Below are positions 1-64,000 of a DNA stretch of 64,000 nt, piece after piece. The notes beneath the pieces are model-generated. The model saw only the letters and a program-made list of their open reading frames with translations. It was not told the origin of the DNA and did not search any database. The stretch spans positions 72,421 to 136,420 of the forward strand of contig CAVUOT010000009.1 in the NCBI GenBank assembly GCA_963743185.1, read 5' to 3'. The position numbers and the translations under genes were made by a program. The first letter of the stretch is position 1. Each line of letters begins with the position of its first letter. This DNA is from an uncultured Chloroflexia bacterium. Its GTDB lineage: Bacteria; Chloroflexota; Dehalococcoidia; DSTF01; JACRBR01.

Positions 1-646
1 TGCCTTCGACGATCTCCGTGCGCACGCTGCGGCGATCTTCGACGGGGGCAGGCGGCGGCTCAGGCGCGCGGATGGCGCGCAGCGACACCGCGGAGAACAG
101 GAACGACGCGGCGTCGACGGCCATCGCGCCCGGCGCCGTCACCAACTGCACGAGCCAGCCCGCCAGGCTGAACGAGCCGAACTCCGCGACCGATCCACTG
201 GCCGCGAGCTTGCTGTTCCCCTCGACCAGGTCCTCCGTGTCGATCAGCGTCGGCAGGTACGACTGATAGGCGACGTCGAAGAACGTCGTGAGGATGCCCG
301 CGAGAAACGCGACGGCGTAGAGCTGCTCCATGCGCAACGCGCCGAACGCGGCCGCAATCGGCACGGAGCCGATGATGGCGGCGCGCCCGAGGTCCGCGGC
401 GATCATGATCGGACGGCGGCGCAGGCGGTCGACCCAGACGCCGGCGAAGAGCGCGAAGCAGATCCCGGCGAGCACGTCGGACGACGTCACGAGCGCGACT
501 TCGAACGGGCGGGCGCCGAGGTAGACGACGGCGGTAAACGGCAGCGCCAGGCGCGTGGTCAGCGAGCCGAAGACCGAGATCGTCTGCCCGGTCCACAGCC
601 GCATGAAGTCCGGATGCCGCCAGAGGCCGGTGAATCTATCGCGCAT
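1..646 (-). CDS. MFS transporter, N-terminal part (gene continues beyond window start)
   Basis: Reverse-strand translation from the ATG at 646-644 gives MRDRFTGLWRHPDFMRLWTGQTISVFGSLTTRLALPFTAVVYL... with several hydrophobic helices typical of MFS. It is open to position 1 and absent from the ORF track because no stop lies in the window. Confidence 0.6.
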   Translation of the reverse strand, partial: MRDRFTGLWRHPDFMRLWTGQTISVFGSLTTRLALPFTAVVYLGARPFEVALVTSSDVLAGICFALFAGVWVDRLRRRPIMIAADLGRAAIIGSVPIAAAFGALRMEQLYAVAFLAGILTTFFDVAYQSYLPTLIDTEDLVEGNSKLAASGSVAEFGSFSLAGWLVQLVTAPGAMAVDAASFLFSAVSLRAIRAPEPPPAPVEDRRSVRTEIVEG

Positions 647-766
647 CGCGAATTGTAACGGGGAGAGTCTGATGCGCTAAGCGCAAGAAGAGAGAGCGGG
701 ACCCGGCGCTCACCGTCGTCCGCTCTCTGTTGTCTGTTCTCTGTTGTCTGTTCTCTCCGACGGCGG

Positions 767-1537
767 CTACATGCCGTTGTCGCGGAGGAAGTCGAGGACG
801 GCGGCGTTGAAGGCCTCGGGCTGGAAGAGGTTGGCGGCGTGGCCGGCGCCTTCGATGACGACCTTGCGCGCGTTCGGGATCTTCGACGCCATGTACTCGA
901 TACCGCCCTGGTATCGCTGGTCGTCGGCGCCCCAGACGAGCAGCGTCGGCACGTCGATCTTGTCGAGATGCTCCATCACCTTCGCGTCGCGCTGCGTGAG
1001 GATGCCGCGGCCCGCCAGGGCCAGCCCCTGCGCCGAACGCTGGTACGGTTTCGTCGCGTCGATCTCGATCCCCTTGCCGAACCCGGCGAGTCCGCGCTCT
1101 TCGAAGCGCTTCGCGTAGCCGATCGAGAAGTCGTTCCAGCCGGCGCGCGCGTCGTCTTTACGGTAGCCCGGGCCGGTGTTGCAGAGGATCATCGCACGCA
1201 CCATCTCCGGGTGCGCGAGCTGAAACTCGAGCGAGATGTATCCGCCGAGCGAGAGGCCGCCGATGACCGCCTCTTTGATGCCGAGGTGGCCCAATAGCGC
1301 CGCCATGTCTTCGACGGTCAGCTTCTCGGTGTAGCTCTCCTGGTCCGGCGGGCTGTCAGTGCCGCCGTGACCGCGCATGTCCCAGCCGATGACGCGATAC
1401 TCACGCCACGCCTCGAACTGCGGCTGCCACATCTGTAGCGTCGCCGCATACGCGTGGGTGAGCAGGATCGGCGTACCGTAGTGTGAGCCGTGCTCTTCGT
1501 AGTTGATGTGGATCCCGTTGAGCTCGACGAGTGGCAT
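767..1537 (-). CDS. alpha/beta-fold hydrolase
   Basis: MPLVELNGIHINYEEHGSHYGTPILLTHAY...GLSLGGYISLE...VWGADDQ shows the nucleophile elbow GxSxG and the alpha/beta hydrolase layout. A GGGAGG ribosome-binding site precedes the ATG at 1537; the ORF-track start at 1978 is a spurious upstream extension. Confidence 0.8.
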   Translation of the reverse strand: MPLVELNGIHINYEEHGSHYGTPILLTHAYAATLQMWQPQFEAWREYRVIGWDMRGHGGTDSPPDQESYTEKLTVEDMAALLGHLGIKEAVIGGLSLGGYISLEFQLAHPEMVRAMILCNTGPGYRKDDARAGWNDFSIGYAKRFEERGLAGFGKGIEIDATKPYQRSAQGLALAGRGILTQRDAKVMEHLDKIDVPTLLVWGADDQRYQGGIEYMASKIPNARKVVIEGAGHAANLFQPEAFNAAVLDFLRDNGM

Positions 1538-1651
1538 CGCGCCTCCCTCCCGGGCGGAGTGTCGCGCACCGCGCACACACGCACAATCCGCGAGCAATCC
1601 GACGGTCAAGTTACGGGCCGAGTCAGTCCGCCCAGCTATTACACTGTGCCC

Positions 1652-2819
1652 GTGACGCAAACGATCGACGACTTCGAATCGATAACGGAAAGCGCTCCCC
1701 TGGTCGCGGAGCTGCGCGCGCGCATCCGGACCGAGGGGCCGATCACGTTCCGCGAGTTCATGCAAGCGGCGCTGTACCACCCGAAGTACGGCTACTACAC
1801 GACGTCCGCGGGATCGATGAGCCGCGGCGGCGACTACGTGACGAGCCCCGAGGTGCATCCGATCTTCGGCGCGCTCGTCGCGAAGCAGATCTGCCAGTTC
1901 TGGAACGTTATGTCCTGTCCTCGCGCCGTTCGATATCGTCGAGCACGGCGGCGGCTCCGGCCTGCTCGCGCGCGACATCCTGCGCTGGGCGCACGCGCGC
2001 GAACCGGAGTTCGCCCGCGCCTTGCGTTACCGCATCGTCGAGATCAGCCCGTCGCTACGCGAAGCGCAGCGACGCACGCTCGCGGCCGCCGACCTCGCGC
2101 CGGACGTCGTCGAATGGCTCGATGCGGCGCCCGCGCACGTCATCGGCTGCGTGCTGTCGAACGAACTGATCGACGCGTTCCCGGTGCATCGCGTCGTGCG
2201 CAACGGCGATGCGCTGCGCGAGGTCTACGTCACGGTCGATGCCACGGGCCGCTTCGCCGACGAGCTACGGCCGCTCTCGGACCCGGCGATCGCGGCGTAT
2301 TTCGACGCGCTCGGCCTGCTGCCGGGCGAGGGCTGCTACGCGGAGGTGAATCTCGATGCGACGCGCTGGATCGCGGACGTCGCCGCATCGATCGATCGCG
2401 GCTTCGTCCTGACCTTCGACTACGGCTACGAGGCCGCCGGCCTGTACGCACCCTGGCGTCGCGACGGGACGCTGCTGTGCTTCTACCGCCAGTCCGCGAG
2501 CAGCGATCCGTACCAGCGCATCGGCAAGCAGGACATGACGGCGAGCGTCGACTTCACGACGCTGCGACACGCGGGCGAGGCAGCGGGACTCGCGACGCTC
2601 GGCATGACCGGCCAGTCGTCGTTCCTGGCAAGGCTCGGCATCGGCGACGGCGTTGCGAGCATCGCGCACGACCGACCCAACGAGATGGAGGAGTACTTCG
2701 CGCGACGCAAGGTCGTGATGGATCTGATCGATCCCGCACGCCTGGGCCGGATCAAAGTGCTGCTGCAAGGGAAGGACGTCTCGGACACGCCGCTGCAGGG
2801 CTTCACGGACGACGCCTAA
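1652..2819 (+). CDS. MidA/NDUFAF7-like SAM-dependent methyltransferase (DUF185), apparent +1 frameshift near 1907-1913
   Basis: The N-terminal part (PITFREFMQAALYHPKYGYYTT...SPEVHPIFGALVAKQICQFWNV) is in frame 2. The C-terminal part (PFDIVEHGGGSGLLARDIL...FDYGY) is in frame 0, the same frame as ORF 2022..2819. Removing one base at about 1910 joins them. Confidence 0.7.
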
Positions 2820-2843
2820 CACGGCGCGTCGGCGCTGGTGGTG

Positions 2844-3317
2844 CTAAGCGACGCCGCCTGATTCCATCAAGAACGTCAGGTAGTCGACGTCGCCAGGCGA
2901 GTGCCCCCAGCTCGAAAGATGGACGGCCACTTCCGAGCGATGCTGCACGCCGTGGTAGAAGACTTGCGTGATACTTTCGCCGAGCGGCATGCGCTGGTCG
3001 AAGCCAAGATCACGCCACCACTGTTCGGAACGATCCCATTCCTTGGCCGTGAGCGCCTGTGCGTACGCGCGCATCGCACGGTGTGACGCGGCGTAACCCT
3101 CTATGGCGGCGGCGAGCGTCGGGAGGTGCGGTTCGACGCGCTCGGCGTCGGTCCACTGCGCGTGCCACCAACCCTGCGTGCCGAGCATGTGCTCGAGTGA
3201 GGGGCGCAGGCGGGAATACTGCTCGTCGCTGATCCCTTCAGCGGCGGTAAGGATGCGGCTATCGGCCCAGATCGTGTACTCGATCAGCGAGCGGGCGTGG
3301 TCGACGAGCGTGGTCAT
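2844..3317 (-). CDS. DinB-family (DinB_2) metal-dependent hydrolase-like protein
   Basis: 157-aa ORF with DinB_2-like helices (YTIWADSRILTAAEGISDEQY...HGVQHRSEV). Confidence 0.65.
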   Translation of the reverse strand: MTTLVDHARSLIEYTIWADSRILTAAEGISDEQYSRLRPSLEHMLGTQGWWHAQWTDAERVEPHLPTLAAAIEGYAASHRAMRAYAQALTAKEWDRSEQWWRDLGFDQRMPLGESITQVFYHGVQHRSEVAVHLSSWGHSPGDVDYLTFLMESGGVA

Positions 3318-3586
3318 TGCGTCTCCTCATTGCGCTGCGGAGCTCCAATCCGGGACGCCGCGGACGTGATCTGCGGGGAGCGCCACCCGGGCGCTAACGT
3401 CGGGGAGCAGCTCGCCAGACCTGCCGGCGCGGCGCGGGCGGCCGGACTCAAAGCATATCGCCCAGCATGGGAAACTCCCGATTCTTCAGTCCGGTTATTG
3501 CTTTCGAAACATGTCCCGGCCTGTCCGCGTGCGATGATAGCAGCGGAGGCACAAGATTGAAGCTCAGGAAGAACCTCGGCGCAAAG

Positions 3587-3802
3587 ATGACGGCTCTCAT
3601 CGCCAGCCTGCTGACGCTGGGCGGCGGGTGGGCGCTCGTACACCAGAATCCGCCCGCCAACGCGGACAACGCGACGACGAGCGCAGCACCAGCCGCGTCC
3701 ACGCCCGCGGCGGGCACGACGGGAACACGGAGCGCCGCGCCGAAGCCGCAGACAGTGCAGCCGAAGACGGTGAAGAGGCACGTCCGGACGCACGTATCCT
3801 GA
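3587..3802 (+). CDS. small exported protein with N-terminal signal or transmembrane segment and Ala/Thr/Pro-rich tail
   Basis: MTALIASLLTLGGGWALV... followed by a low-complexity tail. Its stop lies 1 nt before the apbE start, so it is probably the first gene of the apbE operon. Confidence 0.4.
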   Translation: MTALIASLLTLGGGWALVHQNPPANADNATTSAAPAASTPAAGTTGTRSAAPKPQTVQPKTVKRHVRTHVS

Positions 3803-3803
3803 C

Positions 3804-4721
3804 ATGATCACGACGACCTTCCGCTCGATGGGTGGCACGGTTGAAGTCCAACTCGTGGGCGGGACGCCCGCCGATGCGGGTCGAATCGAGTCGCTGTTCG
3901 CCGAGCACGAACGAACCCTGAGCCGCTTTATGCCTGACAGCGAGCTCTGCGCGCTGAACAACGCCGCGCCCTCCCGCTTCGAGGCTTCGCCGCTACTCTT
4001 CGACGCCGTCAGCGAGGCAATCGGCTGGGCGTGCGTGACGGGCGGCATTTTCGACCCGACGGTGATCGACGCACTGGAGGCGAGCGGCTACGACCGCACG
4101 TTCGACGACATCGCCGGCGGAGCGGCACGGGCCGTGGCGGAACGACCCAGGCCCAGAACCAAGCAGGACCCGTGGCGGGCGATTGAGCTCGACGTGGAAC
4201 AGAACGTCATTGTGATGCCCGCGGGCATGCGTCTGGACCTGGGCGGGATCGGCAAAGGCTTCACCGTAGACCGAGCAATCGCGGCGCTCGGCCCCGGCAC
4301 CAACGCGATGGTGAACGCGTCGGGCGACCTGTACGCCGCGGGCGACGGGCCGGACGGCGACGGGTGGTACGTCGGCGTGCAGGATCCGTTCGCGCTTGAC
4401 CTCGACCTCGTGGTGCTGAACATCAACGACTGCGGCGTCGCAACGTCGGGCTCAATCAAGCGGAACTGGACGATGAGCGACACTCGCTATCACCACCTGA
4501 TCGACCCGCGCGAACAGCGCAGCTCGACGAGCGAGCTGCTGACGGTGACGGTGGTCGCGCCGACGGCCACGCAGGCCGATGTGCTGGCGAAGACCGCCTT
4601 CATACTGGGACCGAGCGCCGGACTACGCGTAATCGAACGCTTCGACGGGGCGGAGTGCGTTGCGGTCACGGCCGCCGGAGATGTCCTCACGTCGAGCGGC
4701 ATGGCGGAGCATTACGCGTGA
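3804..4721 (+). CDS. apbE: FAD:protein FMN transferase (ApbE family)
   Basis: 305-aa ORF with ApbE hallmarks (GGTVEVQLVG...LDLGGIGKGFTVDRA...ATSGSIKRNW...HHLIDPR). Confidence 0.85.
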   Translation: MITTTFRSMGGTVEVQLVGGTPADAGRIESLFAEHERTLSRFMPDSELCALNNAAPSRFEASPLLFDAVSEAIGWACVTGGIFDPTVIDALEASGYDRTFDDIAGGAARAVAERPRPRTKQDPWRAIELDVEQNVIVMPAGMRLDLGGIGKGFTVDRAIAALGPGTNAMVNASGDLYAAGDGPDGDGWYVGVQDPFALDLDLVVLNINDCGVATSGSIKRNWTMSDTRYHHLIDPREQRSSTSELLTVTVVAPTATQADVLAKTAFILGPSAGLRVIERFDGAECVAVTAAGDVLTSSGMAEHYA

Positions 4722-5803
4722 ATCAAGAATTCTGGTATCTCTCGCGCGCGGCGGGCTTCACCGCGTACTTGCTGCTGTTCACGTCCGTGGCGCTCGGCAT
4801 TTCGATCGGCACGCGCCTGGCCGACCGCCTCGCCAAGCGAAACGCGATCTTCGACCTGCACCGCTTCACAACGATCCTCGCGCTGGCGTTCAGCCTTTTC
4901 CACGTCTACATCCTCCTCGCCGATGGATACTTCAACTTCAGCGTCTGGCAGCTGTCTATACCGTTCCTCTCGCCGTACGCCACATGGCAGACCGCGGTCG
5001 GCGTGTTCTCGCTGTACGTGCTGGCGCTGCTCATCGTCAGCTTCTATGTTCGTCAATTCATCGGCTACCGCGCGTGGCGGACGATCCATTTCGCGACGTT
5101 CGCGATGTTCGCGGGAGTCACGCTTCACGGCATCACCGCCGGCACGGACACGACGCAGGCGTGGGCGAAGCTGATCTACCTCTCCACGGGCACGATAACG
5201 CTGGGGTTGATCATGTATCGCGTCCAGTACCGCATCCCCGACACGAGCACGATGCGCACCGTCCGGCTGAGCGCCGGCGTCGCCGCGGTGAGCGTGGTCG
5301 CGCTGCTCCTCTTCGCGACGGGACTGCTCAGCGGCAGAAGCCGAGCGTCCGCCACGCAAGCGGACGTCGTCAGCAACGACGCGGCGCCCGTCGTAGACGC
5401 GTCCACCGGCGGCGCGCATCCGTTCCTGGCGACGTTCGACAACGACTTCAATGGCACCTACCAGCAGACGAACGACACCAACGGCTCGCGGCTTGTGATC
5501 GATGGCACGACGGACGGTGACTTGCCGGTGAAGCTGCACGTCGAACTCGTGCAGGCGGCGTCTTCCCAACCGCGCCAGCGGCCGACGGTCACCCTCAATA
5601 CGGCGGAACTGCGCGATACAACATCCAGCGCGGTGCTGTGCACCGGCCAGCTTACGGCCCTCGACGATGGCTTTATGCGGGCGACCTGCGACGGCAGCGG
5701 TCCGTACCAGGGTGTGCGCATCTCGATCTCATCGCGCTTGCAGGCATCCGGCGACGGCACGATCACGGGCGCGCTCAGCGGCAAGATGCAGCACCTGAGC
5801 TAG
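4718..5803 (+). CDS. ferric-reductase-like transmembrane domain protein with C-terminal extracytoplasmic domain (possible FMN-binding site)
   Basis: GTG start overlaps the apbE stop (GTGA). The N-terminal half has about 6 TM helices with conserved His residues (FSLFHVYILL, HFATFAMFAGVTLHGI). The C-terminal 150 aa is soluble and ends TITGALSGKM. Confidence 0.65.
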   Translation: MNQEFWYLSRAAGFTAYLLLFTSVALGISIGTRLADRLAKRNAIFDLHRFTTILALAFSLFHVYILLADGYFNFSVWQLSIPFLSPYATWQTAVGVFSLYVLALLIVSFYVRQFIGYRAWRTIHFATFAMFAGVTLHGITAGTDTTQAWAKLIYLSTGTITLGLIMYRVQYRIPDTSTMRTVRLSAGVAAVSVVALLLFATGLLSGRSRASATQADVVSNDAAPVVDASTGGAHPFLATFDNDFNGTYQQTNDTNGSRLVIDGTTDGDLPVKLHVELVQAASSQPRQRPTVTLNTAELRDTTSSAVLCTGQLTALDDGFMRATCDGSGPYQGVRISISSRLQASGDGTITGALSGKMQHLS

Positions 5804-5834
5804 CGCCTTCCGCGCGAACCTCCTTGACGTGTTA

Positions 5835-5843
5835 GAATCCAGA
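5835..5843 (+). promoter_or_regulatory. extended -10 promoter (TGtTAGAAT) upstream of the GNAT gene
   Basis: The sequence cTTGACGtgtTAGAATcc lies about 90 nt upstream of the 5932 start. Confidence 0.3.
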
Positions 5844-5931
5844 GTCCAGGATCAGCCACGGAGCGGTTCAACCACGATGACGCGTGCGTAACGCGTATCG
5901 GTACCGCCGCACCGCCCAGGAGTAGCCCGCC

Positions 5932-6435
5932 ATGGTGGTGACCCCCGGTATTACCGTGAGGCCGATCGACTTCGCACGCGACAAAGCGCCGCTGATGTCC
6001 TTGCTGACGGCGCGCGACCGCCTGCGCCTCGAACACGCCGAAGCCGCCTGCGAAGCCGGCGACGCATTCATCTTCGTTGCGGACGAAGACGGCACCGCGG
6101 TCGGCTGGGCAGTCGTGCACACGAACTTCCGGCAGGACCAGGACTGGTCGCCACCCGACGAGGACACGAGGGCGTTTCAGCAGGGCGACAACGCGTATCT
6201 CGAGAACATCGAGGTCACGGCGCGGCTGCGCAGCAACGGCGTCGGCAGGCTCCTCCTCGAGGCGGCGCAGGCGGAAGCGAAGCGCCTGGGCAAGAAGCAA
6301 CTCTGGTTGCACACCAGCGAGAACAACGTCAAAGCCCACACCCTGTTCGACCGCGAAGGCTGGACGGTGGAGCGCACCGTGTACCCGCCCTGGAAGCCGA
6401 CGTCGCGCACCCGCGTGTACAAGAAGGTGCTGTAG
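5932..6435 (+). CDS. GNAT-family N-acetyltransferase
   Basis: 167-aa ORF with the acetyl-CoA binding motif (IEVTARLRSNGVGRLLLEAAQAEAKRLG). Confidence 0.8.
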   Translation: MVVTPGITVRPIDFARDKAPLMSLLTARDRLRLEHAEAACEAGDAFIFVADEDGTAVGWAVVHTNFRQDQDWSPPDEDTRAFQQGDNAYLENIEVTARLRSNGVGRLLLEAAQAEAKRLGKKQLWLHTSENNVKAHTLFDREGWTVERTVYPPWKPTSRTRVYKKVL

Positions 6436-6437
6436 GC

Positions 6438-6659
6438 ATGCGAACGACGTTTCTCCGCACGCTCGCCGTCGTCGCCATCGTCCAGTTCGTCGTCACGCGG
6501 ACGATGGCCGGGCAGGCGATCGAAGAAGGGCGCGCCGAGCGCATGTGGATGATGTATCCGCTGAACGTCGTGATGAACGCGCTGGCGTGGACGCTCGTGT
6601 TCGGCGCCTTCGGACGCGTCCGGCGCACGTTCCGCGCCGCTGCAGCCGCCACGGACTGA
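6438..6659 (+). CDS. small hypothetical membrane protein
   Basis: 73-aa ORF starting 3 nt after the GNAT stop, with two hydrophobic segments. Weak support. Confidence 0.3.
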   Translation: MRTTFLRTLAVVAIVQFVVTRTMAGQAIEEGRAERMWMMYPLNVVMNALAWTLVFGAFGRVRRTFRAAAAATD

Positions 6660-6717
6660 GAGCTCTCCCCGCCGAAGTGCTGATCTGAAGCCGCGGCGGG
6701 AAGCGGAGGAGATCTGC

Positions 6718-7599
6718 ATGACCAGCGCGCGCACCATCCGGCACGTTGACGCCTTCACCACGACACCGCTGGAGGGCAATCCCGCCGCCGTTGTCGACGG
6801 AGCAGGTCTCGACGCCGAGACGATGCAGCGCATCGCCCTCAACCAGCACCTCTCCGAGACCGTCTTCCTGCTCCCGCCTCAATCGCCGGAGAATCACGCG
6901 CACATCCGCATCTTCACGCCCGGGACGGAGCTGCCGTTCGCCGGCCATCCGACGATCGCGGCATCGCACACGCTGATCAGCGAAGGTCGCGTGACGCTGG
7001 CGCCCGGCGAGTCGCTGCGGCTCGAGACGGGCGCCGGCGTGATCCCGGTCGAGGTCAGCGCTGGCGAGCAGCCGCGGTACACGATGACCCAGGCGGCGCC
7101 GCAGTTCCGGCCGAGCGAGTTCGGACTCGATGCCATCGCCGCGAGCGTCGGGCTCGAGGCGCGCGACATGCTTCGCGCGGAGTGGGTCTCGACGGGCATC
7201 TTCTGGCTGATCGCGCAGGTCGCATCGCTGGAGGCGATGCTGCGCGTACAGCCGGACATGATGGCGCTGACGAAGATCCCTCAGGGGCTATCGATCTTCT
7301 GCATCGGCGCACAATCGGACGAAGCGGACATACGCGTCCGCGCGTTCGCTCCCGATGCCGGTATCTTCGAGGATCCGGTGACCGGCAGCAGCAACGGCTG
7401 CATCGCCGCGTTCATCGCAAAGCACGGCCTGTTGCCGGCGCGCGACGGTGAGATCCGCTACGTATCTGAGCAGGGCATCGAGATGGGGCAGCCGGGTCGC
7501 GTGCACTTGCGCGTGACCGGTGTGCCCGACGCGCCTTCCGTGCACGTCGGCGGCCACGCGGTGACGGTGCTGCGCGGCGAACTGCTGCTGCCCGTCTGA
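6718..7599 (+). CDS. PhzF-family phenazine biosynthesis-like isomerase
   Basis: 293-aa ORF: HVDAFTTTPLEGNPAAVV...TVFLLPP...VRAFAP...EDPVTGSSNGCIAAF. Confidence 0.85.
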   Translation: MTSARTIRHVDAFTTTPLEGNPAAVVDGAGLDAETMQRIALNQHLSETVFLLPPQSPENHAHIRIFTPGTELPFAGHPTIAASHTLISEGRVTLAPGESLRLETGAGVIPVEVSAGEQPRYTMTQAAPQFRPSEFGLDAIAASVGLEARDMLRAEWVSTGIFWLIAQVASLEAMLRVQPDMMALTKIPQGLSIFCIGAQSDEADIRVRAFAPDAGIFEDPVTGSSNGCIAAFIAKHGLLPARDGEIRYVSEQGIEMGQPGRVHLRVTGVPDAPSVHVGGHAVTVLRGELLLPV

Positions 7600-8198
7600 T
7601 GGCCATCGCCGCGATCCTGCTCGCCGCCGGCGCCGAAGAGATCGACGGCACGCCGCTCGCGCTACTGCCGTGGCGCGAAGACGAGACGCTGATCGAGTAC
7701 CACGTCGCGCAACTGCAGGCCGCCGGCGTCGATGCCATCGAGGTCGTGCTGGGCCACGACGCCGAACGCGTCATCCCGATCATCGCGCGCGAGGACGTCG
7801 AGCCGATCGTGAACGCGCGCTGGCGGACCGACACGGCGTCATCCGTGCGCGTCGGCGCCAGCGCCGTGCCGCGCGACACGCAGGCCGCGATCGTCGTGCG
7901 TCTCAACGAACCCCGCCCGGCTGACGTCTACCGCCGCCTGCTCGACGCGCACCTGCGTACCGGCGCACCGATCACGCGCCCGGCGTTCCGGGGCATGCCG
8001 GGTGCACCGATCGTCGTCGACGCTGCAGTACTCTCGGAGTTGCGGAATGCGACGGACGTCGCTGGTGGGCTCGACGGGATCGTGGCGCGACACGCTGGCG
8101 AGATCGCGGACGTGGCATTCGAGGATCGCATCGTGCTGCTGCGGATCACGAGCGCCGAAAACTACCGGCAAGCGCGGTCGGACTGCTCGATCGGCTGA
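7599..8198 (+). CDS. nucleotidyltransferase-family protein (MobA/CTP:molybdopterin cytidylyltransferase-like)
   Basis: MAIAAILLAAGAEEIDGTPLALLPW... has the N-terminal LAAG nucleotide-binding motif. The ATG overlaps the phzF-like stop (TGATG). Confidence 0.6.
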   Translation: MAIAAILLAAGAEEIDGTPLALLPWREDETLIEYHVAQLQAAGVDAIEVVLGHDAERVIPIIAREDVEPIVNARWRTDTASSVRVGASAVPRDTQAAIVVRLNEPRPADVYRRLLDAHLRTGAPITRPAFRGMPGAPIVVDAAVLSELRNATDVAGGLDGIVARHAGEIADVAFEDRIVLLRITSAENYRQARSDCSIG

Positions 8199-8200
8199 AG

Positions 8201-9386
8201 CTACGCCACTGGCTCCGGCAGCAGGCGCTGGAAGAGTTCGTTGCTCAGCAGGCGGCCGCGCGGCGTCAGGCGAAGATGCGTCGCGGTGCGTTCGAGCAGG
8301 CCGTAGCCCAGGAACTCCGCGAGGACGCCGCCGTAGACGCTGTCGACCTCCCGGCCGTGGCGGCGCGCAAAGTCGCGCAGGTCGATGCCGTCGATGAGGC
8401 GCAATCCGAGGATCAGCGTGTCGGCCATCGACAGCTCCGGCGTCACGGTTTCGGCGCCGATGACGTGGAGCATCGTGCCGGAGCCGTCCGTCAACGCCGC
8501 GACGGACTCGTCGACGAGTTCGGCGTAGCGGTTGGGCAGCAGCACCGTCGAGAATCGCACGCCGTTCAGAAACGAGTGCGCGCCCGCGCCGAGGCCCAGG
8601 TACTCGCGGTTCTGCCAGTACACGAGGTTGTGCTTGCAGCGAAAGCCCGGCCGCGCCCAGTTCGAGATCTCGTAGTGCTCGTAACCGGCACGGGCGAGGC
8701 GCTCCTGCGTCCACTCGTAGTGCTCGGCCTGCGTGTCCGGATCCGGCGCGTGAACCCGTCCGCGCGCGACGTCGCGGGCGAGGGGCGTGCCGTCCTCGAC
8801 AGTGAGGGCGTAGAGCGAGAGATGCTCCGGGCCGAGCGCGAGCGCCGCTTCCAGATTGCGCTGCCACGCCTGCGAGGGGCTGCTCGGGCAGTCCGTAGAT
8901 GAGGTCGAGATTCACGTTCTCGAACCCCGCCTCGCGCGCCGAAGCGTACGCCTGCCGCGCTTCCGCGCCGGTATGGATCCGGTCCAGGACCACCAGTTCT
9001 TCGTCGTCGAACGACTGGATGCCGATCGACAGTCGGTTGAAGCCGATATCACGCAGCCCGCGCAGGTACTCGGTGGTGATGCTGCCGGGGTTCGCCTCCA
9101 GCGCGATCTCGGCGGCCGGATCGACGTTGAACGTCGCACGCATGCCTTCGAGGATCTTCGCCATCTCCTCGACCGGGTTGAGGCTGGGCGTGCCGCCGCC
9201 AAAGAAGACCGTCTCGACGCTGCGGCCGCCGACGGCTTCTCGCCAGAGCGCCGCATCCTTGATGAGCGTCCCGGCGTACGACGGGATCATGTGCTCGTGA
9301 CCGGCGTACGAGTTGAAGTCGCAGTAGCCGCACTTCGCCTCGCAGAACGGGATGTGGAGGTAGAGACCGATGGAGTTCGAGGTCAC
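8201..9386 (-). CDS. hemW: radical SAM heme chaperone HemW (HemN-like), apparent frameshift at the G4 run 8876-8879
   Basis: The N-terminal part (GLYLHIPFCEAKCGYCDFNSY...NVNLDLIYGLPEQ) is in the frame of ORF 7839..9668. The C-terminal part (QAWQRNLEAALALGPEHLSLYALTVEDGTPL...HNLVYWQNREYLGLGAGAHS...) is in the frame of ORF 8201..8623. The GTG start at 9386 is preceded by AGGGTG. Confidence 0.8.
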
Positions 9387-9451
9387 CCTACGATCGTAGC
9401 GAACGCCCGCGCCCACCGCTACGCGCGCCCCGGCGAGTAGTGTGCAAGCCC

Positions 9452-10342
9452 TACGTGACGGCTGCCAGCCAGCCGACTGCGAGCACCGCGGATGCCAGCG
9501 ACAGCGCGCCGAAGCCGGACCGCAACGCCACGTCGTCTCGGCGCGCGGCATACAGTGCGACGTTCGCGCCGAGGGCCGCGCAGCCAGCAACGAGCGCGGG
9601 CAGGTAGAAGCGGAGATCGTAGCGGACAAACGCGGCCGGCGCCGCGCTGAGCGCGAGCGCGGACGCAAACGCCGCCCACGTCAGCAGCGTCGAGCGGCGG
9701 CTACCGAGTCGATGCGCCAGGCCCGACGACGCCGTGCGCCGCGTCGCTGGCGAGATCGGGCAGCGTATTCGCGAGATGCAGCGCGAGGCCGATCAGCGCC
9801 CCGAGCGGCAGCAGCCACCAGAGGACGGGTTGCCATGATCCGAGCGTGAGCCACACCCAGAGCGGGAGCACCGGGATCGCGATCATGTAGGGAACGGCGC
9901 TGAGGAAGGTGCGCTTCAGGCGGACGTCGTACGCGAGGCCGCACGCCATGCCCGCCATCGCCAGCGCGAAGCCGCCGGCGCCGAGCGTCGCGGCGAGCGC
10001 GACAGCCGCGGCGATGAACGCGAGCGCGAGTGCGACCGCCGCCCGCGCGGATACGAGCCCCGCCGCGACCGGCTTCCACGGCTTCGTCGCGGCGTCGAGG
10101 TCGCGATCGAAGTAGTCGTTCGTGACGCCGATCGCGCATTGCGCGCAGAGCATCACGACGAGCATCCGCGCGAGCGTCGGAGCGTCGGGCGCCCCGCGCG
10201 CGGCGACGCAAGCGAGCCCCGCCGTCGCCACAACGTTGAGCAACGTGGGAAACGGATGGACGACGCGCGCGGCGCGAACAACTGCCGGAAGTCTGCTCGG
10301 CGGGGACGCCGTGCCTTGGGTGATGAGATCGGGCCGGGCCAT
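9452..10342 (-). CDS. UbiA-family prenyltransferase, apparent frameshift near 9720
   Basis: TM-rich sequence ...NDYFDRDLDAATKPWKPVAAGLV... ends DLASDAAHGVVG* in frame A. It continues in the +1 frame as LAHRLGSRRSTLLTWAAFASALAL...GWLAAVT*, which fits the conserved UbiA C-terminal pattern. Confidence 0.7.
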
Positions 10343-10545
10343 GGCGGGAAGAGTCACGGCTGCCTCCTGCGCTAGATGGTGCTGATCATACTCCGCGCGA
10401 GGCTGGCTGGATCGCCACGGCAACGCAATCGAGGGGAATAGATCGAAGAGCACAGCGACGATAGCCGAAAGGGGGCTTGACAGCCTCGGCGGATCCGCCA
10501 TATGGTGGATCTAGCCCGTGGGACGGGCCGTGAGTACATCCTTAG

Positions 10546-10781
10546 TAAGGGAGGTGCTTCATGAACAACCGCATCCGCTGGGGTGTCTGGCAAGTTGACT
10601 GATGGGCCCTGCCTGAGTGGGTAGGGCGCGCCGACAAGGCAGGCTCCAATGACGCACTGGACACCGGGACGCCTTTTGAGCGTTGATCCCAGTCCAACGG
10701 GGGTTACCCGTACAGGAGCCCGCCGGAACATCAGGCTAGTAGAAACCACAAGAGGCTTTCCCATCCGGAGAGCCTCTTTCG
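10546..10781 (+). promoter_or_regulatory. pyrE leader/attenuator: strong ribosome-binding site, 13-codon leader ORF, PyrR-binding-loop-like hairpin, intrinsic-terminator-like hairpin
   Basis: taAGGGAGGtgcttcATG-AAC-AAC-CGC-ATC-CGC-TGG-GGT-GTC-TGG-CAA-GTT-GAC-TGA spans 10561-10602. Structured GC-rich RNA follows. An 8-bp stem aagaggct/agcctctt (10752-10780) has a loop ttcccaUCCGGAGAGCCU resembling the PyrR binding loop UCCNGNGAGGYU, and ends 1 nt before pyrE. Confidence 0.5.
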
Positions 10782-11453
10782 TTGTCCATGTCTGACGACC
10801 CGCTGATCAGCCAATCGAACCTGTGGCTTGCCGACACGCTCTGGCGTCTCGGCGCGATCCAGTTCGGCGATTTCACCGTTGGCCGGACCACAGTCAATTC
10901 ACCCATCCACGTGAACCTCCGGCTGCTCATCGCCCACCCCACCGCGCTGGCGCGCGCCGCGCACATCGTGCTGACGGAGTTGCAGACACTGCAGTCGATG
11001 CGCAATCCCCAGATCGACCCCTTCGACATCGTGTGCGGCGTGCCGTTTGGCGGCCTCGTCGTTGCTGAGGCTTTCTCGCTCTCATCGAAGATCCCGCTGA
11101 TCTACCTCCATCCGCGGAAGGACGACCTCGAGTCCGACGTGGAGGGCATCTATCACCCCAGCCAGACGGCACTGATCATGGACGACCTGATCACCGGCGG
11201 CGGCAGCATCGTGCTGACGGCCAACCGGCTGCGAGACGAAGGTCTTTTCGTGCGCGATGCGGTGGTGCTGTTCGACCGCCAGTCAGGTGGCCGCGCGAAG
11301 CTCGAAGAGGCGGGCATCCGGCTCGTGTCGGTGTTGACGCTGGAAGTGCTGCTCACCTACTTACGGTCGAGCGGGAAGATCGGCGAGGAGTGGTTCCGGA
11401 AGAGTATGAGCTTCTTCGAGGCCAATCGCGGCCGCGACCTGGAGCCCGGCTAG
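10782..11453 (+). CDS. pyrE: orotate phosphoribosyltransferase
   Basis: The PRPP-binding motif VLFDRQSGG... and the LIMDDLITGGGS loop are present. TTG at 10782 or ATG at 10788. Confidence 0.9.
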   Translation: MSMSDDPLISQSNLWLADTLWRLGAIQFGDFTVGRTTVNSPIHVNLRLLIAHPTALARAAHIVLTELQTLQSMRNPQIDPFDIVCGVPFGGLVVAEAFSLSSKIPLIYLHPRKDDLESDVEGIYHPSQTALIMDDLITGGGSIVLTANRLRDEGLFVRDAVVLFDRQSGGRAKLEEAGIRLVSVLTLEVLLTYLRSSGKIGEEWFRKSMSFFEANRGRDLEPG

Positions 11454-11677
11454 AGCAGCCGCCGCATCGGCTTGCGACCCGGACGCGGGTCATAGTTCGA
11501 CTTGAACATCTCGAGCTTGTCGCGCTCGATCAGGTACTTCCCGGCGAACAGCACGGCCGGCACCTTCTTCTGCTTGATCAGGCGCCGCAAGCTTTGCGGA
11601 TGGATGTTGAGCAGGCGCGCCGCCTCGACAAGATCCAGGTAATTCTCGAACGGACTGGTAACCATCCGCCGCCTCAA
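11450..11677 (-). CDS. excisionase/MerR-like helix-turn-helix DNA-binding protein
   Basis: 75-aa ORF with LDLVEAARLLNIHPQSLRRLIKQKKVPAVLFAGKYLIERDKL (HTH_17-like). Its stop overlaps the pyrE stop in a convergent arrangement. Confidence 0.6.
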   Translation of the reverse strand: MRRRMVTSPFENYLDLVEAARLLNIHPQSLRRLIKQKKVPAVLFAGKYLIERDKLEMFKSNYDPRPGRKPMRRLL

Positions 11678-11737
11678 CAGTAAGACGCTATATCAGATGA
11701 GTGATACTATCACTTCCGCCAAGCGGGCGGTAGGGAT

Positions 11738-12256
11738 TTATGTCAAGACAGTCTGCCTAGCGGCGGAACCTCCAGCCCCGCGGTGGCGTTGGGGGCGTTG
11801 GCGGGTTCCGCCCGCGTCGTCCTCGGCGGGCGCTGCTGCCGATTCTGCCGCGCCCCGCAGTGCCCGCTCCATGCGACGATGCAGCATCACCATCGCCTGT
11901 GATACGGAGAGCGCCTCTTCCGGATCGGCCTTCATCTGCGGAAACAGCGAGACCGCCGTATCGGTAAAGCGCGCCACGGTGCTGGGAGCGCCATCGCGCA
12001 TGTGGTGGCCTCGAAGCTCGGTGACGCAGCCGTAGATGGCCGACAGCAGCTTCTGCGACTGTGCGTCGTCCAGTTCGATGACCGCGGATTCGCTCGCGAG
12101 TTCGCGGCCGAGGGCGATCTTCACCTCGCGGAGGCCGTGCTCGCCCGGCATGCTCGTCGCGGGATCGAGCTCGGACCCGGGGCGGCCGAGATGATAGACA
12201 AGCGCCAGATAGACAAGGCGCGGCTCGTCGTGCGTGAGTTTGAGCGCGATGGTCAT
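11738..12256 (-). CDS. hypothetical protein
   Basis: 172-aa ORF with protein-like composition; no recognisable domain. Confidence 0.45.
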   Translation of the reverse strand: MTIALKLTHDEPRLVYLALVYHLGRPGSELDPATSMPGEHGLREVKIALGRELASESAVIELDDAQSQKLLSAIYGCVTELRGHHMRDGAPSTVARFTDTAVSLFPQMKADPEEALSVSQAMVMLHRRMERALRGAAESAAAPAEDDAGGTRQRPQRHRGAGGSAARQTVLT

Positions 12257-12295
12257 CGCCGGAAGTGTACCAGCGCCCCATCCGCGTTCGCGGGA

Positions 12296-12323
12296 GGCGC
12301 AAAACGACCCCGGTTTCCCGGGG
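12296..12323 (-). terminator. intrinsic terminator downstream of the bS22 gene
   Basis: Minus strand has CCCCGG-gaaa-CCGGGG followed by UCGUUUUG. Confidence 0.5.
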
Positions 12324-12369
12324 CCGTATGTGCTCGAGACATGATCGGGGCGCCATGGGGGCGCTCCGG

Positions 12370-12468
12370 TTAGCCCTTGTGCTTGCGTTGCCAGCGCGTC
12401 TTCTTCAGCATCTTGCGGTGCTTGTGCTTGCGCATCTTCTTCTTGCGCTTCTTCACCACTGAGCTCAT
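12370..12468 (-). CDS. tiny basic ribosomal protein bS22 (AURKAIP1/COX24-like), 32 aa
   Basis: Reverse strand has GGAGGAGtgcgtATG then MSSVVKKRKKKMRKHKHRKMLKKTRWQRKHKG*. This matches the bacterial bS22 family known from Actinobacteria. It is too short for the ORF track. Confidence 0.75.
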   Translation of the reverse strand: MSSVVKKRKKKMRKHKHRKMLKKTRWQRKHKG

Positions 12469-12750
12469 ACGCACTCCTCCTCTCACAGAGATGTTTGCAG
12501 GGACAGAGCGGCTCTCCGTCCGAATCGTCGGGCAGGCTCGCGGCCCGTCCCTACACCCCTGTTCGGGGGACAGCCGAGAGTATACCCAAGCACGCCTCTA
12601 AGGACGAGACGATGCGTCAACCCGCTTCCTTGGATTGCGGAAGCTGTGATAGACTTGCGGCAAGAAGCCGGACCGGTCGCTCGCACCAGGCCCAGTGGCT
12701 TGGCTCAGGTGATCGGGGCGGCTCATTTTGTTATAGGAGGACGCATCGCG

Positions 12751-14337
12751 TTGACGGAATTCAGTAGTGGCGGCGTGGCAGACCCGGCGGTGGAGACCGC
12801 GGAGAGCGACGCAGTCTTCACCATGCAGAACTGGCTGGACTCAGGCACCGATTTCAAGACGCTGCGGCGTGGCGAAGTCATCGAAGGCTCGATCATGGCG
12901 ATCCAGCGCGATGGCGTGGTCGTCGACGTCGGATCAAAATCGGAAGGCGTGATCCCTCCGCACGAGATGCACTCGCTCGGCGCCGATCCGCTCAGCAAAG
13001 TGGCCGTCGGCGAGAAGGTCCTCGTCTACGTCATGCAGCCTGAGTCAGATCAGGGCCAGGTGACGCTATCGATCGACCGCGCGCGCGGCGAACGCGGCTG
13101 GCGTGTCTTGCAGACACGGTTCGAAGAGGGCGAGGCCTTCGACGGCGAAGTGACCGGGTTCAACAAGGGCGGCCTGCTTGTCAACGTCGAGGGCGTGCAC
13201 GCGTTCGTGCCGCTGTCGCAGGTCGTCGGCGTGCGGCCCGACGTCGAGGGCGAGGGCGGATTGGCATCGGCCGTCGGCAAGCAACTGCGGCTGAAGGTGA
13301 TCGAGATCAACCGCCGGCGCAACCGCGTCATCCTCTCCGAGCGCGCTGCGCTGCAGGAGTGGCGCTCGCAGCAGAAGGACCGCCTGCTCGCGGAGCTGAA
13401 AGAGGGCGAGATCCGCAAGGGTCGCGTCTCGAGCGTCCGCAGTTTCGGCGTGTTCATCGACCTCGGCGGCGCGGACGGCCTCGCGCACCTCAGCGAGGTC
13501 TCGTGGGACCGCAACAAGACGCCCGAAGAGATGTACCGCATCGGCGATGAGGTCGATGTGTACGTGATGAAGGTCGACGCGGAGACGAAGAAGATCGCGC
13601 TCAGCCTGCGCCGCGCGCAGCCCGAAGAATGGGATCTGATCGTCGACAAGTACCAGGTTGGCCGCGTGGTGCCGGGCATGGTGACGAAGCTCGTCACGTT
13701 CGGCGCCTTCGCGCGCATCGAGGGTCCGGTCGAAGGACTGATCCACGTGTCCGAGCTGGTCGATCGCCGCATCGCCCATCCGAAGGAAGTGGTGCGCGAG
13801 GGCGACCTGCTGCCGCTGAAGATCGTGCGCATCGAGCGCGACCGGCATCGCCTGGGCCTGAGCCTGCGCGAAGCACGGGACGAGGGCGTGAAGATGGGCT
13901 TCACGTTTACCGACGCAGGCGAGGTGCTCAGCGTCCCGGAGGACATCAAAAACGAGTTCGAAGAGCGCGAGGGCATCAAGGTCGTCGAGCGTGGCCCCGA
14001 TGATTACTCCGCGCTGCCGGTAGCCGCCGCGCCGAAACAGGAAGAACAGCCGGGCGAAGCGCCTGCGGTCGCGGCGACGCCGACACCTGCAGCCGCACCG
14101 GCGCCGCGCGTCGAAGAGCCGGAGCCGCCGTCCGCCATGGCGCAGGCGTTTGCCGCCGCCGAGGCGCAGCGCGCATCCGCCGAGGCCGCTGAGGCAACGC
14201 CCGCCGAAGCGATCGCCGAGCCCGCCGCCGACACAGCCGAAGTTGATCCGGCGCCGGCCCCAAGCGAAGCGATCGCTGAACCCGCCGCCGACGCATCGAA
14301 CGCTGAGCCGAATGCCGAGGAAGAGTCGCCGGCATAG
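12751..14337 (+). CDS. rpsA: 30S ribosomal protein S1
   Basis: Four S1 domains (e.g. GEVIEGSIMAIQRDGVVVDVG, GEVTGFNKGGLLVNVEGV, GRVSSVRSFGVFIDLGG, GMVTKLVTFGAFARIEG) plus an Ala/Glu/Pro-rich tail. TTG at 12751 lies 10 nt after AGGAGG. Confidence 0.9.
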   Translation: MTEFSSGGVADPAVETAESDAVFTMQNWLDSGTDFKTLRRGEVIEGSIMAIQRDGVVVDVGSKSEGVIPPHEMHSLGADPLSKVAVGEKVLVYVMQPESDQGQVTLSIDRARGERGWRVLQTRFEEGEAFDGEVTGFNKGGLLVNVEGVHAFVPLSQVVGVRPDVEGEGGLASAVGKQLRLKVIEINRRRNRVILSERAALQEWRSQQKDRLLAELKEGEIRKGRVSSVRSFGVFIDLGGADGLAHLSEVSWDRNKTPEEMYRIGDEVDVYVMKVDAETKKIALSLRRAQPEEWDLIVDKYQVGRVVPGMVTKLVTFGAFARIEGPVEGLIHVSELVDRRIAHPKEVVREGDLLPLKIVRIERDRHRLGLSLREARDEGVKMGFTFTDAGEVLSVPEDIKNEFEEREGIKVVERGPDDYSALPVAAAPKQEEQPGEAPAVAATPTPAAAPAPRVEEPEPPSAMAQAFAAAEAQRASAEAAEATPAEAIAEPAADTAEVDPAPAPSEAIAEPAADASNAEPNAEEESPA

Positions 14338-14449
14338 GCCGGCGGCGCGAGTGTAGATCGTGAGGTCCGGGTCGAACGGACGCGACCCGCGTTGAAGATC
14401 AGGGAGTATGCCGGTCGAGCCGCGCGCGCAAGCGCCCGACGATCATTTA

Positions 14450-14480
14450 ACGGACGCGTCGCTTTTCGCAACGCGTCCGT
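14450..14480 (+). terminator. hairpin ACGGACGCG-N13-CGCGTCCGT downstream of rpsA
   Basis: 9-bp perfect inverted repeat between rpsA and clpC. It contains CGCAACGCG and may double as an operator. Confidence 0.35.
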
Positions 14481-14549
14481 GCTGGACTTCAAAGCCTCCG
14501 TTGTGATACATTGGTTATGAAGAGTTAGCAATTAACCTGGAGCGCTGAG

Positions 14550-17024
<2,475 letters not shown>

Positions 17025-17046
17025 GCGCACTGATCAGAACATGTAG

Positions 17047-17080
17047 GAAGCCCGGTCAGATTGGCCGGGCTTCTTTGCGT
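17047..17080 (+). terminator. intrinsic terminator after clpC
   Basis: GAAGCCCGG-tcagattgg-CCGGGCTTC followed by TTTGCGTG. Confidence 0.55.
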
Positions 17081-17156
17081 GTCCCTCTGCTCTTTGCGCG
17101 CCACAGCCGCTCCGCTATGATCCACCCACCATCAGCAGCGTCAGAGGGAGGGTGCC

Positions 17157-17408
17157 ATGACAGTGCGCGGGTACGTGCTCATCGAGGCGGAAGTCGGCAA
17201 GGCGAAGGCCGTCGGCGAGGCGATCCGCAAGCTCAGCCACGGCGATGCGCGCGTGACGGCCGTCGATACGGTCACCGGCCCGTTCGACGTCATCGTCCAG
17301 CTCGAGGCGGACGATCTGGACAAGCTCGGCAACGCCATCACCGACGGCATCCAGCAGGCGGAGGGCGTGCAGCGCACGACGACCTGCCTGGCGGTGCGGC
17401 TCGGCTAG
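17157..17408 (+). CDS. stand-alone Lrp/AsnC-type ligand-binding (RAM) domain protein
   Basis: MTVRGYVLIEAEVGKAKAVGEAIRKLSHGDARVTAVDTVTGPFDVIVQLEADDLDKL is typical of a RAM domain. GGAGGG ribosome-binding site upstream. Confidence 0.65.
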   Translation: MTVRGYVLIEAEVGKAKAVGEAIRKLSHGDARVTAVDTVTGPFDVIVQLEADDLDKLGNAITDGIQQAEGVQRTTTCLAVRLG

Positions 17409-17434
17409 CGCCGCCGCCGCAAGAATCGAGAAAC

Positions 17435-17496
17435 AAGAACCTGGAACCGTGTGCGCTTGACCGCAGGTTCTAGGTTCTTCGTTCTCGGTTCTTCGT
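17435..17496. repeat. inverted GGTTC-type repeat (AAGAACCtgGAACC ... GGTTCtaGGTTCTT) plus extra GTTCT copies; probable bidirectional terminator
   Basis: 14-bp imperfect inverted repeat (17435-17448 / 17466-17479) between two convergent genes. It shares the AGGTTCY unit with the array at 52746-52792. Confidence 0.5.
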
Positions 17497-17501
17497 GCCC
17501 C

Positions 17502-18302
17502 TCACTGCATGAGACGGAAGAAGAAGCTCTCGTTCTGGTAGGCGACGAGCTTGTGGTCGGGCGTGGTGGCGAACCAGGCGCGCTGCGTCATCTGGTCCGC
17601 GCTGAGGTCGACGATCCATGCCTCGATGTCGCCGGCCGGCGTCTTCACCGTCGCCTTGTCGCCGACGGTGAGCGTGACCGTCTGCGTGTCGCGGCGGTTC
17701 GAGAAGACCGTCGTGTACGTCACGGTGTAGCCCTTCTCGAACTTGAGCGTGCGCCAGATGAACAACGACGAGTCGTTGTCGTAGGCGTGCTCGGGCACGC
17801 AGAGCGGGTTGCTGCGCGTGCTGTCGGGCTCCGAGGCGTCCGGCGGCTTGTACGTGCGCTGCTCGATCCTGACGATACGCTTCGACGAGCAGTCTTTGTC
17901 GACGTCCTCGTAAGTGGCGTCCGCCACGCGCTTCTGATCCTTGTCGGTGACGCTGTGCACGTTGCTGAGGGGCTTCAGCGTCGCCGCGTCGACCTTCGAC
18001 ACCGACTCGTCGACATTGCCGGCGTCATCGGCGGTGTGCTGGGTCAGCACGAAGGCATCGCCATCTCTCGCGATCGAGAGCGTGGTCGTCGCCTTGGGCT
18101 TGTTGTTCTCCTTCAGCTCGTAGGTGTGCGTCTCCGGCGCCGTCCAGGGGATCTGAGTGACGATGTCCGTGCGCTTCGGGCCGCTTGTGGTCGATGCGCA
18201 TGCGGCGGCCGCGGCCGGCAACAGACAACAGACGACAGCCAACAGGACGAACGCCGGTCGCCTCTGCTGTCTGCTCTCTGCTCTCTGTTCTCGCACCTTC
18301 AT
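17502..18302 (-). CDS. putative lipoprotein (signal peptide with lipobox-like AAAAC)
   Basis: MKVREQRAESRQQRRPAFVLLAVVCCLLPAAAAACAST..., 266 aa. The ATG overlaps the threonine aldolase stop (ATGA). Confidence 0.6.
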   Translation of the reverse strand: MKVREQRAESRQQRRPAFVLLAVVCCLLPAAAAACASTTSGPKRTDIVTQIPWTAPETHTYELKENNKPKATTTLSIARDGDAFVLTQHTADDAGNVDESVSKVDAATLKPLSNVHSVTDKDQKRVADATYEDVDKDCSSKRIVRIEQRTYKPPDASEPDSTRSNPLCVPEHAYDNDSSLFIWRTLKFEKGYTVTYTTVFSNRRDTQTVTLTVGDKATVKTPAGDIEAWIVDLSADQMTQRAWFATTPDHKLVAYQNESFFFRLMQ

Positions 18303-19340
18303 GCGAGCGCCGACGCGGCGTGCTGCACACGCTCCAGCGCCTCTTCGATGTCGCCGCGCTCGATGCCGTAGTGCGTGACCATGCGCAGGCGCCCGGGCGC
18401 CGTGATCGTCGAGAGCACACCCGACTGCTTCATCGCGCGCGCGAAGCCCAGCCAGTCGCCGCGCACGCCGAAGATGACGATGTTCGTGTCGATGCTGCCC
18501 GGGGTCGAGATCGACCATCGGCAGCCCGGCGAGGCCGCCCGCGAGAAGCTTCGCGTTCACATGGTCGTCCGCCAGGCGGTCAACCATGTGCTCGAGCGCG
18601 TACACGCCCGCAGCGGCAATGATGCCGCCCTGGCGCATGCCGCCGCCGACCATCTTGCGCATCTTGCGTGCGCGCGCGATGAACTCGCCGGAAGCGCAAA
18701 GCACCGAGCCGACGGGCGCGCCGAGCCCTTTCGAGAGACAGAAGCCGACCGAATCGGCCGGCGCGGTGAGCGCGGCGACGCTCGTGCCCAGCGCGACGGC
18801 CGCGTTGAAGATGCGCGCGCCGTCGATGTGCACGCGCACGCCGTGTCGGTGCGCGACGTCCGCGAGCGCTGCGATGTCCTCGACGGGGATCGCGGCGCCG
18901 CTGCAGCGGTTGTGCGTGTTCTCGAGGCAGAGCAGCGACGTCGTCGGCGTGTGGACGTTCTCGCCGCGGATCGTCGCTTCGACCTCCGCCGGGTCGATGC
19001 GGCCGCGCGCGTCGTTTGCGACGGGGCGGAGCTGCACGCCGGCGACGCCGGCTGCGCCGGCGACTTCGTAGTGCAGGATGTGCGACTCGCTGCCGACGAT
19101 CGCCTCGTCGCCGCGCCCGCAGTGCGTCATGATGGCGACGAGGTTGCTCATCGTGCCGCTGGCGACGAAGAGCGCGGCTTCCTTGCCCGTGCGCTCGGCG
19201 GCCATCGTCTCGAGCCGCCGGATCGTCGGGTCTTCTCCGAAGACGTCGTCGCCGACGGGCGCGGCCGCGATGGCGCGGCGCATCTCGTCGGAGGGCAGCG
19301 TGACGGTGTCGCTCCGCAGATCGATGATGCGATCACTCAT
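18299..19340 (-). CDS. ltaE: low-specificity L-threonine aldolase, apparent frameshift at the CCCGGGG run near 18499-18505
   Basis: N-terminal part: MSDRIIDLRSDTVTLPSDEMRRA...GTMSNLVAI...KGLGAPVGSVL. The C-terminal end (IDTNIVIFGV...RLRMVTHYGIERGDIEEALERVQHAASALA*) is in another frame. Confidence 0.8.
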
Positions 19341-19834
19341 CGGCGGTCGCACCTGCGGGCCATAGTGTCTGGAAGCCTTCGCTGCCGCGGATCGCCGCCA
19401 CCTCCACCTTCCGCTCCTCCTCGATGATCTGCCGGTACGCCTCGTCACACTGCGCCCGCGGTGTCGGGCCAGCCCAGGGCCACGAGGCGCCGCGCTACGT
19501 GATCCCAGAGACCGGCCTCCGCGAGCGCCCGCGCGTGCCGCGGCCACTCGAACGTCAGGATGCGCTCCGGCGCGCGGAACCGCGGGCGCATGACCTTGAG
19601 GGCGCGGAATCGCTCCTCGGCATTGGCGGCGGGCGGCACGACCTTGATCAGCGGGCCGCACTCGTCGTTCGTGCGGGTGTCGATGAGCAGTCTCCGGTCG
19701 GTGACGGCGAAGCGGACGACGAGCACTTCCGCCGCATCGATGACGCGGCGCACTTCGTCGAGATCAATGCCGAAGCCGACGCTCACAGGATCCCTCGCAC
19801 AGGGCATTCTAGATTCGAATCGATGCCCGAACAA
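19333..19834 (-). CDS. hypothetical protein, probable frameshift near 19450; its stop overlaps the ltaE start
   Basis: ORF 19445..19834 ends AGAV*. The +1 frame continues QCDEAYRQIIEEERKVEVAAIRGSEGFQTLWPAGATADE* and ends inside ATGAGTGA at the ltaE start. Confidence 0.35.
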
Positions 19835-19901
19835 GGAACGGGCGCAACGAAGGCCGGGCGCGCGCCCGGCCTTCGTTCTATGATCGACACGTGTGTGGCG
19901 C

Positions 19902-21053
19902 TTACAGCGCGCTCTTGTAGATGGCGCTGAGGTCCTCGGCGGTGCCGGGGCGGGGCGCCGCGATGAAGATGCCCTGCGACTTCTGGGCGTCCTCGACGAA
20001 CTGCGGGATGTCCGACTCCTTCATGCCGACGTCGCTGAGCTTCGACGGGACGCTGATGTCGCTGCGCAGCGATCGCACGGCCGCGACGACTTCCGCGGCC
20101 GCCTTGTTCGCGGGCATGCCGTGGGCATTGATGCCCATCAGCGGCGCGATCTCAAGCAGTGGCTCGGCGAGGAACTCCTTGTGGAAGTCGAGCACCTGCG
20201 AGAGCAGGATGGCGTTGGCGACGCCGTGCGGCGTGCCGAGGCGGCCGCTGACGACGTGCGAGAGCCCGTGCACCTGGCCGAGGCCCTGCGCCATCGACTG
20301 TCCGGCGATGTCGGCCGCGTACAGCATGTGCGTCAGAGCCGCGGGCCGGTCCGGTCCGTTCACCGCCTGGCGGAGGTTCTTGCTGATCTGCTGGATGGCG
20401 CGCGTCGCGAACATGCGCGTGAACGGCGTGTTGGCCGGGTTGACGTACGCCTCGATGGCATGCGTCAACGCGTCCATGCCCGTCGCCGCGGTGATCGGCG
20501 CCGGCATCTTGGCGACGAGCCGCGGGTCCAGGATCGCGACGTTCGGCGTGCAGTTCAGCATCAGGTGCTTGTAGTGGCTGGCCGGATCCGTGATGACCGC
20601 CGCGGGCGAGATCTCCGAGCCGGTGCCGCAGGTCGTCGGAATCGCGAAGAGCGGCATCACCTTCCCCGGAAACGGCGTGGCACCGACGCCAAACAGGTAC
20701 TCCTTCGAGGTCGGGCCGCCCATCGCGAGCGTCACCGCGACGCCCTTGGCCGCGTCGATGGCGCTGCCACCGCCGACGCCCACGACGAAGTCGCCTCCGG
20801 AGTCCCGCATCGCCGCGACGCCGCCGTCGACCTCCGGGATCGTCGGGTTGGGAGTGACGTTCTCATAGACGGTGTGCGCAACCTCCGCCTCGTCGAGCGA
20901 TGCGAGGATCGAGTCGAGGATGCCGGCGGCCCGGATGCCGGGGTCTGTGACAACAAAGGCGTGCTTGTATCCGGCGGCCTTGGCGCGCTGCCCCAGCTCG
21001 GCGATGCAGCCGTCGCCGAAGACCGTCTCGACGCGCAATGCGAATGATGGCAT
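19902..21053 (-). CDS. iron-containing (group III) alcohol dehydrogenase
   Basis: 383-aa ORF with GGGSAIDAAK, the GTGSE motif, and metal-binding His residues (HAIEAY, HGLSH). Confidence 0.85.
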   Translation of the reverse strand: MPSFALRVETVFGDGCIAELGQRAKAAGYKHAFVVTDPGIRAAGILDSILASLDEAEVAHTVYENVTPNPTIPEVDGGVAAMRDSGGDFVVGVGGGSAIDAAKGVAVTLAMGGPTSKEYLFGVGATPFPGKVMPLFAIPTTCGTGSEISPAAVITDPASHYKHLMLNCTPNVAILDPRLVAKMPAPITAATGMDALTHAIEAYVNPANTPFTRMFATRAIQQISKNLRQAVNGPDRPAALTHMLYAADIAGQSMAQGLGQVHGLSHVVSGRLGTPHGVANAILLSQVLDFHKEFLAEPLLEIAPLMGINAHGMPANKAAAEVVAAVRSLRSDISVPSKLSDVGMKESDIPQFVEDAQKSQGIFIAAPRPGTAEDLSAIYKSAL

Positions 21054-21159
21054 GGAACTCTCCTGGAATCACTGGCAGATCGGGTCGCTGCGGCCGGCGC
21101 CATGCCGGGCACGCCAGAGCACTATGGATCGCGGACTCGCTTCGGGCAATCGCCGCCGG

Positions 21160-22618
21160 TCACGTCGCCTTGCGGAGATGCAGGATCGATGTCCAGGCGT
21201 GCACACCATCGGCTCGCTCCTCGATGACCAGGCGAGCGCCGTTCATGGCCGGATGCGCCAGGCGGTAGCGGCCAACCTCGCCGTCCGGATAGGCGAAGCC
21301 GGGTTCGTAGCCGGTGCCGTCGAGCGCGAGCACACCGTCAGCGACGTGCGAGAGCCGCGGGCGAGCCAGAATGCCCATCGCGAGGCTGACCACGCCCGGC
21401 GGCGCCATGTCGACCATCTTGTAGCGGCCGGTCACGCGGGCGGTGAGCGTCCTCCACGGACGCTCCAGCGACGCGGGGATGCCGGACGGCGCGCCCGGGA
21501 TGGGCTCGGGCGCATCGCCGTGCATCACTTCGAAGCAGCGCTCGTAGACGCGGCCGACGAAGCCGGCGTCGCCGCCGTTCGTCAGTACGACGACGCCCAG
21601 GCCATCATCAGGCTGCAGCGCGATGTGCGTAGCGACGCCGGGCAGTCCGCCGCTGTGACCGGCGATGCGGCGCCCGCGGAGCACTCCGGCTTCAAACCCG
21701 AGCCCCCAGCCGCGGTCGAGGTCGGGGTGGTTGCGGACGTGCAGGCGCGTCGCGTCAGCGAGCGTGCTCTCGCTCAGGAGGCGCACGCCGTCCAGCTCGC
21801 CGCCGCGCAGCACCATGCGTCCGAACTGCGCGAGTTCGCGCGCGCTCGTGAGAAGCGCTCCCGCCGGACCTGTGAGGTTCCTGACGGGCGGCGCAGGCTT
21901 GCGGCCGGCGCCTCCGGCTATCGAAGCCGCCGTACGCGGTCGCGACGCCCGGGCCGGACGCCCCGACGGGAAACGAGGAGCGCGTCATGCCGAGCGGGGC
22001 GAGCACGCGCTCGCGCACGATGTCGGGGAACGGGCGCCGGCTCCGCGTCGCGACGAGATGGCCGAGCAGCGCGAAGCCGCCGTTCGAGTAGACGATACGC
22101 TCGCCCGCCGGACGGACCGTCCGCTGGCCGGCGACGACGTCAGCGAGCGTTTGCGGCAGCCTCATGCCGTTGCTCGCGTGCCGCATCAAGAGGTTGCCGT
22201 ACTCCAAACCCTTCCACGACACCGGAAGACCGGACGTGTGCGTCAGGATGTGGCGGACCGTGACATCGGTCGGCACACCGTTGGCGTCGCGGATCTGCGT
22301 GGCCGGATCGAGGTAACGGTTCACCCAATCGTCCAGCGTCAGCCGGCCCGCCTCGATCTCCTGGAATACGAGTGTCGTCGTGAACAGCTTGGAGATCGAC
22401 GCAGCGCGAAAGAGCGTGTCCGGCGTGACGCACTCGCCGCGCGCGAGGTCGGCGTGGCCGAAGCCGCCGGCGTACAGCACGCGATCGCGATCGAAGACCG
22501 CCACCGCGACGCCGGCCACATCCGCGCGGCGGCGTTCGATTTCGATGTACGCCGCGAGTTCGGCGGGCACGGCATCGATGCTCGTACCGGAAGTGAATGT
22601 GACCACGGTTGCCGGCCT
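21160..22618 (-). CDS. serine hydrolase of the beta-lactamase/transpeptidase-like family, apparent frameshift near 21860-21950
   Basis: N-terminal part has the SxxK motif (RAASISKLFTTTLV), YSN, and HTSGLP. The C-terminal part (GPAGALLTSARELAQFGRMVLRGGELDGVRLL...) is in the frame of ORF 21160..21816. The GTG start at 22618 lies 9 nt after GGAGG. Confidence 0.75.
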
Positions 22619-22779
22619 CCTGATCGATGATGTGCCCGGTCTCACGGACGAGGCTGCGGAGCAGTATGCGCGGCTGTGGGTTCACGTCTCCAGAGGCACG
22701 CCACTGCGCTTTTCGCAGCCGCACCTGTCGGCGGATGCGCTACGCGGCGTGCGGCTCATTCGCTACCATGGGGCGGCGT

Positions 22780-22853
22780 TGCCGGATCGTTCAATGGTAG
22801 GACAGCGGCCTTTGAAGCCGTGAATCTAGGTTCGAATCCTAGTCCGGCAGCCA
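22780..22853 (+). tRNA. tRNA-Gln (anticodon UUG)
   Basis: TGCCGGA-TC-GTTC-AATGGTA-GGAC-A-GCGGC-CTTTGAA-GCCGT-GAAT-CTAGG-TTCGAAT-CCTAG-TCCGGCA-G-CCA folds as a cloverleaf with 7-bp acceptor, D, anticodon (cuUUGaa) and T-psi-C (GGTTCGAATCC) arms. The CCA end is encoded. Confidence 0.85.
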
Positions 22854-22897
22854 CGCCTCGCTTGCTCCGCCTCATCGCCGGCCCGTAGCATCGGCGG

Positions 22898-23786
22898 GTG
22901 GACATCGTTGAGCTTTCGCGCGGGCGCACGCGCGCGGTCGTCCTCCCGGAGGCCGGCGGGCGCCTGCACCAGCTGTCGATCCGCGATGGCCGGCGGTGGC
23001 TGCCGCTGCTCAGCGGTCCTGCTTCACCGCGCAAGCATCTCGATGATCCGATCGGCTGGCGGTTCATACCCGATGGCGCCGTGGCCGGGACGCATCGACG
23101 GCGGCCGCTTCCTCTGGGCCGGACGCCTCTACCACGTGCCCGTCAACGACGGCGCGCACTCGCTGCACGGGCGCGGCGTGTATCTCCCGTGGACGTTGGA
23201 GTCGCGCACGCGCAGCACGTGCCGGTTGTCCGTGGCCTTCGATGCCGGCTGGCCGTTCCGGGGCCGCGCCGTGCAGGAGATCGCCGTCCTCGACGACGGC
23301 ATCCGTCAGCGCCTCGAGGTGCACGCGGAGCGAGGCAGCCGGTTCCCCGCCGGCCTCGGCTGGCACCCGTGGTTCCGTCGCGACGTGCGTCCGAACCACG
23401 ACGTGCGGGTGCTCGTCGATGCGGATCGCGTCTACGAAACGGCAGACATGATCCCGACAGGCTGGCTGCCGCGCGCTAGCGGCGACCTCGATCTCCGAGG
23501 CTATCCCGCCCTCGCCCGCCGGCGTCTCGACACCTGCTACCGGCACCCGCGCGGCCCGCTGCGCATCCGCTGGGGCGACGTCGAGCTGACGATGCGGAGC
23601 ACGCCGAACGTCACCCACGCCGTCGTCTACACGCCGAAGCACGCGGTGTGCATCGAGCCGCAGACGTGCGCACCGGACGCGTTCAACCTCGCGGCTCAGG
23701 GCGTCGAGGGCGCCGGGATGGCCGTGGTCGACGGGCGGCACCCGCTCGTCGCCGGCACGACGTGGCGGTGGACGATCGGCGGTTGA
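22898..23786 (+). CDS. aldose 1-epimerase (galactose mutarotase-like) family protein, apparent frameshift near 23050-23060
   Basis: The N-terminus (MDIVELSRGRTRAVVLPEAGGRLHQLSI) is in frame 2. The remainder (GSYPMAPWPGRIDGGRFLWAGRLYHVPVNDGAHSLHG...HPWF...YTPKHAVCIEPQT) is in the frame of ORF 22908. Confidence 0.7.
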
Positions 23787-23870
23787 TGCTGTGACGTCCG
23801 GCAGTCGCCCTCAGCCTGGCGCGGCGTTAGGATGGTCTGCTCGACCGGCGTCGCAGAACGGAGCCTGACT

Positions 23871-24524
23871 ATGGAGCTGTACCTCGTCCGCCACGGTGAA
23901 TCGGACATCCCGCCCGACACGTTCCAGAACGACTTCCCGCTCTCGGCGCTCGGGCGCAGGCAGGCCGCCGAGATGGCGAAACGCTTTCGGGAGGTGCGCG
24001 TCGACCACCTGATGACGACGCCCTACCTGCGAACATCCGAGACCGCCGAGGCGATCGCGCGCGTCGCCGGCGTCAGCGCGATCGAGGAGCCGGGGCTCGG
24101 CTCGTTTCGGGCCGGCGGCTTTCACGACGTGCCCGTGTCGAAGGCGCGCGACGCATACCCGGAGTGGTTCGAGAAGACGTATCCGTTGCAGAGCTACGAG
24201 CTGGCCGGCGGCGAGAGCGCGGCGGCGTTCTTCGAGCGCGTGACGGAGGCGTTCGTCGAGAAGGTGTGGGAGCGCTACGCCGAGACGCGTGACCTCAACG
24301 TCGTGGTCGTCTGCCACGAGGAGACGATCAACGCGTTGCTGCACCACTTCCTCGGACTGACGTTCTACGGCTTCCAGACGTTCAAGCTCGACCACACGTC
24401 GATCACGCGCGTCAACAGCCGCCAGCATCGCCCGCGCATCACGGCGGTGAACGACATCGCGCACCTGATCATGGCGGGGCTGCCGACCGGCGCATCGGGC
24501 ACGGGCCGCGCGGCGGCAGGCTGA
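23871..24524 (+). CDS. histidine phosphatase (phosphoglycerate mutase) family protein
   Basis: MELYLVRHGESD has the RHG catalytic motif; C-terminal region VVCHEETINALL. Confidence 0.8.
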   Translation: MELYLVRHGESDIPPDTFQNDFPLSALGRRQAAEMAKRFREVRVDHLMTTPYLRTSETAEAIARVAGVSAIEEPGLGSFRAGGFHDVPVSKARDAYPEWFEKTYPLQSYELAGGESAAAFFERVTEAFVEKVWERYAETRDLNVVVVCHEETINALLHHFLGLTFYGFQTFKLDHTSITRVNSRQHRPRITAVNDIAHLIMAGLPTGASGTGRAAAG

Positions 24525-24652
24525 GCAACAGATCTGGAACGCCGCCGCCGATACATACAGGAGACGAGCCTCGGCCGCGTGGCCGGGGGAGCAGACGACC
24601 TCGCCGTGTGGCGGGGTCGTTTCGTTTCCAAACGAGAGCCGGAACGCAAAGC

Positions 24653-25055
24653 CTAGAACACGCCCTGCTTCTCCAGCCACTTCCAGAAGGCTTCGGGCGC
24701 CGACATTGTGCTGAGCCGGCCCTGCCGCACGAGCAGCCAGTCGTCGAACTTGTGCGACTCCTTGATCTCCTTCAGCGTTACCTGCTTCTTCGCGTGCCTG
24801 ACGTACTTGAAGTCGGCGACCCAGCTCCTGGCTTCGTTCGGGTCGGGCCTCGGCTCCGACACGACCTTCGCGAGACCCGACGACGGCGGCCTGCCCCTGC
24901 GAGTGGTAGATGATCACGGTATCACCGGGCTTCATCGTCTTGATCGCGTTGACGGCGGTGGGGTTGCGCACGCCGTCCCACTCCGTCGTGCCGTCGCGCT
25001 TGAGGTCGTCGATCGAGTAGGTCTCCGGGTCGGTCTTCGCAAGAAAGTACGCCAT
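24653..25055 (-). CDS. EVE (PUA-like) domain protein, apparent frameshift near 24870-24895
   Basis: The N-terminus (MAYFLAKTDPETYSIDDLKRDGTTEWDGVRNPTAVNAIKTMKPGDTVIIYHSQ) is in the frame of ORF 23811..25055. The C-terminus (EPRPDPNEARSWVADFKYVRHAKKQVTLKEIKESHKFDDWLLVRQGRLSTMSAPEAFWKWLEKQGVF*) is ORF 24653..24862. Confidence 0.75.
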
Positions 25056-25132
25056 GGGAACGCTCCTTCGTCGCCTGTGCAGCCTCGTTCATGCGGGACA
25101 GGGTAGCGCACGCGCCATGACGCGCGAACACC

Positions 25133-26000
25133 TTACCCGCGAGCTGCCTCACGGAACCGCCCGATAGCGTCGATGTGGTCGCGCGGCGACGCGAGGCCGG
25201 CGTTCATCGTGTTGAACGAAACATGCGTCGCGCCGAGGTCGCGCCAGCCCTGCAGCGTCGCGTCCCACGCGTCCGCGGGCGTGTTGGACATGCTGATACG
25301 CCCCTCGATGCCGACATCGCCGGCGCTGCGTCCGGCGTCGCGGATGTAGCCGCGCAGCAGCTCGACGGTTTCGGCCGCGCGTGGACCCGGTTGGAACTGC
25401 GGGAACCAGCCGTCGGCGATCCTTGCGATGCGCCGCAGCACGGCATCGGCGCCTCCGCCCATCCATACCGGGATCGGGCGCTGCACCGGCAGCGGACAGA
25501 TGCCTGCCTGGCTGCACGTTGTCGTAGCGGCCGTCGAAGTCCACCAGCTCCTCCGTCCACAGCCGCCGCATCAGCGCGATCTGCTCTTCGACGCGCCGGC
25601 CGCGGTTGTGGAAGTTCTCGCCCAGCGCCTCGTACTCGACGTGGTTCCAGCCGATGCCGACACCGAGCCGCATCCGGCCGCCCGAGAGCACATCGACCGC
25701 GGCGGCCTGCTTGGCGACGAGCGCGGTCTGCCGCTGCGGCAGGATGACGATGCCCGTCGTCAGCTCGAGCTTCGTGGTCACCGCCGCCAGGTAGCCGAAC
25801 AGCACGAAGGGCTCGTGGAACGGCGTCCGGTAATCGTACGGCGGTCGGAACTTCTCGAACCGGTCGGGATGCGCGCCGAGCACATGGTCGAAGACGAGCA
25901 CGTGGTCATAGCCGAGCTGCTCTGCCGCCTGCGCGTAGTCGCGGATGACGATCGGATCGTTCCCGATCTCCGACTGCGGGAACACAACGCCAAGTTTCAC
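25133..26000 (-). CDS. LLM-class F420-dependent oxidoreductase (luciferase-like), apparent frameshift near 25490
   Basis: The N-terminus (MKLGVVFPQSEIGNDPIVIRDYAQAAEQLGYDHVLVFDHVLG...MRLGVGIGWN) and the C-terminus (QRPIPVWMGGGADAVLRRIARIADGWFP..., ORF 25133..25486) are in different frames. Confidence 0.75.
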
Positions 26001-26159
26001 ACGAGCCTCCGATCATTCACCAACGCGACGCCGTCGAGAACGGCTACCCCACGTTTCACGCACCGCGCTCCAGCCAACCGTCTCGCTTGGGAACCAGCAA
26101 CGGAACGGAATCACTATACTAGAGGTCTCGACGATGACTGGCAGCAGAGAGGTGATCTG

Positions 26160-26504
26160 ATGAGCGGCGACTGCCTGTTCTGTAGCATGGCGTCCGGCGC
26201 GATGGACGTGCCGAAGTTGCACGACGACGAGCTGGTGTTCGCGATCCGCGACATCAATCCGCGCGCGCCCGTGCATATCCTCGTGATCCCGAAGAAGCAC
26301 GTCGCGGACGCGCGCCAGATCGGCGACGTGCCTCCCGCGGCGATGGCGCGCATGTTCGCGGTGGCCCGGGAGCTGGCCGAAGCGGACGGGCTGGGAGCGC
26401 GCGGCTACCGGCTGGCGTTCAACGTCGGCGAGGACGCTGGAATGACCATCCCGCATCTGCACATGCATCTGGTCGGAGGACGGCACCTCGGGGCGGAGGG
26501 GTAG
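26160..26504 (+). CDS. HIT-family protein (histidine triad nucleotide hydrolase)
   Basis: CLFCSM...HILVIPKKH...IPHLHMHLVGG shows the HxHxHxx motif. Confidence 0.85.
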   Translation: MSGDCLFCSMASGAMDVPKLHDDELVFAIRDINPRAPVHILVIPKKHVADARQIGDVPPAAMARMFAVARELAEADGLGARGYRLAFNVGEDAGMTIPHLHMHLVGGRHLGAEG

Positions 26505-26521
26505 CCGCTGGCGGCGCTGAG

Positions 26522-27196
26522 TCAGGACTTCGCTTGATCGGCGGCCGTGCGAAGGGCGCGGAGGTTCGCCTCGGGCGAGGCGTCGGCGTTGTAGACGGAC
26601 GAGCCGCAGACAAGGACGTTGGCGCCCGCCGCGACGCACTGCGTGACATTGTTGGCTTTGACGCCACCGTCGACCTCGATGTCGGGCTTGAGGCCGCGGG
26701 CGTCGAGGATTGATTTCAGGCTGCGGACCTTGTCGAGCATGGACGGCAGCATCTTCTGGCCACCCCAGCCGGGGTTGATGAGCATCACGATCACCTGATC
26801 GGCCACGTCGAGCACCTCTTCGATGGCGCTGAGCGGCGTTCCGGGGTTGAGGCAGACGCCGGCGCGCTTGTTCTTCGCGCGGATGCCGCGGAGCAGGCGG
26901 TCGACGTGCGGCGCCGCTTCGACGTGGAAGTTGATGGTGTCGCCGCCGGCCTCGATGAACGCTTCAAACTGGCGCTCCGGGTGCTCGATCATCAGGTGGA
27001 TGTCGAGCGGGAGCTTCGTCGCGCGGCGGACGGCGTCCACGACCAGCGGACCGAACGTGATCGGCGGCACGAAGTGGCCGTCCATGACATCGAGGTGGAT
27101 GTAGTCGGCGCCGCCGGCCTCGGCCGCGCGGATCTGGTCGGCGATCTGGCCGAAATCGGCTGTGAGGATCGAGGGGGCGAGCTTCACCGCAACCAC
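26522..27196 (-). CDS. rpe: ribulose-phosphate 3-epimerase
   Basis: KLAPSILTADFGQI...IHLDVMDGHFVP...HLMIEHP...VDGGV, 224 aa. Confidence 0.9.
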   Translation of the reverse strand: MVAVKLAPSILTADFGQIADQIRAAEAGGADYIHLDVMDGHFVPPITFGPLVVDAVRRATKLPLDIHLMIEHPERQFEAFIEAGGDTINFHVEAAPHVDRLLRGIRAKNKRAGVCLNPGTPLSAIEEVLDVADQVIVMLINPGWGGQKMLPSMLDKVRSLKSILDARGLKPDIEVDGGVKANNVTQCVAAGANVLVCGSSVYNADASPEANLRALRTAADQAKS

Positions 27197-27214
27197 GCCG
27201 GGCTTCCTTTCGTC

Positions 27215-28714
27215 TCACGCATCGCCGGCAGGTTGCTCCGCCATGTCGGCTTCGGCCTCCGCGATCATCGCATCGATGCGAACGCGCGCCGCCCGCAGCG
27301 CTTCCTTCACGCGCACCGGCGCCGTACCGCCGGGAACGTCGCGCGCGCTGACCGATGACATGGCGTCGATCTTGAGTGCGTCCGCGGCGAAGAGCGGCGA
27401 GAACTTGCGCAGCTCCGCGAGCGACAGCTCGCCGAGGGCGGCGCCCTTCTCCTCCGCGTGGCGGACCAGCTTGCCGACGGCCTCGTGCGCCTGGCGGAAC
27501 GGCAGGCCTTTGCGGACGAGATAGTCGGCGAAATCGGTGGCGAGCGAGTAGTTCTCGACGGCGGCGGCGGCCGTGCGCTCGCCGTTCACCGTGATCAGCG
27601 GGAGCATCTTGGCGATCACTTCCAGCGTGGGGAGCAGCGTCGCCTCGGCGTCGAGCAGCGCCGGCTTGTCCTCCTGCATGTCGCGGTTGTAGGCGAGCGG
27701 CAGACCCTTGAGCGTGACGAGCATGCTGACGAGCGCGCCGATGGCGCGGCCGGTGCGGCCGCGCGCCAGCTCGGCCACGTCCGGGTTCTTCTTCTGCGGC
27801 ATGATGCTCGAGCCGGTGGCGAACGCGTCGGGCAGCGTGATGAAGCCGAACTCGGCGCTCGACCAGAGCACCAGCTCCTCGGCCAGACGCGAGACGTGGA
27901 CCATCGTCAGCGCGGCGGCGCTCAGGAAGTCGACGACGAAGTCGCGGTCGGAGACGGCGTCGATGCTGTTGACGGTGACGCCACGAAAACCCAGCTCTTC
28001 GGCGACCGACTGCCGGTCGATGGGGTACGGCACGCCGGCGAGGGCGCCGCTGCCGAGCGGCGATTCGTCCATCATCGCCATGGCGTTGAGGAAGCGGCGC
28101 AGGTCGCGCTCGAACATCTCGACGTAGGCGAGCATGTGGTGCGCGAAGAGGACCGGCTGCGCGCGCTGGAGGTGCGTGTAGCCGGGCATGATGACGTCGA
28201 CGTTCCGCTCGGCGAGGTCGACGAGCGACGACTGCAGCGCGACGAGATGCACGGCGGCGCGTCGCGTCGATTCGAGCACGTACAGGCGGAAGTCGGTCGC
28301 GACCTGGTCGTTGCGCGAGCGGGCGGTGTGGAGCTTGCCGGCGACAGGGCCGATCTTCTCGGCGAGGCGCGTCTCGACGTTCATGTGGACGTCTTCGAAC
28401 TCCGGCCGCAACACGAACTCGCCGCGCTGGTACTCCTCGAAGATCTGGTTGAGGCCGCTCTCGATCTTCTTCGCTTCGGCGCCGGTGATGATGCTCTGCC
28501 GCGCGAGCATGCGCACGTGGGCGATCGACGCCTCGATGTCCTCGGCGAGGAACATCACGTCGGTGTGCACGGACGACGTGTAGGCTTCGACGAGCTTGTC
28601 GGTCGCCTCGTCGAACCGCCCCGACCACGGCTTCGGCGCGGACGCGGCGGCGGCATCTGCGGCGCCGTCGCCGGCTCTTGCGAGCACCGGCGTCGCTCCG
28701 CGGCGGACGTACAC
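27215..28714 (-). CDS. argH: argininosuccinate lyase (true start probably 40-50 codons downstream of the ORF-track start)
   Basis: KPWSGRFDEATD...TARSRNDQVATD...GYTHLQRAQP...SIMPQKKNP shows the fumarate-lyase signature. Confidence 0.9.
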   Translation of the reverse strand: MYVRRGATPVLARAGDGAADAAAASAPKPWSGRFDEATDKLVEAYTSSVHTDVMFLAEDIEASIAHVRMLARQSIITGAEAKKIESGLNQIFEEYQRGEFVLRPEFEDVHMNVETRLAEKIGPVAGKLHTARSRNDQVATDFRLYVLESTRRAAVHLVALQSSLVDLAERNVDVIMPGYTHLQRAQPVLFAHHMLAYVEMFERDLRRFLNAMAMMDESPLGSGALAGVPYPIDRQSVAEELGFRGVTVNSIDAVSDRDFVVDFLSAAALTMVHVSRLAEELVLWSSAEFGFITLPDAFATGSSIMPQKKNPDVAELARGRTGRAIGALVSMLVTLKGLPLAYNRDMQEDKPALLDAEATLLPTLEVIAKMLPLITVNGERTAAAAVENYSLATDFADYLVRKGLPFRQAHEAVGKLVRHAEEKGAALGELSLAELRKFSPLFAADALKIDAMSSVSARDVPGGTAPVRVKEALRAARVRIDAMIAEAEADMAEQPAGDA

Positions 28715-28835
28715 GTTTAGCCACTAGCCCTCCTCGGATCGCAGCCGCGCGCCGCTCGGCGGACGGTCGAACAGCACGATGATATCAGGCTGCCCACGAA
28801 GGACGTAGGCGGCGGCGGTCTTCTCGGCGAGCAGG

Positions 28836-29135
28836 CTAGTCGGCTACAGGCATCTCCGGCAGTTCACACAGCAGCGCGTCAACGTACCGCTTTACTGTCG
28901 TGAGCGCGTTCGTGCCGGACGAGAGCGCGGACTTGAGACGCAGCCGATCGGCTGACCGTCGCGCAAGAGAATCCGTCGGTTCGTCGACCAGAAGGGACGC
29001 CGCGTTCGCTCGAGCGGTCTCGATGGTCTTCCGGTGGGCGTACCTCTGTATCAATATGAACTTCGCCGTTCGCGCAGTCGTGGGCCTATTCGGTAGATCG
29101 ATCGAGGGGCGTAGGGTGCTGCATGTCAAGTACAT
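28836..29135 (-). CDS. hypothetical small protein in a locally lower-GC patch
   Basis: 99-aa ORF with no recognisable motif; local GC is near 58% against a 68-70% background. Confidence 0.25.
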   Translation of the reverse strand: MYLTCSTLRPSIDLPNRPTTARTAKFILIQRYAHRKTIETARANAASLLVDEPTDSLARRSADRLRLKSALSSGTNALTTVKRYVDALLCELPEMPVAD

Positions 29136-29205
29136 TAGTTCGGAAGAGGCAGGTCACTCTCGCACGCGATGAGGATTTGATGGATCCGTAGGCGTGCGGC
29201 GCCGG

Positions 29206-29928
29206 TCAACCTCTGGCGGACGGACAGCCGGGCACGGCTATCCGATACGCCTCGCGTCTCGGCTCGGGCGTCCTGCGAGCTGCGAGACGTTGTTGCAGCC
29301 GGACGTCCACGAGTCGGCGGACTCCAGCTCTCTCTGAGCCGCTCGAAGAAGTGCTGCGCTGAACTTTGTGTAAAACCGATTGTGGCGATCTCCAACCGAC
29401 CGTGCCTCCGAACAAGTCCTGCTGCACAGGGATCGCATCATCGGGCAGGCAGCTGCCGTCTGACCTGATGTGGATGATGCGCGAGCGCGCCCAGCCGCGG
29501 CCTTCGAGCACGCGCGCGATAAGGAGGTGGCGGTGGCAATCGGCGGGATTCTCCTCCGAGCAGAGGGCGGCGACACGGCGGCGCATCGCGGCGTGTTCGA
29601 GCTTGGCGATGCCGTCTTGGAAGGTCTCGCTGGCGCTCCACAGGTCGTAGCGAACGTAGCCCTCTTCGTCGTAGAACTCGGTGCCGGCGGGGCGGCCGCC
29701 GAGCTGGTCGCCCATGAACGCGTACTTGATGCCGGCTTCCTGCAGGCGCCAGAGCAGCTCGCCGCGGTTGAAGTGGGGCGTGTACTTCGAGACGGGCTGC
29801 GATCGCACATCGGCGAGCGCTTCGATGCCGTACGCCTGGAGATCTGCGAGGAGGTCTTCGAACGAGATGTTCGAGTGGCCGATGGTGAAGATGTAGTCTT
29901 GCGCGGGATCGAGGTCGCTCGCGTTCAC
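29206..29928 (-). CDS. DUF488-family protein, followed in the same frame by a degraded second DUF488-like copy
   Basis: IFTIGHSNISFEDLLADLQAYGIEALADVRSQPVSKYTPHFNRGELLWRLQEAGIKYAFMGDQLGGRP...CHRHLLIARVLEG is typical DUF488. The tail ERAGVRRLVDVRLQQRLAARRTPEPRRE looks like a second N-terminus. ORF 29135..29395 begins MEIATIGFTQSSAQHFFERLRES, another DUF488 start. Confidence 0.6.
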   Translation of the reverse strand: MNASDLDPAQDYIFTIGHSNISFEDLLADLQAYGIEALADVRSQPVSKYTPHFNRGELLWRLQEAGIKYAFMGDQLGGRPAGTEFYDEEGYVRYDLWSASETFQDGIAKLEHAAMRRRVAALCSEENPADCHRHLLIARVLEGRGWARSRIIHIRSDGSCLPDDAIPVQQDLFGGTVGWRSPQSVLHKVQRSTSSSGSERAGVRRLVDVRLQQRLAARRTPEPRREAYRIAVPGCPSARG

Positions 29929-29959
29929 CAGGCACAACCTTTCGGCTCGTGCACGAAGT

Positions 29960-30805
29960 TTACTGGAAAATCGGCAGCTCCGTGAGTTGCCACAGCGTGT
30001 GGACGGTGTAGTCGGGCGTGACGCCTTCGCCGCCGCCGAAGTCGCCGAGGGCACGGCCGGTCTGGGCGCGGGTGGCCGGCTTGAAGACGTCGCCGTCACC
30101 GTGCGGCCCCTCGCCTACCTGCTCGTCCTCGTGCGGAGGGTCGTGCTTGCGGACGCGGCGCCAGATGCCGGTCATGCCGAGCGCCTGCGACGCCTCGACG
30201 TCGGCCCGGAGGGAGTCGCCGACCATGGCGGTCTCTTCGGGCGCGACCTTCATCTCGTCGAACGCGTACTCGAAGATCTTCGGGTGCGGCTTCATGTAGC
30301 CCATATCGCACGAGACGGCTGTCGACTCGAAGTACTTGTCGAGACCAAGTTCCTGCAGCTCTTCGACGAAGCGCGGACCGCCGAAGACGCGGTTGGTGAC
30401 GCAGCCGATCCGGAAGCCGTGATCGCGGAGCCAGTCGAGCGTCTGGTACGCGTCATCGAACATCGTGCGGCCGAGGGCGAGGCCGCCGATGTTCCACGCG
30501 TCCCAGAGCGCCGCGCCCTGCTCGTACGTGATGTCCAGGCCCATGCCGGCGGCCACGCCGCGGACGACTTCGTTGAAGTCGGGGCTGACGCAGTCGGACT
30601 CGTACGCCGCGCGGTCGGCGCGCTCGACGCCGAGGCGGATGTCGCGGCCGAGGAAGCGGAGATCGCCCTCGAGCGGTACATCCCACGTCCGCAGGAGGCG
30701 GCCGATGCGGCGCATCGTCTCGGTGCGGATCTCCATGGCGGGCGGCAGCTTCGGGAAGTGCCACAGGGTATCGCCGAGGTCGAAGAGTACTGCTTTGATC
30801 GCCAT
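29960..30805 (-). CDS. HAD-superfamily hydrolase
   Basis: MAIKAVLFDLGDTLW (motif I DxD), VTNR (motif II), and VGDSLRADVEAS (motifs III/IV). Confidence 0.85.
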   Translation of the reverse strand: MAIKAVLFDLGDTLWHFPKLPPAMEIRTETMRRIGRLLRTWDVPLEGDLRFLGRDIRLGVERADRAAYESDCVSPDFNEVVRGVAAGMGLDITYEQGAALWDAWNIGGLALGRTMFDDAYQTLDWLRDHGFRIGCVTNRVFGGPRFVEELQELGLDKYFESTAVSCDMGYMKPHPKIFEYAFDEMKVAPEETAMVGDSLRADVEASQALGMTGIWRRVRKHDPPHEDEQVGEGPHGDGDVFKPATRAQTGRALGDFGGGEGVTPDYTVHTLWQLTELPIFQ

Positions 30806-30974
30806 TCGCGCCTCCGGAGACGAGGATAGCGGGCGGGCGGGCGAGACGGAACCGCGCAGATTCGAGGTCGAAGGCGTAGACGGCGGCGTGGCCCGGTGTT
30901 ACATTCGCTCGGTCGGTGACTGCTCCTGCGCGAGTCTTCGCCAGCGGTGACCAGGCAACGAAAGGATCCCGTTC

Positions 30975-33026
30975 ATGATCGCGCCTCTGATCGTCCTTGG
31001 CGTCGTGCTCTTCTTCCTGCTCGTGCTGGTCCTGTTCGGCGGCATGCTCGCGAACGTGGGCGGGCAGCAGGTGGGGCTGATCGAGCGGCGGTACTTCGGG
31101 AAACCGTTGCCGGAGAGCCGCGTCGTCGCGATGCGCGGCGAGATCGGCGTGCAGGCGCGCGTGTTGCAGCCCGGTCTGCACTTTCTGCCGCCGTTCATCT
31201 ACAAGGTGACGAAAGACGACATGCTCGTCGTCGCCGAGAACGAAGTGGGCCTCATCGAATCCATCGACGGGCGGCCACTGGACCCGGGGCACATCTTCGG
31301 CCGCCGCGTCGAGGCGCACGACAGCTTCCAGGACGGCGAAGGATTTCTGCGCAACGGCGGGCAAAAGGGGCCGCAGGTCGATATCCTCGCCCCGGGCAAG
31401 TATCGCATCAACACGTATCTCTTCCGCGTGCAGACGCAGCCGGCGCTGATCGTGGCGCAGGGGCAGGTGGGCGTCGTGAACGCGCGCGATGGCGAGCCGA
31501 TCAAGCCGGGCAGGCTGCTGGCGCAGCAGGTCGAGGGCCACCAGGCGTTCCAGGACGGTGAAGCGTTCGTGGCGAAGGGCGGCCAGCGCGGCCCGCAGAT
31601 CGAAGTGATCCTGCCGGGGCGCTATCGCATCAACACCGACCTGTTCAACGTGGAGGTGCAGCCGGCGACGATCGTGCAGGCGAACCAGGTGGGGCTGGTA
31701 ACGGCGAAGGACGGCTCGCCGCTGCCCGCGGGCGAGCTTGTGGCCGCCAGCGTGGCGGGCCACGGCGACTTCCAGGACGCGTCGGCGTTCCTTGCGAACG
31801 GCGGGCAGCGCGGGCCGCAGTACGACTTGCTGAAGCCCGGCACGTATTACGTCAACCCGCTGATGTTCGACGTGAAGCTCGATAACGTCGCGATCGTCCA
31901 GCGTGGCGAGGTGGCGGTGCTCGTCTCGAACGTCGGCAAGGAGCCGGAGGACATCCCGCAGGCGGACCGGCTCGCCGGCAAGGAGCGGTACGTCGTGCCG
32001 GCGGGCTATCGCGGCATCCAGGCGGAGGTCGCGGGACCGGGCGTGTACTACCTCAACCGCTGGGCGTACATCGCCTACATCATCCCGACGACCAACCTGA
32101 CGATCGACTGGGCGGATGAAGGGGGCACGGCGTCGGCCGACGATGCAGACGCCACGACGAACGCGAGCGGCGGCCAACGGCGCGCGCAACTCTTCAACCC
32201 GCTGAGCGTGATCAGCCGCGAAGGGTTCGAGATGCGCGTCGGCGTCAAGGTCGTGATCCGCGTGCGGCCGGAGCAGGCGCCGCTCATGGTGGCGAAGATC
32301 GGCTCGATCGAGAACCTGATCGACCACGTCGTGCACCCGATGATCGATTCGTCGTTCCGCAACCAGGCGTCGTCGTCCGAGGCGATGAACTTCATGCAGG
32401 ACCGCGCCGACGAGCAGGCGAAGGCCGAGGCGCGCACGCGCGAAGAGTTGGAGAAGTACCACGTCGAGTGCGTGTCGGTGCTGATTTCCCAGATCATACT
32501 GCCACAGGAGTTGATGGAGATTCACACGCGGCGCGTCATCGCCGCGCAGCAACAGGACATGTTCGTCGAGCAGCAGCGGTCGGAGGCGAAACGCGTCGAC
32601 ACGGAGAACACGCGGGCAAAGGCGGACAAGCAGCCCGAGCTCGTGGCGGCGCAGATCTCGGTGCAGGTCGCCGAGCAGACGAAGCAGCGGACGATCCTCG
32701 AAGCGGAGGGGCGCGCCCGCGCGATCGAGGTGGAGGGCGCGGCCGAGGGCGAGAAGATCCTGGCGATCGGCACGGCGACCGCCGCGGCGTACGAGAAGCA
32801 GGTCGCGGCCGTCGGTCAGGCGAACCTGGCCGGCATCGAGGTGACGAAGTCGATCGCGGCCGCAGGCTTGAAGATTACGCCCGAGATCCAGGTGTCGGGC
32901 GACGGCAGCGGCGGCGGCAACGTCTTCTCGGCGTTCATCGCCCAGCTGCTGGCGAACAACCGGGCCGCCGCGGCGCCGCCGAACGGGAGCGCGAGCGGCG
33001 GCGCGTCGCCGACCGGTCAGCCATAA
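30975..33026 (+). CDS. SPFH/band-7 flotillin-like protein (YqiK-like) with three internal repeats of about 47 aa
   Basis: N-terminal TM segment (IVLGVVLFFLLVLVLFGGML) followed by three repeats [FQDGEaFlxxGGQRGPQxxxLxPGxYRINTxLFxVxxQPAxIV], then a coiled-coil region rich in EAK/AEQ. 683 aa. Confidence 0.75.
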   Translation: MIAPLIVLGVVLFFLLVLVLFGGMLANVGGQQVGLIERRYFGKPLPESRVVAMRGEIGVQARVLQPGLHFLPPFIYKVTKDDMLVVAENEVGLIESIDGRPLDPGHIFGRRVEAHDSFQDGEGFLRNGGQKGPQVDILAPGKYRINTYLFRVQTQPALIVAQGQVGVVNARDGEPIKPGRLLAQQVEGHQAFQDGEAFVAKGGQRGPQIEVILPGRYRINTDLFNVEVQPATIVQANQVGLVTAKDGSPLPAGELVAASVAGHGDFQDASAFLANGGQRGPQYDLLKPGTYYVNPLMFDVKLDNVAIVQRGEVAVLVSNVGKEPEDIPQADRLAGKERYVVPAGYRGIQAEVAGPGVYYLNRWAYIAYIIPTTNLTIDWADEGGTASADDADATTNASGGQRRAQLFNPLSVISREGFEMRVGVKVVIRVRPEQAPLMVAKIGSIENLIDHVVHPMIDSSFRNQASSSEAMNFMQDRADEQAKAEARTREELEKYHVECVSVLISQIILPQELMEIHTRRVIAAQQQDMFVEQQRSEAKRVDTENTRAKADKQPELVAAQISVQVAEQTKQRTILEAEGRARAIEVEGAAEGEKILAIGTATAAAYEKQVAAVGQANLAGIEVTKSIAAAGLKITPEIQVSGDGSGGGNVFSAFIAQLLANNRAAAAPPNGSASGGASPTGQP

Positions 33027-33035
33027 CGCACGCCA

Positions 33036-34343
33036 TCAGCAGCCGCGCCCGCCGCTGAGGCCTCCGATCGGGTCGAAGCCGCCGCCTGACGTCGGTACAC
33101 AGGGCGTCGGCGTCGCAGGCGCCGGGGGCGGCGGCGCGGGCGGTGCCGGCGGCGCCGTCGGCACGGCCGCCGACGGTGGCGTTGGCGTCGTCGCAGCCGG
33201 GTTGCCGGCCAACGCGGTCGCGGTCCCCTGCAGCGACTCGCAAATGGCCTCAACGATGCCAACGACGACCTCGCCGCCGCCAAATGGATCGAAGTTGCTC
33301 TGGTCCGGCGTCGGAACGGGCGTGCGGCACGCGTCTAGCCACGCGGACATCGTCGGATCGAATCCCGGCGGCACGTTCGACGGCGCGACGGTGGCCGTAG
33401 CGGCAGCGCCGTACGTGAAGCTCGCGTTGCGCGTGATGTAGTCGTCGAGCGAGCAGTCGATCTCGTAGGTGCCGTTCTTCGGCGCGTAGCCGGCATCGAA
33501 CATGAACGTAGCGATGCCCGCCGCGTCGCTCACGGACTGCGTTGACGCGTCGGCGCTTGCCGGGCCGACGTACTTGCAGCGCAGCGACAGTGTCGCGCCC
33601 TTCGGGTTGTCGTACTGCAACGCGATCATCAGCTGCTTGCGATCGCCCTCCGCGACATCGATGCGGCCGATGGGCACGCCGATGCGGGCGGCGTCGAACG
33701 CGCTTGGCGCGTCCGTCTGGCCCGCCATGTCGCGCGCGCCGGCGTCGATCGCCGCGGCGAGCGTCGCCGCCTGCGCGTCGGTGACCGGCTGGCCGTGCTC
33801 TCGAAGATACGTGGCGATGGCGCTTGCGCGCGCGATGAGTTTCTCGGTCTTCTGCAGGGCCTTCTCGAGCTTCTCCACGTAATCCCAGCCCTTGGCAATG
33901 CCCGGGAACACCTTGTCGAGCACCTGCTTGATCGCCTTGCCGTAGAATTCGGCTCCGTTCGTGACGAGGCCGGCGCCCTGCTCGCGCGCGGTCTGGATGT
34001 TGCGCAGGTCGAAGAACTGGAAGAAGTCGGAATCGTTCTGGAGATGAACGCGGATCTGCGCCGCTTCGTTGTCGAAGTCTCCGCGGTCGAGCATCTCGAC
34101 GAACGTTGCGGAGTCCGCCGCGTTCAGCGCGAGACCTCGTTCTTGCTGAACGACGCGGAAGGCTGCTTGCTGTTGCTGGATCGTCATGCGCCCGAACGCC
34201 AGCGCGAGGTCCTGCCGCGCCTTCTTCGCGCTGTCGCGCGCCTTGATCGGGTCCTGGATCTTGTTCTTCAGGTAATCGTAGAGGCCGAACGACGGCCCGG
34301 CACCGGGTGCCGCGACCGACGACTGCGAACCGAGAGCGCTCAC
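33036..34343 (-). CDS. hypothetical protein with Pro/Ala/Thr-rich C-terminal tail; may be the C-terminal part of the upstream gene if frameshifted
   Basis: 435-aa ORF of normal composition with no recognisable domain. It stays open upstream in frame (…YLTSLDAFTNGFTKQLFDPSIQIDADHAELLHRALDNID…) up to about 34460, adjacent to the stop of ORF 34471..35580. Confidence 0.45.
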   Translation of the reverse strand: MSALGSQSSVAAPGAGPSFGLYDYLKNKIQDPIKARDSAKKARQDLALAFGRMTIQQQQAAFRVVQQERGLALNAADSATFVEMLDRGDFDNEAAQIRVHLQNDSDFFQFFDLRNIQTAREQGAGLVTNGAEFYGKAIKQVLDKVFPGIAKGWDYVEKLEKALQKTEKLIARASAIATYLREHGQPVTDAQAATLAAAIDAGARDMAGQTDAPSAFDAARIGVPIGRIDVAEGDRKQLMIALQYDNPKGATLSLRCKYVGPASADASTQSVSDAAGIATFMFDAGYAPKNGTYEIDCSLDDYITRNASFTYGAAATATVAPSNVPPGFDPTMSAWLDACRTPVPTPDQSNFDPFGGGEVVVGIVEAICESLQGTATALAGNPAATTPTPPSAAVPTAPPAPPAPPPPAPATPTPCVPTSGGGFDPIGGLSGGRGC

Positions 34344-34470
34344 CGCGTCGACCGCACCCGGCGCCGCGGCATCGATATTGTCGAGCGCGCGATGCAGGAG
34401 TTCGGCGTGGTCGGCGTCGATCTGGATCGACGGATCGAACAGCTGCTTCGTGAAGCCGTTCGTGAACGCG

Positions 34471-35580
34471 TCAAGCGAGGTCAGGTAGCGCGCTCTGATA
34501 CGTCACGAAGTAGTCGAGCAGGCTGGTGAAGGCCGTACGCTGGTCGTCGAGCGTGCCGGGCACGCGCTCGGTTGCCTGATCGAGGCGCAGGGCGTTGTTG
34601 CCATCGGCGGCGATCGCGTCGGGGCTGCGGCGTGCGCCCGACCCCTGATCGAACGTGATGAGATACCAGCGACCGGCCGGGACGCCGACGAGTCCGTCGT
34701 CGTTGCCATCCGCATCGAAGACACCGGCGGGCAGCGCCCCGGCGCCGGCCGCGTTGATGGCGATCGCGACCACCGAGCCTGACTCGGGCGTCTCGACCCC
34801 GGACGCGGGCGGCGCGCCGGAGGCGACGAACGCGGTGCCGGTCGTGTCGAGGCGGCCGCTGATGCCGCGCGCGATCGCCGCCGCGGCGGTCGCCTGGAGT
34901 GCCGCGTCGTGCTCGCGCAGGCGCACGGTGACAACCGCGCTGCCTTTGCGGAAGACGACGAAGACGACGTGCCGGGCGGTGCCGGAGGTCGCGGTCGCTT
35001 CGTACGCCCGCGACTCATCGCCGATGACGGAGACATCGATGCGCTTCATCGATGAGCCGATCAGCGTCGTGCTGAAGGTGTTGCTCTCGATCGCCTGCGC
35101 GCCGCTCTGAAACGCGCTCACCGCGGCGGTCTGACTGTCGTAGATCGAGACGCTGCACTCGATGATGCTCACCCCGGAGTCGAGCTGGCGATACCAGCTT
35201 CCCAGGCGCCCGACAGCGGAATCAAAGTCACCGGTGCCTGTGTCGGACAGGCGGAACGAGCCGAATCCGGTCGCGTCGGCCTCGCTGCAGGTGGCGAACT
35301 GGGCCGTCGTTGTAGCAGCGCTGTCACCGGAGCCGCCACGCTGCGTCAGCACGATGGCGGCCGCGCCGACCGCAACGATCGCGACCGCCAGGCAAGCGAT
35401 GACGACCGCCGCGCGACGGCGAGAGCGGGAGCGCTTCGGAGCGGCATCGACGGATGGCGCGGTAGCGTCGGTCGATGGCGCGGGGACATCGGCAGCGAGC
35501 ACTGCGCCGCACTGGCCGCAGAAGCGCTCGGTGGCCGGATTCTCGTGGCGGCATTGCGCGCAGGTGATGTGATCAGGCAT
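34471..35580 (-). CDS. zinc-ribbon membrane protein (N-terminal CxxC-x12-CxxC, one TM helix, extracytoplasmic domain)
   Basis: MPDHITCAQCRHENPATERFCGQCG, then RRRAAVVIACLAVAIVAVGAAAIVL, then a 280-aa domain. 369 aa. Confidence 0.6.
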   Translation of the reverse strand: MPDHITCAQCRHENPATERFCGQCGAVLAADVPAPSTDATAPSVDAAPKRSRSRRRAAVVIACLAVAIVAVGAAAIVLTQRGGSGDSAATTTAQFATCSEADATGFGSFRLSDTGTGDFDSAVGRLGSWYRQLDSGVSIIECSVSIYDSQTAAVSAFQSGAQAIESNTFSTTLIGSSMKRIDVSVIGDESRAYEATATSGTARHVVFVVFRKGSAVVTVRLREHDAALQATAAAAIARGISGRLDTTGTAFVASGAPPASGVETPESGSVVAIAINAAGAGALPAGVFDADGNDDGLVGVPAGRWYLITFDQGSGARRSPDAIAADGNNALRLDQATERVPGTLDDQRTAFTSLLDYFVTYQSALPDLA

Positions 35581-35834
35581 GGCTTCCCTCTCGACGGCGA
35601 GCGCCGGTCAGGCGAGACCGCCGTCCGCACGCACTCGGAGGAGTATCGTCTGCGCGCGAAGGTCAGGAGGTGAACGCGGCGACCGAAGGTGGAATACGTG
35701 GGGTAGCACCCAGCGCAGCACCGGGAGGAAGATTGGCCGCGTTCACCGTGGCGCGTTATGCAAACGTCTCGCCCCCGGTGAAGCGCTTCCTTATAATGAC
35801 GGCACCCCAGCACGTATCGAGGGATCGAGCCCGC

Positions 35835-37644
35835 ATGCCGACGGAAGTCCTCTACCGCAAATGGCGCCCGCAGCGCTTCTCCGACGTATCGGGCCAGAAC
35901 GTCGTCACTCGCACGCTGATCAACGCGCTGGCGTCGCACAAGGTGTCGCACGCGTACCTGTTCTCCGGGCCGCGCGGCACGGGGAAAACCACCACGGCGC
36001 GGCTGCTGGCGAAGGCCGTCAACTGCGAGGAGAACGCGGCCGACGCGAAGAAGAGCCCCGGCGAGCCGTGCGGCGCCTGCGCCTCGTGCAAGGCGTTCGG
36101 CGAAGGGAGCGCGCTCGACCTCGTCGAGCTCGACGGCGCGAGCAACCGCGGCATCGACGACATCCGCGATCTGCGGGAGAACGCGAACTACATGCCGATG
36201 GGCGGCGCTGCGGCGCACAAGGTGTACCTCATCGACGAGGTGCACATGCTCACGGAGCCGGCGTTCAACGCGCTCTTGAAGATCCTCGAGGAGCCGCCCC
36301 CGCACATCATCTTCATTCTGGCGACGACGGATACGCACAAGGTACCCGCGACGATCGTATCGCGGTGCCAGCGGTTCGAATTCAAGCGTATCCCGCTCTC
36401 AGCGATGGCGGACCGGCTGGCGTACATCGCGTCCCAGGAGGGCATCGACGTGCCGCGCGAAGGGCTGGAGATCATCGCGCGGAGCGCGACGGGCAGCCTG
36501 CGCGACGCGATCAACTTCCTGGAGCAGATCTGCGACTCGTACGGGAAGCAGGCGTCGCTGGAGGCCGTGCGCGAAGGGTTGGGGCTGGTCGCGGACGAAC
36601 GGGCGACGCAACTGGCGCTGCAGGCGCTGCGCCGCGATTTCGCGGGCGGGCTGGCGACGATCGGTGCGGTGCGCGACGACGGCCTGGACCTGCGGCAGTT
36701 CCAGAAAGAAGTGGTGATGCGGCTGCGCGAGCTGCTGCTGGTGCAGTCGGGCGCGGAAACCGGGGGGCAGTGGACGCCCGAGCAGATCGCGGAGATGCGC
36801 ACGAGCATCGAGGGCGTGGCCCACGAGGACCTGGTACGGGCGCTGCGCGCGTTCGGGCTCGCGGACCTGCGCGCCGATCCGCTTTCGCCGCTGCCGCTCG
36901 AGCTCGCGCTCGCCGACGCGACGACGGCGGCTGCCGCCCCGCAAGACACGCGCCCCGCGGCGCCGCGGCCGTCCGCGCCTCCGCCGGCGAGGTCGCAGCC
37001 CGTGGCACGCGAACGGCCCGCACCGCCCCCGCCTCGCGCGCCGGCGCCCCCGGCGGCGCCCCCGGGCGATCGCGTGCCGGCGGATCTCCGGAAGGATCTC
37101 AGCAACGCATCAGCTGAAGACATCGCGCGCATGCTGGGGAGCAAGGCGCCGGTGATCCCGCCCGCCCCGGACGAGCCGGAGCCGGAAGCGGCGCCCGCAG
37201 CGCCCACCGCCCCCGCGGCCGTCGCGAACGGCAACGGCGGCGAGCCGCATCACACGATCGAGCCGCTGCCGGGCGTCGGCGCAGAGCGACGGCGGCGCGG
37301 ACCTGTCGACGGTGGTGACGCGGCTGCGGCAACTGGTACGCCCGCGCCCGCAGGTCGGCGTCAGGCTCGATGCGCTGCTGAACGGCACGTGCGAGGCCGT
37401 GTCGTGGCAGGACGGCGTGCTCACGCTGGGGTTCTACGCGGACACGTACAACAAGAAGACCGTCGAAGAGGGCGCGAACCGCAGGATCTACGAAGAGCTG
37501 GCGGCGCAGATCCTCGGGGCGCCGGTATCGATCCGGTGTATCATTGCGCCGAAACCGGCGCGGCCGATGAGCAAGAGCCCGCTGGTGCAACACGCCGTGC
37601 AGACGCACGGCGCGAAGATCGTACGTGAGAATCAGGAGTCCTGA
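35835..37644 (+). CDS. dnaX: DNA polymerase III subunit gamma/tau, apparent frameshift near 37270-37290
   Basis: [21 protein letters not shown]...GPRGTGKTT...CGACASC...IDEVHMLT is in frame 0. The conserved tau C-terminal domain ([58 protein letters not shown]...) is in the frame of ORF 37312..37644. Confidence 0.85.
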
Positions 37645-37646
37645 CG

Positions 37647-37967
37647 ATGGCGATGAACCGCGACATGTTGGCGAAGATCGCGCAGATGGGCGCGCAACTG
37701 CAGAAGGCGCAGGCGGACCTCGCCGAGAAGCGCGTCGAGGGGACGTCCGGCGGTGGCGCGGTGCACGTGGTGCTCACCGGCGGCATGAAAGTGGACTCGC
37801 TGAAGATCGACAAGGAAGTGATCGATCCGGACGACGTCGAGATGCTGGAGGATCTGCTGACCGCGGCGCTCAACGAGGTGCTGGGCAAGGTGCAGTCGCT
37901 CCAGATGGGGCAGCTTGCGGGCCTCGCGGGCAGTCTCGGGCTGGGGAACGTCCCGGGGTTGCAGTAG
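37647..37967 (+). CDS. ybaB: nucleoid-associated protein YbaB/EbfC
   Basis: 106-aa ORF ([43 protein letters not shown]) in the canonical dnaX-ybaB-recR order. Confidence 0.85.
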
Positions 37968-37987
37968 CGGATGAGTTCCGACTCCCC

Positions 37988-38599
37988 ATGACCGAACCGC
38001 TTGGCGCTGCGCCTGCTCCTGTCGCGAACCTGATCGACGCGTTCCACAGGCTGCCCGGCATCGGGCCGAAGAGCGCGCAGCGGCTGACCTATCACATGCT
38101 GCGGATCCCTCCGGAAGAAGCGCTGGCGCTCGCGCAGGCGATCATCGAGCTGAAAGAGAAGACCGTCCTCTGCTCGGTGTGCCAGAACGTCACCGAGAGC
38201 GACCCCTGCAACGTGTGCCGCGACGAGTCGCGCGACCGGACGCTGATCTGCGTGGTCGAGGAGCCGCTGGACATCCTGGCGGTGGAGCGCACGAACGGGT
38301 TCCACGGGCTCTATCACGTGCTGCACGGCGTCATCTCGCCGATGGACGGCGTCGGGCCGGACGACCTGAAGGTCCACGAGCTGCTGGCGCGGCTGCGCGG
38401 CGGCGCCGTGACCGAAGTGATCATGGCGACGAACCCGAACCTCGAGGGCGAGGCGACGTCGATGTACATCAGCCGGCTGTTGACGCCGATGGGGATCCGC
38501 GTGACGCGGCTGGCGCGTGGCCTGCCCATGGGCAGCGACCTGGAGTACGCGGACGAAGTGACGCTGTCGCGCGCGCTCGAGAACCGGCAGGACGTGTGA
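37988..38599 (+). CDS. recR: recombination protein RecR
   Basis: [19 protein letters not shown] (HhH), C4 zinc finger [16 protein letters not shown], and Toprim [12 protein letters not shown]. Confidence 0.9.
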
Positions 38600-38663
38600 G
38601 GTTGTCGCGTAGGCCGTCGCTCTGGTCTTCGGCGTTCGGGCGGCAGGTGATGGGGAGAGACCG

Positions 38664-39902
38664 ATGACGATGACTTCCGCTTCCGAACGCACCGCGCGTC
38701 TGCTGGCGCTCGCCGGCGAGCTGTCCGACGACTTCGCGACGCGCGCCGACGAGCACGACCAGCAGAACACCTTCCCGTTCGAGAACTTCGAGAAGCTGAA
38801 GGAGACGAACTACATCGCGTTGCCCGTCCCCGAGGAGCTGGGCGGCCTGGGCGGCACGCTGCTGGACTTCGCGATCTGCCAGGAGCGCCTCGCCCAGGGC
38901 TGCGGCTCGACCGCGCTCGCCATCAACATGCACCTCTTCGCGCTCGGCTCGATGATGGAGACGATGGCGACGCCCGGCGCCGCGGCCGCGCCGGCCGGCC
39001 AGTCCGACGCGATGGCGAAGCTCATGGTGAGCATGCTCGTGCAGCAGAAGCTGATCATCGGCGGCGGCTTCACCGAGGCGGAGATCGGCGGCAACTGGGG
39101 CTTCCCGACGACGACGGCGGTGCGGCAGGAGCACGACGGCGTCAAGGGCTTCGTGCTGAACGGCCGCAAGACGTTCACCTCGCTTTCGCCGATCATCAAC
39201 CTCTTCTCGGTCAACACGTCGACGACGGACGAGGACGGCAAGCCCGTGATCGGGCTGTTCGTCGTGCCGCGCGGCACGCCGGGCATCGAGATCGTCGAGA
39301 CGTGGGACACGATGTCGATGCGCGCGACCGCCAGCCACGACATGGTGATCAAGGACTGCTGGGTGCCGGAGCAGGCGTGCGTGGGATTGCGCGCGCCGGG
39401 CGATACGGACGTCGGCGCGAACGTCATCCTCGCGTGGTTCTGCTGCAGCGTCGGCGCGATCTACCTGGGCGTCGCGACGGCCGCGCGTAACTTCGCGGTC
39501 GAGTGGGCGCGCACGCGAAAGCCCGTGCTGTTCGAGCGGCCGATCGGCCACTTCCCCGGCGTGCAGTTCCGCGTCGCCGACATGGAGGTCGAGCTGACGG
39601 CCGCCCGCGCGCTCGTGCACCAGACCGCGCGCGAGTGGATGGCCGGCGGCCTGCGCGAGCGCAACGACCTCGCCCGCATCGTGATGACGAAGTACCACGC
39701 GACGAACGCGGCCGTGCGCATCGTCGACCAGGCGATGACCATCGTCGGCGCGCCCGGCATCTTCCGCCGCCACCCCATGCAGCGCTACTACCGCGACGTG
39801 CGCCCCGGCCCCTTCCACCCGATGACGAACGACGTCGCGCTCGAGCTGATCGGCAAGACCGCCCTCGGCATCCCGATGGAGTTTGAGCCGCGCTGGGCGT
39901 GA
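38664..39902 (+). CDS. acyl-CoA dehydrogenase family protein
   Basis: 412-aa ORF with the ACAD fold (N-terminal helices, middle beta domain GFVLNGRKTFTS, C-terminal helices). Confidence 0.8.
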   Translation: MTMTSASERTARLLALAGELSDDFATRADEHDQQNTFPFENFEKLKETNYIALPVPEELGGLGGTLLDFAICQERLAQGCGSTALAINMHLFALGSMMETMATPGAAAAPAGQSDAMAKLMVSMLVQQKLIIGGGFTEAEIGGNWGFPTTTAVRQEHDGVKGFVLNGRKTFTSLSPIINLFSVNTSTTDEDGKPVIGLFVVPRGTPGIEIVETWDTMSMRATASHDMVIKDCWVPEQACVGLRAPGDTDVGANVILAWFCCSVGAIYLGVATAARNFAVEWARTRKPVLFERPIGHFPGVQFRVADMEVELTAARALVHQTAREWMAGGLRERNDLARIVMTKYHATNAAVRIVDQAMTIVGAPGIFRRHPMQRYYRDVRPGPFHPMTNDVALELIGKTALGIPMEFEPRWA

Positions 39903-39945
39903 ACAGGGGCACGTTGCAGCCGTAAGGCTGGCGGCGGCTCGAGCG

Positions 39946-39972
39946 ATGGAGCGCAGGCGCCCTCGCCTGCAT
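39946..39972. repeat. REP-like palindromic element (GGAGCGCAGGCGCCCTCGCCTGC), same family as the array at 56150-56330
   Basis: Identical 23-mer containing the inverted repeat GCAGGCG/CGCCTGC. Confidence 0.6.
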
Positions 39973-40502
39973 GCGTGGTGCCACCGCGGCAGCGAACCTC
40001 TACTCCACTCCCTCACGTCCAAACGCCAACGTTAACCCCCCGATAACACGCGTTCATCCGACGATAATCCAGCCCGCCTAGTATGCGCACGTGAGCGATG
40101 ACGTACGGCTGGAGCGGGTGAGCAAGCGGACCTACCGGGTCCGCGGCGCTCGGCGCTTCGCTCAGGACCCGGCGCAGCGGTGCGCTCCAGCGGCACCGCC
40201 GGCATCCCGACTCGCGATGCTCAGCCGCTTCGCGACGGGAACCCAGCGGCACGTAGTGTCGCGCAGAAACGCCGGTCCATAAGCCCTCCCTCGGCCCGCT
40301 GCGATGGCGGGCCAGTCCTCCCTCGAAGAGCCACGTGTGCCCGCGTGGCTCTTCCTCTCGTCAGGGAAATCCTGAATCCTCTATCACACCGCGTCTCGTA
40401 ACATCTTCGAAGCACGGTTCCGCCGCGGCACCGTACATACTGACAACAGACAAGAACCTGACCGGCTGACCAGCTGACAAGCTGATAGCTAAGAGGAATC
40501 CC

Positions 40503-41648
40503 ATGAAACGACTCGTCTCAACATTCACGACAGGCCTGCTCGGCGTGCTCGCCGGCGCCGCACTCGTCGGCGGCATCGTCTGGACGCGCGACGACGGCGG
40601 CAGCTCGAAGGCGGCGTCGACGGTCGCGGCGACGACGTCGAGCCAGACGACCACCGACACCAGCACATCGCTCAGCGGCGCCCCGCTCGCGAACACCGAG
40701 GACTTCACCGCGCTCTACAACGCGGTGCGCCCATCCATCGTCCGGATCACGACCGGGCAGACATCCACGGACCCCTTCTCCGGCGGTCAGCAGGGAGGCC
40801 TCGGGTCCGGCATCGTGCTGGACAAGGATGGCCACATCCTCACGAACTACCACGTCGTCAAGGGTTTTGACACCGTCTCCGTGACGTTCTCCGACGGCAC
40901 GATGGCGAGCGCGAAGGTCGTCGGCACCGACCCCGGCAACGACACCGCCGTCGTCAAGACCGATGCCGATGCCAGCGTCCTCAAGCCGGCCACCCTCGGC
41001 GATTCGAGCCAGGTGAAGGTCGGGCAGGCCGTCGCCGCGATCGGCAACCCGTTCGGCCTCGACGGCACGTTCACAACCGGCGTCATCAGCGGGCTCGAGC
41101 GGACGCTGCCCTCGAGCAGCGACGGCCGGCCGATCCGGGGGCTGCTGCAGACCGACGCGGCCGTCAACCCCGGCAACTCCGGCGGCGCCCTCATCAACAG
41201 CAAGGGCGAGGTCATCGGCATCAACACCGCCATCGAGAACCCGGGCGGCAACTCGTTCGCCGGCATCGCCTACGCCGTGCCGATCAACACGCCGAAGCGC
41301 TACCTCACGCAGCTCACGTCGGGTTCGACGATCACGCACGCGCGGCTCGGCATCTCCGGCAAGACGCTTTCGCCGGGCGACCTCAAGCAGCTCGGCATCG
41401 ACCACGGCGTGGCCGTCGTGACCGTCGAACGCGGCAGCGGCGCCGACAAGGCGGGCCTGAAGTCGTCGGCGAACGGCACCGGCGACGTGATCGTCGAGAT
41501 CGACGGCAACGCGATGAAATCGTTCGACAACGTCGCGGACTATATCGACACGAAAGCCGTCGGCGACCAGGTGAAGATCAAGGTCCACCGCGACGGCAAG
41601 GACATCGACATCACCGCGACGCTGATGTCGTGGGACACCTCGGCCTGA
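40503..41648 (+). CDS. HtrA/DegP-family trypsin-like serine protease with C-terminal PDZ domain
   Basis: N-terminal TM or signal segment. Catalytic triad context: TNYHVV (His), DTAVV (Asp), GNSGGAL (Ser). PDZ-like tail: GVAVVTVERGSGADKAGLK. Confidence 0.85.
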   Translation: MKRLVSTFTTGLLGVLAGAALVGGIVWTRDDGGSSKAASTVAATTSSQTTTDTSTSLSGAPLANTEDFTALYNAVRPSIVRITTGQTSTDPFSGGQQGGLGSGIVLDKDGHILTNYHVVKGFDTVSVTFSDGTMASAKVVGTDPGNDTAVVKTDADASVLKPATLGDSSQVKVGQAVAAIGNPFGLDGTFTTGVISGLERTLPSSSDGRPIRGLLQTDAAVNPGNSGGALINSKGEVIGINTAIENPGGNSFAGIAYAVPINTPKRYLTQLTSGSTITHARLGISGKTLSPGDLKQLGIDHGVAVVTVERGSGADKAGLKSSANGTGDVIVEIDGNAMKSFDNVADYIDTKAVGDQVKIKVHRDGKDIDITATLMSWDTSA

Positions 41649-42353
41649 TCGGCCTCGCAGAACAGAGACAGACAGCAGAGGGACGAGAACAGACACAGAG
41701 CTCAGACGAAGACGGTGGCTCCTCCGCGGGACGTGATGGGATGTGGTGCGGCGCGGAGTGGAGAGGGTCGCAGAAATGCGACCCTCTCTTCGTGTGCGAG
41801 ATCGCGCCTGTCGAGCGTGGCGCGATGCGCGCTCAATCTCACGCCGGCCGAGTGGCCCTGCTCGTCATCGCACGATCCGCGAACGCGTGAGACGTCGACA
41901 GAATAAGCAGACTACGAGAGCCATCCCACGAACACGCACGATGAGCGAGATGACCGAAGGAAGGTGAGCGACAGACCCCACATGGCAACGCGGCGGCTGC
42001 GTAAATCGCCATGATTGCGAGGTACGAGATGATGCCGCCGCTATGAGGGACGAATCTCGATGCGACGGCCATTCGACAATCTCCACGCTCCTCAAGCACG
42101 AAGACGACGCCGAATCTGACTGCGACTGCGGCTCTGAGAACATACCATGAATCGCCAGTGATCCTCCGAGCACCAATCTCGCGGGAATGGAGGTCAGGCC
42201 AAGCGCGTCGCCCGCCTCCTGCGCCGCCCGGTGCACAGCCTGTGGGTTTGCGTGATGCGCCAATCGCTCCGCCCCGCACGCCGCGGCCCGCCGCCCACGA
42301 AGAACGACCGCCACGCGGCGGTCGTTATAGCTTGCATTCGGGCGACGGGCGCG

Positions 42354-42641
42354 TCAGTCGGCGGACGGGAGGACCTTCGGCTGCATCAGCTCCATCGGCG
42401 CGCCGTTGTAGCGCAGGTCGCAGGCGCCGGGCTTGATGCAGAGCGCTTCGACGGCGCCGTCGGCGGAGGCGTAGCGCTTGCCGAGCACGACCGCGCCGTC
42501 CGAGCCGCCGGTCGCCGGCGGACCGTCTTCCTTGATGTTCAGCGCCGTCTCCCCGTCCTGCAGCGTGCCGTCGGCACCCTTCGTGACGATGAGCTCCGCC
42601 CCGCTCGCTGCGATGTATCGCTTGCCGACTTGTGCTGGCAT
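42354..42641 (-). CDS. small hypothetical protein with two GKRY-containing half repeats
   Basis: 95-aa ORF MPAQVGKRYIAASGAELIVTKGADGTLQDGE...VLGKRYASADGAVEAL..., immediately downstream of the complex-III-like operon. Confidence 0.35.
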   Translation of the reverse strand: MPAQVGKRYIAASGAELIVTKGADGTLQDGETALNIKEDGPPATGGSDGAVVLGKRYASADGAVEALCIKPGACDLRYNGAPMELMQPKVLPSAD

Positions 42642-42710
42642 GGTCGCCTCCGTGGTCCGTTGAGATCGGTGCAGGACGCGTTTTCGGTCAACGCGTCCTG
42701 CGCTGGCAGT

Positions 42711-43994
42711 CTAGGTTCGAAAATCTCGCTGCGTCAAGGCGTGCGGCTCGCGGCAGGCGTCGTGCCCGCGGCAGGCGTCGTGCCCGCGGCAGGCGTCGTG
42801 CCGGCAGCAGGCGTCGTGCCGGCAGCTGGCGTCGTGTCCGCGGCCGGCGTCGTGCCCGCGGCCGGGCGCTGCGGGTGCGGCGCCGGCGGCTACCGTCGTC
42901 AGGACGCCCTCCATCGTCGTCGGGTGTACGTCGCAGCGGTAGTAGTAGTCGCCGGCGTCGAGCGGCCCGAACTTCAGCGTCTGCGTCACCGGTCCCGACT
43001 CGAAGGCGGTCTGCGCGACGTCGGCGCCGGTCGCATCCTTGCCCTTGAACACGTGGATGTTGTGCGGGATGCCCGCGTCCTTGTTGTCGAACGTGATCGT
43101 CAGCTCCTGGCCCGCCACTCCGAGCAGCGTCGCCGTGTCGAAGGCAAGACCCTGCGCGGTGAGCTTGAGGTCAGTCGATGCCGCCACCGGACCGGACGGC
43201 GCCGCGGCGGCGGACGGCAGGTTCTGGCCGCAGGCCGGCTGCGTTACGGGCGGCGGGTCCGGCGGGACCGGCGGCACCCATACGGCGGCGCCTTGCTGGT
43301 GCTCGGCGGCTTTCGTCGTGCCCAGGTTGCGCTCCACGGTGACGCTCTGCAGGTTCTTCTCCGGGCTGGCCGTGACCAGCATCAGCTCGCCGTCGATTTC
43401 GATGCGCGAACCCTTGCCGAGCGAACCGAGAGTCGACAGGTAGACCGTCGTAGCCGATGCGTCCAGCGGCCGCGCAAGCTTGAGCCCGGCGCTGGCGTAG
43501 CCGGCGTAGTGGTGCTTCTCGTCGCCGTAGATGGCGTATTCCTTCGCCGTGTCCCAGGCCGTACCCTCCGTAATCATCGTGGCGAGCTGCCGGATCTGCT
43601 CGTCGTTGAGCGTCCCGCCCTGCGTCTGTCCCCACGTCGGCATCGACTTGCCAATGCGGCCGCACGTGATCGTGTTGACGATGAGCTTGAACTTCAACAA
43701 CTTGTCCTGCTCGTTGACCTTTCCCGTCTGCGGGTCTATGCCCTGAAGGTCGGGCCGGTTGAGCGGCAGTGCCAGCTTCAGGCGGTTCGCGACGGCGCCG
43801 CCCTCACCACTGTCGCCGTGGCACGTCGCGCAGTTCTGCGAGAACAGGAACGCGCCGCGGTCGGTGGTCTTGAGCAGATCGCTGGCCTTCGCGTCGGAGG
43901 CACGGCTCGGATCCCACATCGTGTACGCGCCGGTCGCCAGGACGGCGATGAAGACGAGCGCCACCATGAGGTTGATCTGCTTTGCGGTGTTCAT
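42711..43994 (-). CDS. membrane-anchored monoheme cytochrome c fused to a cupredoxin (plastocyanin/auracyanin-like) domain, with C-terminal tandem 6-codon repeats
   Basis: N-terminal TM helix (LMVALVFIAVLATGAY); heme motif CATCH with a distal Met (GKSMPTW). Type-1 copper ligands are present (GIPHNIHVF...YYYRCDVHPTTMEG). The tail is a run of 18-nt repeats. Confidence 0.75.
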   Translation of the reverse strand: MNTAKQINLMVALVFIAVLATGAYTMWDPSRASDAKASDLLKTTDRGAFLFSQNCATCHGDSGEGGAVANRLKLALPLNRPDLQGIDPQTGKVNEQDKLLKFKLIVNTITCGRIGKSMPTWGQTQGGTLNDEQIRQLATMITEGTAWDTAKEYAIYGDEKHHYAGYASAGLKLARPLDASATTVYLSTLGSLGKGSRIEIDGELMLVTASPEKNLQSVTVERNLGTTKAAEHQQGAAVWVPPVPPDPPPVTQPACGQNLPSAAAAPSGPVAASTDLKLTAQGLAFDTATLLGVAGQELTITFDNKDAGIPHNIHVFKGKDATGADVAQTAFESGPVTQTLKFGPLDAGDYYYRCDVHPTTMEGVLTTVAAGAAPAAPGRGHDAGRGHDASCRHDACCRHDACRGHDACRGHDACREPHALTQRDFRT

Positions 43995-44012
43995 GCCTGC
44001 CCTTTTTGGCGC

Positions 44013-44720
44013 CTAACCTGGAAGGATCGCCCGCGATGGGTTGGTCTCGTTGCCCAGTGTGATCTTGCCGGTGTTCACGGTCATCTTCCCGCCCGCGATC
44101 GTAAGCGCGAACGTATCCATCGAGCGCGGCGCCGGGCCGAACACGCGGACGCCCGCGTCGCTGTACGTCGATCCGTGGCACGGGCAGAGGAACCAGCCCG
44201 CGTACGTCTCTCCGTTGCGCGGATCTTCGCGCGAGAAGTCTGGCCGCCATGGGACCGTGCATCCCAGGTGGGGGCACTTGTGGTAAAGCGCAATGATCGA
44301 CCCTTCCTGCGCGCCCGGGTTCCGCCGCACCTGATCGCCGGTCAGCATCACAACCCACGCCTTCGCGTCCAGGTTGTGCAGCCTTTGGCCGGGCGCCCCC
44401 TTGAGAGCGTCCACGGTGCCGACGAACACCGTGCCGCCGAACCCGGTGACGTTGCGCGGGTAGAGGCTGTTGATGATTGTCGTCACGATGCCCAGGAGCA
44501 TCGCGCCCATGCCGGCCCAGAATCCGATAAGCAGCACCTTGCGGCGCGATACCTGCGGCAGCTGGAACGCCGCGGGCGCGGGCTGCACCACCACGATCGA
44601 GGGCCCACCAGCCGCAGCCAGCGCGCCGCCGCCAGGTGCAGCCTTCACAACCGCCGCTTCGGCCGGGGCCTTTGGCGCCTTCGGCGCCGGCTTCGCTGCC
44701 TCCGTCTCTTCGTCAGGCAT
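44013..44720 (-). CDS. Rieske [2Fe-2S] subunit of a cytochrome bc/b6f-type complex
   Basis: ATG at 44720 after GGAGCGGAG. A TM helix is followed by Rieske box I CPHLGC and box II CPCHGS. Confidence 0.85.
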   Translation of the reverse strand: MPDEETEAAKPAPKAPKAPAEAAVVKAAPGGGALAAAGGPSIVVVQPAPAAFQLPQVSRRKVLLIGFWAGMGAMLLGIVTTIINSLYPRNVTGFGGTVFVGTVDALKGAPGQRLHNLDAKAWVVMLTGDQVRRNPGAQEGSIIALYHKCPHLGCTVPWRPDFSREDPRNGETYAGWFLCPCHGSTYSDAGVRVFGPAPRSMDTFALTIAGGKMTVNTGKITLGNETNPSRAILPG

Positions 44721-45834
44721 GGGCTCCGCTCCCTGGGTCGTAGATCCCGTATCGCAGGTCGCCTGGAGCGATCTGCCGCATGATGCCGGGATCTTCGTCG
44801 AGATTCGGTACGTGCGATGGCGGCACCAGCTGCTGGCCGCGGCCGCGGAATGCCGCGCCGATAATCGTGAGCGCGAAGTAGAACATGATGAAGCCGGTGA
44901 AGAGCGCGATCCATGCGTCACGCATCGTGTTCAGCCAGCCAAGCTTCCGCAGGATGAACAACATCGCGCCCGCGAAGAAGAAGATCGTAACGATCGGCAC
45001 GACGAACTCCGCCATGATCGCGGGGATGTTGAAATCGGAGTTGTACCAGTACACGTGGCGCAGCCAGCCGGGCATCCACCCGGGCTCGCCCCAGTACCAG
45101 AGCCACGTGCCGTTCAACGGAACCGGCACCTCCTGGAAGTCCTTCGGCCAGTCGAGGTAGCCGTCATGGTGGCCGGAGCCCGGTTGGAACGGGAGGGGGA
45201 TGCTCCAGTGCCACGAATCCCGCATAGCGAGGCGGTTCCTGAGGAAGACGAACGTCCAGACGGCCTGGAAAAGGTCGCCGATCGGGCCCCATGAATCGAA
45301 GGGGTGCCGGTCGCCGATCCATCTCGTCTTCCCGTCCATGAACCCGAACGTGACGGGCGCCTGCTGGTAGATCCGGACGTGCGCGCCATCGTCCCAGAGG
45401 ATGCACCAGGGGATGACAAACGCCGAGTAGATGGCGCTGAAGATGGTGATCCTCACGGCGTTCGCCGTGCCGAACCACACTCCCTGACCGTCGTTGCTGC
45501 GATCGGTGTACGGGATCGCCATCAGCACGATCAGCGCCACCGTGGGCACGGTAACGCCGGCCAGGCCCTTGTCCATGTGCAGGAGCAGCTCCTGCAGGTT
45601 CATCAGGTACCACGGCGCCTTCGAGGGGTTCGGGGTGATGTTGGCGTTCGCGCGGTCGAGCAGCGGCGCGTTGACGATCACCGACAGCGCGACGAACGTC
45701 AGCGTGAACACTGTCGCGGCGATGAACTCGATGAAGACGAGATCCGGCCAGACCAGCAGTTCCTGGTCGCGTTCGCGCTTCTGGCGCACTGTTTCCTTGT
45801 CGCCAGCGGCCGTCGTCCGGGTCGCTATCGCCAT
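44713..45834 (-). CDS. cytochrome b C-terminal half (subunit-IV-like, PEWY-type motif) with long C-terminal extension
   Basis: APWYLMNLQELLLH resembles the PEWY motif of the b6f subunit IV / cytochrome b C-terminus. Multiple TM helices. 373 aa. Confidence 0.75.
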   Translation of the reverse strand: MAIATRTTAAGDKETVRQKRERDQELLVWPDLVFIEFIAATVFTLTFVALSVIVNAPLLDRANANITPNPSKAPWYLMNLQELLLHMDKGLAGVTVPTVALIVLMAIPYTDRSNDGQGVWFGTANAVRITIFSAIYSAFVIPWCILWDDGAHVRIYQQAPVTFGFMDGKTRWIGDRHPFDSWGPIGDLFQAVWTFVFLRNRLAMRDSWHWSIPLPFQPGSGHHDGYLDWPKDFQEVPVPLNGTWLWYWGEPGWMPGWLRHVYWYNSDFNIPAIMAEFVVPIVTIFFFAGAMLFILRKLGWLNTMRDAWIALFTGFIMFYFALTIIGAAFRGRGQQLVPPSHVPNLDEDPGIMRQIAPGDLRYGIYDPGSGAHA

Positions 45835-45848
45835 GGGCTCCTAACCTT

Positions 45849-46604
45849 CTAGAGGGGGCGCGCCAGGCCGCCATCACGTCGGATGCGCCAGAAGTGCACC
45901 GACATGAATATCGCGGCAAGCAGCGGTAAGCCGATCACGTGGAGCGTGTAGAAGCGGATCAGCGCGTTGGGGCCCACCTCAAACCCGCCGATGAGCACGA
46001 ACCGCGTCTGCCCGCCGAGCATGGGCGCCGAGCCGGCGATGTTCGTGCCGACGGTGATCGCCCAGAGAGCGAGCTGGTCCCACGGCAGAAGGTAGCCGGT
46101 GAACGAGAGCAGCAGCGTGAGTACGAGCAAAATCACGCCAACCACCCAGTTGAACTCGCGCGGCGGCTTGTAAGCGCCCATGTAGAACACGCGCATCATG
46201 TGCAGCAGCACCGTGATCACCATGGCATGCGCCATCCAGCGATGCAGGTTGCGGATGAGCTGGCCGAAACGGACGTTCGTCTGCAGCGCGGCCATGTCGC
46301 TGTAGGCGCGGTCCACCGACGGCACGTAGTAGAACATCAGCATGACGCCGGTGACGGTAAGGCCGAGGAACATGAAGAAGCTCAGCCCGCCCAGGCAATA
46401 CGTGTGCGTGACCTTGACGTGCGTCTTGTGGATTCGGGTCGGATGCAGGTGCAGGAAGACGCTCGTGGCGATGGCGAGCATCTGGTTCCGGGGCGTGTTG
46501 GGGTAGCCGGAGCGGAACACGGACCGCCAGATGTAGTTGTGGAACAGCTTGTCGTAGATGAAATCGCCGAGACCGGGTCCCCTTGGCTGTTCCGAGACGG
46601 CCAT
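45849..46604 (-). CDS. cytochrome b6-like (N-terminal half of cytochrome b, heme-binding four-helix bundle)
   Basis: Paired His residues in helices B and D ([20 protein letters not shown]; [20 protein letters not shown]). 251 aa. GGAGGAAGG ribosome-binding site. Confidence 0.85.
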
Positions 46605-46640
46605 CCGCTACCTTCCTCCGTTATCGAGACCACCACTGGC

Positions 46641-46797
46641 CAGCGACGACCATGATACCAAACGAGATTGCAAGCGTTGCGGCGACGAGTATGAGCTCGC
46701 CGGCATCGGATGTGGATTGCGGGGGCCAGTGGACGAGATCTTTGAAATAGTTATAGAAGTCCGAGACGGCGGGTGCGCCAAGCAGCAACCGTGCCAT
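46641..46797 (-). CDS. unannotated small membrane protein (52 aa) leading the complex-III-like operon
   Basis: AGGAG-cctctcgtc-ATG then MARLLLGAPAVSDFYNYFKDLVHWPPQSTSDAGELILVAATLAISFGIMVVAGQWWSR*. One C-terminal TM helix. Its stop lies 37 nt before the cytochrome b6 start. Not in the ORF track. Confidence 0.45.
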
Positions 46798-47100
46798 GAC
46801 GAGAGGCTCCTGACAGCGCTCGAACCATTACAGCCGACCTCGGGCGCCACTGAATCCATTTGATGCGGGAATCTAACATCGACCCCTACCAGTGTCAAGC
46901 CGAGACGGGCGGCGTCCGAGGCTCGCCACCTCGCGTCGGGCGCCCTTCCGCGAGTGCGATCGGCAGCGCTGATACCAGCCGGTGTGCCGGCACGGCCGAC
47001 GAAGGACCTCAATCCCACCACTGTTCGCGGAAGACAACACTCGCCCCTGGAGCAACCCGACGCGCTTCGCCCCCCGCCGGTGCGGTGATAGGATGCCGCG

Positions 47101-47826
47101 ATGCGCATCGAGATCGTGGCCGACGAGCAGGCGCTGGCCGCACGCGCCGCGGACGTCATCTGCGACGGTGTGCGGGCGAAGCCCGCGGCGCTGCTCGGCC
47201 TGCCAACAGGCGCGACGCCGGTCCGCACCTACGCCGAGCTTGAACGGCGCGTCGCGGCCGGCGCGGCTGACTTCTCACGGGCGAGCGTGTACGCCATCGA
47301 CGAATTCGCCGGGCGCCACGCGCACGACGCCCGGCACGAACAGCGTCTTCTACCGCCAGCACTTGAACATCGGCCAGCACGCCCTCCATTGTCCGAACCC
47401 GTCTGCGCACGACGCGGACGAGCACATCCGTGCGTTTGCCGACGCGATCCGGCGCGCGGGCGGGCTCGACCTGTGTGTGCTGGGCATCGGCATCAACGGG
47501 CACATCGCGTTCAACGAGCCGGGATCCAGCCGTGACTCGCGGGCGCGCGTCGTCGACCTGACGCCGGCGTCCCGCGAGGCGCACGCCGCCGCGTTCGGGT
47601 CGCTCGACGCCGTGCCGGAGCGCGGAATGACGCTGGGCGTCGCTGATCTTCTGGAAGCGCGGTCGATCCTTGTCCTCGCGTCAGGCGCACAGAAGGCCTC
47701 GATCGTGCAGCGGGCGATCGAGGGCCGGAGACGGCGGCGGTGCCGGCATCGTGGTTGCGGTCGCACGCGGACGTGACGTGGCTGCTGGACGAGGCGGCGG
47801 CCGCAGAGCTGCGCCGGCACGCGTGA
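47101..47826 (+). CDS. nagB: glucosamine-6-phosphate deaminase, two apparent frameshifts (about 47330 and about 47730)
   Basis: MRIEIVADEQALAARAADVI...LGLPTGATPVRTY...VYAIDEF is in frame A. LDLCVLGIGINGHIAFNEPGSS...ILVLASGAQKASIVQRAIEG is in frame B. The C-terminal ETAAVPASWLRSHADVTWLLDEAAAAELRRHA* is in frame C. Confidence 0.75.
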
Positions 47827-47861
47827 CGGTGCAGCGTGTCCGCGCGAGGACGCGAAGGTCG

Positions 47862-47889
47862 GGTAGGGGCGCAGCCTGCTACGCCCGCG
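47862..47889. repeat. REP-like hairpin GGTAGGGGCGCAGCCTGCTaCGCCCGCG (terminator position after nagB); a second copy lies at 49764-49792 after thiE
   Basis: Near-identical 28-mers. Each contains a 9-bp inverted repeat (GGGCGCAGC/GCTGCGCCC) and sits just 3' of a convergent gene end. Confidence 0.55.
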
Positions 47890-48125
47890 TTCGCACGCGC
47901 GAAGAATCCGCATACGACACCTGCCCGCCTGCCTGTCGAGCGGCGCCTCTAACCCAACCGGTTGGCGTCACGAGCCTGCCGCGCAAATCGAGCCAGTCGC
48001 TCGGCTGAGCCCCTCTCCACGACGTGGAGAGGGGTGGCCGGAGGCCAGGGTGAGGTGCGCGGCCACAGCGCCGATGCTTCTTCGTGGCTCATCCGTTGCG
48101 GACAGGGCGGCGCGCGCGTCCGTTC

Positions 48126-49049
48126 CTACAGCGGGCCCTCGTCCTTCGCGGGTTCGAGTGAGCCGCCGCTGAAGCGCCCGGCGAGCAAGCGGACGCTCCC
48201 GTTCACCGTCATCACACCCACGAGGATCAGCGCGAGGCCGGCAAACAGGTTCACGCCGATGGTCTCGTCGTAGACCAGCCAGCCGAGGAACGCCGCCACG
48301 ATCGGCGCCAGGTACGTGACGATCGAGACCTTCGTCGCGGCGACGCGCTGCACGAGCGTGAAGAAGATGATGTAGGCGAGACCGGACGAAAGCAGGCCGA
48401 GCGCCAGCAACGCCAGCGCGGCCTTGAGCGAAACATCGGCGTCCGGCGCCCCGTCGAAGATGAGCGCCAGCGGCACCGCCATCGCCGCGCCGAGGACCAT
48501 CTGGCCGCTGGCGAGGGCCAGCGGCGCGCCGCGCGAGTACTGGCGCGCGACGACGGTCGAGGCAGCGTACGAGACCGCCGCGGCGAGTACGGCGAATTCG
48601 CCGAGCGTATTCGCGCCGGTAAAGTCGCGCAGGTCCGGGCCGATGAGCATGACGGCGCCGACGAAACCGATCAAAAGACCTGCCACCTTCTCGACGTCGG
48701 GCTGCTCGGTGGCGAACAGCCAGGTGATGATGAGGACGAAGAGCGGCATGGTGCCGATCAGCGTGCCCGCCAGGCTGCTGGAGATATGCTGCTCGGCCGT
48801 GGTGATCAGCGTAAACGGGATGACGTTATTGAACGTCGCCATGAACGCGAGGGACGGCCACGACGCGCGCGGCGGCATCGCGCTGCGCGTCAGCAGGGCG
48901 GCGGGGACGAGCACGATCGCGGCGATCGTGAGCCGGCCGGCAACGACAGTGAGCGGCGAAATATCGTGTACGGCGGTGCGGATGAAGAGGAACGCCGCGC
49001 CCCAGACGAGGCTCAACACCAGGAGTGCGGCAGTGTCGCGTGGCTTCAC
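48126..49049 (-). CDS. EamA/DMT-family transporter
   Basis: 10-TM profile with two EamA halves, 307 aa. Confidence 0.8.
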   Translation of the reverse strand: MKPRDTAALLVLSLVWGAAFLFIRTAVHDISPLTVVAGRLTIAAIVLVPAALLTRSAMPPRASWPSLAFMATFNNVIPFTLITTAEQHISSSLAGTLIGTMPLFVLIITWLFATEQPDVEKVAGLLIGFVGAVMLIGPDLRDFTGANTLGEFAVLAAAVSYAASTVVARQYSRGAPLALASGQMVLGAAMAVPLALIFDGAPDADVSLKAALALLALGLLSSGLAYIIFFTLVQRVAATKVSIVTYLAPIVAAFLGWLVYDETIGVNLFAGLALILVGVMTVNGSVRLLAGRFSGGSLEPAKDEGPL

Positions 49050-49110
49050 ATGTCTCCCTTGACTATGATCACATGATCATTGTGCCGTACGTGCGGCGGA
49101 AGCGATATCG

Positions 49111-49734
49111 ATGCGCGGAATCATCTCGGGCCTCTACGTGATCATCGACCCGGACGCCTGCCGCGGCCGCTCGCCCGTCGAGATCGCGCGCATGGCACTG
49201 GCGGGCGGCGCGTCGATCCTCCAGTGGCGCGACAAGCGTCGCGATGCGGCCGATCAGCTCGCCGACGCGCGCGCGATCTCCGCGCTGTGCGTCCAGTATG
49301 GCGCGATCTTCATCGCCAACGACTATCCGGATCTTGCGATCGCATCGGGCGCCGACGGCGTGCACCTGGGCCAGCAGGATCTCTCCATCGATGCCGTGCG
49401 GCCGATCGTCGGCGACGCGATGATCATCGGCGTATCGACGAACAACGCCGAAGAGGCGCGGCGCGCGGAGGCGGCGGGCGCCGGCTACGTCGCGGTCGGC
49501 GCAATCTTCCCGACATCGTCGAAAGACGTGACGCGCGCCGCAAGCATCGAGCGCCTGCGTGAGGTGAAGGCCGCGGTGCACGTGCCGGTCGTCGCGATCG
49601 GCGGCATCAACGCGTCGAACATCGCCAGCGTCGTCGAGGCGGGCGCGGACGCCGCGGCCGTGATCAGCGCAGTGTGCGGCGCCGACGATCCGCGGGCGGC
49701 CGCCGCCGAGCTCGCTGCGGCGTTCACCGGATAA
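49111..49734 (+). CDS. thiE: thiamine-phosphate synthase
   Basis: LYVIIDPDAC...ILQWRDKRRD...GADGVHLGQQD...AIGGIN, 207 aa. Confidence 0.9.
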   Translation: MRGIISGLYVIIDPDACRGRSPVEIARMALAGGASILQWRDKRRDAADQLADARAISALCVQYGAIFIANDYPDLAIASGADGVHLGQQDLSIDAVRPIVGDAMIIGVSTNNAEEARRAEAAGAGYVAVGAIFPTSSKDVTRAASIERLREVKAAVHVPVVAIGGINASNIASVVEAGADAAAVISAVCGADDPRAAAAELAAAFTG

Positions 49735-49763
49735 TCCACGACAGCCGGCGCCTGGGATTCATC

Positions 49764-49792
49764 TGGTAGGGGCGCAGCCTGCTGCGCCCGCG
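49764..49792. repeat. REP-like hairpin, second copy (see 47862-47889)
   Basis: CTGGTAGGGGCGCAGCCTGCTGCGCCCGCG. Confidence 0.55.
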
Positions 49793-49843
49793 AGCGGCCG
49801 CAGGTCGCCGTCCTCGCCGTCGAGAGCGGTGCGATCGCCAGCC

Positions 49844-50941
49844 TTAGACCGTGTACGTCTTCTCGTCCGGTCCCTGCAGCAGCAGTGCGACGGGCGACGC
49901 GACACCGGGCTGCCAGAACGGGCCGACGAGGTTGTCGGTCGTGCCGGTGGGGACGATCCGCATGCGCTTGCCGTCGAACGCGAGGAGCTTGCCGCGTTCG
50001 CCGCAGAGCAGCGCGTACTCGCCGGACGGGTGCCAGCCGAGGCCGAGCAGCGTCACGACGTCGCCGGGCGTCGCCGCGCCGGCGCGGACGATGCGCGGGA
50101 TCGAGCGATAGCTGTAGCCCGCTCCGTCGTACGAGACGATCTTGCCGGGGAGCAGCGCGCCGTCCTCACCGTAGCGTGCGGCAAGGATCAGCGCGCGCGG
50201 AGGATCGGCGCCCGGCTGCCAGTCGATGGCGTTCGCATCGTCCTCGTCGTCGGTGGCGAGGATGCCCTGCACGAAGCGGCCGTCGCATCGATACAACGCG
50301 TACGGGCGCGGGTAGCCCGCGTGGCGGCTGGCGTACGCGCCGATCAGCGCGTAGGCGCCGTCGGGTCGCCAGGCGACGGAGCGCATCGTGTGCGCGCGGT
50401 CGCCCGGGAGCTGCTCCAGCGCGCCGGTGACGGCATCGAAGCGCAGCACGCAGCCGCCGTTGCCGACGAGCAGCGCGCACGACCCGTCCGGCGACCACGC
50501 GACGCGGCGGAGATTCTCGCCGGTGGCTGGCGGCAACTCGTCGAACGACGTGCCGTCGTAGAGCAGCACGGCGCCGCGGTTGCCGACGAGCAGCGCGCGC
50601 CCGCCGTCCGGCGACCAGGCGACGCCGCGCAGGTTGTGCGCGCTCTGCGTCTCCAACACATCGAAGCGCGCGGGCGGGTCGAATCGCAGCACCTGCCCGC
50701 GGTTGCCGGCGATGAGCGCGTGCGCGCCGTCCGGCCGCCACGCCGCCCAGCGCAGCGGCCGCGCAACGGGCGCCTCGAGCGCGCGGACAGTCGCGCCGTC
50801 GTAGACGTACGCCGTGGTCACGGGCGGTTGCCCCAGGATGTGGCACAGCCGTCCCCGGCTGTGAGTCGGCCTGCGCCGAGCGCCGCGTTGATGATGTGGA
50901 TACTCACCGGATGACTCGGTGGTCCATTCGTGGTGCGCCAT
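49844..50941 (-). CDS. PD40/WD40-like beta-propeller repeat protein
   Basis: Repeated W(R/S)PDG(A/G/S)xALL(V/I)GN(R/G)G units, at least five copies. The ATG overlaps the stop of the upstream LLM gene. Confidence 0.65.
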   Translation of the reverse strand: MAHHEWTTESSGEYPHHQRGARRRPTHSRGRLCHILGQPPVTTAYVYDGATVRALEAPVARPLRWAAWRPDGAHALIAGNRGQVLRFDPPARFDVLETQSAHNLRGVAWSPDGGRALLVGNRGAVLLYDGTSFDELPPATGENLRRVAWSPDGSCALLVGNGGCVLRFDAVTGALEQLPGDRAHTMRSVAWRPDGAYALIGAYASRHAGYPRPYALYRCDGRFVQGILATDDEDDANAIDWQPGADPPRALILAARYGEDGALLPGKIVSYDGAGYSYRSIPRIVRAGAATPGDVVTLLGLGWHPSGEYALLCGERGKLLAFDGKRMRIVPTGTTDNLVGPFWQPGVASPVALLLQGPDEKTYTV

Positions 50942-51963
50942 CACACATAGAACAGCTCCGCGATCTTCGCGATGTACCGCAGCAGCGCGCCCGGATCGAG
51001 GCCGTACACCGGCGGGCTGAGGGAAGCGGAGTCGGCGCTGCCCCAGATCAGCTCGACGCGCTTCTTCACTTCGTCGGGCGTGCCGCACACGACGAACGTC
51101 TGCGCCATCTCGTCCGTCACCAGATGTTTGACGCTCAGGTAGTCGCCGCGCTTCACGCCTTCCTGCAACTGCTTCGCCTCTTTGCGGAAGCCGTGTGCCG
51201 CGAAGTACTCCTCGTACTGCGCCACGCCGCCGTAGAACGCGACCGTCGCGCGCGCATCCTCGATGGCCTGCTTGCGGTCGTCGTTCGGCGCGACGAAAAG
51301 CCACATGTTGAACTCGATGTCGGAGCGCTGGCGGCCGCCCTTCGCGAGCCCGGCCTTCAGGTCGTCCTGCACCTTCGTCGTCGCCCAGTCGATCGACCAG
51401 ATCGGGTGGCCGATGACGCCGTCGGCGATCTCGGCGCCGAGGCGGATCAGCGGCGTACGCAGCGCGGCGATCCAGATCGGCAGGTCGGTGCGGACGGGCG
51501 CCCCGAGCGGGTTGAACTCGCCGAAGTCGAGCTTGTGGTACTTGCCGTCGTAGCGCTTCAGCTCGCCCGTGTGGCTCTTCGCGATGATCAGGCGGACGAT
51601 CTCGACGACCTCGCGCATGTGCTCGATGGGCTTGCCGTACTCCATGCCGAAGAAGCCCTCGCTCCACGACTTGACGCTGGCGCCGAGTCCGAGCGTGAAG
51701 CGGCCGCTGCTGATGCGATCCATGTCCATCGCCGCCAGCGCCGTCTCGAACGGGCTGCGCGCAAACGCCAGCGCGATGCCCGTCGCGATGCGGACGCGCT
51801 GCGTCGCGGCGGCGGCGACGGCGAGCGGGATGAACGGCGGCCCGTAGACCTGCGGCGCGAAGATGCCTTCGAGGCCCATCGCCTCCATCTGCTGCGCCTG
51901 CGCGGTGATGATCTGCGCCGGCAGCGGCGACACGACGCCCCAGTACTTGCGCTTCTCTGCCAT
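50941..51963 (-). CDS. LLM-class F420-dependent oxidoreductase
   Basis: MAEKRKYWGVVSPLPAQ...RFTLGLGASVKSWSEGFFGMEYGKPIEHMRE, 340 aa. Confidence 0.8.
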   Translation of the reverse strand: MAEKRKYWGVVSPLPAQIITAQAQQMEAMGLEGIFAPQVYGPPFIPLAVAAAATQRVRIATGIALAFARSPFETALAAMDMDRISSGRFTLGLGASVKSWSEGFFGMEYGKPIEHMREVVEIVRLIIAKSHTGELKRYDGKYHKLDFGEFNPLGAPVRTDLPIWIAALRTPLIRLGAEIADGVIGHPIWSIDWATTKVQDDLKAGLAKGGRQRSDIEFNMWLFVAPNDDRKQAIEDARATVAFYGGVAQYEEYFAAHGFRKEAKQLQEGVKRGDYLSVKHLVTDEMAQTFVVCGTPDEVKKRVELIWGSADSASLSPPVYGLDPGALLRYIAKIAELFYV

Positions 51964-52039
51964 GGCGATCAGCTCCTTTCGGGCATGCGGTCGAGGCCGC
52001 TGCCAGCGTAGGCCAGCGAAGGGCGGGCGGCAAACGACT

Positions 52040-52130
52040 CTGTCTTCTCTCCGCTCTCTGCTCATCCGCCTCTGTTCTCTGCTGTCTGCTCTCTGCTCTC
52101 TCTGCTCTCTGCTCTCTGCTCTCTGTTCTC
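52040..52130. repeat. tandem degenerate CTCTGCT/CTGTTCT heptamer tract (purine-rich ACAGAGA on the minus strand) in a divergent promoter region
   Basis: About 12 heptamer-like units. The same family occurs at 724-757, 18262-18295 and 41661-41706. Confidence 0.6.
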
Positions 52131-52215
52131 CCGGGTGATCCGGCGCGCTTGGAGATCGCCGCGCAGCTCGCCTACCCTCGCCACATCGTCACGAGGTTCG
52201 AACAGGAGGTGGATG

Positions 52216-52730
52216 ATGGACGACGCCGGGAAGGTCCCGGACGGAGAGGAGCTGGCGGCACTCCAGGAGCAGCTCGCCGACGCTCGCGCGGAGGTCGAGC
52301 GGCTGCAGCGCGAAGCCGCGAACGCCGTCGCCGAGGCGGCGTACCTGCGCGACGACGCGCGAGCGTCGCACGACGAGGCCGCGACCGCGGTGGCGGAGGC
52401 GGCGACGCTGCGGGAGCAGATCGCCGCGGCGACGGAGCGTGCGCAGGCCGCGGCGGAGCGCTACCGCGATCTCGTCGTGCGGACGGAGCCGGCGCTGCCC
52501 GCCGACCTGATCGCCGGCGGCGACGTCGATGCGATCGACGCCTCGGTGACGGCGGCGCGCGAGATCGTCGGGCGCGTGCGCTCGCACATCGAGACGCAGG
52601 CGCAGGCCGGACGCGTGCCCGCCGGCGCCCCGCCGCGTTCCGCGCCCGACCTCAGCGCGCTGACGCCCGAGCAGAAGATCCGCCACGGCCTCGCGCAGCG
52701 GCAGCTGACGGCACGAACAGGCCGCTGTAG
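52216..52730 (+). CDS. coiled-coil Ala/Glu/Arg-rich protein, phage scaffolding-like (3' end uncertain)
   Basis: GGAGGtggATGATG then MDDAGKVPDGEELAALQEQLADARAEVERLQREAANAVAEAAYLRDDARASHDEAATAVAEAATLREQIAAATERAQAAAERYRDLVV.... No stop in frame before the capsid gene. A stop in an adjacent frame at 52728-52730 precedes a GGGGCACGC/GCGTGCCCT hairpin. Confidence 0.5.
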
Positions 52731-52745
52731 GGGCACGCGGCGGCG

Positions 52746-52792
52746 TGCCCTCGCGGCCTCGGTCCAGGTTCTAGGTTCCAGGTTCCAGGTTC
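52746..52792 (+). repeat. tandem AGGTTCY heptamer array (6-7 units) immediately upstream of the capsid gene ribosome-binding site
   Basis: cCAGGTTCTAGGTTCCAGGTTCCAGGTTCTAGGTTCTAGTTCTT, then caccaaccacAAGGAGaccaacacATG. Confidence 0.7.
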
Positions 52793-52831
52793 TAGGTTCT
52801 AGTTCTTCACCAACCACAAGGAGACCAACAC

Positions 52832-53719
52832 ATGGCAATGACACTTGCGGAAGCCGCGAAGCTCTCGAACGACATCGTACTCCAGGGCGTGATCGAGACG
52901 ATCGTGCTCGATTCGCCGATCCTGCAGGCGCTGCCGTTCATCGAGATCACCGGCAACGGGCTCACGTACAATCGCGAGAACACGAACCCCGCTGCGGCGT
53001 TCTTCAGCGTCGGCGACACGTGGGCGGAAGGCACGCCGACCTTCTCGCAGATCACGGCGACACTCTCGATCGTCGGCGGCGACGCCGACATCGACAACTT
53101 CCTGCTGACGACGCGCAGCAACATGCAGGACCTGCAGGCGGCGGTCATCCGGCTGAAGGCGAAGGCCGTCCAGCAGAAGTTCGAAGACACCTTCGTCAAC
53201 GGCGACACCACCGTCGATGCCAAGTCGTTCGACGGCATCGACAAGCTGACGACGGGCGGGCAGGTCGCGTCGATGGGCGTGAACGGCGCCACCCTGACGC
53301 TCGCGAAGCTCGACGAGGTGATCGACCTGGTGAAGGGCGGGCCGCCGTCGATGCTGCTGATGAGCAAGCGCACGCGCCGATCGCTGAGCAACCTCGCCCG
53401 CACCACGGGCAGCATGCTGCAGATCGACCGCAACGAGTTCGGCCAGATGGTGCAGTTCTACGACGGCGTGCCGGTCGGCGCCTCGGATTACATCTCCGAC
53501 ACGAAGACCGTCGGCACCAGCGCCGACTGCTCGACCGTGTACGCCATGCAGTTCGGCGAGGGCGCGCTGGCGGGCCTGACCGCACCGGGCGCCCTGCAGG
53601 TCGAGACCATCGGCAGCCTGGAGACGAAGGACGCGACGCGGACGCGCGTGAAGTGGTACGTGAGCACGGCGCTGTTCAACACCATCAAGGTGGCGAAGCT
53701 GACAGGCGTACGGCCGTAG
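52832..53719 (+). CDS. HK97-fold major capsid protein-like / encapsulin-like shell protein
   Basis: 295-aa ORF (MAMTLAEAAKLSNDIVLQGVIETIVLDSPILQALPFIEITGNGLTYNRENT...STVYAMQFGEGALAGL...VKWYVSTALFNTIKVA). N- and C-terminal patterns are typical of delta-domain-less HK97-family capsid proteins. AAGGAG ribosome-binding site. Confidence 0.6.
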   Translation: MAMTLAEAAKLSNDIVLQGVIETIVLDSPILQALPFIEITGNGLTYNRENTNPAAAFFSVGDTWAEGTPTFSQITATLSIVGGDADIDNFLLTTRSNMQDLQAAVIRLKAKAVQQKFEDTFVNGDTTVDAKSFDGIDKLTTGGQVASMGVNGATLTLAKLDEVIDLVKGGPPSMLLMSKRTRRSLSNLARTTGSMLQIDRNEFGQMVQFYDGVPVGASDYISDTKTVGTSADCSTVYAMQFGEGALAGLTAPGALQVETIGSLETKDATRTRVKWYVSTALFNTIKVAKLTGVRP

Positions 53720-53727
53720 CCGCTGTG

Positions 53728-53790
53728 GCGCGATACCGTAGCGCGATACCGTAACGCGATACCGTAGCGCGGGCTTTTCAGCCCGCGCGG
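53728..53790 (+). repeat. three tandem 13-nt repeats (GCGCGATACCGTA) plus GCGCGGGC-ttttca-GCCCGCGC hairpin (terminator after the capsid gene)
   Basis: Direct repeats at 53728, 53741 and 53754, then the palindrome at 53767-53790. The same palindrome family recurs at 54799-54825 and 54940-54965. Confidence 0.65.
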
Positions 53791-53914
53791 ACGCCGCTCA
53801 GTGAGCAAGCCCGAGCGCCGCCCCGATTTCGATCGGAGCGGCGCTCCGCTATGCCGGCCGCTGGTGTAGGATCGTGGCACTGCAGGACTGCGAAACGAAA
53901 CGCGGGAGGCCAGC

Positions 53915-54793
53915 ATGACGACGGACAGTGCGAGACCGGTGCAATCGGTGGTGATCACGGGCGCATCGACGGGGATCGGCGAGGCGTGCGCGCTGCACCT
54001 CGACCAGCTCGGCTGGCGCGTCTTCGCCGGCGTGCGCAAGGACGCGGACGGCGAGGCGCTGCAGCGGAAGGCGTCGGCGCGGCTGATGCCGGTGCGCATC
54101 GACGTCACGGACGCGGCGTCGATCGCGGCCGCACGCGACGTCGTGGCGCGCGAGGTAGGCGAGCGCGGGCTCGACGGGCTCGTGAACAACGCCGGGGTCG
54201 CCGTCGCAGCGCCGCTCGAGTTTCTGCCCCTCGACGACTTGCGCCGCCAGCTCGAGGTCAACGTCGTCGGCCCCGTCGCGATGACCCAGGCCTTCTTGCC
54301 GCTCATACGGACGGCGCGCGGACGCATCGTGAACATCGGCTCCGACAGCGGCAAGCTCTCGACGCCGCTCACCGGCGCGTACTGCGCGTCGAAGTTCGCC
54401 ATCGAAGCGATCACCGACGCGCTCCGCATCGAGCTCGCGCCCTGGGGCATCGAGGTCGTCGTCATCGAGCCGGGCAACATCGCCACGCCGATCTGGAACA
54501 AGTCGACCGCGGACGCCGACCGCATCGAAGCCGCCATGCCGCCCGAGTATCAGAAGCTGTACGGCCCGCAGGCCGCCGCCGTGCGTGCGTTCGTCGCGGA
54601 CTTCGGTACGCGCGGCAGCCAGCCGATCGCAGTCGCGAAGGCGGCCGCCCACGCCTTGCGCGCGAAGCGTCCGCACACGCGCTACCTCGTCGGCTTCGAC
54701 GCTCGCATCACCACGACGATCGCGAAGGTGGTGCCGGACCGCCTCCGCGACGGCCTGATCCGCCGCCAGCTCAAGCTCCCGAAGAAGGCGTGA
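53915..54793 (+). CDS. SDR-family oxidoreductase
   Basis: VVITGASTGIG (TGxxxGxG), NNAG, and the catalytic YCASK. Confidence 0.85.
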   Translation: MTTDSARPVQSVVITGASTGIGEACALHLDQLGWRVFAGVRKDADGEALQRKASARLMPVRIDVTDAASIAAARDVVAREVGERGLDGLVNNAGVAVAAPLEFLPLDDLRRQLEVNVVGPVAMTQAFLPLIRTARGRIVNIGSDSGKLSTPLTGAYCASKFAIEAITDALRIELAPWGIEVVVIEPGNIATPIWNKSTADADRIEAAMPPEYQKLYGPQAAAVRAFVADFGTRGSQPIAVAKAAAHALRAKRPHTRYLVGFDARITTTIAKVVPDRLRDGLIRRQLKLPKKA

Positions 54794-54990
54794 GGTGTCG
54801 TGGCGCGGGCTTTCAGCCCGCGTCCCCCGTGTGCCGTCAACGGGCGGCGGCGCCTGCCTCAGGTCGCCGACCGAATCCGCTGCACCGAAGCGGGACGCCT
54901 ATCCCTGAGTATCTGGAGTGGCCACCGTCCGGCTGTGATCCCACGTGGCGCGGGCTGCAGCCCGCGTCGAGGGACGATGCCCGCGCGCCG

Positions 54991-56043
54991 CTACGCCTTC
55001 TCCGCCGACACCGCCTTCACAATATCGACGGCCCGCCCCAGCGTTTCGAGGCGCTCTGCGAGCGTGCGGCCGTCGGGGTGAATGCGCAGCGTCGTGACGC
55101 CGGCCTTGCGATAGGCGCGGATGCGGTCGCGGACCATCGCTTCCGTGCCGAGCATGTTCACGGCCAGCACCATCTCGTCAGGCACGAGATCGGCGGCCTC
55201 TCGCCGCTTGCCTTCGAGCCAGAGGCGCTGCACGGCGATGCCCTCCTCCTCGTAACCGGCGCGGCGGAACGCGGCGTTGTAGAAGTTGTGCTCCTTCGAC
55301 CCCATGGCGCCCAGCGTGAAAGCGATGCCGGTACGGTTGCGCGCGACGAGCTTGTCGACGTCGTCCGAGAACGCGACCGTGCCGCCGGCCTGCAGGTCGA
55401 CGTCGGCCAGCGTGCGGCCGGCCTTCTCGGCGCCGGCGCGGATGTGCTTGAAGAAGACCTCCTCCGCCTGCTCCGGGATGAACGACGTGCCGAGCCAGCC
55501 GTTCGCCAGCTCGCCGGTCAGCTCGAGGCTCTTCGGGCTCAGCGTCGCCAGGTAGACGGGGATGTTCCGTTGCGGCTGCGCGCCGGACTTCAGCGCCTTG
55601 CCTTCGCCGCCCGGCAGCGGCAGGTGGTAGATCTCGCCCTCGTACACGAGCCGCTCGCCGCTGGAGACGATGCGGACGATCTCGATCAGCTCGCGGATGC
55701 GCTGGATCGGCTTGCGGAACGGCACGCCGTGCCAGCCCTCGACCACCTGCGGCCCGCTGGCGCCGAGGCCGAGCACGAAGCGGCCGTGCGACATCGACGC
55801 GAGCGTCATCGCCGTCATCGCGAGGTTGGCGGGCGTGCGCGCCACAGCCTGCATGATGCCCGCGCCCAGCTTGATGCGCGACGTCTTCGCGGCGAGGTAC
55901 GCCAGCGGCGTCGCCGCGTCGTGCCCCCACGACTCCGCCGACCACGCGAACTCGACGCCGAGCCGCTCCGCCTCGATGGCAAACGTCGAAAGCTCGTCCC
56001 AGTCCTCGTTGCCGGTCATGCCGAAGCCGATGGCGGTCTTCAT
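54991..56043 (-). CDS. LLM-class F420-dependent oxidoreductase
   Basis: 350-aa ORF with the luciferase-like TIM barrel (RFVLGLGASGPQVVEGWHGVPFRKPIQRIRE). Confidence 0.8.
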   Translation of the reverse strand: MKTAIGFGMTGNEDWDELSTFAIEAERLGVEFAWSAESWGHDAATPLAYLAAKTSRIKLGAGIMQAVARTPANLAMTAMTLASMSHGRFVLGLGASGPQVVEGWHGVPFRKPIQRIRELIEIVRIVSSGERLVYEGEIYHLPLPGGEGKALKSGAQPQRNIPVYLATLSPKSLELTGELANGWLGTSFIPEQAEEVFFKHIRAGAEKAGRTLADVDLQAGGTVAFSDDVDKLVARNRTGIAFTLGAMGSKEHNFYNAAFRRAGYEEEGIAVQRLWLEGKRREAADLVPDEMVLAVNMLGTEAMVRDRIRAYRKAGVTTLRIHPDGRTLAERLETLGRAVDIVKAVSAEKA

Positions 56044-56142
56044 CGCAGGTCTCCCTCGTTGGTCGTCAGTCGGTCAGTGCCACTCGTTCGGTGATTTAAG
56101 CACGTTGCACATGAAGACGCACGATGACGCTGCGAGAGAGAC

Positions 56143-56360
56143 GCGATGCACGGAGCGCAGGCGCCCTCGCCTGCCTATCGAGCGCAGCTCGATCAGCGGA
56201 CCGATGCTCGCCCCCAATCAGGCATGCCGGAGCGCAGGCGCCCTCGCCTGCCCATCGAGCGCAGCTCGATCAGCGGACCGATGCTCGCCCGCAACCGGCA
56301 TGGCGGAGCGCAGGCGCCCTCGCCTGCCATCGAGCGCAGCGCGATCAGCGAGCGTCCGCA
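56143..56360. repeat. REP array: three tandem units of about 76 bp, each with the GGAGCGCAGGCGCCCTCGCCTGCC palindrome plus an ATCGAGCGCAGCTCGAT palindrome
   Basis: Units begin near 56153, 56230 and 56306. The array lies immediately 5' of the RAYT gene. Confidence 0.75.
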
Positions 56361-56421
56361 CCTGCGTACGCTTCTGCTACCATCGAACCTCAGGAAGCAT
56401 CTTCAATCCGGAGTTGCTCGC

Positions 56422-56931
56422 GTGAGCGAACGTCAGCCACCCGCCGCCAAGCCGGCGAAGGCATCGTACAAGCGCCGCCTCCCGCATCTCCAACGTCCTA
56501 GCACGACGATCTTCATCACGTTCGCGACATGGAACAGATGGACGCTGCCCGACCGCGCACGGGAGCTTGTAGTCGAGCACCTCACCCGCGACCATCGCGT
56601 GCGCTATCACCTCCACGCCGCCGTCGTGATGCCGGATCATGTGCACGCACTGCTGACACCGAATCGGGACGCGAACGGCGACACGTTTGGGCTCGCGGAG
56701 ATTGTGCAGTCTGTCAAGAGCACGTCCGCTCACTCCGTCAATCGCGCGCTTGGCCGCACGGGCCGCGTCTGGCAGCCGGAGTACGTGGATCGCCTCCTGC
56801 GCTCGGACGAGAGTGTCCTTCAGAAGGGTGAGTACATCTGCGCCAACCCAGTGCGCGCGGGGCTGGTCGCACGTGACGACGATTGGCCTTGGCTGTGGCG
56901 TGAGTGGATCGAAGGTGACTGCGCGCGATAA
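56422..56931 (+). mobile_element. REP-associated tyrosine transposase (RAYT, IS200/IS605 TnpA-like Y1 HuH enzyme)
   Basis: 169 aa from GTG. HuH motif MPDHVHALL; catalytic Tyr region GRVWQPEYVDRLL. Adjacent to the REP array. Confidence 0.7.
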
Positions 56932-57226
56932 CCCACGCTATCGTGTCCCCACGTCAGAGCCGGCGGGGCGCCGGCGCTCGCTGACTTCGCACGCTGCTCG
57001 CAGAGTGACATGCGCCGCTTGGAGTTTCGCGCCCCGAGCGCCTACGCTCGCCGTATGGCCTGCATCATCTTCCAGCTCCGGGCCCACTCGCCGCGCGCAT
57101 GTCGCAGCCGCCCTTGCGCCGTCCAGGCTCGGTCGAAGTTGACGGATTACATGGTTGACCGGTTATTATTCGCGAATCTTTTTCTGAACTCGATCAAACA
57201 AACCGAATCAATCAAACGACCCCGGC

Positions 57227-59986
<2,760 letters not shown>

Positions 59987-60220
59987 GTGCTCCTTCGACG
60001 CCCGACGGGTCGCACGGAGGCGGCAGCGGACGCTCATCGACCTGCACCATTGTAGGGCGATACGACCTTATGCGGCGGCGACGCCACGGCGCCGCAAACC
60101 TTCGCCCGGCGGCCGGTGACGTCGGCGATTTTGGGGGGTTGAAAAGCTGCGCGGCTTGGCGCATGATGGGTGATAGGTGAAAGCAATAACACGTTAGGTA
60201 ATTCACGCAATAGGTTTCAC

Positions 60221-60943
60221 ATGACGAACTCAACGGCTCAACCCGCCCACAAGGAAGCCGGTGGTGCCGGGCACCCCGCCTGGAGCTTCTTGACGAACTA
60301 CGCAGTCGTGCTCGCTTACATTGCGCTGCACCCGGCCTCGACGGTCCGGATCATCGCCAGCGACGCGGGGATCACCGAGCGCGCCGCACTGTCGATCCTG
60401 CGAGATCTCGATGCAGAGGGCATCGTGCGACGGACGAGGAGCGGGCGGCGCAATACGTACTCGGTCGACTTCGGCCATTTGGGAGGGCTTCGGCGCGGCG
60501 GCACATCGACCCCGCTGACGCCGCGACCGTTCGTCGATGTCGTCATCAAGTTCTTGTTCGAGATCGCGGCCGAGCGTGTGTCAGAGGCGGGGCACGAGCC
60601 GCCGCGCATCGTGAAGGATGAGGATAGCGCTGCGCGCGCCGGATCGTGGGGCTTCTTCACGAACCACCTGCTGATCGTGCTCGCGATCGCGCGCGACGGG
60701 TCGCAGACGGTCCGCGATCTGGCGTCCGCCGCGGAGATCACCGAACGAGCGGCCGTCGCGATCCTGAGCCAGATGCGGGCGGAGCACATCATCGAAGCGC
60801 GCCGCGAAGGGCGCCGCAACAGCTACACGATCGATTTCGACGCGTTCCGGCGGTTCCGCGGGTGGACCTTCGACTCGTGGGAGATCCCGCCGCGCCTGAT
60901 CGACGAGGCGACGAAGGGAATCCGGGCGCTCGCGCAGCGGTAG
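60221..60943 (+). CDS. transcriptional regulator with two tandem winged-helix DNA-binding domains
   Basis: Two homologous segments (SFLTNYAVVLAYIALHPASTVRIIASDAGITERAALSILRDLDAEGIVRRTRSGRRNTYSVDF and GFFTNHLLIVLAIARDGSQTVRDLASAAEITERAAVAILSQMRAEHIIEARREGRRNSYTIDF). Divergent from acnA; the AT-rich upstream region carries three TAGGT direct repeats. Confidence 0.6.
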   Translation: MTNSTAQPAHKEAGGAGHPAWSFLTNYAVVLAYIALHPASTVRIIASDAGITERAALSILRDLDAEGIVRRTRSGRRNTYSVDFGHLGGLRRGGTSTPLTPRPFVDVVIKFLFEIAAERVSEAGHEPPRIVKDEDSAARAGSWGFFTNHLLIVLAIARDGSQTVRDLASAAEITERAAVAILSQMRAEHIIEARREGRRNSYTIDFDAFRRFRGWTFDSWEIPPRLIDEATKGIRALAQR

Positions 60944-61150
60944 GCATCACCGGCCGTTTTCGGCCACCACCACTCTTTGTAGCGCCGCAGCCGGGCAGGG
61001 CGAGCCCTGCCCCTACTCGGCATGGCGCCCCCGCACGCAAGCGCCGCTAAGCCAGAGGACAACGGGCCAACAGGCTGCGCGCCTACATCCGTTCGGATAA
61101 GCTGATCCTCAACGACCCCACTCAATGTGTACACAGAGAGATCCGTGCAT

Positions 61151-62850
61151 ATGCGCATGTCGCGACTGTTCGGGAAGACGCTGCGGAACGCTCCAGCCGA
61201 GGCGGAGACGGCGAATCATCAGCTGATGCTGCGGGCGGGCCTGGTCCAGCAGCTCGCGGCCGGCATCTACAGCTACCTGCCGGTGGGCTGGCGCGTGATG
61301 CGGAAGATCGAGCAGATCATCCGCGAGGAGATGGACCGCGCCGGCGGGCAGGAAGTCGTGATGCCGGCGCTGCAGCCGGCGGAGCTGTGGGAGGCATCGG
61401 GCCGCGCGCAGACGATGGGCGACGTGCTCTTCCACCTGAAGGACCGCCGCGAGCGCGACTACGTGATCGGCCCGACGCACGAAGAGGTCGTCGTCGACCT
61501 GTTCAAGAAGCAGGTGCAGAGCTACCGCGACATGCCGCTGATGGTCTACCAGATCCAGACGAAGGCGCGTGACGAGGCGCGTCCGCGCGGCGGTCTCATG
61601 CGCGTGCGCGAGTTCACGATGAAGGACGCCTACAGCTTCGACGCGGACTGGGACGCGCTCGACGACAGCTACAAAGCGGCGCGCGCGGCGTACACACGCA
61701 TCTTCGATCGCTGCGGCGTGCCGGCGATCCCGGTCCTCGCCGACTCCGGCGCGATCGGCGGCAAGGACAGCGAGGAGTTCATCTTCCTCACCGAGGTCGG
61801 CGAGGACACGATCCTGCTGTGTCCGGCGTGCGGCTACGCGGCAAACGCGGAGAAGGCCGACCACAAGAAGCACGAGGTCGAGTCGGAGGACCTGCTCCCG
61901 CTCGAAGAGGTCGCGACGCCGGGCCAGAAGACGATCGATGACCTGGTGAGCTTCCTGGGCGTGCCGCACTTCCGCACGCTAAAGGCGGTGTTCTACGAGG
62001 CCGGCGGCGCGCCGGTGTTCGTCGCGATCCGCGGCGACCTGGAGGTGAACGAGGCGAAGCTCCGCAACGCGTTGAAGGCGGTCGAGATCAAGCTGCTGGA
62101 CGACGAGGGCGTGCGCAAAGCACGGGCTCGTCGCCGGCTCGGCGTCCCCGGTTGGGTTGAAGGGCATCAAGATCGTCGCTGACGATACGGCGCTCACGTC
62201 GTACAACCTCGTCGCCGGCGCGAACAAGCCGGACATGCACTACAAGAACGTGAACCACGGTCGCGACTGGACGGCCGACATCGTCACCGACATCTCGCTC
62301 GCGACGGCGGGGGCGGCGTGTTCGCGCTGCGGCGGCACGCTGCGAGACCAAGCGCGGCATGGAGATGGGCCACGTCTTCAAGCTTGGCACGGTGTACACC
62401 GAGCGTCTCGCGGCAACGTACACCGACGAGGCGGGCGATTCGAAGCCGGCGGTGATGGGCTGCTACGGCATCGGCGTGGGGCGCGTGTTCGCGGGCGCGA
62501 TCGAGGCGAACCACGACGAGCGGGGCATCATCTGGCCGCCGGAGCTGACGCCGTACGACGTGCATCTCGTCGGCCTGGGTTTCGACAAGCCCGGTGTGCG
62601 CGAGAGCGCCGAGCAGGTGTACCAGCAGCTCGTCGATGCGGGCATCGACGTGCTGTACGACGACCGCGAAGACGGCTCGGCGGGCGTGAAGTTCAACGAC
62701 GCCGATCTGCTGGGCATGCCGGTGCGCGTCACCGTCAGCCCGCGCAGCATCGAGAACGGCGGCGCCGAGCTGAAGCGCCGGACCGTGAAGGAGTCGGCGA
62801 TAGTGGCGCTCGACGGCGTCGCCGGCGCCGTGCGGCAGCTCGCCGGCTAG
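61151..62850 (+). CDS. proS: proline--tRNA ligase, two apparent frameshifts (about 62110 and about 62345)
   Basis: Class II motifs (FRDMPLMVYQIQTKARDEARPRGGLMRVREFTMKDAYSF), editing/insertion domain (IKIVADDTALTSYNLVAGANKPDMHYKNVN), and anticodon-binding C-terminus (ORF 62359..62850: HVFKLGTVYTE...GCYGIGVGRV). Confidence 0.85.
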
Positions 62851-62892
62851 AACGGCCCTTCTCGCTCGCGCGTGGTGATGTGGAGGTCGAGG

Positions 62893-64000
62893 ATGACGGT
62901 CGCACTACGCTCACTGATTTGCGTTCTGGCGCTGACGTTCGTAGTGATCGTGGGCGCGCCCCGTAGCGGGCCCCTGGATCCCGGCGTGGTCGCTGCCGCC
63001 GACTGTAACAAGGTCGCGGTGCCGGAAACGCTACAGAGCCTCGTCGACAGCGCGGCTGCGGGCGACGTGATCTGCATGGCGCCGGGCGTCTATCGCGGGC
63101 CCGTGACGTTCCAGAACAAGCACGGCGTGACGCTTCGTGGTTCGGGCACACACATAAGCATCGTCGCCGGCGGCGAGAAGGATTCGATGCTGGTGTTCGA
63201 GAGCAGCGATCTGACGTTTGAAGACTTCACGCTGTACTACGGGCACCCGTCGAACGCGTACGTCTCCCACAGCCAGAACATCGCATTCCGACGCATGGAC
63301 GTCGGTGGCGGTGGAATCGGCATCCACTACGACGTCAACAGCATCGGCGTCATCGCCGACTCGTTCGTGTACGCGATGGACGGCGACGGCATCCTCATCC
63401 GCCGCGGATCGAACGCGAGCGTGGAGCGTAACTGGGTGTTCAAGAACGGCGGCGTCGGCGTGTCGACCGTCGGTGAGACGGCGAACACCTCGATCACGCG
63501 CAACATCATCTCCGACAACAAGGGGCCGGGCGTGTTCGCCGGGCAGACACCGTGCGCGCTGCTGCCGCCGGGGTTCGTCGAGGTGCCGAACTGCTACCTG
63601 GTGAACCTGCAGGCGTTCGTAGGGACGGCGAACATCATCCTCGACACCAACCTCATTCAGTCCAGTAACAGCACGGGCATCGTCATGTTCCCGGGGACGC
63701 ACGGCACGTTTCGCAACAACCACATCTGGCGGAACCACCTGAGCGGGCTCTTCGTGTGGGGCGCGCAGATCTCATCGGACAACGACGAGTTCGACGGGAA
63801 CGATGAGCACGCGATCGAGTTCCGGGCGTACCCAGACCCGCTGAAGTACGGACAGGTCGGGCACGACTTCCCGGTGCGAGCGGTCGGCACGATCAACGGC
63901 GCCGACATCCACGATACGGTGGTGCTGCCGGAGAACCGCAGGCTGGGTGGTGGCGTGCTGGCGCAGGGCGCGAACCTGGATGTCTCGAATTCGCACATCC
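62893..64000 (+). CDS. secreted right-handed parallel beta-helix (pectate-lyase-like) repeat protein, 3' end beyond window
   Basis: GGAGGtcgaggATG then MTVALRSLICVLALTFVVIVGAP (signal peptide). Repeated NxxxxN beta-helix rungs follow (ITRNIISDNKGPGVFAG; FRNNHIWRNHLSGLFVWGAQ). Open to the end of the window and absent from the ORF track. Confidence 0.65.
   Translation, partial: MTVALRSLICVLALTFVVIVGAPRSGPLDPGVVAAADCNKVAVPETLQSLVDSAAAGDVICMAPGVYRGPVTFQNKHGVTLRGSGTHISIVAGGEKDSMLVFESSDLTFEDFTLYYGHPSNAYVSHSQNIAFRRMDVGGGGIGIHYDVNSIGVIADSFVYAMDGDGILIRRGSNASVERNWVFKNGGVGVSTVGETANTSITRNIISDNKGPGVFAGQTPCALLPPGFVEVPNCYLVNLQAFVGTANIILDTNLIQSSNSTGIVMFPGTHGTFRNNHIWRNHLSGLFVWGAQISSDNDEFDGNDEHAIEFRAYPDPLKYGQVGHDFPVRAVGTINGADIHDTVVLPENRRLGGGVLAQGANLDVSNSHI

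Follow-up and report, generated by a model that had tools for sequence, protein, structure and literature searches.

Gene content and order of the operon

Six co-oriented open reading frames (ORFs) occupy positions 42354-46797 on the minus strand of the window, the whole stretch of 64 kb that was analysed (Table 1). In 5' to 3' order, their products are a membrane protein of 58 aa, cytochrome b6, a long subunit IV, the Rieske protein, a membrane-anchored fusion of a cytochrome c with a cupredoxin (cytochrome c::cupredoxin) and a protein of 95 aa. Gaps of 16, 14, -8 and 18 nt separate the first five genes, and a promoter-like site precedes the first by about 73 nt. A preliminary description of the sequence had proposed a complex-III-like operon with a split cytochrome b and a Rieske protein, and Pfam matches and motifs bear this out. 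The surroundings of the operon in the window are housekeeping genes, and no terminal oxidase gene is present within the 64 kb.

Table 1. Features of the operon and its flanks, in the direction of transcription.
Feature	Position	Strand	Basis and remarks
Promoter-like site TTGACA-17-TAGATT	46870..46898	-	Consensus scan, 10/12 matches, TG-extended; pattern match alone
58-aa protein, candidate small subunit	46621..46797	-	ORF; one transmembrane helix, residues 35-53 (hydropathy)
Cytochrome b6-like subunit, 251 aa	45849..46604	-	Pfam Cytochrome_B 6.9e-45
Long subunit IV, 373 aa	44713..45834	-	Pfam Cytochrom_B_C 2.4e-4
Rieske iron-sulfur protein, 235 aa	44013..44720	-	Pfam Rieske 1.1e-8; NCBIfam b6f iron-sulfur subunit 4e-14
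Cytochrome c::cupredoxin fusion	42733..43994 (family's frame)	-	Pfam, homologues, AF2
Fusion: transmembrane anchor	43914-43988	-	
Fusion: class-I cytochrome c domain	about 43527-43877	-	CxxCH at 43818-43832
Fusion: beta-rich middle domain	about 43275-43502	-	
Fusion: Pro-rich linker	43173-43274	-	
Fusion: cupredoxin domain	42891-43172	-	
CCCGGCC run holding the one frame-shifting extra base	42860..42866	-	DNA alignment with L001
Imperfect 18-nt tandem array, 7.0 copies	42737..42862	-	TRF score 180, 89% matches
Promoter-like site, perhaps the 95-aa gene's own	42708-42737	-	Consensus scan
Hairpin, perfect 10-bp core, no U-tract	42672..42700	-	Fold -23.8 kcal/mol, z -4.96
95-aa protein, two GKRY modules	42354..42641	-	Fused Cys-depleted tandem of desulforedoxin-like domains

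Is this arrangement peculiar to one genome? The full six-gene order occurs in five Chloroflexota/Dehalococcoidia contigs, and L001 carries the genes from cytochrome b6 through the 95-aa protein before the contig ends; overall, the order is kept in L001-L005, L017 and L018. It is found again in independent Chloroflexota MAGs, with identity of the fusion down to ~50%, and the Rieske gene is still followed by the fusion at 37% identity. The preliminary description had called the architecture unusual and held that routine annotation of the same fusion and gene order in close relatives would count against it. Both do recur in relatives, so this objection partly holds: the architecture is unusual by the standard of textbook complexes but, since the fusion is found in at least 189 clusters and the order recurs in Chloroflexota MAGs, it is ordinary within the lineage. 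The JGI label for the fusion is 'mono/diheme cytochrome c family protein/plastocyanin'. The operon is a real respiratory operon of complex III type that is common to many uncultured Chloroflexota.

The cytochrome b subunits and the Rieske protein

The product of the first gene does contain a transmembrane helix, as originally described, but is 58 rather than 52 aa long. Its gene lies directly upstream of cytochrome b6 in L002-L005, L017 and L018. The protein matched no Pfam or NCBIfam family and is not recognisable as PetG, L, M or N.

The top PDB match of the second product is cytochrome b6 (1q90_B, 3.6e-49). In the alignment to this chain, all four His ligands of hemes bL and bH are kept, and the Cys of a TYCLGG motif coincides with b6 Cys35, the attachment site of heme cn. 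This split cytochrome b of the b6 type carries two b hemes and probably heme cn as well. The b6 and subunit IV portions are encoded by separate genes; a split cytochrome b and the heme cn Cys, both of them features of a b6f-type complex, are found together. The same subunit scores 294.4 bits against the NCBIfam model cytb_ExtP (cutoff 290).

Subunit IV, which has 2589 homologues, resembles PetD and the C-terminal part of cytochrome b in residues 28-134, to which its PDB matches are confined. After residue 134 there is a Trp-rich insert of ~120 aa, followed by two extra transmembrane helices. Hydropathy gives five hydrophobic segments, and an AF2 model of moderate confidence (pLDDT 67) places helices at residues 16-53, 89-105, 124-149, 270-298 and 304-328. 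The PetD-like part bears the Qo motif, which had been described as PEWY-type; the actual motif is APWY (A73-P74-W75-Y76), invariant across 39 homologues. APWY is a recognised variant of the Qo motif, and the APWY clade already lists Chloroflexi beside delta-proteobacterial and Planctomycete sequences (PMC4122944). Judging by the motif, the split cytochrome b and the affinity to the NCBIfam ExtP model, the complex would belong in this clade.

As called mechanically, the Rieske ORF (44013-44921, 302 aa) runs into subunit IV. Comparison with the homologues in L001 and L018, which have 235 aa, puts the start at the ATG at 44720; the protein then also has 235 aa, and the overlap shrinks to 8 nt. 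Its sequence includes the twin-arginine motif SRRKVLL, a single transmembrane helix and the boxes CPHLGC and CPCHGSTY, in agreement with the boxes noted earlier (CPHLGC and CPCHGS). Export by the Tat pathway is predicted. The S-Y signature of Rieske proteins, here CPCH-G-S-T-Y, has been equated with a potential above 260 mV (PMC4122944), and its presence predicts a high-potential centre.

A cytochrome c fused to a cupredoxin

The fifth gene had been read as a membrane-anchored monoheme cytochrome c joined to a type-1 copper domain in a single ORF. This reading is confirmed by Pfam, by the ligands and by the number of homologues. When the fusion is compared with cytochrome c and cupredoxin profiles, both match inside one ORF (Cytochrome_CBB3, 4.1e-8; Copper-bind, 5.8e-5). 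The c-type domain is a class-I cytochrome c (PF13442, PF00034) with a single CxxCH motif, CATCH (C55-H59), and is thus monoheme. The copper domain combines a cupredoxin fold with the His/Cys/His/Met ligands of a type-1 blue copper site. All the ligands of the fusion (C55, C58, H59, M118, H311, C354, H357 and M361) are invariant in 57 homologues. The copper-ligand loop is C-x2-H-x3-M; the corresponding loops of auracyanin and azurin are longer.

Auracyanin is the top structural match of the AF2 model (pLDDT 84.2), and the similarity of the N-terminus to actinobacterial QcrC is weak (7.6e-7; NCBIfam score 28.7 bits, cutoff 200). Clustered at 90% identity, the homologues from JGI, ENA, NCBI and Logan, with ~97% query coverage, form at least 189 groups; clustering at 50% identity gives 84 clusters with E<=1e-30. 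No paper describing the cytochrome c::cupredoxin fusion was found in the published literature. On the evidence of its homologues, the fusion is genuine and not unique to the window.

The C-terminal tail and the downstream region

The 3' end of the fusion gene consists of 18-nt repeats, which had been described as about seven perfect units. There are seven, but they are not perfect, with only two of the seven units identical. Three-frame translation reproduces both of the readings given in the preliminary description. In the frame of the family, the array encodes an Ala/Thr/Pro tail (AAGTTP...AASRTP) that ends at a TGA codon at 42733-42735, while the ORF as assembled (42711-43994) reads GRGHDA... 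and stops at a TAG at 42711. In a DNA alignment with L001, the window is 19 nt longer, that is, by one 18-nt unit and 1 nt; the TGA stop and the downstream sequence are common to both.

Between the fusion and the 95-aa gene there is a hairpin, the core of which is lengthened to 12 pairs in the predicted fold; it is kept in L001 save for one loop base. L001-L005 and L018 likewise have the 95-aa gene 3' of the fusion. In its place, L017 has separate genes for two proteins with CxxC...CC, 43 and 47 aa long, and one of them matches PF06397.

Electron transfer through the complex

How might electrons leave the complex? No further c-type cytochrome is encoded within the operon, and the natural reading of the fusion is therefore that of a built-in electron acceptor, as the preliminary description had proposed. 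Electrons would pass from quinol to the Rieske centre, to heme c, to the tethered auracyanin-like copper centre and on to a terminal oxidase, a direction that we infer. The class-I cytochrome c domain would stand in for cytochrome c1 or f. The copper domain, set behind the small beta domain and the Pro-rich linker, might serve as a tethered mobile carrier, and its most likely partner would be a heme-copper oxidase whose gene lies elsewhere in the genome. Such tethering would suit a cell without a closed periplasm, in analogy to the second heme domain of the actinobacterial diheme QcrC. The fusion would end in a flexible, low-complexity Ala/Thr/Pro tail. In non-phototrophic Chloroflexi, bc complexes together with A-family oxidases form the standard aerobic chain (Ward et al. 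2018, PMC5826079). The region probably encodes a Rieske/cytochrome b quinol oxidoreductase of a Chloroflexota type, a complex III analogue with an exit from heme c to copper and an Ala/Thr/Pro tail.

Alternative readings

The window contains indel errors, with at least four in conserved genes besides the one at the repeats: a clpC-like gene is broken across three frames and, compared with the intact gene of L018, a nagB-like gene carries one surplus G at ~47311 and lacks a base at ~47725. In principle, such errors could merge or split genes, so that the fusion would be an artefact of assembly or gene calling. This is extremely improbable, given that over 100 full-length homologues, taken from assemblies and sources independent of one another, share the architecture, that a conserved linker with an invariant C255-G256-Q257 connects the two halves and that the ORF runs uninterrupted for 377 aa ahead of the tail. 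A second possibility is that the extra base at the repeats is real and that this strain makes a His/Cys/Asp-rich tail of GRGHDA/CRHDAC repeats with a role in metal binding, such as holding copper with which to load the cupredoxin. His/Cys-rich tails are known on some metalloprotein partners, the assembled ORF stays open across the repeats and stops just 22 nt past the stop of the family, and GC3 taken alone slightly prefers the assembled frame (0.98 vs 0.80). However, the tails of all 20 inspected homologues are Ala/Thr/Pro-rich or absent, most of them ending in ATP or PTP, and the closest homologue (88% identity) has an Ala/Thr/Pro tail. Codon log-odds likewise separate the frames by ~11.6 bits (+0.8 for Ala/Thr/Pro, -10.8 as assembled), and Cys and His make up only 0.6% and 1.8% of the genome's proteins. 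The off-frame of L001 is also His-rich (62.5% identity to the His/Cys tail of the window), which indicates that the His/Cys sequence arises incidentally from Ala-Thr-Pro codons; it would be the +1 shadow of these GC-rich codons. A metal-binding tail, raised as one option in the preliminary description, is thus very unlikely, and a conserved tail of this kind is rejected. Since the clpC-like and nagB-like genes also have 1-nt indels, the extra base at about 42860-42866 is most probably an assembly error and not a true mutation. Judged from homologues, alignment and codon usage, the reading frame of the family is the Ala/Thr/Pro one, and the question of frame, previously left undecided, is settled.

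The second issue is direction. The complex might run in reverse, as an entry point at which the copper and heme domains take electrons from a periplasmic donor and pass them via the Rieske centre to the quinone pool. APWY has been called characteristic of reverse-running complexes, with the Geobacter p-cresol cluster as the cited case (PMC4122944), and the cytochrome b scores as ExtP-like, ExtP being part of a Geobacter metal-reduction cluster. However, the link between APWY and reverse direction is itself only a proposal (PMC4122944), neither a dehydrogenase gene nor one for a lithotrophic donor accompanies the operon in the window, L017 or L018, and the neighbours are housekeeping genes. The standard combination of bc complexes and A-family oxidases in non-phototrophic Chloroflexi (PMC5826079) also speaks for quinol oxidation. 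Reverse operation is unlikely, though less so than a metal-binding tail.

Significance of the forward reading

If quinol oxidation is the function, does the complex represent a class of its own? It may form a separate class of Rieske/cytochrome b complexes, so far undescribed in biochemical terms and widespread in uncultured Chloroflexota, with heme c and type-1 copper in one membrane-anchored polypeptide; this is quite possible, if somewhat short of probable. Its lineage-specific parts are the Trp-rich extracytoplasmic domain and two helices of subunit IV, an invariant Cys111-Cys255 pair, the 58-aa subunit and the linked desulforedoxin-derived protein. Such a class would imply a carrier-free, possibly supercomplex-type connection to the terminal oxidase. 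It would show how monoderm Chloroflexota, which are very abundant and mostly uncultured in soil and the subsurface, couple the oxidation of quinol to oxygen with no soluble carrier in between. The operon is a target for purification and cryo-EM and for deciding between forward and reverse operation of the APWY Qo site. For annotation, a false lead is removed with the His/Cys 'metal-binding tail', the window is flagged as an indel-prone assembly, and automatic annotation may give the cytochrome b a wrong name, 'selenite/tellurite reduction ExtP'.

Comparison with known systems

Rieske/cytochrome b complexes have a constant core, and their high-potential subunit is exchanged between lineages; an exit through heme c and blue copper would be one more solution. 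The APWY clade (Kao & Hunte 2014, PMC4122944) shares the split cytochrome b and APWY in the subunit IV part, and includes Chloroflexi among its phyla. The Geobacter ExtO/ExtP/ExtQ module, a member of this clade, is similar in that the cytochrome b passes the ExtP model. However, the Ext module of Geobacter is accompanied by multiheme cytochromes, a porin and a rhodanese (PMC5877670), whereas the complex described here is paired with a monoheme cytochrome c::cupredoxin. No extHIJKLMNOPQS-type partners of these kinds were found in the operon or its flanks. ExtQ, at 134 aa, is shorter than the 373-aa subunit IV, which has an additional domain and two additional helices and reaches only 42.6 bits against the ExtQ model (cutoff 150). 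With partner genes absent and the ExtQ score below cutoff, membership in ExtP/ExtQ (NF040969/NF040970) is rejected and the name ExtP is not transferable.

The cytochrome b6f complex of cyanobacteria and chloroplasts shares the split b6 and subunit IV, the heme cn Cys, the four His and a cupredoxin acceptor, which in b6f is plastocyanin. It differs in that the operon has a class-I cytochrome c instead of cytochrome f and a 58-aa protein without a family instead of PetG/L/M/N, the cupredoxin is fused and not soluble, the motif is APWY and not PEWY, and subunit IV is much longer. The actinobacterial bcc complex with its diheme QcrC and the Bacillus bc complex with its subunit IV-cytochrome c fusion share with the operon a monoderm arrangement that does without a soluble carrier, the c subunit having a second redox domain of its own. 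In contrast to the two CxxCH motifs of diheme QcrC, the fusion has one; its second centre is type-1 copper and not heme, and its cytochrome b is split and b6-like, unlike the long QcrB of actinobacteria.

Copper carriers are also familiar from other systems. The auracyanins of Chloroflexus and Roseiflexus, from the same phylum, are membrane-tethered blue copper carriers, but they stand alone and serve Alternative Complex III. Fusion to cytochrome c and the Rieske/cytochrome b operon setting rule out an auracyanin proper here. In archaeal Rieske/cytochrome b supercomplexes, a copper protein, the sulfocyanin SoxE, likewise mediates electron exit (PMC4122944), although as a separate subunit without heme c. 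An enzyme-tethered tandem of cytochrome c and cupredoxin is known from four-domain NirK (PDB 6the) and from Nir genes of Chloroflexi (PMC8756737); there the tandem supplies a nitrite reductase core, whereas the fusion described here sits with a quinol oxidase.

Gene Organization

Between positions 42354 and 46797 the minus strand carries six open reading frames (ORFs) arranged head to tail (Table), and the operon sketched in the preliminary description has proved real, with four small details corrected. The first ORF, for example, encodes 58 residues and not 52. Among the first five genes the spacings are 16, 14, -8, and 18 nt, while the 95-aa gene is preceded by a spacer of 91 nt; upstream of the first gene there is a good match to a sigma-70-like site. 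Mechanical ORF calling gives a Rieske protein of 302 aa that starts at a GTG at 44921 and overlaps subunit IV; because the homologues at two relatives' loci, L001 and L018, are 235 aa long, the start was placed at the ATG at 44720. Neither the 58-aa nor the 95-aa protein matched any family in Pfam or NCBIfam, and an Rfam search of the window returned a single tRNA and nothing in the operon region.

Table. Features of the operon and of the surrounding window.
Feature	Position	Strand	Basis
Single-helix membrane protein, 58 aa	46621-46797	-	ORF
Cytochrome b6-like, 251 aa	45849-46604	-	Pfam Cytochrome_B, 6.9e-45
Subunit IV-like, 373 aa	44713-45834	-	Pfam Cytochrom_B_C, 2.4e-4
Subunit IV residues 135-373	44713-45430	-	
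Rieske protein, 235 aa	44013-44720	-	Pfam Rieske, 1.1e-8
Cytochrome c::cupredoxin fusion, 427 aa as assembled	42711-43994	-	Pfam
Cys111, ITCGR in cytochrome c domain	43662-43664	-	Invariant in 57 homologues
Cys255, PACGQ in linker	43230-43232	-	Invariant in 57 homologues
18-nt repeat array	42737-42862		TRF
CCCGGCC, in or beside which the extra base lies	42860-42866		DNA alignment
TGA stop of the family's frame	42733-42735		DNA alignment
TTGACG-18-TAGACT, promoter-like	42708-42737	-	Pattern match
Hairpin	42672-42700	-	-23.8 kcal/mol, z -4.96
GKRY-repeat protein, 95 aa	42354-42641	-	ORF
Stretch downstream of operon	41650-42353		
Sigma-70-like site	46870-46898		Pattern match
clpC/clpB-like chaperone gene	14529-17024	+	Pfam domains
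tRNA	22780-22850		Rfam
Glucosamine_iso (nagB-like) gene	47101-47776	+	
Phage_capsid-family ORF, 295 aa	52832-53719	+	HK97-fold family

Core Subunits

The operon core belongs to the Rieske/cytochrome b superfamily and has all the cofactor-binding residues of such a core. The closest solved structures to the cytochrome b6-like protein are the b6 subunits of b6f complexes (1q90_B, 3.6e-49), and alignment to 1q90_B shows that the four heme-ligand histidines and the cysteine of FYC(I/L)GG are kept. In b6f this cysteine carries heme cn. The same protein scores 294.4 bits against the NCBIfam equivalog for Geobacter ExtP, just over the cutoff of 290. Since no Ext partner is present, the name "selenite/tellurite reduction operon b-type cytochrome ExtP" is likely to be mis-applied to this gene by automatic annotation.

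In subunit IV, likeness to PetD and the C-terminal part of cytochrome b is confined to residues 28-134. The Qo motif, first read as PEWY-type, is of the APWY kind: K-A-P-W-Y is invariant in 39 homologues. Beyond the third helix, hydropathy and the AF2 model place a Trp-rich stretch about 120 residues long, followed by two more transmembrane helices; residues 135-373 have no match in Pfam, NCBIfam, or the PDB. The family of such long-form subunits numbers 2589 matches, mostly named "hypothetical". The Rieske protein has a twin-arginine motif (SRRKVLL), one helix, and CPCH-G-S-T-Y; the S-Y signature in Rieske proteins goes with a potential above 260 mV (PMC4122944).

The Cytochrome c::Cupredoxin Fusion

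Are the cytochrome c and the cupredoxin encoded by one gene? A single ORF matches both Cytochrome_CBB3/Cytochrom_C (4.1e-8, 2.6e-7) and Cupredoxin_1/Copper-bind (2.4e-5, 5.8e-5) in Pfam, which bears out the fusion that had been proposed. In the AF2 model, built from 57 sequences (pLDDT 84.2), residues 3-27 form a transmembrane helix and the cytochrome c domain extends to about residue 156; next come a beta-rich domain (about 165-240) and a Pro-rich linker (241-274) that leads to the cupredoxin (275-368). Both the heme c residues (C55, C58, H59, M118) and the type-1 copper residues (H311, C354, H357, M361) are invariant in 57 homologues. So are two cysteines outside these sites, C111 and C255, both of which fall in low-pLDDT loops of the model; a disulfide tether between them is one possibility, and another is that C255 is the relic lipobox of a once-separate lipoprotein cupredoxin.

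The middle domain matches no Pfam or NCBIfam family. A sub-threshold EFP_N/KOW match among relatives of the c subunit hints that it could be an SH3-like barrel. These relatives (P0104, P0258, P0264, P0278, and P0266) vary in architecture: one combines cytochrome c with two cupredoxins, and there are versions that have repeated middle domains but lack a cupredoxin; in forms of 690-770 aa, cytochrome c is joined to several matched stretches with no cupredoxin match. A further related protein contains five cupredoxin domains.

Tail Repeats and Reading Frame

The preliminary description read the C-terminal tail, in the assembled frame, as a His/Cys-rich and possibly metal-binding repeat encoded by perfect 18-nt units, with the frame in doubt. 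The array comprises 7.0 imperfect copies (89% matches, score 180 by TRF), only two units being identical. As assembled, the fusion ends in VAAGAAPAAPGRGHDAGRGHDASCRHDACCRHDACRGHDACRGHDACREPHALTQRDFRT before the stop; shifted by one base, translation gives AAGTTPAADTTPAAGTTPAAGTTPAAGTTPAAGTTPAASRTP and a stop. The peptide AAPAAPAAGTTPAA belongs to the Ala/Thr/Pro frame and GRGHDA to the His/Cys frame.

Several lines of evidence favor the Ala/Thr/Pro frame. The closest relative of the fusion, P0001 from a JGI metagenome (88% identical), has the C-terminus AAPAAPATGTTPAADATPAAGTTPAASTTPAAGATPAASATP. Tails of Ala, Thr, Pro, Gly, and Ser, nearly always with an ATP or PTP end, occur in 18 of the 20 homologues inspected, and the other two end directly after the cupredoxin. 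Aligned with L001, the contig that encodes P0001, the window has 19 extra nucleotides at the array start, that is, one 18-nt unit plus one base, while the TGA and the next 100 nt are nearly identical. Codon-usage log-odds, trained on 15 window genes, put the Ala/Thr/Pro frame at +0.8 bits, the His/Cys frame at -10.8, and the third frame at -39.4; GC3 was dropped as a discriminator, both candidate frames being GC3-rich. Cys and His make up 0.6% and 1.8% of the proteins in the window's genome. The corresponding off-frame of L001 is also His-rich (62.5% identity to the window's His-rich tail), and the "metal-binding" repeat is therefore a shadow of GC-rich Ala-Thr-Pro codons. On the homologue tails, the 19-nt difference, and the codon log-odds, the metal-binding tail was rejected.

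Is the extra base an error or a mutation? An assembly error is very probable. The domains of the clpC-like gene are spread over three frames (Clp_N and the start of AAA; AAA and AAA_lid_9; UVR, AAA_2, and D2-small), a pattern that takes two or more single-base indels and points to an assembly prone to them. The nagB-like gene is divided between two frames, with an extra G in a G-run near 47311 and one base missing near 47725 relative to the intact 241-aa gene at the syntenic locus L018. A real frameshift, which would leave the organism itself with the assembled tail, is unlikely. Programmed frameshifting or phase variation was set aside: slippage would keep the frame because the repeat unit is 18 nt, the extra base is placed at the array's edge, and there are other indels in the assembly. 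Whether error or mutation, the whole cupredoxin domain lies upstream of the frame shift. Another long-read-type frameshift is found in the Nanopore-style MAG MFD02416.bin.1.78 (L004), where the match to the cytochrome b6 homologue (3340-4093) is split into two pieces that overlap but differ in frame.

Distribution and Neighborhood

The protein search found at least 189 relatives of the fusion, with 84 clusters at E<=1e-30 when clustered at 50%; wherever a source is named, it is a Chloroflexota or Dehalococcoidia MAG. Five contigs have all six genes in this order, namely L002 and L003, both from Dehalococcoidia MAGs, together with L004, L005, and L018. L001 runs from cytochrome b6 through the 95-aa gene to its contig end, and L017 has the layout of the window except that two small genes replace the 95-aa gene. 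Over these seven loci the identity of the fusion falls from 88% to about 50%, while cytochrome b6 is 83-97% identical among L001-L005; the Rieske gene still precedes the fusion at 37% identity. The genome scan matched exact peptide words taken from the query and so reached only close relatives. The fusion and gene order are thus confirmed, but the arrangement is recurrent in Chloroflexota MAGs and not unique.

The EamA, nagB-like, thiE-like, and luciferase-like genes flank the operon in both the window and L018. The rest of the window is housekeeping chromosome (aconitase, S1, argininosuccinate lyase, ClpC), and no terminal oxidase gene was found in its 64 kb. A Phage_capsid-family ORF amid the housekeeping genes may encode an encapsulin shell protein or be a prophage remnant. 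A second contig of the MAG that carries the L005 operon (L010; WY5.bin150, JAKAMA010000048.1) has genes for a Rieske-like protein and a cupredoxin together with a cytochrome b6 of 33% identity, an indication that a single organism can carry two or more Rieske/cytochrome b modules that have copper partners.

The 95-aa gene always follows the Rieske/cytochrome b operon. The two small genes of L017 (11270-11554; 43 and 47 aa) encode GKRYQCTKC...ACCGQPM and GKRFHCETC...ECCGVPMQLQQPKVLPSAD; both modules have all CxxC...CC cysteines intact, and one matches Desulfoferrod_N. In the window's clade these two desulforedoxin-like modules are fused in tandem as the 95-aa protein and have lost the CxxC...CC iron ligands. 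Between the fusion gene and the 95-aa gene there is a hairpin whose 10-bp core is perfectly paired, with no U-tract, and upstream of the hairpin a promoter-like site overlaps the family's stop; both are kept in L001 except for one hairpin loop base. The ~700 nt downstream of the operon are lower in G+C (~0.61), with no ORF of coding-type GC3 and no Rfam match, and 41640-42360 has no similarity by blastn or tblastx to any relatives' locus fetched.

Proposed Electron Flow

The operon encodes a single c-type cytochrome, which has a membrane anchor and is covalently linked, in one polypeptide, to a type-1 copper domain. In the mechanism that we propose, quinol, presumably menaquinol, would be oxidized at the APWY-type Qo site. 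One electron would pass via the b hemes and the other from the Rieske center to heme c, the equivalent of c1/f, and thence to the tethered copper domain, which would swing on the Pro-rich linker to deliver it to a terminal oxidase. Forward operation is judged reasonably likely. The main functional rival is reverse operation, as has been proposed for APWY complexes; however, the operon in the window has no linked donor enzyme, and the usual aerobic chain of non-phototrophic Chloroflexi pairs a bc complex with an A-family oxidase (PMC5826079).

Comparison with Known Systems

Full-text searches turned up no account of a Chloroflexota bc complex with a cytochrome c::cupredoxin subunit, although an earlier mention may exist because subscription journals are poorly covered, and there was nothing relevant in Dibrova 2017 or Tsuji 2024; the existing database label is "cytochrome c family protein/plastocyanin". 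The fusion-bearing complex is therefore classed as an uncharacterized variant, common in its lineage, and the tail puzzle as an artefact. Of the original interpretation, the fusion within a Rieske/cytochrome b operon stands, while the His/Cys tail does not. A tentative reading, with chances a little short of even, is that the complex has a distinct type of exit module, carrier-free and running from heme c to copper, along with accessory parts specific to the lineage.

Like b6f, the operon has a split cytochrome b and the heme cn cysteine, but it does not encode a b6f complex, because cytochrome f and the Pet small subunits are absent. Neither is it an Ext module (Geobacter ExtO/ExtP/ExtQ), as it has no Ext partners, nor a bcc complex, given its single heme c. 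Its core fits the APWY clade of Kao and Hunte, which already includes Chloroflexi (PMC4122944). The copper domain is similar in fold to auracyanin, yet is not a stand-alone ACIII partner. The proposed exit from heme c to tethered copper would find parallels in the diheme QcrC of Actinobacteria, in the sulfocyanin subunit of archaeal SoxM complexes (PMC4122944), and in the tethered heme/cupredoxin domains of nitrite reductases.

Follow-up and report, generated by a model that had tools for sequence, protein, structure and literature searches.

Why should a phage-type capsid gene, accompanied by a single coiled-coil gene, lie among oxidoreductase genes in the genome of an uncultured Chloroflexia bacterium? 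An earlier note on this DNA had proposed an encapsulin-like compartment, a domesticated capsid or a GTA-like module, and had argued that the pair is not a prophage remnant alone. We have analysed the pair in a stretch of 64,000 nucleotides (hereafter the window) and in related loci, including those of the window's own clade (group A; about 50 loci with a capsid identity of 80% or more). In our view, the pair is most consistently interpreted as the shell-forming part of an old, domesticated GTA-like element in Dehalococcoidia-class Chloroflexota, a reading to which we assign a probability of roughly 0.6. Among the alternatives offered previously, a domesticated capsid or GTA-like module is the best fit, and the conservation and synteny data agree that a prophage remnant alone does not describe the locus. 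The features discussed are collected in Table 1.

Table 1. Features of the scaffold-capsid pair and its surroundings, with positions numbered from the first nucleotide of the window.
Feature	Position	Strand	Basis or remark
Third LLM gene, frameshifted	25149-26000		26 kb away
Beta-propeller gene	49847-50821	-	Gene call
LLM gene	50941-51964	-	Divergent from the coiled-coil gene
CT-rich heptamer tract, TCTGCTC, ~12 copies	52043-52130	.	LLM/coiled-coil divergent intergenic region; Tandem Repeats Finder score 100
Promoter-like motif: TTGGAG (52149-52154), 18-nt spacer, TACCCT (52173-52178)	52149-52178	+	
Scaffold-position coiled-coil gene, ~164 aa if ended by TGA 52706-52708	52213-52708	+	Composition; profile of the coiled-coil family
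GC-rich hairpin, 9-bp stem, 4-nt loop	52730-52751	+	Predicted fold; between coiled-coil and capsid genes
AGGTTCY heptamer array, 6 copies	52766-52806	+	Just before capsid ribosome-binding site
Major capsid protein, 295 aa, HK97 fold, epsilon15-gp7/SU10 type, no delta domain	52832-53719	+	Family models
GCGCGATACCGTA 13-mer, 3.4 tandem copies	53728-53771	.	Directly after capsid stop codon; unique in window
Perfect palindrome GCGCGGGCTTTTCAGCCCGCGC	53767-53788	.	
SDR gene	53915-54793		
F420-class LLM gene	54991-56043		TIGR03559

The capsid gene has a GC3 of 0.94 and is preceded by the ribosome-binding site AAGGAG at 52818-52823. Its product matches the NCBIfam model NF045672 (MCP_gp7_epsi_15) at 204 bits against a cutoff of 75, TIGR01554 at 33.7 bits (cutoff 27.5), the Pfam family PF05065 at 39.2 bits (cutoff 24.2) and PHROG 212 with an E value of 7.7e-72, and it also falls within the Pfam family GP7/SU10_MCP. 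The structure predicted from a diverse alignment contains the N-arm, E-loop, P-domain spine helix and A-domain of the HK97 fold; a version calculated from close homologues only (pLDDT 41) was discarded. The gene encodes a real HK97-fold major capsid protein of the epsilon15-gp7/SU10 type without a delta domain, and the original assignment to the HK97 fold is upheld. Comparison with solved folds, which the earlier note had recommended, placed family 2 encapsulins rather than phage or GTA capsids at the top of the structural matches, with cf-PICI and P4 capsids also in the list. By sequence the protein is nearer to phage capsids than to encapsulins, because the profile scores are better for the former (8cjz, 4e-20; epsilon15 gp7, 2e-14) than for family 2 encapsulins (1e-10 to 2e-5). 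There was no encapsulin model among its NCBIfam (E up to 1) or Pfam matches, and the closest relative in the phage database shares 39% identity with it. An exact copy of the protein is not on record.

The Ala/Glu-rich coiled-coil gene directly upstream starts at 52213 or 52216, has a GC3 of 0.92 and is preceded by AGGAGG at 52204-52209; both genes of the pair thus have the strong ribosome-binding sites that had been claimed. Its protein has a conserved C-terminal peptide, RVPAGAPPRSAPDLSALTPEQKIRHGL. In 80 of 157 loci the ORF directly preceding the capsid gene is matched by a profile of the family, and the partnership extends to viral contigs in which the capsid is only 36% identical, while named scaffold families match weakly (phrog_2932, E = 0.063). 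Upstream position, a coiled coil, co-inheritance with the capsid family and a conserved C-terminal end are the properties of a scaffolding protein, and they are consistent with the scaffold-like partner described initially. As judged from these properties, the coiled-coil protein is the cognate scaffold-position partner of the capsid protein, with a predicted role as scaffold.

A length of 170-190 residues had been given for this protein. The start and the composition stand, but an end near 52730 does not: the ORF has no in-frame stop and remains open to 53754 (539 codons), overrunning the capsid gene. In 28 of 28 other group A loci the coiled-coil gene stops four to seven codons past KIRxGL. 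The corresponding stop in the window, TGA at 52706-52708, is shifted by one base from the coiled-coil frame, and the ORF therefore formally extends to 53754; the TAG at 52728 lies in a different frame. The missing stop is most likely a one-base assembly error. Further frameshifts are present in the window (two in ProRS and one in the LLM gene at 25.5 kb), and the scaffold defect is probably technical because an essential gene, ProRS, is affected too. Other clade members also carry damaged copies, with an in-frame stop in L161 (a short-read contig) and frameshifts in L008, so that the scaffold may be less essential than the capsid gene. We also asked whether the heptamer array, by frame switching or phase variation, might fuse the scaffold to the capsid. 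This was rejected because the capsid frame contains TAG codons at 52772 and 52793, because relatives have normal stops and different repeats, and because the window contains other frameshifts.

The pair is isolated from other phage genes. Pfam searches of the ORFs at 38-64 kb found no terminase, portal, protease, tail or integrase gene, and profiles of 11 gene families from the cluster described below had no match in six-frame ORFs of all 64 kb, which confirms the absence reported before. A terminase match at 28264-28446 was spurious, lying inside argininosuccinate lyase. Comparison of packaging loci with the window by tblastx gave no link. No att-like direct repeats flank the pair and the sole tRNA is 30 kb away; a generic promoter/terminator scan found nothing. 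The described flanking genes are present as two LLM genes, an SDR gene and a beta-propeller gene, but the third LLM gene is distant and frameshifted. A REP-associated tyrosine transposase gene lies at 56146-56931. Neighbours across the window and group A loci include LLM, SDR, ThiE, EamA, beta-propeller and other genes, and RAYT/IS elements are found nearby, with HTH or toxin-like genes in some relatives. Redox-enzyme cargo, suggested earlier on the basis of these neighbours, is not borne out, as the upstream LLM gene is divergently transcribed and the SDR gene adjoins the pair only in the window and L006. Co-occurrence of the pair with these genes accordingly holds for the minus-strand LLM gene, kept in most group A loci, but not for the SDR gene. 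Nor did a search for targeting peptides reveal cargo: no second ORF bearing the conserved C-terminal peptide of the scaffold turned up in the window or among the other group A loci that were searched.

The repeats around the pair are real and nonrandom, as stated in the earlier note, although the AGGTTCY array occupies 52766-52806 rather than 52746-52792. They do not, however, bracket the pair specifically, because the heptamers recur elsewhere in the window (TCTGCTC-type at 18262-18292 and AGGTTCY at 17436-17496) and because relatives differ at the same position: L016 shares the AGGTTCY heptamer, whereas L005 has AATCACC in three copies and L010 has GTTGGAT in four to five. The CT-rich tract sits between the start of the LLM gene (51964, minus strand) and the coiled-coil gene. 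A hairpin is present between the coiled-coil and capsid genes, as claimed, but the fold energies of the hairpin regions are ordinary for their composition (z of -0.9 and -0.5, the value for 52730-52751 being -0.9), and relatives have unrelated hairpins at this position. The core of GCGCGGGCTTTTCAGCCCGCGC also follows the capsid gene in L006, and a variant lies upstream of the coiled-coil gene in L002; the palindrome is likely to be a transcript-end hairpin or a REP-like element.

The capsid gene was found in at least 210 species-level Chloroflexota genomes, nearly always with a length of 294-295 residues. The best 80 of the 210 matching genomes are nearly all Chloroflexota, with one contig labelled Hyphomicrobiales that is possibly mis-binned. 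The protein is intact at 294-296 residues in more than 120 close variants and in the 80 loci retrieved from the 210 genomes. Relatives that are at least 80% identical carry the pair at the same chromosomal site, with the order minus-strand LLM gene, coiled-coil gene, capsid gene in the great majority of some 50 group A loci, and site and flanks are the same in species that differ by 10-30% in their housekeeping genes. Compared locus by locus, the capsid has diverged less than aconitase, ThiE and the LLM genes; at five loci its identity to the window is 91, 85, 84, 82 and 81%, compared with 88, 80, 81, 72 and 74% for aconitase. The dN/dS values are 0.10-0.31. The window's clade forms a monophyletic group in the capsid tree, placed within the lineages that bear the cluster and not set off by a long stem branch, and the capsid protein shows neither acceleration nor a change in length at the transition from the cluster-linked state. 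No group A sequence was present in IMG/VR or the phage database, and IMG/VR flags some related clusters as viral (best 72%). From these sequence comparisons, the pair has evolved under strong purifying selection and by vertical inheritance in Chloroflexota. A lone pair that is inherited vertically and held more tightly than aconitase therefore looks like a working piece of a domesticated particle and not like a dead prophage.

In relatives at 69-78% identity the pair lies within a cluster of about 13 kb. The gene order is small ORFs, large terminase, Cys-rich HTH protein, portal, scaffold and capsid, followed by genes for a 130-residue protein, an SU10-type adaptor, a 660-residue protein and a 70-residue protein. 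The portal matches PF05133 (5.7e-22), the adaptor matches PF24175 and the terminase has a nuclease domain; throughout the terminase family the Walker A, Walker B and nuclease motifs are invariant. Searches of PDB sequences with the 660-residue protein and the terminase gave marginal matches only. Integrase and replication Pfam families are absent from the cluster, its host flanks are conserved and host genes often interrupt it. Every locus at or below 78% identity that reaches far enough carries further cluster genes; no locus at or above 80% does. In about 0.67 Mb of flanks from the roughly 50 loci of the window's clade no cluster gene was found, the sole exception being a C12-like HTH ORF in L173. 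The locus L031 has kept half a portal gene. The wider genomic view that had been proposed as a possible refutation does reveal a terminase-portal cluster in relatives, but this is not an ordinary prophage because it is chromosomally fixed, lacks an integrase and is vertically inherited. The cluster genes are missing from the 10 kb around the pair in the window's clade and, in the window, from the 52 kb that precede it.

The packaging genes also occur without the shell genes. Unlinked packaging modules are present in five independent contigs (L087, L158, L160, L165 and L166), and the orphan terminase-HTH-portal module of the L087 type (WHTK01, DASZOH01) adjoins a polyprenyl synthase gene. The portals of the orphan modules are equidistant from all cluster-linked portals, as is the window capsid from the cluster-linked capsids. 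Portal homologue searches, matching of samples and accessions and a metagenome scan did not link an orphan packaging module and a group A capsid in one genome.

The separation of the shell genes from the cluster coincides with a change in their upstream sequences. In Firmicutes and Actinobacteria LexA binds the site GAACN4GTTC, of which Chloroflexi have variants (PMC4951493). Of 56 more distant loci, 14 have an exact copy in the 900 nt that precede the capsid gene, and of 26 group A loci none has; by chance 0.0135 per locus would be expected. Most of the 56 distant loci have AGAAC-N4-GTTCT with at most one mismatch. This LexA-box-like sequence precedes both the packaging operon and the scaffold-capsid operon, overlapping the -10 element, and LexA control of the cluster operons is predicted for these loci. 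No such box lies upstream of the window's pair. Instead, 20 of 26 group A loci, compared with two of 56 more distant ones, have a motif of the form TTGGAG-N16-19-TAnnnT ahead of the capsid gene; in the window it is found about 35 nt before the scaffold start. It resembles a promoter and may act as one, and it is conserved in group A together with the ribosome-binding sites. The orphan packaging modules have kept the LexA-like box, and simple co-regulation with the group A shell module, which lacks it, is therefore not indicated.

We propose that the pair represents the head-shell module, an internal scaffold and a major capsid protein, of an ancient phage-derived set of particle genes. The ancestral state would have been the cluster of about 13 kb, DNA-damage-inducible and GTA-like, with neither an integrase nor replication genes. 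The shell genes of the window's clade now stand apart from all the others; they have lost the LexA-like box, have their own promoter-like motif (TTGGAG-N17/18-TAnnnT) and remain under strong purifying selection. The coiled-coil protein may nucleate shell assembly through its conserved C-terminal 25 or so residues, and the 295-residue protein would build an icosahedral shell. By elimination, our guess is that genomes of the clade also carry an orphan terminase-HTH-portal module and that DNA would still enter the shell in trans, in the manner of multi-locus gene transfer agents. Some observations weigh against this GTA-like interpretation: other cluster genes are missing from the 64 kb window and, apart from the L173 HTH ORF, from the clade flanks; orphan module and group A capsid were found in no common genome; the LexA-like box is confined to the former; the scaffold is interrupted in L161, L008 and the window; and the nearest solved folds are family 2 encapsulins.

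There is a different account of the same pair, in which the packaging, neck and tail genes have been lost and scaffold and capsid have been kept for a cellular function as a stand-alone, DNA-free shell. The coiled-coil protein would then occupy or organize the interior, docked by its C-terminal peptide, with SOS control gone. We consider this conceivable but rather unlikely. Retention of the pair alone at a fixed site in about 50 loci would be explained, as would the strong purifying selection, the loss of the box and gain of the promoter-like motif exactly at the base of the window's clade, and the presence in the partner of a conserved C-terminal peptide comparable to a targeting peptide. 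Enzyme cargo is, however, not evident, the peptide being found only in the coiled-coil protein and the neighbours varying except for the divergent LLM gene. The capsid passed through the transition without acceleration or change in length, its profiles are nearer to phage capsids with no encapsulin model among the NCBIfam and Pfam matches, and the orphan packaging modules possibly belong to the same genomes. It is similarly doubtful that the clade has been caught mid-change, with an SOS-inducible GTA-like element cut down to scaffold and capsid under their own promoter and forming a DNA-free shell.

The remaining explanations are far less probable. Two genes could have survived by chance as an inert remnant after the rest of an old prophage was deleted, as their separation from other phage genes, the damaged scaffold ORFs (window, L008 and L161) and the half portal gene of L031 might suggest. 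This is highly improbable, and the observed conservation already contradicts it: more than 120 close variants and the 80 retrieved loci keep the capsid gene intact, and the gene is held more tightly than aconitase, ThiE and LLM genes with a dN/dS of 0.1-0.3 and has a conserved upstream motif and ribosome-binding sites, while the window frameshifts that also hit ProRS make its scaffold defect probably technical. That the pair might be the head module of a mobile element inserting at this site (a satellite, a capsid-forming PICI or an active temperate phage) seems to us the least credible account. Genuine phages have capsids of this family (identity up to 39%), some related clusters are flagged as viral and cf-PICI and P4 capsids appear among the fold matches, but we found no integrase or other recombinase, primase, att repeat, nearby tRNA or replication or regulatory module. 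Insertion is not variable, site and flanks being shared by species with 10-30% housekeeping divergence, and group A is absent from both viral databases. Resident capsid and scaffold proteins might, lastly, poison or divert the assembly of infecting phages with the same capsid family. Scaffold-like proteins that redirect capsid size are known from satellites, structural proteins alone have been retained here, and RAYT/IS elements or, in some relatives, HTH and toxin-like genes are nearby. Nevertheless, PADLOC returned coiled-coil noise only, the neighbourhood is no defence island and so extreme a sequence conservation is the reverse of the outcome expected from an arms race; we consider such an anti-phage device very improbable.

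Domesticated phage particles (GTAs, tailocins and encapsulins) are few, and each is informative about the capture of viral machinery. The present case, apparently undescribed, is densely sampled in a phylum rich in uncultured soil and groundwater members, where carriers number at least 210 species-level genomes and metagenomic variants run into the thousands. Living lineages keep all of the intermediates: the contiguous cluster, the cluster split by host genes, the orphan packaging module, the orphan capsid and the rewired scaffold-capsid pair. The dispersal and co-regulation of GTA genes and the origin of encapsulin shells from phage capsids are therefore directly testable. A LexA-controlled particle system, as predicted for Dehalococcoidia, would be relevant to gene flow in these communities, and a DNA-free shell, if true, would be a new encapsulin-like family whose phage-cluster intermediates are extant in sister lineages.

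Comparison with known systems separates the pair from three of the four described encapsulin families. Membership of family 1, 3 or 4, which the earlier note had left open, is not supported. The capsid protein has no match to Linocin_M18 (PF04454), the family 1 model, or to DUF1884 (PF08967), the family 4 model; family 4 members are truncated, A-domain-only proteins, whereas its 295 residues form the complete HK97 fold. Family 3 ('natural product') encapsulins are defined by embedding in a peptide natural-product biosynthetic gene cluster and occur almost exclusively in Actinobacteria and Proteobacteria, with one case in Chloroflexi (Andreas and Giessen 2021, PMC8346489). The pair resembles them in its PF05065 (Phage_capsid) annotation, its chromosomal location and the SDR gene adjacent in the window. 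It differs in that this adjacency is limited to the window and L006, and genes for NRPS/PKS, sulfotransferase or AmCP are absent from the 10 kb around the pair, both in the window and in the Pfam-annotated group A loci L001-L003 and L161-L164; it is set apart from family 3 by description. Family 2 encapsulins (SrpI of Synechococcus, Mmp1/MMP-I and the Streptomyces 2B shells) are the top structural matches and are detectable by profile, and they share with the window's clade a chromosomal capsid-like gene without a nearby portal or terminase. They have an adjacent cargo enzyme and homologous loci free of phage genes, whereas the pair has no adjacent cysteine desulfurase, terpene cyclase, polyprenyl transferase or xylulose kinase, no cNMP-binding insertion, a phage-type scaffold as partner and relatives of 73-78% identity that still lie in terminase-portal clusters.

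The epsilon15 gp7, BPP-1 and SU10 phages share the capsid family, and the order scaffold then capsid is that of Streptomyces phage Rowa. Identity to these phages is at most 39%, and unlike them the window gene has no phage genome or protease around it, is chromosomally fixed and evolves at the rate of housekeeping genes. We found no relevant report of GTAs or domesticated capsids in Chloroflexota or Dehalococcoidia in the literature. Compared with RcGTA of Rhodobacter capsulatus and the multi-locus GTAs, the system differs in its host phylum, its epsilon15/SU10-type capsid and SU10-type adaptor, and in that no siphovirus tail genes were recognised; the clade of the window has only scaffold and capsid side by side and no longer has the LexA-like box. 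Terminase, portal, capsid and adaptor genes occur together in the relatives at or below 78% identity and not in the window or the flanks of the roughly 50 clade loci. LexA has a role in RcGTA production, and a link to the SOS regulator is predicted here from the LexA-box-like sites. As in these GTAs, phage-derived head and packaging genes have been fixed in the chromosome without integrase or replication genes, have become partly dispersed and have been inherited vertically under purifying selection throughout a large clade, and this description holds for the gene family as a whole.

The capsid gene encodes 295 residues in a window of 67.7% G+C, has a ribosome-binding site and shows a GC3 of 0.94, a codon-position pattern typical of genuine genes. 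Three capsid models score its product above their curated cutoffs: Pfam Phage_capsid, NCBIfam MCP_gp7_epsi_15 (204 bits against a cutoff of 75) and NCBIfam major_cap_HK97. PHROG 212 ('major head protein') gives a further match, with an E-value of 8e-72. The structure predicted from a diverse alignment (pLDDT 84.4, pTM 0.77) has Foldseek TM-scores of 0.65-0.72 to family 2 shells and of 0.62-0.65 to HK97 and RcGTA. The sequence profile places phage capsids at 3.9e-20 (8cjz), 1.3e-14 (3j4u) and 2e-14 (epsilon15 gp7, 3j40), and family 2 encapsulins at 1e-10 to 2e-5.

The Ala/Glu-rich ORF 5' of it, with an AGGAGG site and a GC3 of 0.92, has database matches of coiled-coil type only. In 80 of 157 loci, which include viral contigs with capsids only 36-63% identical, the ORF directly 5' of the capsid gene is matched by a profile of this family, and in Streptomyces phage Rowa, which has the same capsid family, an annotated scaffolding protein occupies the corresponding position. 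The C-terminal ends of other scaffolds bind the coat, and by analogy the best-conserved part, the last ~25 residues (RVPAGAPxRxxPDLSALSPxEKIxxGL), is expected to be the coat-binding end. Apart from the scaffold, no ORF in the window or at the searched loci of its clade contains this motif, so no additional 'cargo' is indicated. We infer that the pair forms a shell with the coiled-coil protein as scaffold.

Capsid homologues number in the thousands; the top 120 have identities of 81-96% and lengths of 294-296 residues throughout, their named sources being Chloroflexota/Dehalococcoidia MAGs, with several contigs of 100-385 kb. The gene occurs in at least 210 GTDB species representatives (one genome per species), and of the best 80 almost all belong to Chloroflexota (Dehalococcoidia, Tepidiformales and others), complete chromosomes included; one contig is labelled Hyphomicrobiales and is possibly mis-binned. 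The closest known phages have capsids only 39% identical, and the maximum in IMG/VR is 72%, with no entry belonging to the window's clade. This clade, defined by capsids at least 80% identical and represented by about 50 genomic and metagenomic loci, carries the pair at the same chromosomal site, in the order 6PGL, ThiE, beta-propeller, LLM (minus strand), scaffold and capsid, with a second LLM or aconitase next in most cases. In five syntenic relatives the capsid is 91, 85, 84, 82 and 81% identical to that of the window and aconitase 88, 80, 81, 72 and 74%; across syntenic relatives ThiE ranges over 62-76%, LLM over 73-90% and scaffold over 53-87%. Together with pairwise capsid dN/dS values of 0.10-0.31, in which dS is probably underestimated because of codon bias, these identities rule out an inert remnant. 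The pair is genuine, under selection and passed on by vertical descent.

The end that the earlier note gave for the coiled-coil ORF is wrong: the TAG at 52728 lies in a different frame, and the true frame runs open through the capsid gene. In all 28 other loci of the clade the scaffold ORFs stop 4-7 codons past a conserved ...PEQKIRxGL; in the window GLAQRQ is followed by C-TGA. The simplest explanation is an indel error in the assembly, with a real mutation as the alternative, since the window also holds frameshifts in an LLM gene and in the prolyl-tRNA synthetase (ProRS) gene. The ProRS pieces are 92, 78 and 86% identical to an intact 568-residue orthologue (locus L006), and either the assembly contains indel errors here or an essential gene is broken. 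A scaffold-capsid fusion by programmed frameshifting or heptamer slippage was rejected on account of two TAG codons in the capsid frame. Disrupted scaffold genes beside intact capsid genes were also seen in two relatives (L008 and L161).

Positions of features in the window and in relatives (L numbers denote loci carrying capsid or packaging genes)
Sequence	Position (nt)	Strand	Feature
Window	724-756; 17436-17496; 18219-18292		Tandem heptamers TCTCTGT, AGGTTCT, CAACAGA, CTCTGCT in intergenic/5' regions
Window	17436-17496; 18262-18292		AGGTTCY and CTCTGCT heptamers in unrelated intergenic regions
Window	22780		Sole tRNA
Window	25133-26000		F420-class LLM gene (TIGR03619), frameshifted near 25500; C-terminal part continues in ORF 25133-25486
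Window	42711-43994	-	Cytochrome c/cupredoxin gene
Window	42737-42862		18-nt unit x7 (89% matches), 3' end of that gene
Window	47859-47898; 49762-49801		REP-like palindromic 40-mers
Window	52149-52178		Promoter-like TTGGAG motif
Window	52213/52216		Coiled-coil (scaffold) ORF, start
Window	52706-52708		Expected scaffold TGA, displaced by one base
Window	52728		TAG in a different frame
Window	52772; 52793		TAG codons in the capsid frame
Window	52832-53719	+	Capsid ORF
Window	53754		Limit of the open scaffold frame
Window	56146-56931		REP-associated tyrosine transposase (RAYT) gene (NF047646, 102 bits)
Window	56146-56350		2.7 tandem copies of a 77-nt unit (93% matches), 5' third of RAYT gene
Window	61127-62850		ProRS gene, split over three frames; changes near 62120 and 62348
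L008	about 9400-9990		Scaffold gene, two frameshifts; long-read chromosome
L031	2842-3486		Portal, C-terminal half only (residues 222-436)
L084	7020; 13504		LexA-box-like sites
L085	7066; 13116		LexA-box-like sites
L087	7160		LexA-box-like site
L160	6978		LexA-box-like site
L161	9397-9909		Scaffold gene, in-frame stop (TYL*AAEERL); short-read contig
L165	6875		LexA-box-like site
L166	7195		LexA-box-like site
L173	3679-4338		Cys-rich HTH ORF, 6 kb upstream of the pair

Neighbouring genes were assigned by Pfam and NCBIfam. Upstream lie genes for HtrA, a cytochrome c/cupredoxin protein, cytochrome b, a 6-phosphogluconolactonase-like protein, EamA, ThiE, a beta-propeller and an LLM on the minus strand; downstream are SDR, an F420-class LLM (minus strand), the RAYT, aconitase, an HTH protein and ProRS. 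The repeat in the cytochrome c/cupredoxin gene implies a repetitive hexapeptide tail. Eleven phage-cluster family profiles built from relatives matched none of the six-frame ORFs of the whole 64 kb, no att-like direct repeats were found flanking the pair, and the window has a single tRNA. The isolation claimed for the pair therefore holds for the window, as three checks gave no phage or mobile-element context. The repeats said to bracket it all exist and exceed chance, but they do not form a frame specific to it: the heptamers recur elsewhere in the window and differ at the homologous spot in relatives (AATCACC x3 in L005, GTTGGAT x4-5 in L010; L016 has AGGTTCT like the window), and so look like a genome-wide intergenic habit of these organisms. 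The palindrome 3' of the capsid gene, which L006 has in the corresponding place, probably represents a hairpin of transcript-end or REP-like type; the RAYT gene lies 2.4 kb from it. The hairpin regions fold no better than shuffled sequence.

In relatives with capsids 69-78% identical, scaffold and capsid lie inside a conserved same-strand cluster: two to four small ORFs, a 450-490-residue protein with a terminase nuclease domain, a Cys-rich HTH protein, an SPP1-type portal (PF05133, 5.7e-22), scaffold, capsid, a 130-residue protein, an SU10-type adaptor (PF24175), a 660-residue protein and a 70-residue protein. Across the terminase family the Walker A-like motif RQxGKN, the Walker B motif LLLEVDEAQ and the Asp motifs of the nuclease do not vary. 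These clusters showed no gene for an integrase, a repressor or replication, the host flanks are conserved between samples, and host genes often interrupt the cluster (e.g. L032, L063, L067 and L079). On the complete chromosome OY969814.1 (L031) the portal is truncated (92% identical to that of L032) and no terminase lies within 10 kb; scaffold, capsid, adaptor and the 660-residue gene are intact. One sub-clade (L040, L047, L063, L065, L073, L075, L079, L082 and L083) differs in gene order, the 70-residue protein (family C2) being fused to or replaced by a 320-525-residue protein directly 3' of the capsid gene, followed by an 80-residue protein (C18). In a neighbour-joining tree of capsids the window's clade forms a single group that branches from within the cluster-bearing lineages, on no long stem. 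The division between paired and clustered loci emerged again from an independent scan of metagenomes: loci at 80% identity or more all have scaffold and capsid only, and all those at 78% or less have further cluster genes wherever the sequence reaches far enough, L192 (78%) having the whole contiguous set. A phage-like cluster that is fixed in the chromosome, lacks an integrase and pervades Dehalococcoidia gave rise to the pair, which in the window's clade is physically unlinked from the other cluster genes and has different upstream signals.

The sequence AGAAC-N4-GTTCT followed by TAtnCT occurs in the cluster-bearing relatives and in another clade, whose capsid genes are solitary, directly 5' of the packaging operon, of the scaffold-capsid operon, and of the capsid gene where the scaffold is unlinked. 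Each LexA-box-like site in the table has this form, with TAtnCT as a -10-like element, and lies 5' of a packaging or scaffold-capsid operon. Within 900 nt 5' of the capsid gene, exact GAACN4GTTC was found in 14 of 56 loci of these two sets and in 0 of 26 of the window's clade (chance expectation 0.0135 per locus); TTGGAG-N16-19-TAnnnT was found in 2 of 56 and 20 of 26, respectively. As Firmicutes and Actinobacteria use GAAC-N4-GTTC as their LexA operator (PMC4951493), the ancestral element, which was probably GTA-like, is predicted from sequence to have been SOS-inducible and LexA-controlled; that source also reports operator variants in Chloroflexi, citing a Dehalococcoides ethenogenes study. 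The window's clade appears to have been rewired, the site being absent and a putative promoter of its own present.

In our view the packaging and neck genes of the window's clade lie elsewhere in its genomes, a reading to which we assign a probability of about 0.5. Packaging modules without a capsid (small ORFs, terminase, HTH protein and portal, always adjoining a polyprenyl synthase gene) occur on five independent contigs (L087, L158/L159, L160, L165 and L166; about 7-11.4 kb in each), with no capsid gene in the 4-10 kb available 3' of them; the L160 terminase appears fragmented. This reading is favoured because no shift in the capsid's evolutionary tempo is seen at the transition, because these abundant modules have portals equidistant from all cluster-linked portals, and because the solitary-capsid clade, whose much more divergent terminases are 37-45% identical to those of L032 and L087, matches them poorly. 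The window capsid is likewise equidistant from cluster-linked capsids. That the pair is instead kept as a stand-alone shell without packaging genes would be the more novel of the two readings; we regard it as the less likely. Speculatively, the HTH protein of the packaging operon, which resembles sigma-70 region 4 and a 'late activator', might activate the new promoter. One member of the window's clade (L173) has a Cys-rich HTH ORF like those of the cluster family C12 (YADEGCRYAPSCLTCHLPRCAYD; profile E 3e-8).

Our literature searches found no GTA or domesticated capsid in Chloroflexota or Dehalococcoidia. An encapsulin census lists one Chloroflexi case, of family 3, in a biosynthetic cluster (PMC8346489), whereas the pair in the window is not in such a cluster. 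We class the pair with the domesticated phage particle systems, a known kind; what makes it valuable is its wide distribution and the survival of a series of intermediate states.
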